DNA of 64,000 bases, taken from positions 186,001 to 250,000 of the forward strand of contig CAUYUJ010000048.1 of assembly GCA_963575745.1 (NCBI GenBank), read 5' to 3'. The stretch comes from Prorocentrum cordatum. Its lineage: Eukaryota. Made by a program: the position numbers and the translations under genes. Of the stretch, positions 1 through 64,000 are shown piece after piece. The first letter of the stretch is position 1, and each line of letters opens with the position of its first letter. A model generated the notes under the pieces. The model was given only the letters and a program-made list of their open reading frames with translations. It was not told where the DNA came from and did not search any database.

Positions 1-37
1 CTTCGTTCTGGGAGGGAGGCACAGGAAAACAGATCAC

Positions 38-45
38 GATGATGG

Positions 46-80
<35 letters not shown>

Positions 81-226
81 GTGATAATGATGACGATTTT
101 GATGATGCTGGTGATGGGGATGGTAATTGTTGTGGGACGAGGATGCGAATGAGGACAAGGATGATGAGGATCATGAGGATGATTTCGATTAGGATGGTGA
201 TGATGCCGACGACGATGATGATTGTG

Positions 227-275
<49 letters not shown>

Positions 276-909
276 CGGTGATGATGCTGAAGATGATGAT
301 GAACATGATCAGGATTATGATCATGATGATGATGGTGGTGGTGGTGGTAACGGTGATGATGAGGACGACGATGATGGTGTTGATGACGGTGACGCTGATT
401 GTGGCGATGATGATGGTTGTGATCATGATGATGAGGATGAGGCCGAGGACGAGGATAATGATGAGGATGACGAGGATGACGATGAGGATGAATAGCATGA
501 TGATGATGGTGATTTGATGGTGATGCCGATGATGAGGACAATGCTGATGATGACGATGATGATGGTGGTGGTGGTGATGGTGGTGGTGATGTTGATGGTG
601 GTGGTGGTGATGATGATGAGAATGAGGACGCGGATGAGGATTATTATGAGGATGGTGGGGATGATGATCATGATGATGATCAAGATCATGATGGTGATGA
701 TGATGATGATGATGATGTTGATTGAGTTGGTGCTGGTGATGATGAGGATGAGGATGAGGATGATGATGATTGTTGTGGTTGTGATGGTGATGATGATGAT
801 GACAAGGGTGGTAAAGGTAATGTTGCTGGTGAGGATGAGAATGAGGATGAGGATGACGACGATAAGGATGATGAGAATGACTATCACGATGATGATGATA
901 ATGCAAATA

Positions 910-999
<90 letters not shown>

Positions 1000-1005
1000 A
1001 TGATT

Positions 1006-1044
<39 letters not shown>

Positions 1045-1156
1045 GTGACGGTGGCGGTGTTGGCGATGATGAGTTTGACGAGTATGACGATGGTGATGAT
1101 TGTGGAGGAGGTAGTAGTGGTGATGGTGATCGTGATGATAATGATCATGATGCTGG

Positions 1157-1208
<52 letters not shown>

Positions 1209-1307
1209 GGTGACGATGATGATGATGGTGGTGGTGGTGGTGATCATGATGATGAGGGTGGAGATTAGGACGAGGATGAGGATGATGATGAGGATGATCA
1301 GGATACG

Positions 1308-1344
<37 letters not shown>

Positions 1345-1941
1345 GTGATGGTGATGGTGGTGATGATGACGGCGATGATAATGATATTAGTTATGATGAT
1401 GGTGATGATGATGATGGTGGTGGTGATAATAATGACGAGGATGATGATGAGTATGATGATGTTGTCAGTGATGAGGATGAGGATGAGGATGAGGAAGACG
1501 ATGGTAATGATGATGATGTTGCTGATGCTGATGTTAGTGCTGATGCTGAGTCGGGGAAACGTAAGACTCGAGTGCGCCGGAACTCGGGTTTGACGTTGCT
1601 CTTCGACGAGCCAATTTTAACGGTCCAGTTTTCGTGGGATGCTCTCAGCGGGAGTTGGCGTCAAATTTCAGATTTGGTCGCGTCATGTTCATGATGGCTC
1701 CGCCAAATCAATCCGAGTCCCCCGAACCCGCCGAGCCTCACGTCTACCCGGCTTACGATGATGATGGTGGTGAGGTTGATGATGTTGCTGATGATGATGG
1801 TGGTGGTGGTGAGATGGTAATGCTGATGACGATGATAAGGATGAGGATGCTGATGATGGTGATATGCATGAGGATGAGGAGAAATTGGGTCAGGATGCGG
1901 ATGCGGATGCGGATGCGGATGCAGATACGGATGATGATGGG

Positions 1942-1989
<48 letters not shown>

Positions 1990-2550
1990 CGATGACGATG
2001 ACGATGACGATGCTGATGATGATGCGGATGATAATGATGATGACGTCGCTGATGATGATGAGGATGATGATGATGATAGTGAGGATGATGATGAGGAGGA
2101 GAACGGGATGAGGAGGATTAAGAGCATGATGGTGAAGAGGATGGGTTGTTTGATGGTGTGGAAGATGAGGATGCTGAGTAAGAAAGAAAAAAGAGATAGA
2201 GAGAGAGGGAGAGAGAGAGAGAGAGACAGAAAAAGAGAGAGAGAGAGACTGGGGCCCCTTCATATATGGAGGGCACCGCCTCGAATGGTTATATGTCCAG
2301 GATGATGATGAAGATGGAGTGAGGCTATGATGATGCTGATTATGATGCTGCTGATGATGATGGCGAGAATGATGATGTGGATGTCGACGGTTAGGATGAG
2401 TAGTAACTGGTGAATCATGATGATGGTGGTGATGATGATGATACCGATGACGATGCCAGCGATGATGCTGATGCTGATGTTGATGTTTATGCCGATGGGT
2501 GTGGTGGTGGTGGTGATAATGATGATGATGCTCATGGTGGTGATTATGGT
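38..2550. repeat. Degenerate (GAT)n/(GATGAG)n microsatellite field with short unique interruptions (about 1550-1755 and 2180-2300)
   Basis: Long GAT runs are visible and explain the poly-M/D/I/H ORFs. Confidence 0.95.
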
Positions 2551-2735
2551 GATGAGGAGGAAGAGAGGGCGAAGAGGACGTGGAGGAGGAGGAGAAGGAG
2601 GAGGCCGGCCACGCGAGGAGAGGAGGAGGAGGAGGAGGAGGAGGACGAGGAGGTGGAGGTGGAGGAGGAGGAGGAGGAGGAGGAGGAGGAGGAGGAGGAG
2701 GAGGAGGAGGAGGAGGAGAGGGAGGAGAGCACGAG
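2551..2735. repeat. (GAG)n microsatellite
   Basis: Pure GAG run. Similar tracts at about 3153-3255, 5675-5895, 22280-22365, 32847-33215, 36620-36765, 42016-42080, 55200-55450 and 57700-58077. Confidence 0.95.
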
Positions 2736-5700
2736 AGGAGGGTTGAAACTCCTTTGCACTTTTGTGAGTGCCTCCGAGGGGGGCACCCTCGCCCGCCGTG
2801 CCCGGACCTGCCTCGGCAGCCTGGGACGCGCACCGCGAGGGGGCCGGTTTAAAGAGGGCGGGGTCGGGGGCGACCTGACCCCGCCCCTGGCACGCTGCTT
2901 CCGTGGCGACCTAGTTCTCTTCGATCCAAGACGCGGCGAGGCGAGGCGGCCGGGCGAGTCGCCACGGAGGGGGCCACTGCGGCAGGGGCTCGGCTCGGCG
3001 CTGGTCCCAGTGGGCAGGCGGCCTGGGCGGGTGATGGCGGGGGTCGGGGCGGCGCCGCGCGAGGCTTCGCCATGGTCGCCGGGAAGCCACCGGACGACGC
3101 CGCAGCTGCGCTGGCGGCGGCGGCGGTGGGGCGGGGGGTCCTTGCTTCGGCGAGAAGGAGGAGGAGGAGGAGGAGGAGGAGGAGGAGGAGGAGGAGGAGG
3201 AGGAGGAGGACGATAAGGAGGAGGAGGAGGAGCAGGACGATAGGGAGGAGGAGGGGGGTGGCCTGGACGCTGGGGCTACTCCCCAGGACCCCTCTCATCC
3301 CGAGTCGTCTGCTGACGGCCCCCCCGGCGCTGGACCCCCGCTGGCGGCGCCTCCAGCGCCGCCCCTGTCGCGCGACGCGCGCCGGGGAGGGGGGCGCCGA
3401 TCCGAGAGACCCGCGAGGACCTCCAACAGTTTGGACTCTGGTGCTGGTTCTCGTCTGCCCCTTCGAAGGAGGCGGGAGCGAGCGCTGCCCGCGGTCGGGC
3501 CGCGCGCGGCTGGCGCGGCTCACCCTGGGCGTGGCCTCGGGCCGGCTGGCGCGTCGGCAGGCGGAGATCGAGGGGCGAAGATCCCCCTCCCTCGAGGATC
3601 GAGGTTCTAGGATCCAGTCTTCGGACGCTTCTGGGGCTGCCCAGAGGCTTCTCGCAGCCACGGGGCCGGACTGCCACTCGAGCTTCTGGTCGTGAAGCAC
3701 CCCAAGAGACCGCCAGAGAGGTTGACCCGTGGAGGAGGAGAAGGAGGAGGAGGAGGAGGACCTCCTTCGTTATCGCCACGGAAAAGTCAGAACCTCATTG
3801 CGGTGTAATGTTAGAAAGGGCCTTGTGCATTCACACGGAGGTTGCGTTCGGGATCGGGGGCCACCCCAAATTGTCCAGGACGAAAAGATCATGGCGCCCG
3901 ACACCTGTAAGCCAAACTGGTTAATGACCGAGGAAGTGGCCGAACGCGTAATGTATCAGAAAAAGTGGTCGAAGGTATCACATAATCAATGGTTTCGGAA
4001 ACAACCATGCGCATTCTGACAAATTCGGGCTCTGGATTCGGTCACACTCGGGCGGATTTTCGGGTACAGTTTCTGTCACCACACCTCCTTGATAGAGATG
4101 AGGCTGCTTGAAAAAATGCCCCCTAGGAATGTATCGGGAATTCCAGGGACAGCGCATCAAAGCAATCAAGGCATCGAAGATCTGGGAGGGTCCAGGTTCG
4201 AGGATCGAGTTTGGTCTGTTTGTTTGGGTGGCCTCCTTGGGCTCTAGTGTGCCATCTCCTGGGCTTCCTGTGGGCGGGAATGCGGGTGGTTTTCCCTCTT
4301 CCTCCTCCTGCTCCTCCTGCGATTTCCTCGAGGGCCCTCACCCACAGCCGAGCCAATGGGAGAAGAACGCTGCGCTCCTCCCCTCGTCGCGATCCTCTCG
4401 GCAGCGGTGGAGCAGCGGCTGCTGCTGGAGCAAAATTCCCCCCCCCCCCCCCCCCTCCTCGCCCTCCCTTCGCAGGCGATGCTTCTTCCCCCATCCCCCA
4501 AGCTCCGCCCGAAGCGTTTGACCGCTCAGAGAGAGGGGGAGATTCCCGGGATACGCCCTCAGGGGGCTGTTCGGCCGCACCCCTCGTCGAGGATGGGCGC
4601 CCCCCCCAATCGTACACCTTACGCGATGCTTGAGAAAACTTAAGTTTTCGGCCAGAGTCTCGATTATTCTTAATGCTTCGATGAAAACCCTAAGATTTTA
4701 ATAGAAATGTTGGGTTTTTATTCAAGTTCTGAGACTCTGGATTTCTTAACCCATGATTTCTTAAGCATTTCGCAGGGTGCACATCCCAGGGCTGGACCCC
4801 AGACTCCTGGTCCCTTCGAGAACCCCACGAGGCCCGGGATGGGGGTCGACATACGGTCAACCCGCGCAGCAAGGATGGGCAACCTCCCCAGGGGTGCCCC
4901 CGCATCCTTGCCCCCTTTCCATCCTTGGCCTCTTTCGTCGTTGGCCGCGTCCCGCTCGAAAAGAGTTCGGGCTGGGCGTCCAGGGCCCTTCTCGCGCATC
5001 CTTGCGATACGGGCCGACTGTCTCCCTTGCTGCTCCTCCTCGTCGTGCGGCCCGCCTGCCGCGGTCCCCGAGGCAGCGCACGCCACTTGGCGCCCCCCGT
5101 GGCCGCGCCCGGATCCGCCTCGGAGCTCCGGCCGGGCCGCGCCCCACGCCAGGGGCGTCGGTGTGCCCTCTTGGGGCCCAGGGGGCCGCCCGAGAGCTGC
5201 GCCCTGCGCGATCCCACGAGCACGGCAGGGCCCGAGCTCCACGGCGTCTCCTGGGCGACTTGGTGGGCCGTGTCCCTTTTGGAGCTCGTCCTGCAGCAGA
5301 GGCGGAACGACGGCAGAGCGCGGGAAGACGAACACAGACCGAGCACGGACAAGAACACTGTTCAGCTCGAGGCCTGAAGCACGGTCTCCTGGGGGGGGGG
5401 AATCGAGGGCCGAGATGTTTAGCTCGAGCCCTGAAGCACGGTCTCTGGGGGGGTGGAGAGATCGAGGGCCGAGAGCCCCAGGGGCTCGCGCCGTGGCCAC
5501 GGCCAGCGCAACAGGCGTCGCACGTCGGGGGCCAGGGGCGGGGTGCATGCGGCGAGCAGACGGCCGAGGAGCAGACGGCCGAGGGGCTCCAGTCGTGCCC
5601 CCGGGGATCGCGGATGAGCTTTATGGGCATCCGGGGGCCGCGGTCCAGGAAGTCTTTGAAGCGTGAGAGGATATGGAGGAGGAGGAGGAGGAGGAAGGGC

Positions 5701-6089
5701 TTGAGAAGGAGGAGGAGGAAGAGGAGGAGGAAGAGGAGGGGGAGGAAGGGATGGAGGAGGAGGAGGAGCAGGAGGAGGAGGAGAAGGAGGAGGAGGAGGA
5801 GCAGGAGGAGGAGAAGGAGGAGGAGGAGGAGGAGGGGATTGAGAAAGAGGAGGAGGAGGAAGAGGAGGAGGAGGAGGAGGAGGAGGAGAAGGAGGACAAG
5901 CCTGGTTTCAGGGGGATCCCCCGACATCGATGTTACCGTTACCGATGTCAGGGTGGTGGGGAGAAGTGAGGGCGGGAGGGAGGAATGAGGTCGATAATGC
6001 AGGCACTTCTAGTGGGCTCTGGAAGCGACAGGGGCGCTTCCTTACCGGCTCCGTTTTGACGTTTTTTTGTCGGGGATCAAGGGATTAGG

Positions 6090-6250
6090 ATCAATGCAAG
6101 CGGGGGTCAGCCAGATTGCCGGGTTTGCATGATCCTGCAGGGCCAGGGGCGCTTTGACCCGGGTTTGGGTTCAGGATCCTGTAAGAGCTTTCAGGACCTT
6201 GCGGGATGCTGCAAGGTCAGACTCTCCCGGGTCTGGATTGACACGGGTTA
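6090..6250. repeat. Dispersed repeat, related copy at about 14430-14585
   Basis: Both loci share gggggtcagccaga...gcagg...gacccggg...caggatc...cttgcg...ggattgac. Confidence 0.55.
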
Positions 6251-6982
6251 GAAGATCTTCGAGTTTGCCAGTTCCGTCATTGTTTTCGTTGCCAGTTCCG
6301 TCGCCGTTGTTTTTCCGGTTCGGGCTTGGTTCCACTTCCAGAGACGTCGTTGTTGCCGTTTCCAGTTGCCGTTTTTTTTATTTCGCTTCCATGTTCAAGA
6401 GGCACTTGTTCGGAAACGCTGAACATACGGCCCCGCCGTTTCCAGAATCGAGGGGAGGCAGAGGTTTGGAGACATGGAAGGGGGACACGCTTGTACTTAG
6501 CGTATATGGCTAATTTTTTCGTTCACGGTTGAAGAAGTGGCGCTCGAGGAAGCTTTCAAGTTCGTTTGCGGGGTCTTGACTTTACCATCTTGTTCCGCTG
6601 ACGCAGCTAGCAGGCCGGTGCACGCGCACTGTGTGCCGTCGGACCGAAGAGGGCGCGCTGGATTCTCGCAGTCCCCGATCTTCCTTTGTCCGCCCAGAGT
6701 CAAGAAACGGGACCCGAGTGTCCGAACACATATTTTGACATTTGGGTATAGTTTGATCTTGTGGTTGAATTTGGCTTCCCCCAGCCCGACCCCGCTTCAT
6801 CAGGCTTAGTCTGGCTTAATATTGGGCTTGATCTGGGCTAAATCGGCCAATTTGCTTTGATCGTTCCCGCGGAGACCTCCCAGGAGTTGCGTCCTAACCA
6901 AAATCTCCGAATCTCGATCTTTCAGGGAGGAGTCGGAGAACCTTCCTCTCAAGAAGGAGCGGAGGCGTCAGCGGGTAGCCGT

Positions 6983-7084
6983 CTCCCTCCTCTTCCTCCT
7001 CCTGTTCTCCTCCTCCTGGTTCTCCCCCTCCTGCTTCGCCTCCTCCTCCTCCTCCTCCACTCCTCCTCCTCCTCCTCCTCCTCC
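6983..7084 (+). repeat. (CCT)n pyrimidine tract abutting the spliced leader of element A
   Basis: The tcctcc run continues directly into TCCGTAGCC. Confidence 0.9.
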
Positions 7085-7103
7085 GTAGCCATTTTGGCTC
7101 AAG
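7082..7103 (+). other. Genomic copy of the dinoflagellate spliced leader, perfect 22/22
   Basis: TCCGTAGCCATTTTGGCTCAAG matches the established DinoSL consensus. It is followed by ATGATT rather than a GT donor, so it is a retro-integrated SL, not an SL RNA gene. Confidence 0.96.
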
Positions 7104-7258
7104 ATGATTTCCTGGGGGGCTGTTCAGCCTCCAGGCAGAAAGGATCGCTCTAGTCCGAGCGCGCTTTCAGCTTTTCGGCCTGTCCGCCCAGGTCTGGATC
7201 CAGTGGCCACCACGGCTGCTGGACGCTTTCACGGTTTCTCGGACCGAAGTCCGTACAG

Positions 7259-8298
7259 ATGGGGAAGAAGAATGAGCAGCAGCTCTTCGCGTGGTGCCCA
7301 TGTGGAAAATTGAGTTGAAATTGGCAGATCATCCAAAATAACTGCTCGTGCGTCTTCTGCAAAGCGCCGCTCGACGTCTTCAAGGCTGGGACTGGAGACG
7401 CTCGCGGGGAGCAGTCTCAAGGAGGGGGAGGGCAGCCACCGTGGGCCAAGGACAATCTGCAGTCCATGGGCCAGGCGATGCCCTCGCCGAAATCCCTCCT
7501 CGACCAGCTGCCGTATGCGCTCAGGTCTGGCCCTGCGGCCAAGGTTTTGCAGCAGGAGCTCGAGAATCACGAGAAGCTGTTGCGAGAAAAGAACAACAGC
7601 AACCCGCAGGCGGCAAGGCAGCGTATGCTACGGTCGGACACGGAGTGCGAGCAACAAACCAAGAAGCTCCAACGCTTCCCTGAAAAGAGGAGGCATGCCG
7701 AGGAGTATTTGGCCGACTGCGAAGAGGAGGTCACGGTGCAGTCCAGGGTCGTCTTCTTGGCAGAGCAGGACAAAGAGGCAGTCTATGCTGACTACCGCGC
7801 GCTCAGGCGTCCTGAGTCCAGAGGTGGGCCGCAGGTTGCAGAAGGACACACGGTTTGGTCACGGTGGACGAAAGCTTGTTCGCCGACATTGACGATTACG
7901 AGGATGAAGCAAAGGCCCGCCTGCTGGCCTGGAGGGAAGAAGTGGAAGAACACCGCAAGGCCGTGGAAGAAGGCCAAGGCAGGATCAAAGCGGCCCTTGC
8001 GGACATCAAGAAAACGGTGGAGGCCCCAGCAAGCAAGAAGAGGACGACCGCCTCGGGAACGGCAATCCCAGGAGGCGGGGCCGAATACGCCCAAGAAGAA
8101 GAATATTAATTTTCACAGCCACTTGAAGCCGAAGTGAAGCCCAAAGAAGATCGGTCGGCGACGTTGGGCGCTGAAGAACAAGAAGCTGGAGCTGAGCAGG
8201 TTCGTCAGACGGCCATCCATGCCGCAGCCGCCACAGCGTCTGGCAAGCCCACCTCCTTCGAAGAAGCACGCACGGGCAGAGGAAGGGCGGCGCTAAGA
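7259..8298 (+). pseudogene. ORF1 (gag-like) of element A: N-terminal Cys finger plus coiled-coil-like region, disrupted
   Basis: From ATG 7259: MGKKNEQQLFAWCPCGKLS*NWQIIQNNCSCVFCKAP. Charged helical segments follow in shifting frames (VLQQELENHEKLLREK; DESLFADIDDYEDEAKARLLAWREEVEEHRKAVEEG). Confidence 0.7.
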
Positions 8299-11200
8299 AT
8301 GGTGGTGCTGCTACTCATGGTTCACAGTCTCTTTGACGCTAAGTTCCTCTTCGGCAGTATCACGCAATGGGGTCCTCATGCGGCTCGGTACATTCACAAG
8401 GTCAAGGACGAGCATAAGGTCATTGCGCTCGCGGAGGCACATGTCGAGGAGGAGCGCATCTCCCACGAGACGGATACGCAAGGATGGATGGAAGTTATCT
8501 GCGACGCCAGCCTTCCGCAAGACTGCGGGCTTCTTGGCTGGTGAGTGGGTTTGGCTCAGTGGGCTTGGCTAGGTCACATGTGGCGACTACGACCCTGGAG
8601 GAGGTCAGGCAGGAGAAAGTGCGCAGAGGCAAAAAGGACCCCCTTCGTTGGTTTGCGCCGTTGGCGTGGCACTTGCAGTCGGGCAACGTACTCATCATTT
8701 CCTCCTACCTCCTCCCAGGCATGGCAGTCACCCTGAAGAGCGAGGACACCTTGAAAGCTTTGGCAGGGTTCCTCCACATGGTTACTGATCCTCGGATCAT
8801 TGTTGCAGACTGGAATATGTCACCGCAGGAGCTGATGGACACGGAGTGGCCCAGCAAGATGAACGCGGAATTGGTGGTCCCAGAAGTGGCCATCATTTGT
8901 GATAAAGGTGCGAAAGGTGGGCACTACGATTACGCGATGGTCAAGAAAGGCTGTCAGGCGCGAGTTTCACTACATGCAGTCCTGGATGTACCTTGGTCCA
9001 CACACTGTGGGTTGGAGGTTCGGCCGGGAAGCAGGAGCAACTTGAAGAACGGCGCTTTGCCACCCTCCCGATAGCGCTCCAGGAACCCATGAATGGCATG
9101 ATCGTGGACCCAGAGGAGGCCGAGGAGAAAGAGGTGGTGGGGTGCTTTGCATTCAGGAAGAGGAGTGGGATAGTGGTTGGACAGCAGCGAAGGTGATCAT
9201 GAAGGAAGGTTTGGATTTCTCGACGCATCCAGTACCAGAGACCCCGATGTTGTCCAGAACGGCAGGCCAGAAGGTCATTGACATGGAGCATGGGCCCTGG
9301 GCCACCTCGCTTGAAGAAACCATTCTGGGCCAAGAATCTGGAGGTCAGACCAGGGAGATGGGTCGACGCAGTGGGTTTGCTTTAGAGAAGAAAGCCTCAA
9401 GTTCGACACCAGGGAGAGTTCACAGCGAAGACCCTGTTTCTGAGCAGTGGGCTGCCATGAGCACGTTAGCCCGCAGGTTCAGGAAGTTTGTCACTATGCA
9501 GTTAGATTGTAGCCCGCAATGCACCCTCGTTCAGCGCATGGGCTCGTTGAGTGCAGTTATTTTGTCCGGCGCGTCTGATGAATACGTTGGCAGCGCTGGT
9601 GGTCCAGAACGACGGCGCTGGCAATATATGATCGTGCAGTTGCGCGCTGTCTTCACAGCAGATTGGAGGGGGGTCTTCGAGCAGCCAGGCGACAGCATGG
9701 AGGCCCATGGCAGCGACTTGGACCCAGGCGTAGCCAAGCTCATCGGCAGGACCCCGAGCTTCCAGCGCTACCAATACACCAAGCTGGCGCACGGGCCTCG
9801 ACGTCGGAGGTGCGGGACTTCCTTGCGCATCAGATGAAGGCTGCTCGCCGCAACATACTTCTGTTCTCACCCTCCCAGGAGCCCCCGGGCCCGGGACCTT
9901 CTTGCCAGGGCGGGGATCTTGGAGGGAAGCCTGAGGAGAACCCAGAAACCGATGAGGACCTGACTCAACCTCCTGCTGAGGAGGGCAGTTTTGCGAATGG
10001 CGGCAGCAATCGTTCTCAGGCAGCTGCCGCATACTTGGTACGGATATGGATCCCTTCGAGCAGATCAATGAGGACCTTCATAGTACCACCCAGCGGAACA
10101 GGCCGGAGGATCAGGTCGACGTCTTGCATCGCGAGGCCGAGGCGACCTCGATGGAGTTCGTAGACGGGTTGCAGCAGCTCGCGGAAGAGTTGCAGGCCAG
10201 GGCTCAGGCAAGGGCGATTGGCGACGGGCAAAATAAGTTTCTGTCTTGGGTCCGCGCGACCTGGATGAAGTCGCCTGGTCGACCCCACAAGCATGTCAAG
10301 GACAAGCCTGTGGACACGCAGGAGCTTGACGGCATGGCGGACCCTCTCGAAGTCATGACGTCCAGGCATCGGTATTGGCAGCAGATATGGACAGTTAGAG
10401 TAGAGACGATGGCGGACATCATCGATCGCATCTCCCAGTGCCACGAGAGAGCGCGGGTTGAGGAGTTGCCACCCTTCACCCTCCACGACGCGGGCACGGC
10501 GCTGGCAAGGATGTCGGCGAACAAGGCAACAGGCGTGGACCATGTCAGCGTAAATGGCATTGCCAGGTTGCCAACTGGGTGAAGGAACAAACTGGTGGAG
10601 CTACTTAACGACATCGGGAATGCGGGTACATGGCCCAGGCAGTTGCACGCCACAGTGGGTGCTCTATGCGCGAAGCCGTGTGGAGGTGATCGGGTTCTGG
10701 GGCTGCTACCGACTAATAAGTGCAAGGTATGGAGCCAATCGCGTTCAGGGCCAGCGTCGAAATGGCCGAACGGGCTAAGTGCATTCTGGGACACAGCACT
10801 CAGAGGTTCTTCAGCATTGAGGGCCGCCATGGTCAGATCGCTGCTTGGTGAAGTGGCATTCGCGAATGGCAAACACTTCGTAACGTTCTTGTTAGACTTG
10901 GGACAATTCTTTGACAGCGCCTCTATGTGCAAGCTTATCAATATTGCAGCCAAGGTCGGCTACCCCTCCACGATTGTACTGTTAGAAGTGGAAATGTGTA
11001 TTGCGCCGAGGTTCCTCAAGCTAAAGGAATGGGTCAGTGACAAGATTGATGTTTCGCGGTCGCTAGTTGCGGGCAGCCCGAAAGGTGTTCAATTGGCGAA
11101 CGTGATCTTGCATCCAATTCGGGAGCGCGCACACAGGGCGTCACCGCAGACGATGTTATCCACTTACATTGATGGCGCGATTGCCAGAGCACAGCACGAC

Positions 11201-13578
11201 ACAGAGGACGAGGCCGCGTTGCAGATATTCAGGTCGGTAGTGAGTTCCAGCAGGCCTTCAAGGAGGCGAGGTTGGTAATCTCGGACAAGACTGACCTCAT
11301 CGCGCCCTCCAAGCAGTCAGGCATGCGGGCGGCTAATGCGTTGAGGAACCTTGGCGCCCCAGTACATTATAAAGCTTCGGCCACGGACTTAAGCATCTAC
11401 GTCAGTGCAGGACGGGCACGAGTTTGCAGGCAGGCGAACGAACGGGAGCAGGCGGCGGATAGGAGACATGCCCGTGTGCTCTGGCTACGACGACTAGGGC
11501 CGAAACCACGTAAAGTTTGCAAAGGGCTGTGGATGACAGGGGGCAAACCCCAAGGATTATACGGCCATCAAGTTCCAGGGGCGCCTCCCAGCAGACTCCG
11601 ACAAGTCAGGACGCAAGCGGCTGCTACTATCGCTGGGGTCAAACGTGGTCGTTGCCTCATGTCGGTGTTGGAGCTCACGGTGCCCAGGACTTGAACTACC
11701 ACGTCAGCTGATGTCGGAATGGCTCACGTTATGGATTCAGAGGCCAGAATTACATCGTCCAGTCAGTGCGGCTTGGGAAGGCATCCTCAATCATATCCTA
11801 GTACAGGGCAAGGTTCGTTTGCGGCGAGTCAAAGGACCAGTTGCAGCTATCATCGGCACGCTGCTGGGAGCAGGATGGACATGCCCCAGTCCTACGCATT
11901 GGACACGCCGTACTTCCGATGGAGAAGTGGATTGGATGTCCCCGCAGTTTGACACGCCAGAGTTTGGCCAGGTTGATATCGCGCAGGTTGTTGGTGAGTT
12001 CGCTTCAGGTTTACGGTGTCAGCTCTGGAAAAATGCAGCTAAGTTCGAAGGTGATTATAATCTGGAGCATGGTGCAGACTTCAGTCAGGTCTCCGGGGAG
12101 CTTCGCAAGTATGGGCGAGCTGACGGCATTGATAACTGGGGACTCACCATCACCGCTGCCACGGGAGGCCAGTGGACGAGAGAGCGTCAACGGGCCCAAG
12201 GATAGGCACTTGAGTGGAATTGCAGGCGCTGCCACTCTGCGCCAGAAACTCTGTTGCACAGGATTTGGGAGTGTCCAGCTAACTGTGGGCGAGAGGATAT
12301 TGTAAAAAGTGATGCTCTCATTCCTCGTGCGATTGCCAGTCGCCAATTAGAACCCAGTCTGTGGCTCCGTGGGCCCCCCCCCCTTGAAAAGCTCACGGTC
12401 CCGTCGTTCGATGAGGGGTTGTGTGTTTCTCAAGGGCTGTTTCTCATGGGGGGGGGCTGGGCCGCGCCTGCCATGGTTCGGGAGAACTAGTAGTATTTGG
12501 TGATGGCTCAGGGGGGGCGGTTTTCGAGTGACCCTCGTCGGCGGGGGCGCGGAGCGGGGGTTGCCATCCTGGAACCTGTGTTGGGGGAGCCTCTGGAGCG
12601 GCCCCTGGCCTGGGGCGCCTCCGCCCCGCTCGTCGGAGAGAAGCAAACCGTTCCCAGGGCAGAGCTGCTAGCGTTTTGCATGGCGCTTGAACTGGGGTCG
12701 GGGCCGCCCCAACATCTAACTGACCCCCCCCCCCCCCCCCCTACAAGGCCTGGGAGGCAGGCCGAGGATGGAGGGAGGCCCCGAAGAAATGCGATCGAGA
12801 TTTGTGGATCAGAATTCGTGCTGCGGTGGCCGGCCGAGGCGATGATGTTTCCATGCTGTGGGCGGCCTCTCATCTGGGGGATGAGGCAGGAGGCGCGCAG
12901 ACCGTGCAGCAGCTCTTTTGGTCTATCGGCAATGCGGCCGCGGACGGTCTCGCTTCGCAAGCTGCGGGGGGGGGGGGGGTTAGCCGCCGTGCATGGTCAC
13001 GTGCCTCGCACTGACGAGGTGGATGTCGCGGCGCGGCTGGTTCGGAGGCGGGCGCGCAGAGCGCTTCAAGGCACTGCTGCGGTGGATCCGTGGGCAGGTG
13101 AGTAGACGCCGCCCCCAGTCCCCCGCCTCAGGGTTTCTCGCAGGATTCGCGCTCTCAGCGCATCCCCTCACTCTTTTGTTCGCGCGCTGGGGGGGGGGGA
13201 AGGGGGGGGGGGCGGGTGGCGGTGTCAGGTCTGCGGTGAAATCATTGCGAGCACCAGCCTCGAGCAGGCCTGCGCCCGCCCGTGCTCCCACATTCCCGCC
13301 CACCTGGTGGCGTTGGGGTCTCGGTTCGTCGCGTCGTCGGGGAGGTGTGGGTCGGGAGCAGGAAAGTTGACCCCAGGCACCAGGTCTGGAAATGGTTATC
13401 CGAGAATCTGTTATTATGTATGATGTGCGGCTTTACCGCCAGCATCGACGGCAGGCGCCCTCAGAAGGCTTGCCCGCCCCAGAGGTCCAAGAAAGGTCAG
13501 CAGAACCTTCTGCGCATCTCTCAAGGTCGCCACCCTTGCCCACAAGGGGCCCCCGAGGCGACCAAACGAATGTTGTAA
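8299..13578 (+). pseudogene. ORF2 (pol) of element A, with frameshifts and stops
   Basis: APE: FGSITQWG..IALAEAH, IISSYL, IIVADWNM, YDYAMV, WSTHCGL. RT: KATGVD, AKPCGGDRVLGLL, FWDTALRGSSALRAA, FLLDLGQFFD, LVAGSPKG, TYIDG. CCHC: GGQWTRER..CRRC..ETLLHRIWECP. RNase H: QTVPRAEL, SIGNAAADGLA. Confidence 0.9.
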
Positions 13579-13599
13579 TTGTTTTCGTCTGCCCTGGCG

Positions 13600-13756
13600 G
13601 CGCAGAGGCTTGTGCTCCTCGTGCGCGTCTTGGGTTCCATATCTCGAGGTGCGGAGGCTCGTGTTCCTCCTGCGCCTCGGCGCTGTGCGGAGGCTCGTGT
13701 TCCTCCTGCACAGGGCGTGCTGCCCTGGACGTGCGGAGGCTCGTGCTTCTTCAGCA
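13600..13756 (+). repeat. Four spaced copies of a ~24-bp hairpin-forming repeat in the 3'UTR of element A
   Basis: GCGGAGGCTCGTGTTCCTCCTGC-like units at about 13602, 13651, 13687 and 13733. Confidence 0.85.
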
Positions 13757-13809
13757 CTCCAGGGGCGTTGTGGTGCAGGGACGAGGTCCCCATGGGTCAG
13801 TCCTGGTCA

Positions 13810-13970
13810 CTCCTCCTCCTCCTCCACCTCCTCCTCCTCCTCCTCCTCCTCCTCCTCCTCCCCCTTTCCCCCCCTCCTCTCCCCCCTCCTCCTCCTCCTC
13901 CTCCTTCTTCCTCCTCCTCCTTCTTCCTCCTCCTCCTTCTCCTCCCCCATCCTTCTCCCCCCATCCTCTT
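13810..13970 (+). repeat. (CTC)n tract at the 3' end of element A
   Basis: The element runs directly into ctcctcctc with no poly(A). Confidence 0.9.
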
Positions 13971-14689
13971 CTACCTTTTCTGGGCCCTTCCCTGGGGAGG
14001 GCGTTTCTTCCCAGATCGTCCGCTGCCCGAGGCGGGCTTTGGAAGTCCCATGGGAAGCCGAACGCGTGCTGCGTAGCAGAGCTGCCTGATCATTTTTTAA
14101 GGACCCCATGGAGGTCCAAAATCAACCAAACACGTCCAAACACGGCCTCGGACCCCGATGCGATCCCCAACCCGCGAGAGATGAGGGGCGACCGCCAGAA
14201 TCCATGCGTATCCACCTCCTCGTAGTCATGCCCGTGGTGTTCGAGGACCTCTCGAGGAATGGTGGATATGGATATCTGGCCCGCCAAGCGCGGGAACGTA
14301 TCCACATCCGCCGCTACCCAGGGACTGGGCTCTAGGAGTCCAGCAGTTGTGCCTGTGGATGATTCCTGGCGGCGCGATCATTGAGGGATGATGCTTGGCG
14401 GCGAGAGGTGTATTCGCATCGGGGGCCAAGAGACGGGGGTCAAAGCAAACGGGGGTCAGCCAGAAAGCCGGATCTTGCAGGACCCTTCCGAGCCAGGGGT
14501 GCACTGACCCGGGCTGGCGTGCAGGATCTTGCAGGATCCTGCGGGATCTTGCGAACTGACCCGTGTTTGGATTGACCCAGGTCAGTAGGTCCCCGAACAC
14601 ACACCGACCCCAGCCAGGCTTATCCTTTCGGTGGCAAATCATGGGAGCCTGGTGTACCCCTTTTAATTCCGTCGGTAGCGCCGATTAGC

Positions 14690-14810
14690 GCGATTTGCGT
14701 CTGGGAGTCGATGAGAGAGCGCCGATGTAGCGTCGGCAAGCGTTGATTTAGCGTCGATTAGCGCCGACTGGCGTCGATTCGCAAGAGCCGACAATATGGT
14801 ATGGGAGGCA
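14690..14810 (+). repeat. Dispersed repeat, related copy at about 42225-42335
   Basis: Both loci share gcgtctgggagtcgatgaga...tagcgtcgat...gagccgacaa.atggtatgggaggc. Confidence 0.7.
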
Positions 14811-15179
14811 TGCGCGAGATGCCACCGAGTATCCTGGCGGCGTGCTCCCGAGATGCCACCAGGAGTCACGAGATGCCCCGAGTACCCTGGCCACCGAGCA
14901 TCCTGGCGTCCACGAGATGCCACCAGGATCGGTGCGTGCTCTTTGGCCGCGCCAGGGAACGCGCATACACACCGATTTTGGGTCCAGGGGGCGGGCCTGT
15001 GGCAGGGCTCGGCGCACGTGCTGCGCACAGCGCCGGCGTGTCGGCGGCACGCCCGCGGGCGGGGGGGAGGCCCCAAGGGCCTCAAGCCTGCCAGGAAACT
15101 TTCGGAGCCTTCTCTCCGGAGCCCCGCCGCCTTCTGAGAGGGTTTGCCCCCCTTCCGCTTCCCTTTTCGGTGCGCCAGC

Positions 15180-15868
15180 GAGAAGGAGGAGGAGGAGGAA
15201 GGAGAGGCAGAGGAGGAGGAGGAAGAGGAGGAGGAGGAGGAGGAGGAGGAGGAGGAGGAGGAGGAGGAGGAGACGAGGAGACGAGACGAGGAGACGAGGA
15301 GACGAGACGAGGAGACGAGGGGACGAGGAGGAGGAGGAGGAGGAGGAGGAGGAGAGGAGGAGGAGGAGGAGGAGGAGGAGGAGGAGGAGGAGGAGGAGGA
15401 GGAGGAGGAGGAGGAGGAGGAGGAGGAGGAGGGGGAGGAGGGAGGAGGGAGGAGGAGGAGGAGGAGGAGGAGGAGGGAGGAGGAGGAGGAGGAGGAGGAG
15501 GAGGAGGAGGAGGAGGAGGAGGAGGAGGAGGAGGAGGAGGAGGAGGAGGAGGAGGAGGAGGAGGAGGAGGAGGAGGAGGAGGAGGAGGAGGAGGAGGAGG
15601 AGGAGGAGGAGGAGGAGGAGGAGGGAGGAGGAGGAGGAGGAGGAGGAGGAGGAGGAGGAGGAGGAGGAGGAGGAGGCATAGGAGGAAGAGGAGGAGGAGG
15701 GCAGAGGAAGGGGCAGAGGAGGCAGGGGAGGAGGAGGAGGAGGAGGAGGAGGAGGAGGAGGAGGAGGAGGAGGAGGAGGAGGAGGAGGAGGGGGGAGACG
15801 AGGAGGAGGAGGAGGAGGAGGAGGAGGAGGAGGAGGAGGAGGAGGAGGAGGAGGAGGAGGAGAAGGAG
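15180..15868. repeat. Long (GAG)n microsatellite at the 5' junction of element B
   Basis: About 690 bp of GAG repeats. Confidence 0.95.
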
Positions 15869-18800
15869 GACGCGCAGCGTGTCCAGCTGGCTGACACTGC
15901 AGGGCTACCGCGCTGCGGTCACGCCGTGCCTGGTCAAGGGCAAGCACAAGCTGGCCACGTCCTCGGGGGTCGTGGCGCGCGCGGCCAAGCACATCACGGC
16001 TGCGACCTACAGGTACGACGACCTGGACGGCCTGACCAAGCTGTGGGCGGGCAGGACTGCTGGCCTCAAGGCTCAGGCGGTTGTGCCGCCTATTTGGTTA
16101 TTCTCAGTCTACTTGTTCGATGGGTTTGGCCTCGGGGGTAAGAACATCACGCTCCTGCACGGCCTGGGCCGCTGGCTGGCGGAGCTGCGTTCGCCGTGGG
16201 TGATCGGCGGCGACTGGAACATGCCTGCCAGCGACGGAGGGATCGCCAGCTGGGCGCAGCTCCTCGGAGCCTCAGTGGTTGCAGCGGGAGGCGCGACTTG
16301 CCACCCCAGCGCGGGGGCCCCGAGGGAGCTGGAGCTTTTCGCTGTGTCGCGTGAGCTTGCTTCTTGCGTACGCCAGGTGATAGTGCACACGGAGGCGCCC
16401 TCGGCCCCCCACTCGCCGATCGAGTTGTGCGTCTCAGGTTTCTCGCTGAACATTTGCGTCCAAGTCCGCCTGAAGCGGAGGAGGTTCCCGACGGCGAGGC
16501 AGGTGGGATGCCTCCCCAATCCGCAGGTCCACAGCTGGAGCTGGGCTGAGAGGGGAGCCCCCAACAGCCTTGGGCCTCGTAGGTGCGTGGCAGGAGTGGC
16601 TCAGGAACATGGAGGATGAGCTCTGCTGCCGGTTCGACCTTCAAGGGCCCGCAGGCGAGAAGCATCGCGGCAGGGCCGACGGCATGAGCCTCCGCATTGT
16701 CGCGCTGGACGTGTTGGTCAAGCGGCGCCAGTTGCCAGGCCAGTCAGAAGCCGCCAGGGCTTGGCGATCCATGGTTGCGGTGCCGGGCAGGGCGAGGTCG
16801 CTCTGGAACGGCCACGTGGGCTTCGACCACAGCGGGGGGGGCGGCATTGGGTGCGAGCGGGCAGCCGCGGACGCGCGGGTGGTCGATGCATCCCTCCAGC
16901 ACCCAGCTCACCGCCGACGCCGCCGACGGGCGGGTGGCCCACGCCGTCCGCGGTTCGAGCACCGCCCCCCCGCACGGACAGGACGCCTTCGTGGTCGTGT
17001 TGCCGCCTGGTGGGCGGCCCTTCCCGCGAGGGCGCAAAGCTGGCGACGCTCTCCATGCGCAGCTGCAGCCTGGACCCGGTCGTGGGTCCCAGCCCTCGCG
17101 GGCTAGGGAGGAACGCGCCCCCGCGCGACGTTCCCAGGAGCTGCCTGGAGTGGAAGGTTTGGCGTCCTGCGTGCAGGGCCTCGCGGAGGGTTCGTCGGGG
17201 CTGGAGCGATAAGTGTCACAGCAGGCAGCCCGAGAGTCCAGCGCTTCTCCTCGCGCAGGCGGGGGGGGGGGCTCGGGTGCAGCAGGCGCCGTGGAGCAGG
17301 TGCGGGCGTGGCCCGAGGGGCCTCGCGGCCAGGTGCGCGACCTCCACGCCGTCTTCAGCCGCGAGGCCGACGGCCGCTTCGGACCCAGCGAGCTGGCCGG
17401 CCGCAGCTTCGCGGTTCCAGACCTTGGAGCGACGCTGCTCGCAGGCGGGGCCGGCCTGGCCGAGGCCGAGGAGCGCCCTCGGGAGCGCGCCGACGCTGTC
17501 GGTAAGCAGCAGCAGGCCGCCTGGCGCCGCGGGCAAGACTGGGCCAGAGGAGCGGTGCTCAAGGGCGGCGCGGAGGCGCAGAGGTACAGCAAGGCCTTTT
17601 CAGCCCTCGACGGGCCCTCGGTGCCCGACGGGCCCCGCTGCAGGTGGGCGCGGCCGTGGAGGCGCTGCTCGCCGAGTGGCAGGCCTACTGGCAGGCGGGC
17701 GAGGCGCCGCTCGGAGCCGAGGCGTTTGCGGCGGCCGAGAAGGAGGAGCTCCCGCGGGCTAGCCTGGCGAGTCTCAGGCGTGTGCTGGCCCGCCTCGCCC
17801 CCCGCACGGGGCTGGGCAGTGACTGCGTCAACCCGAGGTCGTGGCTCCTGATGTCCGAGGAGCTTCAGGTGCGCATCCTCGACTTGATTGAGCTGCGAGG
17901 GCGTGCGCCCTCGTTGTCCGCCCTCTGCCCCACGCTGATCATCTCCATCGGGGAGGATGGTGGTGGTCTCAGGCCGTCCGCTCTGATCGCCAGTTCGCCG
18001 CGAGCGCGGAGCCGCCTGAGGGCGGACGCGTGCCAGCAGTGGGAGCGCGACCACAGGCAGGCCGCCTTCTGGGGAGCGCGGGACAAGTCGTGCGACCGCG
18101 CTGGCTGGGAGCACAACGCGCTGGGCCACTGCGCTCAAGCGCTCGGCATGGAGTCGGGATCGCTCTTCGAGGACTTGAAAGGGGCGCACGAGTTTGTGTC
18201 GCGCGCTACCTTGGGCAGGGAGGCGCAGGGGGTCGGCTTCAGCATGCGCATCATGCGAGCGGCGTGCGCACTGTGCAGCGGGCCGCGGGCGATCTCCTGC
18301 CAGGATTGCTGCAGTGCGGCTGTCGCGGTGGGCGGCGGGGCGGTCCTGGCGGGCTGCAGCCTGGCGACCGCGATGATCAAAGTCACCCTCTACCGCGCGT
18401 TCGCCAGCCTCGGCCGCGAGCGCCCGACGGTGGCGGTGCGCGACGCGGTGGGCGACGCATCGGCGCAGTGCATCGGTGCGGCGAGGCGCGTGGCGGAGCT
18501 GCTGGGCGCAGTGGGCCGCGCGCTCGCCGCAGGCTTTTCTGACCCAGGCCTTGTGCTGCAGTGCAGTGAGAGCTTTTTCCTCGCATCCTGCCAGTCTGTC
18601 GCCGACCGTGTGTCCGTTGAATGGGGGGCTCTCGGGTTCAGGCGTAGGGGGGTTGCGCGTGACCTGGGCGCGGATGCGGCGACGGCTGGCAGGCGTGGGG
18701 ACCTGATAGCCACGGACAGGATTTGCGAGGTTTTCTGCCGCGCGGGGCGCCTCAGAAGATTGCGCGAGGCTGGCGCGAAGATCGGTGACGCGCGCCGCGC

Positions 18801-21160
18801 GGGACCCCAAGCGGCATGTTTTTGGGGCTCTGCGGTCGCGGGGTTGCCCGACAGGAAGCTCTGCGCTCTTCGGTTCCAAGCGGTGCGCAGTTTCTTTCGG
18901 AGGAAGAGGACGGCCTCGACGGGCCTGCGTCTCTTGAGTTCCACGCTCGGGGCCCAGCTCGAACCCGCCAGATTGCGCCGCGGGGAAGTTGATTACACGT
19001 GGGCGCGCGCCGTCTGGGAGGGGCCCCCGCCGCTGGACATGCTTCAGGCTTGTTTCGTGTCGGCGCGGGGCCACCTCCAGGCGACCGCCTCAAAATGGGG
19101 GGCCGCCGCGTCGCCTGCCCATGTCTGGCTGCTCTCGCTCGCTGATCTGGGTTGGGGGGTGGAGTCGGCTCGGGCGGTGGTCTCGGAAAGAGGGGGGCAG
19201 TCAGATTTGCTTAGGCTTTCGCCCGGCCTCGCCCGCCAGCTCGCAGAGAGAGCGGCGACGGGGGCATCCGACGCAGCCTCGCTCGCCAGGCACCAGCGCT
19301 TGCGAACCTGGCTTAGCCGAGCTTTTCGGCGACCGCTGCGGCGGTTGATGGAGGGGCATGGGTCTTCGCGTTGGTCGTCCCACCACCAGTCTTCTCTCCG
19401 CTCGCTGGTGTCACTGACTCAATGGCCTCAGCAGCGGATGTGCGACCGCGGCCTGGCATCCTCGAACGTGTGTCTAGCGTGCGCCGGGGCTCCAGGCACG
19501 CCGATGCACCGATGAGGTCGACAGGCGAACTATGTGCAGTTTGCCCGACAGGCCGGTCCTGAGCCAGGTGCGAGAGTGGGGCATGGCGTCTGAGCTTACT
19601 GCATGCGGCACATTCTCTTCGCCCCATCGACCCCCCCCCTGCCCCGATCGTCTCGTTCGACGAAGCGTGCCAGACCTGGCCCGCTTCTCTTTTTTTTTTT
19701 TTTTTTTGCGAGGCACGGTGTTCACGGATGGATCCGCCCTCTTCGCGTCCTGCGAGTACTCGCGGCGAGCGGGTTGGGGCTTCGTGATGACTGATGAGTT
19801 AGGTAGGTTCCAGTCTAGGTGTTTCGGAGCAGCCCCGGCGGACCTGGCCCCGTTCCAGCAGGCCCGTGACGGGGGGGGCGCCGCTTATTTCTTTGCACGC
19901 GAGTGTGTGCGGGAACCCGTCGGGTTCTTCACCGATTGCCAGGGAGCGATCGATTGCGCGTTGCCCCACGCTGTCGCCACCTGTTCATCGAACCCCAGGG
20001 CGCATCTCTGGGCGAGAATTCACGCCAGGTTCGACTCGGGCCTTGTGGCCCACAAAGTCAAAGGCCACACGACGATTCATTATGCGTGGGCGGGGCGGGC
20101 GACGGAGTGGGGGCGGGCGGGGAAGTGTTTGGCAGACAAGTTCGCGCGGCGCGGCGCCGCTTGTCACCCCATCCACCGCGTCGGCCCACGCGGACATTCG
20201 AGCCCTAGACCGCCTGGTTCAAGAGGCGACCCGCTGGGCCGCGCAGCAGGAGGTTCGGCTGGCCGCGTCCTCGGCCCAGGACGCCGAGGCCCTCCCGGGG
20301 GCGGGGGCGGGAGAGGAGGAGGAACCGCGCCTTCGTCCGTCGGATCTGCCTCCCCCGCCCCTGCCCTGCTCTCTTGTTTCGGGCGGGCGCGGCCGTTTCA
20401 AGCCTCAGAGCCTTCAGGCCTGCGGCTCTCGTGACGATCCCGAGTTGTCGGTGCTGCTGCAGCTCCTCGGTCACCGTCTGCGCGCGGCCGCCGTCTCCGA
20501 CCCCCGCGGGGCCACCGTTCTCTCGGGACCCACCGCCCTCGTCTGCATCTCTTGCGGGGGGTGCGCGTGGGGGGGTGTCGCCTCGCTGGCGCGCCCGCGT
20601 GGGGGCAGGCCGCCCACCAAGCCCACGGGGCGGCAGCTGGCGAGGGTGGAGAGGGGGCTCTTACCCTCGTGGGCCCCTCGGTATGTTGGCTGGAGGCTCG
20701 GGCCTTTGCGGGAGCCCTCTTCTAGCGACCTCCTGGCCCTGGCGGCCCCTCGTGTGTTTGGTGGCGTGCGGGCCTCGCCTCGAGCCCAGGAACCCGTCTG
20801 GGTCGTTCGGTGGTCCCGCGAGGAGGTTCTTCGGAGGTCCGGAGTCTCCTCGGACCAGCTCGAGTTTTGGAAGGTGCGGGGCGGGGACGATTGCCCTCCT
20901 GAGGAGGTCGAGGACGAGGATCCCGCCCTCCTTCGAGCTGGCTGGTTGGTTTTGTTTATAGGCGTGGCAGGCATTGCCCCACGTCCTTGAATAGAATAGA
21001 ACCGCATATAATATAATAGACTCGACTAGAATATAAGAGGGTAGAATATAATAGAATAGAATAGAGTAGAATAGGATATAATAGAATAGAATATAATAGA
21101 ATATAATAGAATATACTATAATGTAATAGAATATATTAGACTAGAATATAATAGAATAGA
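15869..21160 (+). mobile_element. 5'-truncated decayed non-LTR retrotransposon (element B) with (AATAG/AATAT)n tail
   Basis: APE: ATSSGV, LFSVYLFDG, WVIGGDWNM, SAPHSPI. RT (ORF 17644-19515): TGLGSD, GGGLRP, WERDH..AFWG, FEDLKGAHE, VLAGCSLAT, AVGD, RDLG. CCHC: QWPQQR..CLAC..GTPMHR. RNase H: VFTDGS, RAGWG, FTDC, HKVKGH, GKCLADKFA. Confidence 0.92.
20989..21160 (+). repeat. (AATAG/AATAT)n pentamer tail of element B
   Basis: gaatagaataga...aatataatagaataga begins directly after a terminal stem-loop (20961-20986). Confidence 0.9.
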
Positions 21161-21471
21161 ACAAAGTAGAGGAGAAGGAGGAAGAGGAGGAGGAGGAGAA
21201 GGAGGAGGAGGAACAGGAGGAAGAGGAGGAGGAGGAGGAGGAGGAGGAGGAGGAGGAGGAGGAGGAGGAGGAGGAGGCAGAGGCAGAAGAGGAGGAGGAG
21301 GAGGAGGAGGAGGAGGAGGAGGAGAAGGAGGACCGTCGTGACGGTGGCCGTTTCCCCCCCCCCCCCCCTTGAGCGCTCGGGGGCAGGTCTCCAGCAGGGG
21401 CGCGGCCCGCCGGGGCGATGGCGGCGGCGGCGGCGCTCGGGTCGGCGCGCCCCCTGCGCGCGGACGACCGT

Positions 21472-21483
21472 TGACGACGACGA

Positions 21484-21534
<51 letters not shown>

Positions 21535-21770
21535 ACCACGGCTACGACCACGACTATGACCACGGCCACGGCCACGACCATGACGACGGCCACGGCCACG
21601 ACCACGACAACCGCAACGACGACGACGAACAGGACGACGACGGTGACGACGACGACTACGACCACGTCCACGGCCACGACCAAGACCACGACCACGACTT
21701 CGCTGACGACGACGTCGAATTCGGCAACGACGACGGCCACGACCACGACGACGGACGACATCGACGACGA
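21472..21770. repeat. (GAC)n/(CACGAC)n microsatellite
   Basis: Seen directly in the sequence. Confidence 0.9.
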
Positions 21771-22045
21771 GGGTAGCCGCGACTTTGGCAATCCGCCGCC
21801 AGACCCTGGACTCCTCATCGAGTGTTCCTCTCATTTCCTGCCCTTTCCCGAGGCGGTTGCAGACATGGTCAACATATACTATCGGATCGACAGGAGTTCG
21901 GGAACGAGATCCGTGGCCGTATCTTCTTGCAGGGCCAGTTCTTTTTTTTGCTCAGGTTATGTAATGTTGTCTTCTCTTCCTGCTTCTCCACTTCGTCCTG
22001 CTCCTTCTCCTCTCTCCTCCACATCCGTGGACACCCTGCATCACA

Positions 22046-22241
22046 CCCCTAAGATCCGACGTTGCAAAACAATTGCAACATCGCAAACAATCACGATGAG
22101 ACCCGCGGACTCCATCTGTCTGCGACACTGCTCGAGCCGGATATACATATATATATATATATATATAGATCAGTCTCTCGCGCGGCCCGAAATGGAGCAA
22201 CATCGCCAGGCTCGAAACAATGGAGTCGCCAGGATCTCAGG
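22046..22241. mobile_element. MITE-like element, CCC(T/A)GAGATCCGACG family; relatives at 23230-23409, 34099-34245, 44128-44272 and about 43572-43718
   Basis: Terminal inverted repeat cct(a/g)agatcc...ggatctcagg and internal similarity between copies. Confidence 0.7.
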
Positions 22242-22512
22242 CCATATTGGAGAGGCCTGACGGCCGGTGCCGCCGACCCTGATCGAAAGGGCTAGGAGTG
22301 GGAGGAGGAGGAGGAGGAGGAGGAGGAGGAGGAGGACGAGGAGGAGGAGGAGGAGGAGGAGGAGGAGTGAAGTGACTCCCCAGGGCTCTCGACGTTTTCT
22401 GCAGGGCCCGTTCTCCATCCAGGACCTGTTCCTGCCGGTTGCCCGGGGGCCCTGAGCAGCCCCCCGGAGGCCCAAGGCAGCGATGAGGCCCTCTCCGTCT
22501 CAAGGGATCGGA

Positions 22513-22680
22513 CCGTCGTCGACTTCCGCGTCGTCCTCGTCTCCTACTCGAGGGATCTGAGGGTCGTCGACTGCCTCCTCGTCCTCCTCGTCTATTCGAG
22601 GGATCTGGGGGTCGTCGACTTCCTCCTCTTTCCCTCGTCTTCTATTGGAGGGAGCTGAGGGTCGTCGACTTCCTCCTGGT
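22513..22680 (-). repeat. Tandem ~48-51-bp repeat (x4) reading as an acidic peptide repeat EEVDDPQIPRI on the minus strand
   Basis: gtcgtcgact recurs at about 22514, 22563, 22611 and 22661. Confidence 0.7.
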
Positions 22681-23841
22681 TCCCTCGTCTTCCTCCTCGC
22701 CAGAGCCTCCCCCCCCCCTTCCGTCCGGGGGCGCGTACTCCTGGGCGCCTGGACCAGAGCGGGCAGACGTGCGGTGCAGGACGCAAACTCTCTGCAGCAT
22801 GGCGCGCCTGTCTGGGCCATGCCGGCCCCCCGGATCGGTGGATGCGCTCGGGCGAGTGGTAATGGGGGGGTGACCTACGTGTGGGAACGAGGTCATTCCC
22901 CATGGCCACCCGCCCGATCTGCTCACCCCCGTCGAGCCTCACTCATCTCCAGGGGATGGAGGATCTAGGAGGATCGAAGGATCGAAGCTCGAAGGCACAT
23001 CCTGGACCCGGGTCCTGCTTGGGCCTGGCAGGGCCCGGTGTGGGTGCCCGGGCTATGCTGCAGCGGTGCAGTTGAGGCCCGGAGCGTTTGCCTGATCGCC
23101 TCCTCCTCCGCATCCTGCTCGTCCTCCTGCTCGTCCTCCTGCTCGTCTTGCTGGTTCTCGCTGCTTTCTCCTCCCGGGTCGCCTCGTCCTCCCCTTGCCC
23201 GCGCCCTTCCTCTGCTGGGCAGTGCCCCTCCCTGAGATCCGACGTTGCAAAAAAATTCAACATCGCAAAAATTCACGACTGGACGACTGGACCCCTGGAC
23301 CCCCTCTTTCTGCGTCGTTTCTCGAGCTGGACCAATCTCTGTCTCCAGCGGCCCGACATGGAGCGAACACGCCCGGCTCGAAAAAAGTGGGTCGCCAGGA
23401 TCTCAGGGGCGCCGTGTCCTCCTTCCCCCTTCCGACGGCGTGCGGCGGCGATGGCGGCGACGGCCTCGCGCCGGCGACGGCGACGGCGGCGCGCGGCGCG
23501 CGGCGGCGGCGGCGGCGGCGGCGCGCGGCGCCGGCAAGCGCCGACCTCGGCCTGGGCGCCGAGGTCGAGGCCGACCGCGGCGCGGGCCACGCCCTCGGCG
23601 CGAGCTTCTACGACTTCGGCCCGGCCGCTGCCGCCGCCAAGGAGCGCTCGCGGTTGCGCGGCCGGGCGTCGTCGCTGCCGCCGCCGGCTGCCGCCGCCCT
23701 CCCTGCGCCGCCCGCCGCCCGGCGTCGTCGGCGGCCGTGGCCGGGGCGAGCGGGCCGCCGGGGAGCGTGCCGCTGCTGCGGCTCGCCGTCGCCGTCGGCC
23801 TCGTGCTCCTTCGCAGGCCTCCCACCGCGCCGCGACAAAAA

Positions 23842-24030
23842 TCGGGCCGGGGTTGGGAAAGGGGGGGTTACGAAATTTGCTGCATGCAGCTGGTTTCGGC
23901 CTCACCGAGGGGCCCTTTCCTCGACGCATAGCCGCCTCCGGCGCCGGGAGGCGCCAGGAACATCAGCTATACGTGAGCTGATTCTGAACCCCCCCCTTTG
24001 CTAATTATCCCCCCCTTTCGCCCGGCCCGA
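23842..24030. mobile_element. MITE-like element with 5-bp TSD (AAAAA), same family as 45298-45492
   Basis: TIR tcgggccggg...cccggcccga. The core ttacgaaatttgctgcatgcagctggtttcggcctcaccgagg is shared with the second copy. Confidence 0.85.
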
Positions 24031-24179
24031 AAAAAGATCGCGACGAACAGTTTTTCACGGCCCCCGCCAGGGCCCCGGATGGTCAACAACCGACTCGGGA
24101 TGAAGAGCTCGTTCTGGCGATGGGGTCGATGGTCGATGCCTCCGCAGGCCTACGTCGTGAGCCACGTCGGGGGTATAAT

Positions 24180-24341
24180 TCAGGAGAGGAAAAAACACAC
24201 AGACACAATTAATCCTCGATTCCTCTGAAACTATGGGAAAATATGGGAAGTGGGGGGGAAGACAGAAACCCAGGAAATATGGGAAAATATGGGAATCTTT
24301 TTTTGTTGTGTGTATTTATTTGTGTGTCCTGGGGCCCCTTC
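24180..24341. mobile_element. Dispersed ~160-bp MITE-like family; copies at about 25241-25410 and 36100-36251
   Basis: Three loci share gacacaat.aa..(c)tcgattcc...atgggaa.tgggggg.agaca.aacccag...tgtgtgtcc..gggcccct. Confidence 0.8.
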
Positions 24342-24919
24342 ATAGATTCTGGGATCGAGGATCGAGTTCTCGACGCGTTGGGCTTCTGTCGGGGCCTCGG
24401 GGTGCTCCCGGCGGCCTCCGGGCCTCGGAGAGGCCTCCAAGTGCAGTGTGTCCGCGCGGAGGCCTCGGACGCCTCCACACAGAGCGTGAATTACCTACCC
24501 CGCTTTCGCTTCCAGGCATAACCAAGCCATACCACGCGCCTCCTCGTCAAGCGGCCTGACCAGTACAGGCTGCAATTCGGCATCGTTGGGTATCTCTTGG
24601 AAGCGAGGGTGGTCAAAAGCGAGGTAGGTTTGTTCTCCCCCTATCCACACGAGTTCAGTGTCTCGAAGCGGAACACGTCGCGACGGCAGCTTGCTCCCAA
24701 ACTTAAGTCGGTCCTGTGCCTCTACGGGAGGAGCATTCAAACATAGAGAAAGAACAGTCTGGGGGCGTTTGTTTTGACCATGTCTGAGCATTCTGGTGCA
24801 CGTTTCGACCATGTTTCATTTGTCGCCCAAAATCCCCCTGTCGGGGGACATGCCCGACCTAATCCTAAACCCTGGATCCTGAGCGCTGAACCCTAAAACC
24901 TAAAATCCTAGATTCGCAC

Positions 24920-25111
24920 GCCTAGAGGTTGACACCAACACCAATATCGGCGGTGTGCCTCCACTGAGGGAAGAAGATCCCGATCTCGGTGATGGTGGTA
25001 ATATTCTGGCTTCCAAGGTAACTGAAATATTGCCACCAACACCGAAATCTACGATCATCTTCCCCATGTGGAGGGAAGCCCCTGTGTTGGTGTTGGTGCT
25101 TATTTCTAGGC
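24920..25111. mobile_element. Palindromic MITE-like element
   Basis: The arm gcctaga..caccaacacc..cctccac..gggaaga..tcggtgatggtggtaatatt pairs with aatattgccaccaacaccga..tcttccc..gtggagg..ggtgttggtg..tctaggc. Confidence 0.75.
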
Positions 25112-27775
25112 CTCCAATGGATCCGAAATCCCAACCGTACATGCCGCAAGCTCGGGAGGCCGCCGTCGGGCTCCTGAATGGTGGCAGGGCCGTCCCGTGC
25201 GCTTCCAGGCCTTGCGAACTCTGCGGCCTCCCGCCAGCGGGCAGGAGGGGAAAACACACGGACACAATGAATCGTCGATTCCCAGGAAAATGCAGAAACA
25301 TATGGGAAATGGGGGGCAGACAAAAACCCAGAACACATGGGAAAAGACGGGGCATCTGGTCATTTGTGTGTGTGTGTGTGTGTTTATGTGTGTGTCCCAG
25401 GGCCCCTCCAAGGGAACAGGCTGGTGGATGATCTCGAGCAGCGCCTCACGAGTTTTCGGACGACGTCGTCGCTACGTAGCAGCGAGCCTGGGAGGAGCAT
25501 CGAGCTTGTTCCAAATCGTGCTGGACCCGGAGGGGCCAGCTTGGGCGAGCTGGAGGGGTCTATCAGTTGTTTGAGATGGCCTGTCCGACTGCAATCTATG
25601 CTCTGCCATTGCTCTGCACCGTGCGGCCGGGTGGTTTCTTCCTCCGCTCGCCACTCGCTGCACCGTGCTCCGCTTCCTCCGCTCGACCTCCGCTCTCATC
25701 TTATCATCCTCGTCCTACATGAATTACATAAGCAGCAGCCACACAATTCGTGAAGGCGACTGCCCAGTTCCTCATTCATGTTCGTTCCTGCATGCTCTAA
25801 GTCTCTCTACAGTCAATCTGGTGCCATCGGAAGGACGCCTCCAACGGGGTGGCCCAGCGCGGTGTCACCGACAACGTCAAGGTGCGGCCATCGCTGTCTT
25901 GTTTTAGCGTCTGGACATTGGCGCAAGAGGTCTGGTGTGCCCCTCCCTGCACTGAAGGGAACAGCATGCAATTCCGTCAACAAGGTTACAAGAGAATCGC
26001 GGTAGCGGGACGGCGTCTTCGTGAAGTTGAACGCGATGCAGGTGCGGTCAGCGATTGAGGCATGCGCGTCGCCAAAGGTTTGTTTTGGTCCATTGGCGTA
26101 AGCATTCCCTGTTATTCACGGAGGACGCGCAATGGGGGGCGATCAATGGAGGGGCAGCGAAGGCTGCAGAAAGGGGCCTTTTAGGGCCCCAAAGGCGACC
26201 TTTAGGGCTGCTGTTCAAATGCGTGACATTGCCAGTGGCGGGCTGTTTTTCAATCCAAAGACTTTCTGAGGGTGAGGGACGACGTCGGGGTGATGTGGTG
26301 TATACTTTGTTCACCGTTGTCCTGGGGAAGCAACGAAAACATGTATACACCAGGATCCTGTATACACCAGGGTCCGCTTTCCTGTGCGACTTTTAGTGCG
26401 AGGGCCAGAAGAAGCATCGGTGTATAGGTTTCGGCTGATTAGAAAAGGGCATCTTTCTTCCCCCCCTATTTATCGCACCTCATGAATTCGCGCCAGAATT
26501 CCGTTGTGTTGAGTTGCGCTGCGCGCTGCCGCGCGAAGCCCCCATCGCGCTCGGATGTGCAATTGGGCGTGGAGGGGGGGGGCTGAGGGTGCGGAGGGGC
26601 GGGCGGCACGGGGAGCAGGTGCCGCGAACCCCTTTTTTGCCTGAAGCGCTGCGTCACGTGACGTTTTTGGCCTGAAGGGCAGCGGCCCAAGTCATGAGCA
26701 CATGATGGGCATGTGGGTCGTCAGCGGGGATCGATTGTGAGCGCTAGCACGCACACAGAGCCAGTGAACGCAGATGCTGCGTTGCTTCCCACGCCTGATG
26801 GGTCGGGGCCGGCAGGCTTTGAGAGCAGACATCCCGGCCCGACCACCGTGCATTCCGCGGCCGCCAGATCCCCAGGTCCACCGAGAGTCCTCCGAGACGC
26901 CCGCCTCGGGTCGATCCCGCCATTCTTCTGCACACTGCGGCCAGCAGATTCCCAGGTCCACCGAGAATCCCCCGAGACGCCCACCTCGCGCCGATGACGA
27001 ACACGACAGAGCGTGACAGAATTGAGCATGACATAACATGATAATGCAGAGAATTGCAGAACATAAATGTACAGAGCAGAGCACTACATGACGCAGCATC
27101 ACCGAACAGAGCTGTGTGTAACAATACCACAGCATAGCAAAGCATGCTACGACATAGCGGATCATACAGAGCACAGCAGACCATCACACATCATGTCAGA
27201 AGAGGGCATGCGAGTGCATTAAATGACATAATGGCGCATCCATATACATACCATGATATAACAAACTGTCACGCCATGTCATGGCATCGCATACAGTAAC
27301 AGACGCTGACATAGGCTGCGATAGCATAATACATCATAACCTAACATACCATACGAACGCATGCAATGCCGAAGCGCGCCAACACATTTTTTCACCGTAG
27401 AACTTAACATAGCGCAGCAGCATCATCTAACAGAGCGTATCATAGCATATACCGGAGCATCACATGCCAAACACAAACATACGAACGAAGGCTACATCAG
27501 AGCATATCTAGCCAGAACATAACAGTGCACGATATAGCAACACATGTCGAACGCGAACGAAATTGGACACCTACATACCATGACACAACATAGCATATCA
27601 GACCACATCATCACATAACCGAGTGTTCCAGACAACGCACTGTATCACATGTTCTGAAATAGCAGAACACAACACCGCATAACATATCATATCGTACATT
27701 GGCATTGCGGAACACAACATGACAGCACGCAGCATCGAGCACCATTGAACATAACAATGCAAACAGTGTAACGCA

Positions 27776-27797
27776 TCCGTGGACATTTTGGCTCAAG
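27776..27797 (+). other. Relict DinoSL (20/22)
   Basis: TCCGTGGACATTTTGGCTCAAG; not followed by GT. Confidence 0.85.
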
Positions 27798-28320
27798 CCG
27801 TTCGAGCACGAGCCAGCCAAAGCCACATCAGTTGTTAAGCATGGTCAAGCGATGGGCAATAGGAGCAGAATGGATTCTGCCGCGCCATGTGCAAGCCTGC
27901 GCCGTTGTTTCAGCTTCTCTGCTCTCTGTAGCATGGTTCACGTGCAAGACGGCTACCTTGAAAGGCATGGTTGTGCCACTTGGTCCTAATGGTTCGCACA
28001 GGATCGGAAGCCGGACTCCCAGCAACGATGACCTGCAGATGTATTCGCCTACGGCGAAGTCTATTCCCAGCAGGGGTCGGACAAAAGAGTCTTCGGTTGT
28101 TCGCAGTCGTTCGCAATTGTGCTGGAAGGCCACTGGGCTATGCCGCAGTATACAGGACTATGTCCGTCTGAACGGTTTGACTCACTTGGAGAGACTATAC
28201 TTCCTTGTCCTTGTCTTGAAGATGTGTGGCACTACGTTGCCCCATCAGTCAGACCACTGCTGCTACTGCACCTCGCATTGCCTTTGCCTCAAACATGCAA
28301 GCATTGTAACGCATGTACTG
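27776..28320 (+). pseudogene. Putative processed retrocopy of an SL-trans-spliced transcript, product unknown
   Basis: About 540 bp of complex sequence begins at the SL inside satellite. ATG at 27841 opens a frame to 28323. No recognisable domain. Confidence 0.5.
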
Positions 28321-30054
28321 TAGCATCATGTAAATTATTAAAGTGCAGATGCACATCTGAATATAACAAAGCATAGCATAATACACTGGATATAGCACGA
28401 CGTAACGTAAACACCACCACACGCACGCATATCATAACCGAGCTCAATTGAAAGACCATATCATGCCACGCATGGTGCCTCAGGACAGGGCATAATGTAA
28501 CAGACGTGAGCTTGTCAGAGCACAATACAACAACATATGCAGATCTGTGAATCGTGACAACACAACACGGTGTATTGTACAACACGGGCGCAAACAGGCG
28601 CAGCAACGACCGCTCGGACGACGTAGCTGTCGTGACAGTCGTCACTGCGTCACGCATCGCTCGCCTGTCGAGAGCAGAACAGACATACTAGAGCACAGCA
28701 TAATAGAACGCTATCAAAGCAGCAGCATACAACGAATAGAGCACGCTGTAACCAGCATACCATGGCAGGATTGTTGTACTAATGCTGCCCCTACCTTAAC
28801 GATTTAGATATAGTGTGATTGTTTATAGCTTCACGGAAGAGGTACGTCATGCCAGAGGATCATACCCCTTACAACATCACATATCATCATATAACACCAA
28901 TGTGTTTGACATGCCCTTCATAAGATATCATAACAGTTGTGCCGCAGAGCATGGCATATCATATCATAGCAAATCGTACAATGACGAAGGCGAACATACC
29001 ACACTTTAGCCGAACCGCACACACACACACTTGAAGAGAAACTTCATACGATAATAGGCCGTACCACATCATGGTCAAACGCGACGTGCGGGCCGAGGTC
29101 CGGTTGGCCACAAGTACAATCAGGCGCAGCAGCGTCCGATCGGACACGACGTCTCGAACGTTATAGGCGTCACGGCGTCACGCCGTCCCGTCGACAACAC
29201 GACATATCACATTGCAGCATCGCAGAAAACAAGTTTATCGAGCGTAAGATACGAGGAGGAGGAGGAGGTGAGCAGCAAGTTCTGGGGTCGACGCGTTTTG
29301 GGTGCTGGTTTGTCGCCCCAGGGAGTTGTTTCGGTGTCTTTCGTCAGGGGCCTTGGGTGTGTTCGACTTTCGGGCAGCATCGGTTTGCGACCTGTCACGG
29401 CTGCCGCGCTGGCCGAGACCGTCGGGCCCCGCGCACATCAGTTCAGTAGGCGCGCGCACTGTTGGGAACAAACGCCGAAGGCATCGGTGGTGATCCTTCG
29501 CAAAAAAAATCGGGTGTGTACGGGAACACCTACAGAAATATACCGTTGACGGCGAGTCACCGCCTCACTTTGTTTTTTTGTGAAGATGTGGCCAAACAGT
29601 TGGCCAACTTCAAGACGCTTCGCGTAACCCCACCAGTTGAGGTTCGCCCGCTGCTTGTCTCTTCCGCCGTCTTTCTCTTTTCTTTTCGCCCTTCTTCTTC
29701 TGTGCGCTAATTGAGGCCGTTGCGTCGACGCTTTGTTCTGACGGCGCCCGGCGTCTTCCAGTGCGCTTGCGATCAAAAAGCGTAACCCCACCAGCCCATC
29801 TAGAAACGATGCCTTGACGAGTTGCCCTGATCAGGCATGTGGAGGGGCCTGCAGTGGAATGCGGGGCTGGGTCAGACGTCATACCCCAAGAGGGGGAGGA
29901 TGGAGGAGGAATCGAAGACGCAGGAGGCGGAGAAGTATTGATAGAGGGACGGGGAAAAGGGAGGAGGAAGGAGGAATAGGCGGATGAGGAAGAGGAGGAG
30001 GAGGAGAAGGAGGAGGAGGAGAAGGAGGAGGAGGAGGAGGGCGGGCAGAAAAGC

Positions 30055-31915
30055 CAGAGGCCTCATGATGCGTTTCGGAGTATCTTCGGATGTCTTTCTC
30101 AGGTCGTCTTGGAGGTCTGTTGGCAGTCCCGGGGCCCTCCTGGGGCGTCTTGGGTGCCTCTTGGGGGGCTGGGGGCTTCACTTGGACCTCTTTGGACCCT
30201 CTTGGAGGCCTCTCGGGGGCTTGTTCGGGGTTTCTTGGGGCCTCTTGCGGCTGCCTTGGAGCACCCTTAGGGGCCTCGCGGGCCATCTTGGAGGAGATCT
30301 AGCAAAGGACAGGCCGTACTGAATTAGCTTCCCGCCCCAGGAGCCCGAAATGTGGCCAAAACCTCAGAGTCGAATCGAAGAGTTTTGCCTTCTCGCCGAG
30401 GCCTCTTCGGTTGTCTTGGGTGCCTCTGGGGGGACCTCTTGGAGCCTATTGAGGTTCTCTTGGGAGCCTCTTGGGGGCATCTTCGGGGCCTCTTGGGGCC
30501 TCCTGGGCACCTCGTGGGCCATCTTGGGGCACCCTTGGGAACCCGGGGGCTATCTTGGGGTCTTCCTGGAGAAGATCGATCAAAGGATGTGGGCTCCTGA
30601 ATTTGGGGTTCCCCTCCCACGAGGCCAACAAGTGGCCAACAACTTCGTACAAAGAACGATTTAAATCGAGGACGCCGGCGGCGCATCACCGGCCGCTCCC
30701 TGGGAGTTTGCCGAAGATCGCGCAGCATCGAAAGTCGTGACGTGGCGCGGCCCATCCCGCCACCGTGCTTGGGTTTTGGGTCGGAGTCCTCGTGGACGCT
30801 TCTTGGGGTCACGAGAGGGCTCTCGGGGCCTCTGCGGGGGAGTTTAGGGTCTCTTGAGGGCCTCCTGGGGGCTTCTTGTGATCCTCTTGGGGGCCTCTTG
30901 GGGCCTTTGGGGGCTCTCTTGGAGCCTCTTGGGGGCCTCCTGGGGGCCTCTAAGAGCCCGCTGGGGGCCTCTTGGGACCGAAAGCTCAAAATGTTCATTC
31001 GGGTTCCCCTTCCGAGCGCCCTCTTGGGGCCGTCCTGGGGCCTCTCTTAGGCCGTTCTGGGTGCCTCTTGGGCCGTCTTGGGGCCCTCTTGCGCCGTCTT
31101 GGAGCCCTCTTGGGGGCTTGTTGGGCCGTCCTGGGGCGATCTTGGGGGCCTCTTGGGCCGTCTTGGAGCGTGGGTAAGCCGAAATGGCGAGAACGCGAAA
31201 ATCCTTCAAAAACCATTGAAACATCAATGATTTTGCATGTTGGGGCTCTCTTGGGGGTGCTCTTGGAGGCCTCTTGGGCCGTCTTGGAGGCGTCTTGGGC
31301 CGTCTGGAGGCCATCTTTGGCGTCTTGGAGTGATCTGGAGCCGTCTGGAGGCTCTCTTGGACTGCTCGGGGCCCTCTAGGACCGGCTTGGGGCGCCCTTG
31401 GGTCGTCCCCGGGCCGTTTGAGACCTTGAAGGGGGGGGGGCCGGCGGGGGGCCGGCGGCAGAGTGGGGCCCCCTCGGAGGGACTTTCGGAAGGTTTTTGA
31501 CCAGGCACTGGAGAATGGAGAAGGGGGCCAAAGACTGTGCCAAACACTCTGTCAGAGAGGTCTCGCACGGCCCACACCGCAGGGCGGGAGCGGCCGGATC
31601 TTCTCGCCGAGGCCTCTTGAAGCGTCCTCGGTGCCTCTGGGGGGCCTCTTGGGTCGGGTCTATTGGGAGTCTTTTGAGGCATCTTGGGGTCCTCTTGGGG
31701 GCCTCTTGGGGCCTCCTGGCCGCCTCGTGGGGCCGTCCTGGGGCATCATTGGGAACCTCGGGGGCCACCTTGGGACCATCTTGGAGGAGATCGGTCAAAA
31801 GAGGGGGGCTCCTTCATTTGCGTTGCGCCCACCCCCCCTGGATTTCAAAATGTGGCCAGAACAATAGGGCAGAACGACTGACTTGGACCTTCTCTCCGAG
31901 GCCATCTTGGACGCT
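30055..31915. repeat. Degenerate ~10-11-bp (GGGGCCTCTT)n repeat complex; related patches at about 37680-37850, 38045-38150 and 40015-40095
   Basis: Recurrent gggcctcttgg/ggccgtcttgg units. Confidence 0.85.
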
Positions 31916-33361
31916 CTAACTGCTCGCGACCCCCCCCAAACCAGGTCCAGGGGGAGGAGGGTGGTCGTGGGAGGTGTCAAGGCTGGCACGCCTCGCGTGC
32001 AAGCTGCGCCGCGTGCTCCACGTGCGCCATGTGTGCTGCATGGTCCCGCTGTGCCGCCCGGTGCACGCGCAGAGTTTGCCAAGTGCGCCCGCGCACGTGA
32101 CAGCACTCCTCGGGAACATGTCGGCCCCCACCACTCCTGTCGAAAACCAATGCACACTCGCGGCGGGGAGGCCATCATGGTTTCTGGTGGGCTTGCACAC
32201 AGCAGGCAATATGCCAGCACCCCCGCGGTCCCTGCCAAACACCAACGGACAGTGATCACGGCGTGGCCGCGCATGATCCCGATGTAGCCGCGACGTGCAT
32301 GTTGTATTGTCTTTGACGGGGATGGTGGCCGTGTGCAAAGCAGACAGTATGAGGGTACCCCCGCCACGAGCATCACCCAAGACTTTGCCCCAAAGTGTGA
32401 TTCGTATTGCTTGTTGGTCAGGGATGTGGGGGGGTGTTGGCATTGATCCTGGTTGGTTGCTGGTCAACTGGGGGAGGGGTGTTTATTCATGGGGAGCAGT
32501 TATCAAACCATCCCCGACGGGGAAGAAGGTGGGGGGAAGAGGAAACTCACTAAACCACTCACGCCCTAAGGGCTGGTGGCATTAGCTGGGACTTTGTCAA
32601 ATAAACGAACGCATTCGTCGGCGAGCGAGGGGGGGAATTGAGAAGGAGAAGGCCGTCTCAGAAGGGTGGCCAGTCACCCGGCCTTCTGAGAAGTTTCCCA
32701 AGCCTTCCCCGAAGACAACAAAAACCTCTCAGAAGGCGCGAGGGCTTCTGAGAAGCCCCGCCGCCTTCTGAGGAGGCCTTCTCCTTCTCACTTCCCCCCG
32801 ACGCATGTTGGGGCTCGATGCGTCGGGGGGGGGATCGCGACATCCGCAGGAGGAGGAGAAGGAGGAGGAGGAGGAGGCGGTGGAGGAGGTTGAGGAGGAA
32901 GAGAAGGAGGAGGAGCAGGAGCAATGGAGGAGGGAGGGTCGAAGAGGATGGAGGAGGAGGGAGGAGGAGGAGGAGGGGGAGGAGGAGGAGGAGGAGGCGG
33001 AGGAGGCGGAGGAGGCGGAGGCGGAGGAGGAGGAGGGGGAGGAGGAGGCGCATGCGGAGGGGGGAGGGGAGGAGGAGGGGGAGGGGGGGAGGAGGAGGAG
33101 GAGGAGGAGGAGGAGGAGGAGAGGAGGAGGAGGAGGGGAGGAGGAGGAGGAGGAGGGGTGAGGAGGAGGAGGAGGAGAAGGAGGAGGAGGACGAGGAGGA
33201 GGAGGAGGGGGGGAGGGGGAGGGGGTTGAGGACGAGCTAGGTGCGCTCGCGTCATATCTGACGTCCTACCCCTCCCTCCCATCCCTTACCATGGCGCTGA
33301 TTTTCTCTATCCGCGGACGCGTGTCGTAGCGGACCTGTGGCTCCGCGCGCGCGTGCGTAGT

Positions 33362-33620
33362 GGGTGGTGGTGCGCGTGCGTGCGTGCGTGCGTGCGTTGT
33401 GGTGGTGGTGGTGGTGGTGGTGGTGGTGGTGGTGGTGGTGGTGGTGGTGGTGGTGGTGGTGGTGGTGGTGGTGGTGGTGGTGGTGGTGGTGGTGGTGGTG
33501 GTGGTGGTGGTTGTGGTGGTGGTGGTGGTGGTGCTGGTGGTGGTGGTGGTGGTGGTGGGTGGTGGTGGTGGTGGTGGTGGTGGTGGTGGTGGTGGTGGTG
33601 GTGGTGCGGCGCGGTGGTGG
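33362..33620. repeat. (GTGC)n followed by (GGT)n microsatellite
   Basis: Seen directly in the sequence. Confidence 0.95.
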
Positions 33621-34364
33621 CGGGCGGATGGGCGCGCGAGAAAGAGGCCCGCGCTGGGGCGAGAACGCCATCCTGAACGACGGAGGCCAAACACCGATCC
33701 GAAAATGAGGCCCACGCTGCAGCGGGAGCACGATTCGGAACGATTCGGGAGCAGAAATGAGGCCGGCGCCTCAGCGAGAGCAGCATTTTGAAAAAAACAA
33801 AAGCGAAAACCCGTTTCCCGGGAATCCTGTGTGTAAAAAAACAATGCGCGGGGGGGGTCGGATACCTTCGGGACGCCATCAGGGGAAGTGGGAGAGTATT
33901 TTCATATTGTGTAATTGTGCAGCAGGAGGAGCAGGTGGAGGAGGAGGAGGAGGAGGAGGAGGAGGAGGAGGAGGTGTCTCGCCCTCTGCCGCCGTCCCCC
34001 CCCTCCTCTAGCAGGTAGGGGAGATGCCGGAGCTGCGCCGGGACGCTTCGGATCCGTCTGGAAACCTGCTGGGGACCTCGTGCGAGGGCGGCTGGCAGCC
34101 CAGAGATCCGACGCCGCGACAAAAATTGGAGAGGCGGGTTTGGGGCTATGTTCGGCATCTGGGGGCCCTCGCTGGGCATCGGGACCGTCAAACAACGGTT
34201 CAGGAGGAAAAACTGGGTCTAGGGAAGTGGTCCAGACCTCTGGGGCACGCGCACCCCAAAAAATGGAGCGGCAGAATGTCTGGGATTCAGTGCTTAAACA
34301 CCTTCAGTGTTGGAGCTGTTGTTGGACGCCTTGTTTCTTTCGCAGGGCGTGGAGCCAGCGTGAT

Positions 34365-34850
34365 TTTTACTCGGGGCGCGAGGCTGGCGTAATTATCTGA
34401 CGGGGGATCTTGGCCTCGGGGGCGCGAGCCGGTCGTATTTTGCAAAAGGGATTCTGTCCTCGGGAGCTGACGGAACTTGCAGAAAGGATCTTGGCCTTTG
34501 ACTCTGACATAACGCGCGAGGGATTCTGGTTTCGGGATCGCGAGTCTAGTGTAGCATGCGTGGAATTCTGGCCTCGGGGGCCCGAATCTGGCGGAACTTT
34601 CAAGCCGGATTCTGGCTTCTTCGGGGGCGCGAGTTTATCTTCGTTTGTCAGTGGTTCTAGCCTCGGGAGCGCGAGCCTGGTGTGACTTGCCAAGGCTTCT
34701 GGCCTGGGCAGCGCGAAGCTGGAGCACACTCAACGAGAGAGTCTGGCCTCTGGAGCGCGAGCCTGGCGTCATGTCCGAAGGGTTCGGGGTCTCGGCAGCA
34801 CGAATTTGGCTTCACTCACCAGGGATTCTGGCTTCGGGGATGTGAATCTG
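34365..34850. repeat. Degenerate ~40-bp tandem repeat (ggattctggcctcgggggcgcgag)
   Basis: The motif recurs about ten times. Confidence 0.7.
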
Positions 34851-35404
34851 GCGCAATCTACCCGGGCATTTTCTTTGGGTGGAGGGCAGAGGGTGAAATC
34901 TGAAATGCCGTCTCGATGGATTTTCGGGGCTTGAATCCGCAAGGGGTCAATCACAGGGCGGATTGATGTTCGAGGTGCAGAAGCCCATACGGATTCCACC
35001 CTGAGCCCTCCCCCCTGAGAAATGTTCAGTCCACGCCAGACTACCCTGCTTCATGCGTGCGAATCTTCAGAATTTGTCTACGTGTCCCAGGGACGCTGGC
35101 CAGGGCGGTCTTCGTTCCCCCCTCCGCGCGGAGAGCAACAATCTATGACAGGAAGCAGAACGTAGTATTGGAACATTGGGAACCGGAAACTGGAACTGGG
35201 GCAGGCTACAGGAAAGAAACCTAATCCGCGCAGCCTGGTGGGGCCACAAGGGGGCCGGCGGATTTTGCCCCCCGCGGGGCGAACTTATCGAAAACAATGC
35301 AGGGGCCTGGCGCACTGACCGCTGCAGGCGCGGCGGCGGGTCTGTTGAGCGGTTGTCGAGATACCCCCTCGGAGACCGCACGAGCACCGTGGGCTCATAC
35401 TGCC

Positions 35405-35530
35405 GAGGTAACCAAGACTGGGTTCTGAGGTTCTGAAGTAAGCTCTTCTTCTGAGAGTAACCAAAGACTGGGTTCTGAAGTAAGCTCAGAATGCTGAGGT
35501 AACCAAAGACTGGGTTCTGAAGTAAGCCCT
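35405..35530. repeat. Tandem repeat x3 (gtaaccaaagactgggttctgaagtaagc)
   Basis: Copies at about 35408, 35457 and 35499. Confidence 0.8.
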
Positions 35531-36308
35531 CCTCCTGAGAGTCACTCCCTCGGTCGCAGATCATGGGAGCCTCGCGTGCCCTCGTGCCTCGCAACTGCGT
35601 CTTCAGCGTGCACCGGCGCCGATTCTCGCCTCGGGTAACCGGTGGGATGGCGCGGATCCAGCGCCGCCCAGCGTCGACCAGCATCGACTCGGCCTCGACC
35701 GGCGTCGACCAGCGTCGATGCCGCAGGAGCCGGCAGAGGCGGCCTGAGCGGCTGCCGAGGACGATCAGTGGAGAGGACGCGCGTTGCCAAATAATTTCCA
35801 TGTGTCTAAAACATGTGCTAAACACGATTTGAACATGCAGAGCACAGGCGTAAGGCATGTGTGGAACATGTTCCGACACGTTGAACACATGCTACACTCA
35901 GTGACAGGACTGTTGGGGTGTCCATTGCCGTGGCATCCGCAACCCTGGGCTGACGAGGGCGGGCCGCCCCCCCGGCCCACCCCCCGCCGGGCCAGGTGGC
36001 CGGCCTCGCGCCGCCCCCTCCCTCTGGGCGGTCGCTCGACGCACGGCCACCGGTGCGTCGCGTGGTCCTCCCCCTTTGGGCAGCCACGCGCAGAGGGTAT
36101 CAGAGGAGGGGAGAAGCACAGACACAATCAACCCTCGATTCCCCAGGAAAGTATGGGAAGTGGGGGGAAGACAAAACCCAGAAAATATTGCACAACCATG
36201 GGCAATCCTGTTATTTGTGTGTATTCATTTGTGTGTCCCAGGGCCCCTTCTCAGAGGAGGGGAGAAGCACCCGTGCCTCTGTCCTGCCCTCGTTCTCTCC
36301 TTATGGAC

Positions 36309-36452
36309 CGAGCGCGTTCCACTACTCGCAAAGTGCCCGCTCGCAAAGGTCCGAAAAGCACATGTCTGCTTCGGTGTAATGTATCGTAGATCCCCCGCGG
36401 CGGATCCGGGCCATTTGCGAGTGGTCACTTTGCGAGTAGTGGAACGCGCTCG
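36309..36452. mobile_element. MITE-like element with perfect 27-bp TIR
   Basis: cgagcgcgttccactactcgcaaagtg (36309-36335) pairs with cactttgcgagtagtggaacgcgctcg (36426-36452). Confidence 0.85.
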
Positions 36453-36601
36453 TCTACTTCTTGTTGGGCGTCCTGGGCGGCCCTCGTCGCCACCGCCGGG
36501 TTCGCCTCGAGCTCCTGGTCAGAACGCACCCCGGGAGAGGTCCAGGGAGTAGGGCCACCGGTACCTCTCGGTCTCCCGAGCCGCGTGTGGTCCTCTCCGG
36601 G

Positions 36602-36905
36602 TCGGCCACGCGCAGAGGGGGGGAGGAGGAGGAGGAGGAGGAGGAGGAGGAGGATGAGGAGGAGGAGGAGGAGGAGGAGGAGGAGGAGGGAGGAGGAGCA
36701 GGAGGAGGAGGAGGAAGGAGGAGGAGGAGGAGGAGGAGGAGGAGGAGGAGGAGGAGGAGGGGGAGGGGGGAAGGCTTCTTGGAAGCGCCCCTGCTTCTTA
36801 GAAGGCGCGGGCCTGGTCAGTAGATGTGCGGCCCGTGCCTTCTCGGAAGCAACCTCCTTCCAAGAGGCCCTCCCCCCTCCCCAAACCCCCCCTCTGCGCG
36901 CCGCC
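36602..36905. mobile_element. Palindromic MITE of the 47277-47446 family carrying an internal (GAG)n expansion
   Basis: tcggccacgcgcagagg start; aaggcttctt..ctgcttcttagaaggcgcgggcc / ggcccgtgccttct..cctctgcg arms. Confidence 0.75.
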
Positions 36906-39039
36906 AAGGGTGGCCACCGGTGTCGTGTGGTCCCCCTCCGGGCCGTCGACGGACACACCGCCTTCCAGCCACTTTCTGTGGTTTGATTGCATGTTGGTCC
37001 TCCCTCCAGCCCTCCTCTACTGTAAGGCCCCCCCCTCGATCAAGTTCAGGCAGTCAGGCCAGACGATGAAAGCATTGTGATGTAAGTATCATGTCAGTAT
37101 CGGGCTGACGTTTCGCCACTTGCGGGACGCTCCTTAGCCAAAGGGATTATTGGTCATGGGCATGCAAAGGCATGGAAGCATTGCAGTCTTTCTCTCTCTC
37201 TCTCTCGCCCTCACGCTCCAGCCCCCCTTCGCCTCAGTCCTCTCTCCCGCTCCCCCTCGCTCTCTACTGCTTCCCGCTTCGCGTTTACCGCGCAGGCGAA
37301 GGAGAAGGATAAGGCTAGGCGCCGGGAGAAGACCCTGGCTGCGGCTTTTGCAGCGGATGGGATCACAGAGGAGATGCCCCCATGTATTGTCGGCCGCCGC
37401 TTCAAGGGAAAACGAGTAACAGATCCCCACTCAGGGATGAGAGGCACACAACATTGGGTATTGCATTGGTTTCTCGATGCGCTACGGAAGAATCGCCTAC
37501 ATGCCCATTATGCGTTTGAGGCGTCGAAGTCGAATGCATTTAGTGATCTTTGCCCGAATGATCACACGTTCCCTTACCCTTCGCATTGTTGTTCAGCATA
37601 TTGCACTGTCTGTTTGATGTTACTTAGTGGCCTTCTGCCCATCCCGCCACAGTTCCATGGTCGTTGACAGAAAGCCTCTGAGAGGCCTCTAGGGGTCACT
37701 TGGGAGGCCTACTGGAGGTCTCTTGGAGGCTTCTTTGGAGCGTCTCGCTGGCCTCGCGGAGACCTCCTCGGGCTTCCTGGGGCCGTCTTGTGGAACTCTG
37801 GCGGCACCTTGGGGCCGCCTCGGGGCCTGAAGTGCCATCTTGGGGTGATGGGCACCAGACGTCAGTTCGTCGTCCCACTCTTGGGTTAAGTCGGGCCCGT
37901 CCCTCTACAGAAGGAAAAGTCAGTATTAGTTAAAACATAGCCTTGGGACGATTTTTCAATTATTTCTGAACGTTTGTGAGAATTGTTTGACTATTTTTAA
38001 TTGTTCCTACAAAATCCGCCCGTGGACGGAACTGCCCGACCCAACTCTTGGGTCCCCCTTGGGTCTGTCTTGGGATCCTCCTGAACTCCTCCTTGGGGCC
38101 TTGGGAGCCGCACTAGGGAGCGCTCTCGGAGGAGCCTCTCGGGCCGCCTTTGGCGGCCTGCGCACCTGCGACCGACCACAGCGTAATCATGCAAAGCGCT
38201 ACTCCTCCGTCGGGTATGGCCAGGACCCCAGGCAAGGGGACCCGATTAGTGGTAGGGCCCCGAAGCCCCTGAATTGGCCAGAATCACTCAAACAGGTTTG
38301 CCGCAGGTGGTGCTTTCTCGGGTCACGGCAGTTCCGGTTGGTGGAACGGGGGGGGCGGGGAGGGGCGTCCCCCGGTACACATCGCCAAACCAGGCCCCAC
38401 GAAACCCGACGAGCTTCGCACGTCCCTCGTCTGCAGGGCCTGGCAGGAGCAGCGGCGCGCTTGCAGGAGGCGCTCTCGTCGCGCCGAGGGGGCCGGCCCG
38501 TGGCCGGGAGCCCGCGCATCCGCGGGGCCGAGGCTCGGCCGGCGACCCGGACGTCCGGTCCCAGGTCCTACATCGCCAAACCTCACCACCCACCAAACCA
38601 CCCCAACCCAACCCGAAAGCTCAGATTTACCCTCGATTTCTCGTAGTGGGGGGGGGTCGGGAATCATCGAAAAAACACGCGTGGAGCCCTTACCCCCCCC
38701 AACCCGAAATTCGGGCCTTCGGGTTGGGTTGGGGTGGTCTGGTGGGTAGTCAAAACCAGGTCCCAGGTCCCACAAACGTCAGGTCCCACGTCGCCAAACC
38801 AGGTCCCGCGAAACCCAAACCAGGTTCTGCCGGCGCCCGATGCCGGCGAGGCCCCCAAGGCGAGCCCGAGGAGGCCCCCCGCGAGGAGCCACGGGGCGGT
38901 CCGCCGCGGGCGCGGCCTCGATGTGTACGCCGGGGGCCGCCGAGCCCGCGGGTCCGCGCCCCTACAGCCGCCCAGGCCCACGGGGGCATCAGGGCCCCTC
39001 CGGGAACAGTTTCGGGGGCCGCCCGCGAGCCCCCCCCTT

Positions 39040-39900
39040 AACCCCTACCACCCCTACCACCCCTACCCCTATCCTTGTTCCTTATTAGAACATACCCCCA
39101 CCTACCTCGTATTCCGGCCGATAGCGGCCCAATCCAGGACCTCCCATCCGGACTGTAAAAAATCAATACAAAGTGGCCGTGTTTCTTCTCAACATCGTCT
39201 TTCTTGTCGTCGACGATGCGAAAAGCGTGGCAGGAATGGGACGCGGCGCACATCGCGCGCGGCAGTCAATCTGTGCCCGCCCATCCTGACTATAAACAAA
39301 TCAATGCAAAGTCTTCGTTTTTTCCTCTCAGCATGGCTTGCCTTGTCGCCGACGGTGCGAAACATGCGGCAACAATGGGACGCGGCGCACATATGGGACG
39401 CGGCGCACATCGCGCGCGGCCGTCAATCCGAGCCCGCCCATCCTGACAGTAAAAAATCAATACAACGTCTTCGGTTTTTCTCTCAGCATGGCCTGCCTTG
39501 TCGCCGACGGTGCGAAATATGTGGCAGGAATGGGACGCGGCGCGCATCGCGCGCGGACGTCCATGCGGGCTGCGGGCCCTCCCATCCTGATTGAAAAAAC
39601 AATGCAGAGTTGCCGTTTTTTCCTTTCATCATGGCCTGTCTTGTCGTCGACGATGCGAAATGCGTGGCAGGAATGGGGCGCGGCGCGGGGACTTTTGGGG
39701 CAACCCCAAGGCGGGAGGGGCCACCTTACTTGTCAGAAACAATGCCATGCTGATTTTCCCTGCCCACGTAGCTGCTCTTCTTGTCGTCCACCCCTCAAAA
39801 GTGCATGGCAAGAATTGGGCGCGGCACGCCCCCCTGCCCCCCCGCTCGAAGTGAATGAAATGACCTTCTCGCTTGGGCGCCGAGCGAAATGTTCTCAAAG
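39040..39900 (+). repeat. ~860-bp block of ~140-155-bp tandem units, duplicated at about 41042-41915 with a partial unit at about 40760-40900
   Basis: Units cccatcc(t/g)gac..aaaaatcaataca..ttgtcg(c/t)cgacg(g/a)tgcgaaa..gggacgcggcgcacatcgcgcgcgg. Both blocks start with (ccctacc)n-atccttgttcc. Confidence 0.9.
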
Positions 39901-40112
39901 TTGCGCTCCCGCTTTGGCTCGGCGCACGTTTTTGGCTCGCCAATTCATTGGGCGCCGGGGCGCTCCAGGACACCCTGGGGTGACGAATGCCTGGGAGGTT
40001 TTTGCTTGTTCAGGCTTTTGGAGGGCCTCCTGAGGCCCCCCGCGGTTTCTTGGCGCCACGGCCGTCTGGAGGCCATCTTGGGCGTCTTGGAACGATATTT
40101 CGGCGATTCAGG

Positions 40113-40189
40113 GCTACTACTACTACTACTGCTACTGCTACTGCTACTGCTACTGCTACTGCTACTACTACTACTACTACTACTACTTA

Positions 40190-40258
<69 letters not shown>

Positions 40259-40259
40259 A

Positions 40260-40314
<55 letters not shown>

Positions 40315-40327
40315 TACTACTACTACG

Positions 40328-40380
<53 letters not shown>

Positions 40381-40546
40381 GACTAACGATCTACTCACGG
40401 ACTTATACGACTTTTTTTTTTTTTTTTTGTTTTTTTGTTATTTTTTTTTTGTTTTACTTTTTTTTATTTTTTTTTTTTTCCTGTTTTATTATATTTATTT
40501 GGTTTTTTTGTTTTTGGTTTTTTTTTACTACTACTACTACTACTAG

Positions 40547-40620
<74 letters not shown>

Positions 40621-40630
40621 AACTACTACA

Positions 40631-40673
<43 letters not shown>

Positions 40674-40745
40674 GTGCTAGTACTAGTGCTAGTACTAGTA
40701 CTAGTACTAGTAGTAGTAGTAGTACTACTACTACTACTACTGCTA
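40113..40745. repeat. (ACT)n microsatellite with a T-rich central segment and a local (AGT)n inversion
   Basis: Seen directly in the sequence. Confidence 0.95.
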
Positions 40746-41915
40746 CCACTACGCGCCAGCACCCAGTTGCGCCAGCATTGTTTCTTATGTTGTGGGAGGG
40801 CGGGACGTGTCCGTTGTTCCTTTCAACTTGGCCAGTCTTGTCGTCGACGATGCGAAATGCGTGGCGGGAATGGGACGCGGCGCACATCCCGCGCGGACGT
40901 CAATGCGGTGTCCTGGGGCATCCTCCACTCGCAGTGAAATGCCCGCGCAGCCCCCAGTTGTGCCATCACTGTTTCTTATGTTGTGGGAGGGCGGGTGGGA
41001 ATGGGCACGCCATGCTTGGCTCGCTCGAGCTGGCTAGCTTGACCCCTACCCCTACACCCTACCCCCTATCCTTGTTCCGTATTATTATATACCCCCACCT
41101 ACCTCGTATTCCGGCCGATAGCACCCCAATCCGGGACCTCTCATCCGGACTGTAAAACATACATACAAAGTTGTTGTTTTTCTTCTCAGCATCGTCTTTC
41201 CTGTCGTCGACGAGGCGAAAAACGTTGCAGGAATGGGACGCGGCGCGCATCGCGCGCGGCAGTCAATCTTGGCCCGCCCATCCTGACTGTTAAGAATCAG
41301 TACCAAGTCCTCGTTTTTTCCTCTCAGCATGGCCTGCCTTGTCGCCGACGGTGCGAAATATGTGGCAGCAGTGGGACGCGGCGCACATATGGGACGCGGC
41401 GCACATCGCGCGCGGCCGTCAATCTGGGCCCGCCCATCCTGACTGTAAAAAATCCAGACGAAGTCTCTGTTTTTTCCTCTCAGCATGGCCTGCCTTGTCG
41501 CCGACGGTGCGAAATATGTGGCAGGAGTGGGGCGCGGCGTACATCGCGCGCGGACGTCCATGCGGGCTGCGGGCTTTCCCACTCCGAATGTAAAAAAAAA
41601 AAAAAAAACAATACAGAGTTGCCGTCTTTCCTTTCATCATGGCCGGTTTTGTCGTCGACGATGCGAAATGCATGGCAGGAATGGGGCGCGGCGCACATCG
41701 CGCGCGGACTTCTGGGGCACCCCCAAGGCGGGAGGGGCCACCTTACTTGTCAGAAGCAATGGCATGCTGATTCTCCCTGCCCACATAGCTGTTCTTGTCG
41801 TCCACCCCGCAAAAGTGCATGGCAAAAATTGGGCGCGGCACACCCCGTTCCCCCCCCGCTCGAAGTGAATGATCTGACTGTCTCGCTTGGGCGCCGAGCG
41901 AAATTTTATCAAAGT

Positions 41916-42015
41916 NNNNNNNNNNNNNNNNNNNNNNNNNNNNNNNNNNNNNNNNNNNNNNNNNNNNNNNNNNNNNNNNNNNNNNNNNNNNNNNNNNNNN
42001 NNNNNNNNNNNNNNN
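41916..42015. other. Assembly gap (100 N)
   Basis: Run of N. Confidence 1.
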
Positions 42016-42849
42016 GGAGGGGGAGGAGGAGGAGGAGGAGGAGGAGGAGGAGGAGGAGGAGGAGGAGGAGGAGGAGGAGGCGGGGAGCGATCTGACCCCC
42101 GAGCCACCCGCCCCGTTCTTCGTTTTCCTTCGGCCGCGTCCTCTTCTCGTCCTCCTGCGTCAGGGTGGCACATGTTTCCTTTTCCTCGTCCGCGCCTCGT
42201 GTGCCCTCGCGATTCTGTTTTCGGCGTCGACTAGCGTCGGTCAGCGTCTGGGAGTCGATGAGATCGTGCCGATTCAGCGTCGCCTTCGTCGACCTAGCGT
42301 CGATAAGCGTGAGCCGACAAGATGGTATGGGAGGCTCCCATGAGTGTCACCGAAGGGTCGCAGGCGATTCTTCTCCCCCGAATCCCCCGGGCTCCGACCG
42401 CAAAGTCTGGCCGCTCAGGAGGAGGGGGGGGACCCTGGGATGCACCCCACGGGGGTCGTTCGGGCGCACCCCCCCCATCGAGGATGGGCGCCCCCCCCCC
42501 CCGCTCTCGCGTATCCCAGTGGTGGGCCCCCCAATGTTTCGCCCATTCGAAAGCACCACGAAGCCTGGGACAGGGGGTCGACGCATCATTTGTTGGGCGG
42601 TGGGGCGGGGGGGCGACGGTTCGAAAGCACCACGAGGCCTGGGATAGGGGGTCGACACATCCTTCGTTGGGGGGGGAGGGGGCGGGGGGGCGACGAGCAG
42701 GAGGCGGAAGTGGAGGGCGACAGGACGGGGGCCCCGCGAACCAGGGGGGCCGAGTTGGGATCCCCCCTGGGGGGCTTCGGAGGTGCCCGAGAGGTGCGCC
42801 GTTCTCTTCGCCCATGTCCAGCTCGCCCTCGTTTCCCTCCTCCCCTTGC

Positions 42850-43300
42850 TGTCGTCGTCGTCCTCCTCCTCGTCCTCCTCCTCGTCCTCGTCCTCCTCCT
42901 CCTCCTCCTCCTTCTTCTCCTCCTCCTGCTCCTCCTCGTCGTCCTCCTCCTCCTCCCCTTCCTCCTCATCCTCCGTATCCTCATCCTCCTCTCAACCTCA
43001 TCCTCCGTCTCTCTCTCCTCCTCCTCGACCTCCTCCTCCTCTTCCTCCTCCTTCTCCTTCCCTCTTCCTCTCTCCTCTAACTTCCTCTCTCTCATCTCTC
43101 CTCTCCTCCTCCTCCTCCCTCCCCTCCTCCTCCTCCTCCTCCTCCTCCTCCTCCTCCTCCTCCTCCTCCTCCTCCTCCTCCTCCTCCCTCCCCTCCTCCC
43201 CGTCCCTCCCGTTCTCCTCCTCTCGTCCGTCTCCGTCGTCCTCTCCGTCCTCCAGCTCCTTGTCCTCCTGGCCCATTCTGCCCTCCGTCCTCCTCCTCCC
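42850..43300. repeat. (CCT)n microsatellite
   Basis: Seen directly in the sequence. Confidence 0.92.
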
Positions 43301-45087
43301 CCCCCGCCCCTCCTGCGCCTGCTCCTCCCTGCGGCCCCGCCGGCGCGCGCCCGCCCGAGAGCACGGGCGTCAGCACAGCGCCGCGGTGGCCCCCATTGCC
43401 GTGCGCCCCCGGGGCCGCGCGCAGGAGCTGCTCGCGGAGCCCGCCGCGCCCGAGGAGCAGGGCCAGGGCTCCCGGCGGCGGAGGGCGGAGGCGGCCTGCC
43501 TCTCTCCGCCCAGTTCGCGCGGGCGGGGGGGTGTCGGGGGCAGCGAGCGGGGGGGATGACAGGCACAGGTTCCCAGACCCCCTCGAGTCATGGCAGAAAT
43601 CACGGCGGGAGGCTTTCCATGTCTTCGGCCTCTGGGGGCCCCTGCGGGGCCTCGGGACCGTCAAAAAACTATTCAGGATGAAGAGCTGGTCCCGGGGCAG
43701 GGGTCCAGACCTCTGGGGGCCGACGTCATGAAAAAATCATGACGTCGGGGGTTTGGGTTCTTCGGTCGTGTTCGTCCGTTCGCGGAGGCTTCCCGGCCCT
43801 GGGGATGTGTTCCAGCAGCTGCGCCTCGTCGAGGGCGTCCTTGGGGTGCTGGAATCGTTCCAAACGGACTCCGGCGTGCCGAGTTATGATCCGACACAGG
43901 GGGGGGAATGCAACGGCCCCCAATCGCCCATCGATCGCCGATAGGGGCCCGATAGCCCAAATCTGCCCAGGAAGGTGCGGACTCACTGTCAGAGGCCAAT
44001 CGCCGATCTACCAGCGATGTATCGCCGATTCAAGGTCGAGTTTTCCCCCCTATCCCTATCCCTATCCCATCCTATGGTCGCCCCTCATGGGGAGGGGGAG
44101 AGGGAGGTCCCGAGCGATGGAGGAGCGCCCCCAGCGATCCGACGCCCCGAACACATGAGAGGGCGGCTGGTTTGGGGCTGTTTTTGGGGAGGCCGTCGCC
44201 AGGTCTCGGGACGGTCAAAGAATGACTGAGGACGGCAAAGCGGTCATGGGAAAGTGATCCAGACCTCTGGGGTCCACGTACCGAAAACGTAGGAGCGGCT
44301 GGATGTTTGGATCTGGTGACCAAGCGCCTGTCAGCGAGAAGAAACGAGAACTGCACAGCCGAAGCAAGCACAGTTGGACAGCAAGGCACGGTTCAAGCGC
44401 ACCGCGACGCCCCCTGCAGCAGCGAGATTGCCAGGGGATGCCGTGTGGCGCGCGCTCACACGGGCACAAGTGGTCGGCCTGTGCGCGGATGGAGTGCACG
44501 CGAGGCCAGAGGAATTTGCGCTTCCCCGCTCGCACGCGTGCCGGGGTCTGAAGAGTGCCCCTTGCAATCCCTGCCGAGCTTGGGACTGCGACCGCCTGCA
44601 GCGCTGTCTGCACCGCAGGCGAGACATGTTGCCGCGGGCCCGAATCTTTCGGCCGAAGCCACGGTGGGCTTCAGCTTCCAGATCCCGACCTTCCGACCCG
44701 CCTCCCTCGAGCCCCCCCACGGGCGGCCTCATGTTTAATGGGAGGGGCGCGCTCTCGCCTCTTGCCTTCCGCCAGGTTCGCCGTCGAGGCTGGCTGCCAA
44801 CGCGGCCGGAGCTGCCTCGAGGGGTGGAGCGACGTCTCGACGGAGCATCGGACAAAACGGGTGGCCAATCCCTGTCTGAGATCATTGGCTCCCAACGCTC
44901 CAGAAGCATCGGCCGTTCTCGTAAACTTGGTGGCATCGCCTACGCCTGCGCTCGGACAAACGATCAAAGAAAAGAAGCTCGTGGGCGGCAGCCTCGATGG
45001 GCGGCACGGCTTTGCGAGGTTTTTTGCGAGTTGAGGCGTCTCACGCCTGAGTTTCGACAAATGGGAGAAATTGATTGCAGGCTGCGG

Positions 45088-45257
45088 TAACGATCAACGA
45101 TCAACAATCAACGGTAAAGATCAACGATCAACGATCAACGATACCATTAACTATCGTTATCGTTGATCATCATCGTTATCGTTGATCGTCATCGTTATTG
45201 TTGTCGTTATGGTTATCGTTGTGATCGGTGTCGTTGACCGTTGATCGTTATCGTTGC
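45088..45257. repeat. Fold-back heptamer microsatellite (AACGATC)n/(ATCGTT)n inserted in element C
   Basis: Repeat polarity flips at about 45150. Confidence 0.85.
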
Positions 45258-45297
45258 CGTCCAGGCAAAGATCTCCGAATCTTCCAGCCCCTTTGAG

Positions 45298-45492
45298 TCG
45301 GGTGGGGCGAAAGGGGGGGATTGGGAAAGGGGGGGTTACGAAATTTGCTGCATGCAGCTGGTTTCGGCCTCACCGAGGGGCCCATTCCTCGATACATAGC
45401 CGCCTCCGGCGCCGGGAGGCGCCGGGAAAATCAGCTACGTGAGCTGATTCTCAAACCCCCCCTTTGCTATCCCCCCCTTTCGCCCGACCCGA
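45298..45492. mobile_element. 195-bp MITE with 5-bp TSD TTGAG, nested in element C
   Basis: ttgag|tcgggtggggcgaaaggggggga...tcccccccctttcgcccgacccga|ttgag. Confidence 0.92.
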
Positions 45493-45680
45493 TTGAGACC
45501 CGCAGCGTGGGCATTCTGCAACACTCTGGAAGCCGCGTGGCCCATGAACTCCAGCGGTGGCAGAGTCGTCGGCCCGCTCGCTGCCTGGGAGACCCTATCT
45601 CTATATTAATTGCACGTGTCCCTGCCGAGCGGGTCCTCAAACCTGCGATGCGCAGGGACCGATGCAACAGCAGGTGGGTA

Positions 45681-45860
45681 CTCCAGATTTCATAATAAAA
45701 GGGAGGGGGTCTGGACCCCCCAAGACAAGCCGTTTCAGACCCCCCCTCGTGGGAGAACCCTCCAAAACATCGTCCCCAGACCCCCCCAGGCCCTCCAAGA
45801 TACCCTGGAAGAGACCCCCCCCGAAATGAGACACCCCTCCCTTTATTACGAAATCTGGAG
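45681..45860. mobile_element. 180-bp MITE with TA TSD (Tc1/mariner-type signature), nested in element C
   Basis: ta|ctccagatttcataataaaagggagggg...cccctccctttattacgaaatctggag|ta. Confidence 0.88.
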
Positions 45861-47276
45861 TATTCTTTGCCACACCGCTGCGTGCTTTGACCGAGTCAGA
45901 CTTGCCGAGGCAGGCCACAGTTGCCCATCTCTCACGTGGTCAAAATTGTCAGAAGCTCCGCGGACGGGCCGAGCTGCATGCTCTATATAGCCTTGATTGC
46001 TGTGCAGTGCTCGGACCTGGGTAACTACTGTCTGAAACTGGGCAGGCAAACGCCCCATAGGACGCACGCACAGGGATGCCCGATGAGTCCAGCTTGGCCA
46101 CTGACCACCCGCATCTGGTGAAGCCCGAAGAAGCCTGGGCCCAACCCGTCCGCAAGAACCCTCCGCCCCGAGACGTTCTGCCGGCCCCCTCCCCCCCAAC
46201 ACACCCCGAGACAGGGTAGGAGTCCTTAGCAGACTCTTGGGAAAGACGGCATTGGCGGGAGCCCGTAGCTGAGGCGAAGAATATGTCCCTGCTGTCTGGC
46301 GGATCATACCTCGGCACCAAGGCATCCCTGTGCTCTAGCACATCACCTGGCGGTCCGCATCACCATCGAGCACCGATTCTGGAAGCAAAGCGGCGAACTG
46401 CTGAGCTGGATAGAGTGGAGCCTGACGGGTGCTTCGATTCCAGCCGCCCGCACGGCCTTGAGGACCCTTCTTCAGCAAGCATCCTTAATGATCCCTAATG
46501 GCCAGAACCACTTGCCGCATAGCTCTCCCCCATCAGGTTTTACCTGCTGACGCAGAAGGTGCTTTAAACTTCGAGCCGACTGCCAAGTACGAATGCCTTG
46601 TTCTGGCTGGGACTTAACATCGCTCGAGTTCTCCCTGAGCAGGTCGACCTGCGTCCCGCGATCAATCACAAGCACAGTTGGGGGCAGCATCGACCAACAA
46701 ACAACGCAAAAGGGAAGCCCATTCAGTGGCGATAGTCCTCCTAACACTCGTCCAAGACGCACGGTGATATATTATGTTTGTGTTTGCTCCCCATGCTCAT
46801 GCTTTCAAACGCCGGCTCGGTTGCACTCTGGCGTCCCAGACACATGACGCACACCTGTTCGCTATGGCCAGAGTGGCGTCAAGTACAGGATGGAATCTGT
46901 CGTCTTTCTGAGTGGCTGAATATAACGTGAGGCTCGACTTAGGCTTAGCCCCACACATACCACCAGCGAATGTCTGCAACGCACAACTCGACGGGTCGTT
47001 GACCCCCGAGACGCCAGGGCCGCGTTCTGCCGCAGGGAGGAGCCCTGTTCTCCACACGGCCTTGGCAGCCTCCCCAGCCGAATGACTTTAACCCCACACC
47101 TTGCGCTTCCCAGACATGAGGCTCTGCGGTAAGCTCTCTCCCGGGCCTTGGGCGCGCTGCACCTCTGGATGCGTGCATCCTGTGGCCCGGGTCCCTCGTC
47201 GAACGCTCGGCGTGGAAACCGAGAGGTTCCAACATCCCACTGAACCTACTCCCGCCTTTGGTGGTGTTGGAAACAA

Positions 47277-47446
47277 TCGGCCACGCGCAGAGGTTGGCAG
47301 AAGGAGGGGGGGAGGCTTCTTAGACGGAGGCTGCTTCTTAGGAGGCGAGGGTCTTATCTAGAAGTGTAAGGCCCGCGCCTTCTAAGAAGCAGCCACCTTC
47401 TAAGAAGCCTTCCCCCCTCCCCCTACCCCCCTCTGCGAGTGGCCTA
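47277..47446. mobile_element. 170-bp palindromic MITE with 5-bp TSD AACAA, nested in element C
   Basis: aacaa|tcggccacgcgcagagg...cctctgcgagtggccta|aacaa; internal arms ggcttcttaga/tctaagaagcc. Confidence 0.9.
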
Positions 47447-50400
47447 AACAAGCCCGCCCTTTTTTGCCCTGAACTATCAGACCCAGCGGCCGAACGTCTC
47501 GACAAAAGCGCGCAACGCTGTGGCCAGCTGGTTCGCTTCCTCCTCCCCGAACTCCCCGCTCCACCGCGAACCAGCCCAGTGGAAGCTGGCGTCAGTTCGA
47601 GCTCGCGGGGTCACACAGACGGAAGAAGCGCATGCGTTTGCAACAACTTGCGTCTCGGCAGGACCTCGAGCAATGCTGTGGCCCTAGAACACCCCGCCAA
47701 ACATCCCTTGTGGACGGGACGGGAGGAGAGCTCGAACGCAACGAGCTTGGAGGTAGGTCTGAATGGTCATCCACGCAAGCCGCCTCAGGAAACCAGTGTT
47801 TCGAGCTGCCTCTGACAGCGACTGCAGAATAACAGTCTAGCAGCATTGCTTCAGCGGGCGGCTCCAGCGGGAAATAACCGTTTTGAAGTGTTATTTTGGG
47901 CATACCGGTCCATCCGTGATGTAAGGCCGCACCTTGGACTGATGTCGGATATTTTGGACACCCTTCCCCTGACAGCGCAAGCATCTCCACAAGTTTTTAC
48001 ACGAGCTAAGGTTTCACGTGTTGGGTCGCCTATTGCAGGGTGGCCCTCGCGTGACTCCGGGTTTGTTTGGTGCATGTTGCCAGCATCTCGTCACACGTGG
48101 TTCGATTATCGTATGTTTCTATAGTTTGTGCGAATGCCCGCCAGATTGCCTGACTGCATGCCAGTCGTTCGTGCATTCTTGATTTTTCAAAAAAAACAAG
48201 AAATAGTCTCGCAGCATGCCATCACGTCGACGAACACCGTCAAGCTATCTCCCCCTACCGCATGCGCGATTTTCGAATCTAAGTTCGAAGCAAACGCAGT
48301 CCGACGAGGACCTTCCAGCCCGCGCCCCCAAATGTCTCCAAGATCGTGAGCGACTTCCCTCTCGGCCGCAACTCGCCTTTGGAGCCTCCCCCAACTCTTG
48401 AGGAGAATGTGAGTTTGAGCAGTCAATCTACTTCTCCCGCTGGGTTTGGTGAGGCGGACTGGCTGGGTCAGCATCCCACTCGATGGCCAGATTCGACGCC
48501 CTTCGCATTCTTGTGAACAGCCGTGCTATTGCGCTGAGACCCCCGTCACCGTCGAACAGGCGGCCCCTGGGTTCAAACCAAAACGGACCCCATCCCGATG
48601 AGCATGGGAGCTGCAGCGCTGCTCGATTGGCATCTGCAGCTGAGCTCTCCGGGAGCGGGCCCCAGCCATGAAGATGGCTCGACAGGGCCGGCACAGGCGC
48701 ACCACGAGGGGGCCAACTCTTGTCCCGCACCCTGCTTTCGCCATCCGCAGGCCCGTGCGGCTGCGCCTCTGGTTGGCAGCGATCACCTCCTGTTGCGCTC
48801 CGCATGTAGTGCCGAACATGTTCTGTGGAAATGCCGCTTCGGTTGATTTTCGAGGTTCGAATCTGCAACAGGTGAATCACAAGACGGACCCACTTTCGAG
48901 GTGCAAGAGCCCATATGGATTTCACCCTGAGCCCTCCACCCTAAGACAATGATTAGTACGATGCCCGTGAGCAAAACTGGTCCCAGTCTGGAAAGAGTCG
49001 GCGGCCCGATTTCTTCAGGCCGGCGCGCACTTCTGCGACTGCTTCTCCGGGATGGACCTGGGCTCGAGCCTCGATGTCCTCAAGCGCTGCCTCGATGCCT
49101 GGTCCGACCATGCAGTCAGGTCCTGCTTCAAAGATGCTAGACGTCCAAGGCTCCAGCTCCCCTCGGACAGACCTTTCAGATTGGATGCTGGACAAGAAAC
49201 GTCCCAACTCCAAGGTGTGTGTTTCGTGGGCTCCCGGAGGCCGGCCTGGTCGGCCCGTCCTTCCTGCTGCCCAGGAGTCCCCGTGAAGCTCGCGATGGCC
49301 TCCGTGGACCAGATGGGATGCCTCGCCCGTCTGTCAGCCATGCGCGGGCCCTCTCAGCCTTGGGCACGGGGCTTCCACCGGAGCCCGCTGAGGGCGCACT
49401 CGAGTGGCACTGCAGCAGCTCTGAAGGCTGCGCCTTTCCTACCTGCCAGATCGTGCCGACCTAACAATTCCAATTCAGGCTGCGAGACTACTGCCTCCCA
49501 AGCAACGTGCAATGTCAGATTGTCGATGGCCCTCACTATCGACCAACTCTTTAAAACGCATGCCACCCCTGGGCAACGTGGGCATCCTGGATCTGGCGTC
49601 TTCGGAGCCGGCCTGGGCCCTTGCAACGCCCTGGCAAAAAAGGAATGTCATTGCCAGGCAATGGCAACAAATTGGCACGCGAGAAGAAGTGGCGCTGTCA
49701 TCGCTGGCCCACAGGCGGTGCAGACAAGGCGCCAGGCTCACCGACATTATGAGAAATGCTCCTGTCGGGAAGGCTCTGCTTCCAACTGGGCGTTGACGGG
49801 GCTCTGAGGGTGCCCCGCTAGTCCGTGGAACCATCTCAAATCACCAAGCTCCGCTGGCCCCATGCCAAAACCGCCAGCTGCAGTTCCATCGTAGCCAGAG
49901 TGATTCAATCGTTCGAGGAAGCTGCAAACATCGCGCATGAGCTTACGTGGCGTTGTTCTCAGACCATCCCTCGTTCACAAAGAGATAGACGGAAACTAAC
50001 ACGAAATTTCCGGGCATTCCACAGTGGTTCTGGGCTGGCAGTGTTCTTGAATTGGCAAGGCTTCGGGAGTTCATGAATGTTGGTGCCTTTGTCACCATCA
50101 CATTCCCCTGTGCCAGCACAGCAAGACCTGACTGCGTGCCGCTAGCACTGCCTGACAAGGTGGCAGGAGCCCAAACTCCCTGCTATCACATGGCTTGTCT
50201 CTGATGCTGAGCGTTACCCAGCTTGTCTGATGCAATGTGATACGCCTGAATCGCAAATACTGCGTTGCGGCTACTGTTGCTGCCGAAATCCAACATCTGT
50301 TTTTCATCCGTAGTGACGTGGTCGGTCCGCTACCATGACTCTTGGCCCGGCCTGTCCGCCCATCACCACCCAATTACGTAGCATCCCGCAGTTTCGGATA

Positions 50401-50522
50401 AGAGTGAGGGGACGGCGGGGACGTAGGCAGTCTGCGAGGCTCTGAAGAAGCCCGTCGCAGGCGCAGAGTTTTTCAAGCTATACAACGAGCCCGCCGCAGG
50501 CGCCGATTTTTTGTTAAAACAA

Positions 50523-50962
50523 TGTGGGTCGGTCGCGGATTGGGTCGCAGGTGGGTCGCGGGTGGGTGGCCGGTGGGTCGCGGCCGGGTCGTGGGCCAGG
50601 TCGCAGGTGGGTCGCGGGTGGGTCGCGGGTGGGTCGCGGGTGCGTCGCGGGTGTGTCGCGAGCGGGTCGCGGGGTGGGTCGCGAGGTGGGTCGCGTGTGG
50701 GTCGCGGGGTGGGTCGCGGGTGGGTTGCGGGATGGGTCGCGGGGTGGACGACGCAACAAAACAAGCAGAATCCTCGAATACGAAGCTCGCATTTTGTATA
50801 CTGAATGGGTCGCGGGGTGGGTCGCGTGTGGGTCGCGGGGTGGGTCGCGGGTGGGTCGCGGGGTGGGTCGCGGGTTGGGTGGATCGCGGGGTGGGTCGCG
50901 GGTGGGGTCGCGGGTGGGTCGCGGGGCGGGTCGCGGGGTGGGTCGCGGGTGCGTCGCGGGGG
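50523..50962. repeat. (GGGTCGCGGGT)n 11-12-bp minisatellite within the ~2.1-kb insert in element C
   Basis: Two arrays, each ending in gacg.c..aa.caaacaa. Confidence 0.9.
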
Positions 50963-52899
50963 GGAAGACGACACCAAACAAACAACAGCGCAACAAGCAG
51001 AGGCCTCACCACGGATCCCCACTTCAGCCGCGCACCCGGGGCCAATGACTGACCGTTCGGCCCCCTCACTCCGATGAATCGTTGGTGCCGCCGTGCACGT
51101 TGGCTGACTGGCCCCCGTGGCCCGCCGCCGCTCTGCTCCCCGAGGCTGCACTCCGTGCGTCGGCGGCTCGAGCTCGAGGCTGGATGGGGGGGGGGCTGGG
51201 CATCGGCCGCCCGCGCGCCCGCGGCCAGTCTGCCCCTCCCGCTGCCACGGCCTGGCCGCCCGCCGCTCTGGAAATGCTCCCGCGGCGCGCGAGGCCCCTG
51301 CGCCTCGGAGCCGGACGGGTCGTGCACTGCGCGAAGCTCGTGGCTGCATCCCGCCCGTCGCGAGCCGGAGGGCCAGCGCAGGCCCGGTCCTCGAGAACAG
51401 AAGGGCCGCTGAGCCTGACGATGCGATGGAGACGTGGCCTCCCTGAGGGCCCCGTCCCTTGCACCAGGGACGTCCAGTTCTGGGCGGTGTGGTCTGGTGC
51501 ATCTGCAGGAAAGAGGAGCCCTCATCCCTAGCCCTAATCAGGTCCTCCTCCTTGGCCCTCCTAACTCAGGTCCCTAATCAGGAGCCCTCATCCCTAATCA
51601 GGTCCTCCTCCTTGGCCCTCCTCCTCCTTGGCCCTCATCCCTAAAAGGTGCATGTTCTTGGCCATCCTAGCTCAGGTCCCCCTCCCAAGATGTTAAGGTG
51701 TCCTGCTCTGGTTGACCACCAGGGGCTCGGCCGCCCGCGCACTCGCAGCCTGCCGCCCACGCCTCTCGCCGCGGCGGCTTCGCGGCCGAGGCAGGAGTGC
51801 GGCGCGCCGCCCCGCCGCCAACCTGGCGCTGACCTGCGCGCCGCCGCGCTGGACGTGCTGCGCCGCTGGCTCGGCGCCTCCGCTGCCTGACCTTCGGGGG
51901 CGGCAGCTTCTCCACGGCGCGCGGCTGCCTTCGAAGAAGGACAAGCAAGACACGAACGCAAACCTCTGGCGCTCCGAGCGGATTTCTTGCCTTGGCGCGG
52001 GGCCCCCGAGGCGGCGCCTCCGGCGCCGCCCTCGGCACGCTCCGCGCGCCGGGGAGGGGGGGTCCGGCGCGGAGCCAAGAGCTCCGCGCGGATCTCCAAG
52101 AGTTCGTGCTCGTGTGTTTTTGTTGTGCCCCTCTGTGCATCCCGTCCGTCGCCGGCACGAGCAGGGAGGTTGGAGCGCGGGGCGGGGCCGCGGCCGCCGT
52201 GCGCCTCCGCGGCCCGTCGGCCGCCTCCTCCGCCGCGGCCCTCGGCCGAGCGGTCGGCGCCGCGGGCGGCCCCGCCGAGCTGGGCGCGGTCTGGGTCGCC
52301 CTGCGCCCAGACCGCGCCCGCCGCGGCACCCCGGCGCGGCGTGCCGGGCGCGGGCGGAGGCCAGGCCTGATGGGCAAATCTACCACCACCACCACCAGAA
52401 GTCGGAGGGGGAGGGGGTCCTCCTCCTCCTCCTCCTCCTCCTCCTCCTCTTCGTCCTCCTCCACCTCGTCCTCCACCCCGCTTCCCCCCTCCAACTTATG
52501 GTGGTGGTGATGATGGAAAACAGGCCCATCAAGGCCAGGCCACCATGCCGTGCACTGGCTGGGCTTTCTCCCGCTCCTCTGCTTTGCCGATCCGTCGGGC
52601 AGGTCCCTCTACGGGAGGGGTCTCCAAGAGGGGTCAGCAACCATAGTGTGAGGACGATGTCTGCTTGCTGCCCCTCTTGACTATTTTTGATTGCTTTTTG
52701 ATCATCTCTGCTTCCAAGGTCCGCCTGCAGGAAGACATGCCGACATGCCCGACCGAAGCTTGCCATCCCTCAACGCCCCTCTGCCAGCTGCCCAGCGCCG
52801 CCTTGGACCGTCAACCCCCGTCGGCCCCCGCGTCGCTCTTGATGCCTGCCCTGCCCAACAAACAAAAGTCGCGCCGGTCGTCCGCATCTCGCTCGTCGG

Positions 52900-53970
52900 C
52901 TTTTTTTGATTGATACGTCGACCCCTTCCTGGCACTGGTGCGCCTCCGCCTCCGCGCGGGTGACCCTCCAGAAGACTGCTGGCCTGGTGCTTTGGTTTGC
53001 GCACTCTCCTCCTCGACCTGATCTGCCGCCCTTTCTCTTGCCCTCAGGCGCCATGACCTCCGCCGAGACCGACTGGCCTCTTGTTTCTTTGGCTTGCGCA
53101 CGCTCCTCCCTGACCTGATGTGCCTTCTTCCTCGAACGCCACGGCCTCGGCCAAGACCTGCCCGCGCTCGGTGCCGAGCGTGTCGTCGTCGCCGCGACCC
53201 TTGAGGATGCTGCCCATCTTGTCGACCGAGATGCCCAGCGCTGAGACCACCTCTGTCGCCTCCACCTGTGACGCTGAACCTGGTGTTTTGGGGACAGCTG
53301 CAGCTAACTTAGTTTGCTCCTCTGCGATCGCTGATAGTCAAGATGCCCTTCTCGGCGTCCGTCGACAATGAGAGACTTTTGGTCGAGGATCGGCGCCTGT
53401 GCCCCCTCTGGCTCTTCCTGAGCCATGGCCAACAACTCCGCATTCTTGACTTTTTTTGCTGCAGCCGATGCGACTGGTATGCCAGCGAACGTAGAGGCGC
53501 AGGCACTGGCTCTGGCGGCTCCAACACGTTGCGCAACTTCTTGCTTGCAGTCTCCAACGCCTCCCTCTCTGACACGAAGCAGGATTCCTTGAAGTCCTTG
53601 ATCGCACCTACATGTGAATTGATCTCCTCGAGCCGAGCCTTGATCTGCGCGCTGCTGGCGTGCGGTAGCAACTCGCCTGCATCCACGTCCATGCCTTTGC
53701 CACCTGCCACCGTCGTTACGTTTTACCTGTCCCGACTGCTGCTGGGTGAGCATGGGTTATTTCTCGAGCTTCGCCATTTTGCCCATCCGCCACGGGGCGG
53801 CCTTCATGCCGCCAGGAGCATTATTGGCCGCAACTGGCTGTGATTTGGCACGCAGGTCCAACTATGACGAAGCTTTAGAGCCATTCCATATGTCTGGCAG
53901 CGGACCTTGTCCGCCCGGTTCCGCCGGGCTGCTTCCGAGGTTGTGTGAACACAACAGTTGTATTACCAAG
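52900..53970 (-). pseudogene. ORF1-like region of element C
   Basis: Degenerate finger W*YNCC..NRADKVRCQTYG, then MDVDAGE..IKARLEEINSHVGAIKDFKE..EREALETASKKLR (coiled-coil-like). Confidence 0.55.
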
Positions 53971-54343
53971 AGAGTGTTTTTGTTACCCTCTGGGCCATAA
54001 CGTGCTCCCCCTCATCAGTGCGCCCCCAGTGCTGCTGCAGTGCATCTGGCACCACAAATTGGGGGTGGCGGCGCTACGTTAGTTATCTCCCTCCCCCCCG
54101 TAACGCCCGCTATGGCCGCGAATGTTAAAATGCGCTCCACTTGACCGCCGCCACTCTACGCCTCTGGGCGTGCCGACTGAGCCTGTTGTTCGCATCCCCT
54201 GCCACCCTGAGCTTGGAGTTGACTTGGGAAGAAACGCGAGGCTCGCCCTCACCAGCGCGCGTCTCGATTGAGGTGGCCTTGGAATTTACCTACACTTGCC
54301 GCGGACTGGCGGTGTCCACTTGGCTCGCACGGGGAACATCGGT

Positions 54344-54365
54344 CTTGAGCCACAATGGCTATGGA
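54344..54365 (-). other. Relict DinoSL (20/22) at the 5' end of element C
   Basis: Plus strand CTTGAGCCACAATGGCTATGGA reads TCCATAGCCATTGTGGCTCAAG on minus. Upstream on that strand lies a C/T-rich tract (54366-54495). Confidence 0.88.
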
Positions 54366-54849
54366 CGAGGGGGAGAGACAGGAGGGAGAGGTGGGGCAGG
54401 AGAAGGGGGAGGGGGGGGATCTAGGCCTCCCAGGAGGGGGAGGAGGACAGGGAGGAGGATAGAGGAGGAGGAGGGGGAGGAGGAGGGGGAGGAGGACCAG
54501 TGTGAACCCAAGAGCCATCAACGGTGTTGGAATAAACCCTCCCACAAAGCTCCCTCTTCATAGGCCCAGAACAGTTCATGCCCACTGAGGGAATTGCCTC
54601 GTTGGAAGACAACCGTTTGAAGATCCGGAAGCATGCCAAAACATTGTTCTCGGGATTCCCACGCCACGAATCAACCTGACTGGTGCGTCTTGACAATCTT
54701 CAAGCGCGCCAAAAAGCCATTCTTGGGATTTCAACACCGGGAGTGAACGTAACTGTTGCACCCTCATAATCCTGAACCCTTCCAAAAGACCATGTCTGGT
54801 ACGCTGACCATGGGAATCCTTGAAGCCCTTCCGAATTCAAACAGCGAGT

Positions 54850-55040
54850 GTGCGCGACGCTAAGGCGAGAGCCACATGTTGAAAAGGAACCGCCCTCAAT
54901 CCGTCAAACTCTTGCAAGTTTCGAAGACGAATGCACGCGGCGCTAAGGCGAGAGCCACATGGTGGAAACGATTCGCCCTCAATCCGTGAAACTCTTGCAA
55001 ATGTCGAAAACGAATGTGCGCGGCGCTAAGGCGAGAGCTG
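54850..55040. repeat. ~84-bp tandem repeat (about 2.3 copies)
   Basis: cgcg(a/g)cgctaaggcgagagc at about 54853, 54936 and 55019. Confidence 0.8.
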
Positions 55041-55456
55041 CATTTTGAAAACGTCCCGCCCTCCAGCGGTGAAGCTTTTGTCACTGTTCAAGCTTCAGGG
55101 TCCTTAGTGGTGAGGACGTCTCAAGCCAAACGCCGGGGCCGCCCTAAGAACTATTCTCGGGGCGCGACAGGAAGAAGGTTTGTTTCTAGGGGAAGACACT
55201 GAGGAAGTGGAGGAGGAGGAGGAGAAGGAGGAGGAGGAGGAGGAGGAAGAGGGAGGGGAGGGGAGGAGGAGGAGGAGGAGGAGAAGGAGGAGGAGGAGGA
55301 GGAGGAGGAGGAGAGAGGAGGAGGAGGAGGAGGAGGAGGAGGAGGAGGATCAGGAGCAAGAGGAGGAGGGGGGGATGGAGGAGGAGGAGGGAGGAGGGAG
55401 GAGGGAGGAGGGAGGAGGAGGAGGAGGAGGAGGAGGAGGAGGAGGAGGAGGAGTAT

Positions 55457-55649
55457 CTAGGCCTCCCAGATGGCGTCCGACTAGATGGGGTCGGAGGATC
55501 GCGCCGCATTGCTGATGCATCGCCGAGGCGGGTCGACGTGGCAACCGAGTTTCTCCGCGCCGACGTTGCCGATGCATCGCCGATGCATTGACGATGCGGC
55601 GCGACTCGTTGGCCCCATCTAGTCCGAGCCTATCTGGGAGGTCTGCTAG
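55457..55649. mobile_element. Palindromic MITE-like element inside a (GGA)n tract
   Basis: ctaggcctcccagat..gactagatgggg pairs with ccccatctagtc..atctgggaggtctgctag. Confidence 0.75.
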
Positions 55650-58483
55650 TGGAGGAGGACGAGGAGGAGGAGGAGGAGGAGGAGGAGGAGGAGGAGGAGG
55701 AAAGGGGGGGAGACTGGAGAGAGGAGGGAGGAGGGAGGAGGAGGGGGGGAGGAGGAGGGGGGGCAGCCGATGGGGGATGGGGCCTCTCTTCGCGGTTCTC
55801 TTTTTTGAGAGGGGGGAGGGGGCTGTTGCATCGATGATTCGATTGCTGAGGTTCTCCGTTCGAAACAAATTGTGTTTTTTTGTATGCATTGTTTTGCCGA
55901 TCGGCGTCGGCCCTCGCACCCACTCTCCCCCCTCCATGGAGTAGATCTTGCCCGTTTTGGGCGCCTGTTTCGAGCAGGTGGGGTCCCTCCTCCATCGGCC
56001 GCACTGCTGCAAACAGTCGCACTGAGCAGAGGTCCGGAGCCAGACCCCCCCCCCTCCCCCCCTTCCGCCCAATGTCGAAACGCCGAGTAAAAAGAAACGC
56101 TCACGTGCCAAGAGCGAGCACCCCAAGTGGGTCTTCGCCGCTCGCTCATTTCCCAACGAAGGTCGGAGTGCGTGCGTCCTTCCGCGCCCTGGCCCGTCAG
56201 AGTCGGGGCTCCCCTCCGTGGCATGCCGAGGAGGAGCAGCAGGAGGAGGACGCAGCAGGAGGACCGGGGGTATAAGAGGAGGCCCGGGGCTCCGAGGGAG
56301 GCGGAGTGCGGAGGCGCCTCGCCTCCGCCTCCCTCGGGGGCACTGCCGGGGGGGGCGGCCGGCTCGAGGATCTGGCTTTGGGGCTCTCGTGGGCTCCCTC
56401 CGTGCTGGTCGGAGGTGGGCATCCCTTCTGCCCCGACGCGTCGATGAAGGAATTGGCCGTTGTCGGTTCTCGAGAGGGCGTCGCGGCCGTCATCTTTGCG
56501 GGTCCAGGTCCGTCTATTTCGGCCCTGGGCCGTTTTCACTAAGGGGAGGTTCAGAGGTTTGTCCACCGCCGTGCTGGGGAGTGTGGGGGGGGCGGCTTCT
56601 GGCTGCATCGAGGGCCCTGGGCGGCAGGCCTGCGCCACGTCGACGTGGCGGCGGTCCCTGGCGCGGGCATTCCAGCGTGGAGCGCCACCAGTGGCCCAGC
56701 ATCGGGCGACGTCGAACGATCCGCACGGATTCGGAAGCCGCGGCACCTTCGCGCATGCTTGCGGTCGCTCCAGGTGTGGCGATGCATGCACGCGGTGCGG
56801 TGTACAACCAGCGCGCAAGCTGCCCCGACACGACACCGTCGCACTCGGGCGGGGTCAGGACGAGGGTAAAGTTCGTTCCAGAGCGTTCCGGACCGCTCTC
56901 AGAGCGTTCCGGAGCGCTCCAAGACGGCCGCGGCGCCCGAGAGATCACATCTTCCAGTTCCGCCGGATCTTATAGATTCTCGAGTTGCACTCCCACGATG
57001 CCGTCCTCTTCCTGGTCTCGTCTCTATGGGAACGGAACACGACACAGACATAAGAACTCGGAGGTCCGCACGGATTCCTCGGATCGGCGCTGGAGCTCCC
57101 TCCCTGCACGCGGAGCGCGCCAGGGGCGGCGCTGGAGGCGCAGCCCGGGCGGTCCAGCGCCGATCCGAGAGATCCGCGCAGACCTCCGAGTTGTTATGTT
57201 TATGTCACTGTGAAGTCTTAGTTTTCTATTTTTTTTTAGTATTTGTTGTTTTATTCCTATTTTTTCAAAAAACTGTGAAGTCTTAGTTTTAGTTACTGTT
57301 CATGCTACTTGTCACTTTTTCTCTCACTCTTTGTGCCACTGCTTAGGTTCTTAGTTTCAGGGAGCCTTGCGCTGCCGCCCGCGAGGGCGTGCCCCGGAGG
57401 GCGAGGCCCCGGAGAGGGGCCTCGCCCGGGCTCTATGGGGGCCTCTGCGCGGGTGCGGGGGCCCAGCTGGAAGGGGCCTCTCCTTTCCTGGCTCCGGGGG
57501 GGGGGATGCCCAGCGGCTTCCGTGGCACGGAGGGCCTGGCTCCAGGGGAGCGTCAGCTCGAGTCGGGCGTGTCCCCCTGCAGGAGGAGTCTCCAAGTACC
57601 GGGGGCGACGTTTTGGTTTGTCGTTTTGGTTTGTCTGCATGTGTCCCATGATTCTTTGGCGTTTTTGGAGTCCGTTCTAGTTCTCTTCCGGAGTCCGCCT
57701 GTAGGAGGGAGGAGGGAGGAGGGGGAGGAGGGAGGAGGGGGGAGGGAGGAGGGAGGAGGAGGAGGAGGAGGAGGAGGAGGAGGAGGAGGAGGAGAGGAGG
57801 AGGAGAGGAGGAGGAGGAGGAGGGAGGAGGAGGAGGAGGAGGAGGAGGGGAGGAGGAGGAGGAGGAGGAGGAGGAGAGGGAGGAGGAGGCGGAGGGGGAG
57901 GAGGGGGAGGAGGGGGGAGGAGGAGGAGGAGGAGGAGAGGGGGGAGGAGGCGGAGGGGGAGGAGGAGGAGGAGGAGGAGGAGGAGGAGGAGGAGGAGGAG
58001 GAGGAGGAGGAGGAGGAGGAGGAGGAGGAGGAGGAGGGGAGGAGGAGAGGGAGGAGGAGAGGGAGGAGGAGGAGGGGAACGTGAGCACGAAGGATGGCAG
58101 CACGGCTTCGCGGCGCGGCCCGCTCCCGTGCAGACTCGGCGCGCTCCGTTGCCGCATCGCTCGCCACCGGCACGCCGCACTTCGGGCGGCACCCTCTCCG
58201 AGGGCCGAGGGCCCGGCGCCCAGCAGTTGGAGGAGGTGGTTGGCGGCCGCGGCGTCTAGATCGCCAGGTCCAGATGGCTCGGCCTCGGCCAAGGCACATC
58301 TGGGCCGCCCAGGGAGCTCGGCGTCGGCCAAGGCGCACCGGGGCGCACGCGCCGCACGCGGCTCGTCGATGGAGGCGCCCACTCCACAGGTCCCCGGGAT
58401 CCCTGCGCCGTCTTTGTCGGGCGCCGGATGTCTGCGGTGCGTGCGCAGATGCAGCTGCCTCGCCCTCGTGGGGTGGCGGGGTT

Positions 58484-58688
58484 TGAGGACAGCACAACCC
58501 ACCCCCACCCCCACCCAGGGCACTCACCTCCGACCTGGTGGGCCAGGGTGCCCTGGGTGGGGGTGGGGGTGGGTTGTAAGAGCCGCGGGGCCCAAAAACA
58601 CACCCCCACCCCCACCCAGGGCACCCTGGATCACCAGGTCGGAGGTGGGTGCCCTGGGTGGGGGTGGGGGTGGGTTGTGCTGTCCTCA
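58484..58688. mobile_element. 205-bp nested-palindrome MITE with 5-bp TSD GGGTT
   Basis: gggtt|tgaggacagcacaacccacccccacccccacccagggcac...gtgccctgggtgggggtgggggtgggttgtgctgtcctca|gggtt. Confidence 0.92.
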
Positions 58689-59917
58689 GGGTTGGCATCT
58701 CTTCCTCGGCGGAGGGCGGCGGAAGTGCAGCGGGGGCCGGCCGTGCCAGCGGCAGCCCGCGGACGCTCGGCGGAGGGCGGCGGACGCAGGGGCGAGACGT
58801 CGGCAGTCCTGGATCCAGGGGGGTCGGAGTCGGCCAGGTGGAGCGGGGTGCGCTCTGAGACGCTGGATCGCTGTTGCCCCATCGCCCACGGAGGAGAAAC
58901 TCTGCAGTCAACAGGTGGGACCGTCTGGGTGGTTGGATGGAGGGAGGAGGGAAGGAGCAGGGGGAGAGGGGGGGAAGCAGGAGGAGGCCACTGCCAGCAG
59001 GGTGCAGGAAGGGACGGGTGCGTATTTGTCCCATTCCGCCTCTTGTTGGGTTCTGGAGGCGCCACTATGGCTGATCAAATGAACGGCTTGGGATGCAGGT
59101 CCCAGGGATGGATGGGGTCTGGAAGTCGTGGGGGGTCCATCTGACGAGAAAGTAGTGACTTCGAGGTGTATGAGTAAAATGGCAGCCAGGGGGACGCTGC
59201 ACGTGCAATGCTTCCCACCCGCTTGATGGCATGAGGCTTCTCGAGGTGCACCTGGGGCACACGGCGCATGTCAGCACGCGACTTGGTGTGGTTCGAGCGT
59301 GAAAATGCTCAAGTAAAGCACCATGCCATGAAGACGTGTGCCGTTTGTTCTTACGTTGTTTCGTCAGTTGTGAGGCTTGGCTCGTGCCGTCGTATTCGAA
59401 AGCCCTTTGGTTTAGGGGGCGGAGAACGGTCTAAAGTCAACTATTCCGCCGTCGGGGACGCCTGCCCGTAAGGATATAAACTTTCCAGCCGCCCGGGGGG
59501 CAGGCGTCCCCGAACAGTTTAATTCATACCGCACGTCGCCCGCTAATTTGTATCTGTCATCGGAGTTGCGACTTCGTGATTGTCATGGAATATTGTTCAG
59601 TGTTACATCTGAAGGGCTTTGCCCTCTGGCCGCCCGACCCCCCACCCTCAGATTGCTTGCGCGGTGCTTGCGCGGCCACGCTCGATCGGTGGGTCGGCTG
59701 GTGCTCTCGTCGGTTGGCTGGCCGCCATATTGCCTGATCGGATGTCTACTTGATTTAAATATTGGCAGTTGATTCGGGCTGTTTGCTGGCTTGCTGATTG
59801 CGCGCGCCTGTAGTACACTCATATATTCTGTTCAGAAATTTCCTTCCCTTGAGCCGGGTATAATATGTTCTCAGATTGCGATGCCCGGTTCAAGAAAGCT
59901 AGCCAAGTTTCTTAGCA

Positions 59918-62755
59918 TTGGCGGTTGTGCTGGTGGTCGCACTGGTGGTTACGTTGGTGGTCGTGCTGGTAGTTTTCCTAAAAATGGCTGGTCGTTGTGT
60001 TCGTGGTAATGTTGGTGGTTGCGCTTGTGGTTGTCCTAGTGGTCGTGCAGGCGGTTGTGCTGGTGGTTTTCTTGGTGGTCGTGCTGGAGGGTTATGCTGG
60101 TCGTGGTTGCATTGGTGGTTGTGCTGGTGGTTATATTGGCGATTGTCCTGGTGGTTGTGCTTGTCATGGTGTCGGCGGTTGTGCTGGTGGTTGCGTTGGT
60201 GGTTGTGCTGGTGGTCGTGCTGGTGGTTGCGCTGGTGGTGGTTGTGCTGGTGGTGGTTGCGCTGGTGGTCGTTCTGGCGGTTCTGGTGGTGATTGTACTG
60301 TTGGTTGCTCTGGTGATTGTTCTGGTGGTTGTGCAGGTGGTTGTTTGGTGGTTGTGCTGGTGGTGGTCGCGCTGGTGATTGTGGTGGTGGTTGGGCTGGT
60401 GATTGTGCTGGTTGGTGTGATTATAGTTGCGCTACTGATCATGCTGGTAAATGCTGGTGGACGTGCTAGTGTCTGTGCTGGTGGTGGTATGGGTAGGTGT
60501 TTTGCTGGTGGTTATGGTGGCGCTTGCGCTGGTGGTCGTGTTGGTGGTGGCGATTATGGTTGTTCTGGTGGTTGTGCTGGCGGTTGGGCTGGTGGTTGCG
60601 TCGGTGGTTGTGCTCGCTGTGGTTGTGTTGGTGGTCGTGCCGGTGGTTACGCGGTTGGACGTGTTGGGTGTCGTGTTCTTCCAGCACAACCGCCAGCACG
60701 ATAATCACCAGCACAACCACCAGTACACCCACCACCAACACAACCGTCAGCACGACCAGCAGCGCAGCCACCAGCACAGACACCACCACAACTACCAGGG
60801 CAACAGCCAGCGCAACGACAACAATACCACCAGCACAACCACTACCAGCAAGACCACCAGCAGCACAACTACCACCAGCACAACCACAACCAGCACAGCC
60901 TTCAGCACGACCACCAGCGCAACCCCCTATCACGATCACCAGCACAACTGTCAGCACGACGGCCAGCACAACAACATGCACAACCGCCAGCAAAACCACC
61001 GCCATCACAACCCCAACCATATTTGACATCATAACCAACACCACAACCACCACCTGCTCAACCTCAATCAGCACAACCATCAACAGCACAACCACGATCA
61101 TCCCTACCACCACAAGCACGACAACCACCTGCGCAATCACTACCAGCACGGTCCCCACCAGCACAACCACAACCAGCACAACCAGCACAACCAGCACAAC
61201 AGCCAGCGCAACCACCATTACAATCACTGGTACAACCGCCAGCACAACAACCAACACCACAACCACCAGCACAACCACCAGTGCCACCAGCACAACCACT
61301 AGCACTACCACCAGCACTACCAACAGCACAACCAACACCACACCCACCGACATAGCCACTACCACCAGAAACACCGCCAGCACAACCAACTGCACAACTA
61401 CCAGCACAACCACCATGGCGACCAGCAGCGCAGCCACCAGCACAGCTACCACCGCAACCGCCAGCGCAACAGCCAGCGCACCCATAAAGAACACCGCCAG
61501 CTCAATCACCACCAGCACGAGCACCAGCAGCACAACTACCACCAGCACAACCACCACCAGCACAGCCTTCAGCACGACCACCAGCGCAACCCCAGCACGA
61601 CTATCAGCACAACCGCCAGCACAACAAAATGCACAACCGCCAGCAAAACCACCGCCATCACAACCACAACCATATTTGACATCAGAACCAACAGCACAAC
61701 CACCACCTGCTCAACCTCAACGAGCACAACCACGATTATCCCAACCACAAGCACGACAACCACCTGCACAATCCTTACCAGCACGATTCCCACCAGCACA
61801 ACCACCACCAGCATTACCACCAACACCAAAACCACTACCAGCACAGCAACCTGCACGGCCACCAGCGCCACCGCCAGAACAACCAGCTGCCAGCACAACC
61901 GCCAGCGCAATCGCCAGCAAAACCACCTGCACAACCACCAACGCGGCCGCCACAACCTCCACCAGGACAAACCAACCAGCACAACCACCAGCACAACGAC
62001 AAGCACAACCATCACACCAGCCACCAGCTCGACCACCACCGACACAACCAACAGCACGACCCCCAGCACAACAACCGCCAGCACAACCGCCAGCACAAGC
62101 ACGAGCAGAATCACCAGGACAACCACCAGGGCAACCACCAGCATAGCCACAACCAGAACAACCATCAGCGCAACCGCCAGCACAACCACCAGTACAAAAC
62201 CACCAGCACAAGCACCAGCACAACCACAGGCACACAACAACCAGCACAACCACCGCCAGCACAACCTCCAACAGCACACCCACGAGCACAATCACCAGCA
62301 CAACCAACAGCACAAGTACCAGCAAAACTACCACCAGCACAGCCACCAGCACAACTACCACCAGCACAACCGCTAGCACAACGACCAGCACAACCGCCAC
62401 CAGCACAACCATCAGCAGCGCAATCACCAGCAAAAGCACCAAAAGCACAGCCACCAGCACAACCACCAGCACAACCACCAGCACAAGCACTACCAGCACA
62501 ACCACCACGAGCACAACCATGACCAGCACCACCGCCAGCGCAGCCACCACCAGCACGACCAACACAACAATCACCACACCAACCAGCATTATCACCAGCA
62601 CAACCACCACCAGCACAACCATCACCAGCACCACCATCAGCACAACAACCAGCACCACCACCAACACAACAAACACCACAACCACCAAAACCACCACCAG
62701 CACTACCACCAGCGCAACCACGTCGGGCACAACCACACGCACAACCACCAGCTTC
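59918..62755. repeat. Large degenerate 12-mer satellite with polarity switch: (GGTTGTGCTGGT)n then (ACCAGCACAACC)n
   Basis: Switch at about 60678. The right arm has an internal ~650-670-bp duplication (catatttgacatca at about 61018 and 61671). Confidence 0.92.
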
Positions 62756-64000
62756 AGAACTCCACTTATCATGATGGGGACGGGGACCTTGTGTATGTAT
62801 AATGTGTATACACATTCATATACATATGTATATATGTTTTTATCCACAAGCGCTTATATATTTTAATTTTACATAAATGTATACAACTGTTTTTATAAAA
62901 CATGAAATAAGTGGTCGTGGCGTCGGGATCGCCTCACCGACGTGCTTTGCAAGGGAGTGTTGCCTCGGGCGCGCGAGCGTCGTCTGTTTGACAAGGTGAC
63001 AGTGGCCTCGAGAGCGCGACCGTGCTGCATTCTTGCGTGTCTCAGGCTCCCCCCCAGAAGGTCAGGCAACGCAATCCTGGGGGATGGTAGAGGGGTAGTT
63101 TTCGGGCTTCCACCATCGCGCGGTCTTCAACCATTACGGCATTGGGCGCAGAAGTGCGACCCCTATCATTAGAATATTGGAGCTGGAACTGTTCCAGGGA
63201 ACAGGAACACCTCCGCCTCGCAGCCTGTTGGCCCCGGGAGGGCTGGCGAATTCAGCTCTGCTCAGGGTATCTTTGGTGACATTTCTCGCTGGCCTCCTTT
63301 CAGGCCAAGATGTTCCTGGAGACAGCCAGAACTCTCGGTCCTTCGGAGCGCGAGTCCATGACCGTTGCGAGGCGCTTTGCAGCTTCTGCTTTTCCTGATT
63401 GCTTATTTTCTTTTCCTTCCAACGCAGTTCAATTCAGTGCAAAGTTGTCCCACGCGACTTGATGGAACATTGCGCTTTGTGATGCAAGGTTCATGATGAC
63501 CCGCCACCCATCGCAAGGCGATTGCCTGAGGCATAATCAGACATTGGACTGTTTTTCTCCGTGGCTCGTTCTCTACAGCACTTGTTGCGGAACAGCTGCA
63601 CCACATGCTCGGATTCTTGTTGCTTCTTGTCTGTAGAGATCGTGGTGCGCTTGTGTTGGGAAGTGGCACTGGCATCGAGCTGCATGGTGACGGTCTTCTG
63701 CTATCCCTTCTGCGCGCGAGGCGTGATCAGGACGTGAAGAAAGCTGCGCTCGGTTGGCGGGGGGCCGGAGCTGATGTCCGGCCGGTCGTGCCTTCGCAGG
63801 TCACGCTGCGCGACACGTGGGCTCGGCAACCAAAGTATTACGCCGCACGAGAATCGTTGCATCGAGTTAAGTCGGGCCTGTGCCTCTACAGGGGGAAAAT
63901 GCAAAAACAGTCACAAAATAGTATGGGGACGATTTTTTGATCATTTTTGCATATGTTTTGAGCATTTGGGGGGTATTTTTTATGCTTCGTCCAAAATCCG

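What the first reader, a model, noticed from the sequence alone, without database searches (positions are those of the whole stretch)
6983..13970. LINE whose 5' end is an intact spliced leader, embedded in (CCT)n: candidate trans-splicing-dependent, promoter-free retrotransposon
Seen: a perfect 22-nt DinoSL is the first sequence of a complete ORF1+ORF2 non-LTR element. The first SL bases (TCC) are continuous with the upstream (TCC)n, and the element ends in (CTC)n. Known: dinoflagellate mRNAs receive this SL by trans-splicing, relict SLs mark retrocopied mRNAs, and the SL ends in AG. Inference: the transposition intermediate was SL-capped. Landing behind a polypyrimidine microsatellite recreates a pyrimidine tract plus AG acceptor, so read-through transcripts could be re-trans-spliced into an exact full-length RNA without an internal promoter. 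TCC microhomology could also aid 5' joining. This differs from SLACS/CZAR/NeSL elements, which insert into SL RNA genes; no SL RNA intron is seen here.
Basis: partly seen in the sequence, partly recalled or inferred. Interest (0 to 1): 0.88.

Follow-up and report, generated by a model that had tools for sequence, protein, structure and literature searches.

The report
Dead LINE copy with spliced-leader scar
A decayed jumping gene in a dinoflagellate genome still starts with the 22-letter tag that these algae add to messenger RNAs, which shows it was copied from a tagged RNA, but nothing here shows that it depends on that tag to spread.

Summary
The sequence observation is mostly right. A perfect 22-nt DinoSL lies at 7082-7103. 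It sits directly behind a (CCT)n array and directly in front of about 6.7 kb of non-LTR retrotransposon. That body holds an ORF1 remnant, an APE-type endonuclease, a reverse transcriptase and RNase H, and it ends at 13809, followed by (CTC)n with no poly(A).

The claim of a complete ORF1+ORF2 is wrong. The copy carries 5 premature stops and about 7 frame changes. Sibling copies in public contigs lack at least two of these lesions.

The inference that the RNA template was SL-capped is well supported. The promoter-free re-trans-splicing model could not be tested, because no genome, no other 5' junction and no RNA run were available. It also faces one difficulty: the first AG behind the pyrimidine tract is the SL's internal AG. 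Published retrogene data link that AG to 15-nt relics, not to exact regeneration.

The microsatellite embedding is better explained by insertion into GGA/TCC arrays. These make up 5.8% of the window, and a second, unrelated LINE nearby sits between (GAG)n arrays in the opposite polarity.

Verdict: an SL-tagged retrocopy of a LINE, a natural corollary of known dinoflagellate retroposition. Interest is moderate.

The parts
6986..7081 (+). Upstream (CCT)n array. Only 6 of 102 bases in 6983-7084 are purines. It is either the remaining target microsatellite or a target-site duplication.
7082..7103 (+). DNA-encoded DinoSL, 22 of 22 bases. It contains an internal AG at 7087-7088 and a terminal AG at 7102-7103.
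7104..7258 (+). 5' UTR of 155 nt. An ATG lies directly behind the SL and opens a 70-codon upstream frame that ends at 7313.
7259..8137 (+). ORF1 remnant of 292 codons, with a Cys-rich N-terminus and a charged middle part. It is interrupted by an in-frame TGA at 7316. No homologue was found.
8344..9071 (+). APE-type endonuclease region of ORF2, split over two frames.
   Evidence: for example P0007 residues 65-225 match 8553-9035 (E 6.6e-16), overlapping that protein's Exo_endo_phos match. Pfam does not see the domain directly in the window's own pieces.
10022..11682 (+). Reverse transcriptase region. It has a TGA at 10580 and a frame change near 11227-11240.
   Evidence: RVT_1, E 4.4e-4, below Pfam's cut-off; 1721 homologues at E<=1e-3.
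11669..12984 (+). Middle region and RNase H region of ORF2. It has TAG stops at 12203, 12488 and 12491 and a frame change near 12778.
   Evidence: P0038 927-1272 and 1288-1350 match here; its RNase_H lies at 1199-1349.
12985..13809 (+). 3' region with no detected homology. It holds about four copies of a roughly 46-nt repeat (GTGCGGAGGCTCGTG...) in 13604-13757. There is no poly(A).
   Evidence: Contigs of X1 and X2 show skips and back-steps in this region (table 5).
13810..13958 (+). Downstream (CTC)n array. The pyrimidine run extends to about 13975, with 4 purines in 166 bases. It is an element tail, a split target array, or both.

Best explanation
This is a structurally full-length but mutationally dead copy of a dinoflagellate non-LTR retrotransposon. 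Its layout is a 5' UTR, ORF1, and an ORF2 with APE-type endonuclease, reverse transcriptase and RNase H. Its template RNA had received the DinoSL by trans-splicing at an acceptor 155 nt upstream of the ORF1 start codon, as dinoflagellate nuclear mRNAs are reported to. Target-primed reverse transcription then ran to the end of the RNA, so the whole 22-nt leader was written into DNA as a passive scar. The copy landed inside one of the GGA/TCC trinucleotide microsatellites that are abundant in this genome, which explains the pyrimidine arrays on both sides. The TCC shared by the array and the SL start may have helped 5' joining. The copy then decayed.

Shown: the SL, the domain order, the lesions, the flanks, and the existence of diverged sibling copies. 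Inferred: trans-splicing of the template, full-length TPRT, and the microsatellite target preference.
For: The SL is exact and occurs far beyond chance.

Domain order comes from homology. There are 1721 relatives at E<=1e-3. Of 12 long relatives scanned against Pfam, 4 carry Exo_endo_phos, 6 carry RVT_1, 5 carry RNase_H and 5 carry no family. These relatives map collinearly on 8344-12984.

The closest solved structure to relative P0038 is human LINE-1 ORF2p, at E 2.6e-4.

A self-comparison at E<=1e-5 found no second copy of any part of the element in the window, which speaks against LTRs.

The lesions are listed. Public contigs of run X1 include pieces identical to the window (for example 1040 bases at 11242-12281, which span one frame change and one stop). 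They also include pieces with 12-15% differences, so the lesions do not look like assembly noise and the family is multi-copy. X1 may, however, be the sample the window was assembled from. Two sibling contigs read GGT GGA where the window has GGG TGA at 10579-10580. One sibling contig has an extra G behind 9792, which would rejoin the two frames there.

Microsatellite context. Summed by hand, 20 GGA/TCC-type arrays total 3740 bases, or 5.8% of the window. A second, unrelated LINE (B, 15876-20185, with a (GAATA)n tail at 20989-21161) lies between (GAG)n 15180-15870 and (GAG)n 21169-21332. So both recognisable LINEs in the window are bracketed by such arrays.

By my own estimate, 5 nonsense changes in about 5.7 kb imply roughly 2% divergence. 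At that level a 22-nt stretch stays intact about 64% of the time, so the perfect SL needs no selection.
Against: Only one copy with a 5' end was seen, so it is unknown whether the SL is typical of the family. A target-site duplication cannot be resolved in low-complexity flanks. There is no poly(A), and I cannot tell whether (CTC)n is the element's own tail or target DNA.

Sixteen of the 20 arrays have the purine strand on +, yet both arrays that flank this element have the pyrimidine strand on +. A second SL-like relic at 54344-54365 (- strand) also sits behind a sense-strand C/T-rich tract. This polarity could reflect something more specific than simply landing in an array. The X1 contigs may come from the sample the window was assembled from, so they are not independent proof against assembly error.
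Confidence: 0.6

Rival explanations
1. The family has no promoter of its own. Read-through transcripts are trans-spliced at the AG that ends the DNA-encoded SL, helped by the upstream polypyrimidine microsatellite. This regenerates the exact SL-capped full-length RNA in each generation.
For: The SL is complete and no 15-nt relic follows it. So the template was spliced exactly in front of ATGATTTCC, which is what use of the terminal AG on an SL-bearing parent would give. Two of the 3 SL-like sites in the window sit behind tracts that are at least 84-97% pyrimidine, against a background of 2.7-3.0% of strand positions. By hand, the binomial probability is about 0.003 with the index site included. 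Leaving it out, 1 of 2 sites gives about 0.06.
Against: This copy is dead, so its flank cannot have been selected for expression. The first AG after the tract is the internal one at 7087-7088. Passages of PMC5585692 name the AG of 'AGCC' as a likely acceptor, and PMC12014239 reports CCATTTTGGCTCAAG as the prevailing relic. That splice would lengthen the RNA by 15 nt per generation rather than regenerate it. LINE B lies between purine-strand arrays. Among 101 other long frames in the window, none matched a Pfam family at E<=1e-4, so no host gene that could supply read-through transcription was seen.
Confidence: 0.17
2. The SL acts as a portable core promoter. Its TTT(T/G) motif, proposed for dinoflagellate retrogenes, gives each new LINE copy a basal promoter.
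For: Passages of PMC5585692 and PMC6050394 propose this for retrogenes. The motif is intact here.
Against: The proposal is itself unproven. Nothing in the window tests it. Transcription starting at or behind the SL would lose the acceptor and the 5' end of the element.
Confidence: 0.06
3. A defective family RNA (already broken, or non-autonomous) was mobilised in trans by another LINE's proteins, like any SL-capped cellular mRNA. On this view the lesions predate insertion.
For: Passages of PMC12014239 and PMC5585692 report that retroposition of cellular mRNAs is widespread in dinoflagellates. Other LINE families lie in the same window.
Against: At least two lesions are absent from sibling contigs. 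That fits decay after insertion just as well. There is no poly(A), which a processed mRNA copy would be expected to have.
Confidence: 0.1
4. An assembly chimera joined an SL-bearing fragment to a LINE across a microsatellite.
For: The junction lies at a simple repeat, where assemblers fail. Read laying skipped 6978-7093 as repeat, so no independent contig bridging the junction was shown.
Against: The SL abuts the LINE's 5' UTR, not the repeat, on its 3' side. The SL-to-body junction at 7103/7104 is unique sequence. The layout SL, then 155-nt UTR, then ORF1 start is what a processed transcript would give.
Confidence: 0.03

Closest known systems
DinoSL-relict retrogenes, or 'mRNA recycling' (Slamovits & Keeling 2008, known to me only as cited in passages of PMC5585692, PMC6050394, PMC12014239 and PMC7245778)
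   Same: A DNA-encoded DinoSL marks the 5' end of a sequence that went through an RNA intermediate. There is no SL RNA intron.
   Different: The retrocopied RNA is the retrotransposon's own, not a cellular mRNA. The SL is complete (22 of 22), not the usual 5'-truncated relic. There is no poly(A). In three full-text searches I found no paper that describes an SL at the 5' end of a dinoflagellate LINE. That is not proof that none exists.
APE-type non-LTR retrotransposons with RNase H (the architecture of the I, Tad1, LOA and ingi groups, recalled from memory); the nearest solved structure is human LINE-1 ORF2p
   Same: An ORF1 followed by an ORF2 with N-terminal APE-like endonuclease, RT and RNase H. 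A relative matches L1 ORF2p.
   Different: The match to L1 is very distant (E 2.6e-4). RVT_1 scores below Pfam's cut-off in the window's copy. No clade was assigned, because no reference set of LINE clades was at hand.
SL-RNA-gene-specific elements SLACS, CZAR, CRE and NeSL-1 (recalled from memory)
   Same: A LINE physically associated with spliced-leader sequence.
   Different: Those elements insert into SL RNA genes and use a restriction-enzyme-like endonuclease. Here the whole SL precedes the element, the flanks are microsatellites, there is no SL intron, and the endonuclease is APE-like.
Microsatellite-targeting LINEs (for example R1-clade Waldo, Mino, Kibi and Koshi, and Dong; recalled from memory)
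   Same: The element is bracketed on both sides by the same simple repeat, and a second LINE in the window shows the same arrangement.
   Different: Only one copy per family was seen, so specificity is not shown. The two LINEs differ in polarity relative to the repeat.
L1Tc of Trypanosoma cruzi (PMC1874656; I saw only the title and the start of the abstract in the search listing)
   Same: A LINE living in a host that trans-splices its mRNAs.
   Different: By its title and abstract, L1Tc has an internal Pol II promoter (Pr77) and gives unspliced transcripts. The copy here proves the opposite for its template RNA, which carried the SL.

Membership tests
Non-LTR (LINE) retrotransposon, APE-EN + RT + RNase H type | Reverse transcriptase of the non-LTR type | tested here: met
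   RVT_1 E 4.4e-4, below the cut-off, on 10583-11275. 1721 homologues at E<=1e-3. Six of 12 long relatives carry RVT_1. The relatives map collinearly on the window.
Non-LTR (LINE) retrotransposon, APE-EN + RT + RNase H type | N-terminal APE-like endonuclease | tested here: met
   Met by homology only. The endonuclease parts of relatives map to 8344-9071, and 4 of 12 relatives carry Exo_endo_phos. Pfam found no such domain directly in the window's pieces. Catalytic residues were not checked.
Non-LTR (LINE) retrotransposon, APE-EN + RT + RNase H type | No long terminal repeats | tested here: met
   A self-comparison of 6983-13970 against the window gave only the self-match.
Non-LTR (LINE) retrotransposon, APE-EN + RT + RNase H type | Target-site duplication | tested here: inconclusive
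   Both flanks are C/T microsatellite. The alignment is uninformative, apart from a shared ...CCTCCA-C... interruption at 7059 and 13826.
Non-LTR (LINE) retrotransposon, APE-EN + RT + RNase H type | Intact ORFs (autonomous, active copy) | tested here: not met
   Five premature stops and about 7 frame changes.
DinoSL-relict retrocopy | DNA-encoded DinoSL at the 5' end of the copied unit, and not an SL RNA gene | tested here: met
   22 of 22 bases at 7082-7103, followed by ATGATT rather than GT. No Rfam match.
DinoSL-relict retrocopy | Poly(A) remnant at the 3' end | tested here: not met
   The body ends ...CCTGGTCA at 13809 and runs straight into (CTC)n.
SL-gene-specific LINEs (SLACS/CZAR/CRE/NeSL) | Insertion within an SL RNA gene (features recalled from memory) | tested here: not met
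   The flanks are (CCT)n and (CTC)n, and there is no SL intron.
Microsatellite-targeting LINEs | The same simple repeat on both sides, recurring across many copies | tested here: inconclusive
   Met for this copy and for LINE B. Recurrence could not be tested, because no genome is held and no relatives turned up in the collections.
   No other 5' junction was retrieved.

The most novel reading that the evidence does not exclude
Dinoflagellate LINEs of this lineage define their 5' end by SL trans-splicing instead of by an internal promoter. Each full-length copy carries its own acceptor, the AG that ends the DNA-encoded SL. The endonuclease places copies in sense orientation behind the pyrimidine strand of GGA/TCC microsatellites, which then serve as the polypyrimidine tract. 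Any read-through transcript can therefore be processed back into an exact, capped, full-length template.
Probability: 0.15. Interest if true: 0.8.

Novelty: new member of a known kind. Interest (0 to 1): 0.42.

Why it matters
It shows directly that a dinoflagellate LINE RNA was SL trans-spliced and copied to its very 5' end. LINE activity has been suspected of driving the massive retroposition of SL-tagged mRNAs in these genomes, so this links the two. It also gives a simple genomic marker for finding full-length LINE insertions: an SL followed by a LINE 5' UTR. Counting stacked 15-nt relics would show whether copies descend from SL-bearing parents. The bracketing of two unrelated LINEs by GGA/TCC arrays suggests that these abundant microsatellites are landing pads for retroelements, which bears on how these very large genomes grew.

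Tried and rejected
- Whole genome of the window: none is held, so no family census was possible.
- Other copies in the window: none at the DNA level and none by tblastx.
- RNA evidence: no RNA holder was listed. This says nothing about expression.
- Read laying on X1-X4: it showed diverged sibling contigs. The junction region 6978-7093 was skipped as repeat, and no loose end at 7082/7104 appeared among the rows shown (118 more rows were not shown), so no 5' junctions could be tabulated.
- Metagenome contigs, ORF1 query: 336 pattern matches, 0 relatives.
- Metagenome contigs, RT alignment A3: 43 pattern matches, 0 relatives. Alignments A1 and A2 were too divergent for the tool.
- Viral contigs, RT alignment A3: 28 pattern matches, 0 relatives.
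- Viral contigs, DinoSL 21-mer: 119 loci and 134 distinct sites. Almost all are AT-rich giant-virus bins. None of the 119 loci encodes a relative of the LINE proteins (0 tblastn hits at E<=1e-5), so they do not help with the LINE question.
- ORF1 protein P0152: no homologue.
- P0001 against longer proteins: 1 hit, unnamed.
- Cluster names of relatives: the database was switched off, so the taxa of the relatives are not documented.
- Earlier scan notes: none on this genome or on this sequence.
- The RT fragment at 48109-48669 (- strand) as the body behind the SL-like site at 54344-54365: the distance is about 5.7 kb, against 3.5 kb in element A, and no collinear endonuclease was found. Left open.
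- Target-site duplication: not resolvable.
- Clade assignment: not attempted for lack of reference sequences.
Full report
**What is there.** The + strand reads (CCT)n at 6986-7084, then TCCGTAGCCATTTTGGCTCAAG at 7082-7103, then ATGATTTCC.... The array's last TCC is also the start of the leader. The 22 bases are the canonical DinoSL. A search allowing 3 mismatches found three sites in the window, and none in 100 shuffles. The SL is followed by ATGATT, not by a GT donor, and no Rfam family matches anywhere in the window, so this is not an SL RNA gene. The unit ends at 13809 (...CCTGGTCA) and runs directly into (CTC)n at 13810-13958, with no poly(A). Both flanks are almost pure pyrimidine on the + strand: 6 purines in 102 bases upstream and 4 in 166 downstream.

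**What the body is.** Pfam sees only a sub-threshold RVT_1 match in the window's own frames (E 4.4e-4). I read 9980-11275 through its one TGA with an X and searched it against 1.84 billion representative proteins. That gave 1721 relatives at E<=1e-3 and 553 at E<=1e-10, the best at 40% identity.
- Of 12 long relatives scanned, 4 carry Exo_endo_phos, 6 carry RVT_1, 5 carry RNase_H and 5 carry no Pfam family. Where these domains co-occur, they lie in the order endonuclease, RT, RNase H.
- The relatives map collinearly on the window: endonuclease at 8344-9071, RT and what follows at 10022-12775, and the end of RNase H at 12781-12984.
- The nearest solved structure to relative P0038 is human LINE-1 ORF2p, at E 2.6e-4.
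- Upstream, an ATG at 7259 opens a 292-codon ORF1-like frame with a Cys-rich start and a charged middle. It has no detectable homologue.

The layout is therefore SL, a 155-nt 5' UTR, ORF1, ORF2 (EN-RT-RNH), a 3' region of about 0.8 kb with roughly 46-nt repeats, then (CTC)n. A self-comparison at E<=1e-5 found no second copy of any part of the element in the window, which speaks against LTRs. This is a non-LTR retrotransposon.

**It is not intact.** The longest open frame in the body is 272 aa. Along the homology path there are premature stops at 7316 and 10580 (TGA) and at 12203, 12488 and 12491 (TAG), plus about seven frame changes.
- Public contigs of run X1 include pieces identical to the window across some of these lesions, for example 1040 bases at 11242-12281.
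- Other X1 pieces differ at 12-15% of positions (42 of 343, 60 of 413, 51 of 351).
- Two such contigs read GGT GGA where the window has GGG TGA at 10579-10580. One carries an extra G behind 9792, which would rejoin the two frames there.

So the family is multi-copy, and at least two lesions are private to this copy or its near kin. X1 may be the sample the assembly came from, so this is not independent proof against assembly error.

**What the SL shows.** Passages of PMC5585692, PMC12014239 and PMC7245778 describe the SL as trans-spliced to dinoflagellate nuclear mRNAs and treat a DNA-encoded SL as the accepted hallmark of retroposition. PMC7245778 itself recovered the SL on only a minority of full-length transcripts. 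The plain reading is that the LINE's own RNA was trans-spliced 155 nt upstream of ORF1 and reverse-transcribed to its end. By my own rough estimate, five nonsense changes in about 5.7 kb imply around 2% divergence. At that level 22 bases stay untouched about two times in three, so the perfect SL needs no selection.

**The re-trans-splicing model.** It could not be tested. No genome is held. The junction was skipped as repeat when contigs were laid. Two scans of metagenome contigs and one of viral contigs found no relatives. No RNA run was listed. What can be said from the sequence:
- The first AG behind the pyrimidine tract is the SL's internal AG at 7087-7088. The terminal AG lies 15 nt further on.
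- PMC5585692 names the AG of 'AGCC' as a likely acceptor, and PMC12014239 reports CCATTTTGGCTCAAG as the prevailing relic. Splicing there would add 15 nt per generation, not regenerate the RNA exactly.
- This copy has no relic behind its SL. Its template was therefore spliced either on a parent without a DNA-encoded SL or at the terminal AG of an SL-bearing parent. The data cannot tell these apart.
- A dead copy's flank records where it integrated, not selection for expression.
- PMC5585692 and PMC6050394 offer a competing idea for retrogenes: that the SL brings a TTT(T/G) core promoter.

**The microsatellite.** Summing by hand, 20 GGA/TCC-type arrays cover 3740 bases, or 5.8% of the window. 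A second LINE of another family (B) has its endonuclease at 15876-16577, RT at 17629-19512 including a 669-codon open frame, and a clear (GAATA)n tail at 20989-21161. It lies between (GAG)n 15180-15870 and (GAG)n 21169-21332. Both recognisable LINEs in the window are thus bracketed by such arrays, but with opposite polarity relative to the element. That favours integration into GGA/TCC arrays over a need for an upstream pyrimidine tract.

Two observations keep the polarity question open:
- Sixteen of the 20 arrays have the purine strand on +, yet both arrays flanking element A are pyrimidine on +.
- The SL-like relic at 54344-54365 (- strand, 2 mismatches) also sits behind a tract that is 84-90% pyrimidine. 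Only 2.7-3.0% of strand positions have such a tract. The third site, at 27776-27797, does not. Leaving out the index site, that is 1 of 2, roughly p = 0.06 by hand.

A target-site duplication cannot be read in these flanks.

**Comparison with what is known.** This works like a DinoSL-relict retrocopy, with the retrotransposon's own RNA as the template. It is not like SLACS, CZAR or NeSL (recalled from memory), which sit inside SL RNA genes and use a different endonuclease. It resembles microsatellite-targeting LINEs (recalled from memory) in its flanks, though with one copy per family seen. It contrasts with L1Tc, whose title and abstract report an internal promoter and unspliced transcripts (search listing only). 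Three full-text searches, followed by passages of nine papers, turned up no description of an SL at the 5' end of a dinoflagellate LINE. Supplements were not opened, and subscription journals are not covered.

**Verdict.** An SL-capped intermediate is well supported. The promoter-free, self-regenerating mechanism remains an attractive but untested idea with one specific difficulty. I file this as a new member of a known kind, at moderate interest.

Noticed in passing
IMG/VR loci L001-L119 (for example L011, L024, L051, L106): The exact DinoSL 21-mer occurs at 134 distinct sites in 119 loci, nearly all in AT-rich giant-virus bins. There it follows a conserved AT-rich motif of about 45 nt (TTGATAAATCAATTTTTTATTTTT...TTTTA) and precedes diverse sequence. 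It looks like promoter+SL cassettes in front of viral genes.
   Followed up: partly
window 15138-21332 (+): A second LINE of another family (B). A 493-codon frame reads the 691-bp (GAG)n array in frame with the endonuclease (codons start GAG AAG GAG..., read by eye, so it would code mostly Glu). There is also a 669-codon open RT frame at 17506-19512 and a (GAATA)n tail at 20989-21161. The element has (GAG)n arrays on both sides and no SL.
   Followed up: partly
window 54344-54365 (-) and 27776-27797 (+): Two further SL-like relics, each with 2 mismatches. The first sits behind a C/T-rich tract of about 95 nt on its own strand. The second sits behind A/C-rich sequence and opens a 183-codon frame with no Pfam match.
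   Followed up: partly
window 48109-48669 (-): A degenerate RT fragment of a third LINE (best tblastn E 8e-9). Whether the SL-like site at 54344-54365 is its 5' end is undecided.
   Followed up: partly
whole window: GGA/TCC-type trinucleotide arrays: 20 arrays, 3740 bases (5.8%). Sixteen have the purine strand on +. There are also a 1.5-kb (GAT)n array at 38-1533, a (CTA)n array at 40114-40752, and 12-mer arrays at 59919-62752 that switch strand near 60650. The 101 long frames tested outside the element gave no Pfam family at E<=1e-4.
   Followed up: no
window 39236-39686 and 41127-41709: Tandem repeats of 143-156 bp lie on both sides of a (CTA)n/poly-T block. The second set is followed by a 100-N gap at 41916-42015.
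   Followed up: no
window 13604-13757: About four copies of a 46-nt repeat in the LINE's 3' region. Contigs of X1 and X2 skip or repeat units here, so copy number seems to vary among family members.
   Followed up: no
window 6861-6894: A short stretch just upstream of the (CCT)n array where several X1 and X2 contigs start or end with unrelated sequence (loose ends at 6860/6861 and 6894). This suggests a small dispersed repeat.
   Followed up: no
window 13184-13222: A G-rich low-complexity stretch inside the LINE's 3' region collects very high contig depth in all four runs, including other organisms. It is a generic simple sequence, not a sign of copy number.
   Followed up: no

What the first reader, a model, noticed from the sequence alone, without database searches (positions are those of the whole stretch)
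44280..54495. Second, divergent LINE shows the same pyrimidine tract + SL + ORF1 + ORF2 layout on the minus strand
Element C is older and shows no obvious nucleotide similarity to A. It still starts at a 20/22 DinoSL directly after a C/T-rich, CCT-like tract on its own strand. So both 5'-intact elements in the window follow the rule, which argues against chance. Each has a single SL rather than tandem relics, which fits replacement at the SL-terminal AG in each cycle (inference).
Basis: partly seen in the sequence, partly recalled or inferred. Interest (0 to 1): 0.8.

Follow-up and report, generated by a model that had tools for sequence, protein, structure and literature searches.

The report
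Decayed dinoflagellate LINE starting at a spliced leader
This stretch is an old, broken copy of a dinoflagellate jumping gene (a LINE) that begins with the leader sequence added to dinoflagellate messenger RNAs and sits against a simple purine/pyrimidine repeat, a pairing that recurs in other such elements.

Summary
A 20/22 DinoSL lies at 54365-54344 (minus strand), directly after a ~140-nt C/T-rich tract. Downstream on the same strand are colinear remnants of a LINE ORF2. Pfam misses them, but a profile built from relatives finds the APE N-terminus at 50317-49943 (iE 7.5e-11) and RT at 48519-48223. In addition, 34 of 152 family proteins hit the RT remnant.

Not verified: ORF1 (no homologues), the 3' half of ORF2, the 3' end, and the link between the SL and ORF2. 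The link has indirect support: an 11-bp candidate target-site duplication (54377-54367 / 44102-44092, false-positive rate ~5%), and an intact SL-headed LINE on a public contig (L137) with a similar 4.8 kb from SL to APE.

The "rule" is real but needs restating. Of 243 public SL sites with ≥40 nt of upstream sequence, only 2 abut a homopurine or homopyrimidine tract. One of them is the only site followed by a LINE, and its tract is (GA)n, which is purine-rich. The tract is therefore more likely microsatellite target DNA than a splice-acceptor signal. The absence of tandem SL relics carries little weight, because 253 of 263 background sites also lack an exact relic.

The parts
54366..54506 (-). 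C/T-rich (CCT-like) tract abutting the SL. It holds the 15-mer ATCTAGGCCTCCCAG (plus-strand reading, 54419-54433), which recurs at 55455-55469 beside another (GAG)n tract.
54367..54377 (-). 5' copy of the candidate 11-bp target-site duplication CTCTCCCCCTC. One G (54366) separates it from the SL.
   Evidence: It is the only 11-mer match in the window. The empirical false-positive rate is about 5-10%.
54344..54365 (-). DinoSL relic, 20 of 22 positions, single. It is followed by ACCGATG, not by a GT intron.
   Evidence: No Rfam family matched in 42000-56000 other than sub-threshold miRNA models.
53693..54343 (-). Leader-like stretch between the SL and the first long ATG-headed frame. A short upstream ORF starts 4 nt after the SL.
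   Evidence: sequence read directly
52770..53692 (-). Putative ORF1 remnant. ATG at 53692-53690, at least two frameshifts, a coiled-coil-like N-terminus followed by basic stretches. Identity not verified.
   Evidence: No Pfam hit, no homologue and no Atlas hit.
50318..52769 (-). GC-rich spacer with no homology to anything tested. It holds (GGA)19 at 52474-52418 and an 11-mer tandem array at 50526-50964. It is either secondary expansion and insertions, or a decayed extra coding part as in L137.
   Evidence: Many X1 contigs were laid at 50412-51042 and 52008-52037.
49943..50317 (-). N-terminal part of the APE endonuclease of ORF2 (profile positions 6-126), with 3 in-frame stops.
   Evidence: iE 7.5e-11; P0002 residues 8-63
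48100..48670 (-). Reverse transcriptase remnant, N-terminal motifs up to the first Asp motif (profile positions 578-676).
   Evidence: 34 of 152 family proteins, best E 7.7e-9; iE 3.2e-4
47279..47444 (.). Nested palindromic MITE-like repeat (78-nt arms, 85% complementary). A relative lies at 36756-36888.
   Evidence: I1; sub-threshold miRNA-model hits; 110 contigs at 47395
46704..47072 (-). Weak, colinear match to the post-RT part of ORF2 (profile positions 876-999).
   Evidence: iE 0.29, not significant alone; P0080, E 0.002
44103..46703 (-). Presumed 3' half of ORF2 plus the 3' UTR, decayed beyond recognition. A nested repeat lies at about 45104-45905, with tandem repeats at 45085-45255.
   Evidence: Inference from size: 544 remaining profile positions, plus an A-like 3' UTR, plus about 0.8 kb of nested repeat predict an end near 44050.
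44092..44102 (-). 3' copy of the candidate target-site duplication, inside a short CT run (44113-44092).

Best explanation
Element C (about 54365 to about 44103, minus strand, roughly 10.3 kb) is an old, heavily decayed, originally full-length copy of an APE-type non-LTR retrotransposon from a large dinoflagellate LINE group.

Its RNA template was a mature, SL-trans-spliced mRNA. Reverse transcription to the 5' end therefore wrote the 22-nt DinoSL into the DNA as the element's first bases. The LINE identity and the SL are shown; the causal chain is inferred.

The element integrated at the edge of a pre-existing homopurine/homopyrimidine (CCT)n-like microsatellite. The C/T tract in front of the SL is therefore target DNA, not part of the element (inferred). 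LINEs of this group seem to prefer such R·Y microsatellites. The most likely reason is that target-primed reverse transcription is primed where the nicked target pairs with the CU-rich or simple-repeat 3' end of the LINE RNA, as in other microsatellite-targeting APE LINEs (inferred).

The copy later collected point mutations, frameshifts, tandem-repeat expansions and nested repeats.
For: LINE identity:
- A profile from 23 long relatives finds three colinear pieces on the minus strand: APE 50317-49943 (iE 7.5e-11), RT 48519-48223 (iE 3.2e-4) and a weak 47072-46704.
- 34 of 152 family proteins hit 48670-48100 at E ≤0.05, best 7.7e-9.

SL:
- It matches 20 of 22 positions, where shuffles give 0 matches.

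Link between SL and ORF2:
- Both lie on the same strand in the right order.
- The ORF2 match starts at profile position 6, so the copy is not truncated inside ORF2.
- The only 11-mer in the whole window that matches the last bases of the 5' flank lies at 44102-44092. ORF2 proportions predict the 3' end within about 55 nt of that point. The empirical false-positive rate is 0.05-0.10.
- L137 is an intact SL-headed LINE with 4.8 kb between SL and APE. C's 4.0 kb is therefore not odd.

Tract as target DNA:
- A has CCT tracts on both sides, at 6976-7090 and 13801-13982.
- C's tract shares an exact 15-mer with the next tract 1 kb upstream, where shuffles give a mean of 0.18 matches with up to 2 mismatches.
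- L137's tract is (GA)n, the opposite polarity.
- The candidate TSD lies inside the tract.

LINE-specific association:
- All 3 SL-headed LINEs (A, C, L137) abut an R·Y tract. Only 2 of 243 pooled public SL sites do, and one of those is L137.
- L137 is the only APE+RT LINE in 1.84 Mb of fetched loci.

Known precedent:
- APE LINEs that insert into (TC)n, (TTC)n, (AC)n, (ACAY)n and (TAA)n are described (PMC3812793, passage read).
Against: - No second copy of C was available, so the SL-headed 5' part (54343-52770) is not shown to belong to the ORF2-bearing element.
- That 5' part has no homologue at all.
- 2.4 kb of unexplained GC-rich sequence lies between it and the APE.
- Pfam sees no domain anywhere in 44001-55000.
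- The RT catalytic motif, RNase H and the C-terminus were not found.
- No 3' tail is visible at 44103.
- The TSD is CT-only low-complexity sequence with a 5-10% false-positive rate, and the narrow search zone was fixed after I had seen the match.
- B's 3' end carries (AATAG)n followed by (AGG)n, which is not a matching-polarity picture.
- If the same machinery made the SL-tagged retrogenes, they should also sit at R·Y tracts, and they do not. The tail-pairing explanation for this is inferred, not shown.
- The sample is only three LINE 5' junctions, and the background sites come from other organisms.
Confidence: 0.65

Rival explanations
1. The pyrimidine tract plus the genomic SL form a working trans-splice acceptor. 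Read-through transcripts are trans-spliced at the AG that ends the SL relic, so each cycle swaps the old SL for a new one. The element never needs a promoter of its own and never accumulates relics.
For: - A and C both show a long pyrimidine tract, then a complete SL ending in AG, then the body with no relic.
- L137 also has a single SL.
- Every active LINE copy descends from many cycles. If the usual internal acceptor were used, which gives the relic CCATTTTGGCTCAAG (PMC12014239, passage read), relics should pile up, and they do not.
- L073 shows (CT)n abutting a perfect SL in another organism.
Against: - L137, the only intact example, has a purine tract, (GA)n, on the sense strand in front of its SL. 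A pyrimidine tract is therefore not required.
- A has the same tract on its 3' side as well, which fits target DNA.
- A lack of relics is the common state: 253 of 263 SL sites lack an exact relic.
- No RNA data could be obtained.
- My search for a polypyrimidine signal at dinoflagellate trans-splice acceptors found no paper describing one (listing only).
Confidence: 0.15
2. The SL at 54365 heads an unrelated retroposed transcript (a retrogene or non-coding RNA copy). It merely lies about 4 kb upstream of a LINE copy that has lost, or never had, its own 5' end.
For: - The 5' part has no similarity to any LINE protein or to the 5' regions of A and B.
- The spacer of 2.4 kb is full of repeats.
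- With 3 LINEs in 64 kb, an SL falling within 4 kb upstream of one in the same orientation has roughly a 9% chance (my estimate).
- A third SL in the window, at 27777, heads no LINE.
Against: - The 5' part has no match to any cellular protein family either.
- No poly(A) remnant of 10 or more bases lies between 54343 and 50330 (read directly).
- The R·Y tract at the SL is a feature otherwise seen at LINE-heading SLs, not at ordinary SL sites.
- The candidate TSD brackets both the SL and ORF2.
- L137 shows that 4.8 kb from SL to APE is a natural layout.
Confidence: 0.15
3. The tract is made during integration. After reaching the 5' end of the RNA, the reverse transcriptase copies the first 2-3 bases of the SL (UCC or UC) again and again. 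This would leave a (TCC)n or (TC)n run in front of the SL, inside the insertion.
For: In A the (TCC)n run is in phase with the TCC that starts the SL. In L073 the (TC)n run is in phase with TCCGTAG.
Against: - L137's (GA)n cannot arise in this way.
- C's tract is irregular, holds a 15-mer shared with a neighbouring tract, and is not in phase with the SL.
- A has the same tract beyond its 3' end.
- The candidate TSD of C lies inside the tract.
Confidence: 0.04
4. The adjacency of tract and SL is chance in a genome crowded with CCT/AGG microsatellites.
For: 33 tracts cover 7.1% of the window.
Against: Exact abutment is needed. Only 12 and 21 tract ends exist per strand in 64 kb, which gives about 0.1-0.2% per site within 5 nt. 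It happens at both SL-headed LINEs here and at the one found elsewhere, but at only 1 other of 243 public SL sites.
Confidence: 0.01

Closest known systems
DinoSL-tagged retrocopies (retrogenes) of dinoflagellates
   Same: A DNA-encoded DinoSL at the 5' end shows that a mature trans-spliced mRNA was reverse transcribed and integrated. See PMC12014239, PMC7245778, PMC5585692 and PMC6050394 (passages read). Song et al. 2017 noted that the GO class 'RNA-dependent DNA replication' is enriched among SL-tagged genes. SL-tagged RT genes are therefore implicit in print.
   Different: Here the retrocopied mRNA belongs to the LINE itself. The SL abuts an R·Y microsatellite, which ordinary SL sites do not (2 of 243). 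My searches found no paper that describes SL-headed LINEs or this junction. Most listed papers were seen only as listings, and supplements were not read.
Microsatellite-targeting APE-type LINEs: Kibi (TC)n, Koshi (TTC)n, Mino (AC)n, Waldo (ACAY)n, Dong (TAA)n
   Same: APE-type LINEs that are found inserted in a simple repeat, with the repeat on both sides, as for A (PMC3812793, passage read).
   Different: Clade membership was not tested. The dinoflagellate elements are about 20% identical to one another and sit in different repeats, (CCT)n and (GA)n. The shared property may be R·Y character rather than one sequence. Only three junctions are known.
Trypanosomatid LINEs linked to the spliced leader: SLACS/CZAR/CRE inserted in SL RNA genes (recalled, no call), and L1Tc/ingi with the Pr77 promoter
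   Same: LINEs living in a genome where all mRNAs are SL-trans-spliced.
   Different: The SL-gene-specific elements interrupt SL RNA genes; they do not start with an SL. L1Tc makes unspliced transcripts from an internal promoter (PMC1874656 and PMC8190864, titles and abstracts in the listing). C's SL is followed by ACCGATG, not by an SL-RNA intron.
Elements A and B of the same window, and L137
   Same: All share ORF2 with APE followed by RT, recognised by one family profile. A and L137 start at an SL that abuts an R·Y tract.
   Different: Amino-acid identity is 16-23%. The distance from SL to APE is 1.25 kb in A, 4.0 kb in C and 4.8 kb in L137. No SL was found for B. L137's tract is purine-rich.

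Membership tests
APE-type non-LTR retrotransposon (LINE) | Apurinic/apyrimidinic-like endonuclease domain at the N-terminus of ORF2 | tested here: met
   The family profile matches 50317-49943 at positions 6-126 with iE 7.5e-11. Relatives carry Pfam Exo_endo_phos. Pfam itself finds nothing in C.
APE-type non-LTR retrotransposon (LINE) | Reverse transcriptase domain downstream of the endonuclease, colinear with it | tested here: met
   34 of 152 family proteins hit 48670-48100, best E 7.7e-9. The profile gives iE 3.2e-4. The spacing between APE and RT is 1798 nt, against 1716 nt expected from the profile. Only the N-terminal RT motifs are recognisable, and the YxDD box was not identified.
APE-type non-LTR retrotransposon (LINE) | Target-site duplication flanking the insertion | tested here: inconclusive
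   The 11-bp CTCTCCCCCTC occurs at 54377-54367 and 44102-44092 and is unique in the window. It is low-complexity sequence, with an empirical false-positive rate of 5-10%.
APE-type non-LTR retrotransposon (LINE) | 3' tail (poly(A) or simple repeat) | tested here: not met
   No A-run or repeat tail is visible at 44280 or 44103. Only a 22-nt CT run follows the candidate end. A tail could have decayed.
APE-type non-LTR retrotransposon (LINE) | ORF1 upstream of ORF2 | tested here: inconclusive
   A frameshifted ATG-headed frame runs from 53692. It has no homologue or domain. L137's ORF1 has a RanBP2-type zinc finger, which was not found in C.
APE-type non-LTR retrotransposon (LINE) | No long terminal repeats | tested here: met
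   The repeat finder on 43500-55500 gives only microsatellite, tandem and palindromic families, with no terminal direct repeats.
DinoSL-tagged retrocopy | Near-complete 22-nt DinoSL encoded in genomic DNA at the 5' end of the copied unit, not part of an SL RNA gene | tested here: met
   20 of 22 positions match at 54365-54344. The next bases are ACCGATG rather than a GT donor. No SL-RNA or other relevant Rfam match was found in 42000-56000.
DinoSL-tagged retrocopy | The SL is the true 5' boundary of the insertion | tested here: inconclusive
   The candidate TSD ends 1 nt before the SL. No empty site or second copy was available.
Microsatellite-targeting LINEs | The same microsatellite on both sides of the element | tested here: inconclusive
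   A meets this, with tracts at 6976-7090 and 13801-13982. C has a 140-nt tract on the 5' side but only a 22-nt CT run at the candidate 3' end. For L137 the 3' end is not on the contig.
Microsatellite-targeting LINEs | Many independent copies all inserted in that repeat | not testable with these tools
   No genome is held. Only 3 SL-headed LINE junctions were seen.
Microsatellite-targeting LINEs | Phylogenetic placement in the known targeting clades (R1, Tx1 and others) | not tested
   No tree with reference clades was built.

The most novel reading that the evidence does not exclude
Dinoflagellate LINEs as a group may be promoter-less elements whose 5' end is defined by spliced-leader trans-splicing. 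Under this reading, full-length copies always begin with a genomic SL. They land in homopurine/homopyrimidine microsatellites. They are re-expressed from read-through transcripts by exact replacement of the genomic SL at its terminal AG, so lineages about 20% identical in protein all keep one SL and no relics. This would make the SL a heritable, self-renewing 5' cap of a transposon family, and would make R·Y microsatellites the landing pads that shape these giant genomes.
Probability: 0.15. Interest if true: 0.8.

Novelty: new variant of a known kind. Interest (0 to 1): 0.5.

Why it matters
Dinoflagellate genomes are huge and rich in repeats and retrocopies, yet the machinery behind retroposition is still debated. 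PMC6050394 favours LTR elements, and PMC5585692 leaves the question open.

Three points follow from this work:
- SL-headed LINE copies would show directly that LINE mRNAs are trans-spliced and copied full length.
- The recurrent junction with R·Y microsatellites gives a testable integration rule for these LINEs.
- If ordinary SL-tagged retrogenes do not share that junction, as the 2-of-243 count suggests, then either they are made by another route or target choice depends on the 3' end of the RNA. Either answer bears on how these genomes grew.

Element C by itself is a dead copy of no functional weight.

Tried and rejected
- **Pfam on region C.** I scanned 44 minus-strand ORFs of at least 80 aa and all six stop=X frames of 44001-55000. 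There were no hits, so Pfam alone would have wrongly dismissed the LINE.
- **Comparisons within the window.** All-against-all blastp of ORFs and tblastx of A and B against C gave only low complexity plus one small shared repeat.
- **Whole genome.** None is held.
- **Earlier findings.** Nothing was returned.
- **The search for homologous proteins.** The search with P0002 gave only one further relative. The search with C's ORF1 gave none. The protein Atlas gave no usable hit.
- **Sequencing runs.** One DNA run with a small share (0.06) was listed, and no RNA holder was listed. Laying it gave short contigs only. No piece spans the junction between SL and tract or bridges ORF1 to ORF2. The LINE body has almost no cover. 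Depth is one figure per contig, so I use it only to say that some stretches attract many contigs.
- **Flank comparisons between A and C.** Upstream, downstream, 3' UTR and 5' UTR scores were all within shuffle range. A shared 13-mer, ATGAGGGGCGACC, is chance-level.
- **The idea that C's upstream repeat is the 3' end of another LINE.** No profile hit supports it.
- **5' regions of A, B, C and L137.** Compared with one another and with 152 family proteins, they show no credible homology. Weak colinear hits of P0010 to C's ORF1 (E about 1) were rejected as low complexity.
- **Degenerate SL in front of B.** None was found. Real-window scores of 12 or more occur only at the 3 known SLs, while a shuffled window gave 9.
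- **L137's middle region.** It has no Pfam hit.
- **No tree was built.** C's usable RT piece is only about 95 residues.
- **Literature.** Searches for SL-headed LINEs and for a polypyrimidine signal at dinoflagellate acceptors found none. The library lacks many subscription papers, and supplements were not opened.


Full report
**The observation**

On the minus strand the sequence reads a long C/T-rich, CCT-like tract (about 54506-54366). It is followed by TCCATAGCCATTGTGGCTCAAG (54365-54344) and then ACCGATG.... The 22-mer matches the DinoSL at 20 of 22 positions. The window has three SL-like sites with up to 3 mismatches: 7083-7103 on the plus strand (perfect), 27777-27797 on the plus strand, and this one. 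Dinucleotide shuffles give 0.00. A looser alignment scan finds no others. No relic follows the SL. Rfam finds no SL-RNA gene or other relevant family in 42000-56000. The SL and the tract are therefore real.

**Is there a LINE behind it?**

Pfam says no. None of 44 minus-strand ORFs and none of the six stop=X frames of 44001-55000 gave a hit. Element A itself gives only a sub-threshold RVT_1 hit, E 4.4e-4.

I therefore collected relatives of A's RT:
- P0001-P0003, which carry RVT_1, RNase H and Exo_endo_phos as precomputed domains.
- 150 representatives out of 1721 library hits.

tblastn of 152 family proteins against 44000-55000 gave 40 HSPs at E ≤0.05. Of these, 36 HSPs from 34 proteins fall on 48670-48100 on the minus strand, with a best E of 7.7e-9.

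A profile of 23 long members (1543 positions) was run over the six frames of the window:

| Element | Coordinates | Profile positions | iE |
|---|---|---|---|
| A | 8350-13545 (+) | 3-1531 | several pieces |
| B | 15861-20669 (+) | 34-1529 | several pieces |
| C, APE | 50317-49943 (-) | 6-126 | 7.5e-11 |
| C, RT | 48519-48223 (-) | 578-676 | 3.2e-4 |
| C, post-RT | 47072-46704 (-) | 876-999 | 0.29 |

The three C pieces are colinear. APE to RT spans 1798 nt, against 1716 nt expected. The extra roughly 550 nt before the third piece matches a nested palindromic repeat at 47279-47444.

C is as far from A and B as they are from each other:

| Pair | APE identity | RT identity |
|---|---|---|
| A-B | 30/146 | 61/275 |
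| A-C | 9/56 | 21/95 |
| B-C | 15/86 | 21/90 |

C is much more decayed than A, with 3 stops in 125 APE codons. Beyond profile position 999 nothing is recognisable.

**The 5' part and its link to ORF2**

An ATG at 53692 opens a frame with a coiled-coil-like start. It needs at least two frameshifts to continue to about 52770. It has no Pfam hit, no homologue, no Atlas neighbour, and no similarity to the 5' regions of A, B or L137 or to any of 152 family proteins. 'ORF1' is thus a positional guess.

Between it and the APE lie 2.4 kb of GC-rich sequence with (GGA)19 and an 11-mer tandem array. The distance from SL to APE is 4.0 kb, against 1.25 kb in A.

No other copy of C could be obtained:
- No genome is held.
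- The one listed run holds a small share. When laid, it gives short contigs that bridge nothing useful.

Indirect support for one insertion:
- Same strand, right order, and an ORF2 match that starts at its N-terminus.
- No poly(A) remnant of 10 or more bases between SL and APE.
- The last bases of the 5' flank, CTCTCCCCCTC at 54377-54367, recur once in the whole window, at 44102-44092 on the same strand.
- From the profile there are 544 positions left after 46704. Adding an A-like 225-nt 3' UTR and about 0.8 kb of nested repeat at 45104-45905 puts the expected 3' end near 44050.
- Control flanks of similar CT complexity give such a match in 5% of cases for an 800-nt zone and in 5-10% for a 2.5-kb zone. 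This is suggestive only.
- A single G between the duplication and the SL could be a copied cap. That idea rests on what I recall of mammalian L1 and is not tested.

**An independent example**

I scanned three public collections for the exact SL not followed by G. Pooled, they give 263 unique SL sites, of which 243 have ≥40 nt of upstream sequence.
- Only two have a 40-mer that is ≥90% pyrimidine or purine abutting the SL. These are L073 ((CT)n, with only 19 nt known downstream) and L137 ((GA)n).
- In the first batch, 0 of 137 sites had a profile hit downstream.
- In the second batch, 1 of 142 sites had one, with 116 sites offering ≥3 kb downstream. That one site is L137.
- A six-frame scan of all 258 loci (1.84 Mb) finds no other APE+RT LINE.

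L137 lies on a contig filed under a bacterial MAG. It looks intact:
- The order is (GA)n, SL, a 406-aa ORF with a RanBP2-type zinc finger (E 1.6e-7), then an open frame running to the locus end.
- That frame holds Exo_endo_phos (5.1e-9) and RVT_1 (4.5e-11). The APE starts 4.8 kb after the SL.
- Its RT is 20-23% identical to those of A, B and C.

All three SL-headed LINEs known to me (A, C, L137) therefore abut an R·Y microsatellite, whereas ordinary SL sites almost never do. A long distance from SL to APE is also a natural layout.

**What the tract is**

The window holds 33 purine/pyrimidine tracts covering 7.1% of its bases. Exact abutment by chance is roughly 0.1-0.2% per site.

Three observations make the tract look like target DNA:
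- A has CCT tracts of the same polarity on both sides, at 6976-7090 and 13801-13982, about 225 nt after the ORF2 stop.
- C's tract contains ATCTAGGCCTCCCAG, which recurs exactly at 55455-55469 at the edge of the next (GAG)n tract. Shuffles give a mean of 0.18 matches with up to 2 mismatches.
- L137's tract has the opposite polarity.

This fits the known behaviour of APE LINEs that insert into microsatellites (PMC3812793, passage read).

Why LINE copies but not ordinary SL-tagged retrocopies should sit there is not shown. I suggest that target choice follows pairing between the nicked target and the CU-rich or simple-repeat 3' end of the LINE RNA, whereas polyadenylated mRNAs would prime elsewhere. 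Alternatively, retrogenes may arise by another route. Many background SL sites may also be DNA-level duplicates rather than primary junctions.

B does not fit neatly. Its 3' end is (AATAG)n followed by (AGG)n, and no SL was found for it.

A single SL is seen in A, C and L137. However, 253 of 263 background sites also lack an exact relic, so the observation has little statistical force.

The logical point stands. LINE lineages pass through many cycles. Relics such as CCATTTTGGCTCAAG arise when the internal AG is used (PMC12014239 and PMC7245778, passages read). Something must prevent their build-up. That could be use of the terminal AG, or transcription that starts at the genomic SL. No RNA data were available to decide.

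**Literature**

My searches and the passages I read show that SL relics are used to mark retrogenes and that LINEs are named as possible drivers. Song et al. 2017 found 'RNA-dependent DNA replication' enriched among SL-tagged genes. I found no description of LINE copies that begin with the SL or of the microsatellite junction. Subscription papers and supplements were not covered.

**Verdict**

The finding is real as an observation and mostly right as an annotation. C is a second, deeply divergent, decayed LINE that very probably starts at an SL relic.

The general rule is better stated as follows: SL-headed LINEs of dinoflagellates abut homopurine/homopyrimidine microsatellites. It rests on three junctions and needs a genome-wide census. 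The splice-acceptor reading of the tract is possible but is weakened by L137.

Noticed in passing
window 27777-27797 (+): A third DinoSL relic (2 mismatches). It is preceded by A/C-rich sequence, not by an R·Y tract, and has no LINE profile hit or Pfam hit downstream. It is probably an ordinary retrocopy.
   Followed up: partly
window 15861-20669 (+), tail 20990-21338: LINE B has a near full-span ORF2 (profile positions 34-1529). About 700 nt of (AGG)n lie just upstream of the APE. The 3' end carries about 170 nt of (AATAG)n-like repeat and then (AGG)n. No SL was found.
   Followed up: partly
window 47279-47444 and 36756-36888: A palindromic MITE-like repeat (78-nt arms, 85% complementary) is nested in C's ORF2, with a relative near B. 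It draws sub-threshold hits to plant miRNA precursor models, and many contigs of run X1 lie on it.
   Followed up: partly
window 54815-55080: An 83-bp tandem repeat (about 2.6-3 copies) lies just upstream of C's tract. More than 100 contigs of run X1 lie on 54544-54905 at 80-95% likeness, so C sits beside a high-copy satellite-like family.
   Followed up: no
window 50526-50964: A tandem array of an 11-mer, GGGTGGGTCGC (about 38 copies, 72% matches), sits between C's putative ORF1 and the APE.
   Followed up: no
window 6070-6203 and 14419-14553: A 135-nt stretch upstream of A recurs at 75.6% identity downstream of A. A may therefore lie inside a larger repeated unit. A small minus-strand APE-like fragment lies at about 14265-14436.
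   Followed up: no
window 7240-7380 (+): By eye, A's 5' region encodes a Cys-rich W-C-x-C...N-W...C-x-C-x2-C stretch, split by a frameshift. It recalls the RanBP2-type zinc finger found in L137's ORF1. It was not tested.
   Followed up: no
L137 1-8138 (contig filed as a Pseudomonadota MAG): An apparently intact SL-headed dinoflagellate-type LINE sits in a bacterial MAG, so that contig is eukaryotic contamination. Between ORF1 and the APE lies an orphan 694-aa open frame (1672-3753) of normal-looking composition.
   Followed up: partly
L141-L258 (IMG/VR 'GVMAG' bins): Contigs up to 267 kb that are binned as giant-virus MAGs carry many exact DinoSL copies, up to 6 per 16 kb. This suggests dinoflagellate DNA in those bins.
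   Followed up: no
L073 2020-2135: About 90 nt of (CT)n run in phase into a perfect SL at the end of a 2.1-kb metagenome contig. What the SL heads is unknown.
   Followed up: partly
window 41916-42015: An assembly gap of 100 N is flanked by (AGG)n at 42012-42092.
   Followed up: no
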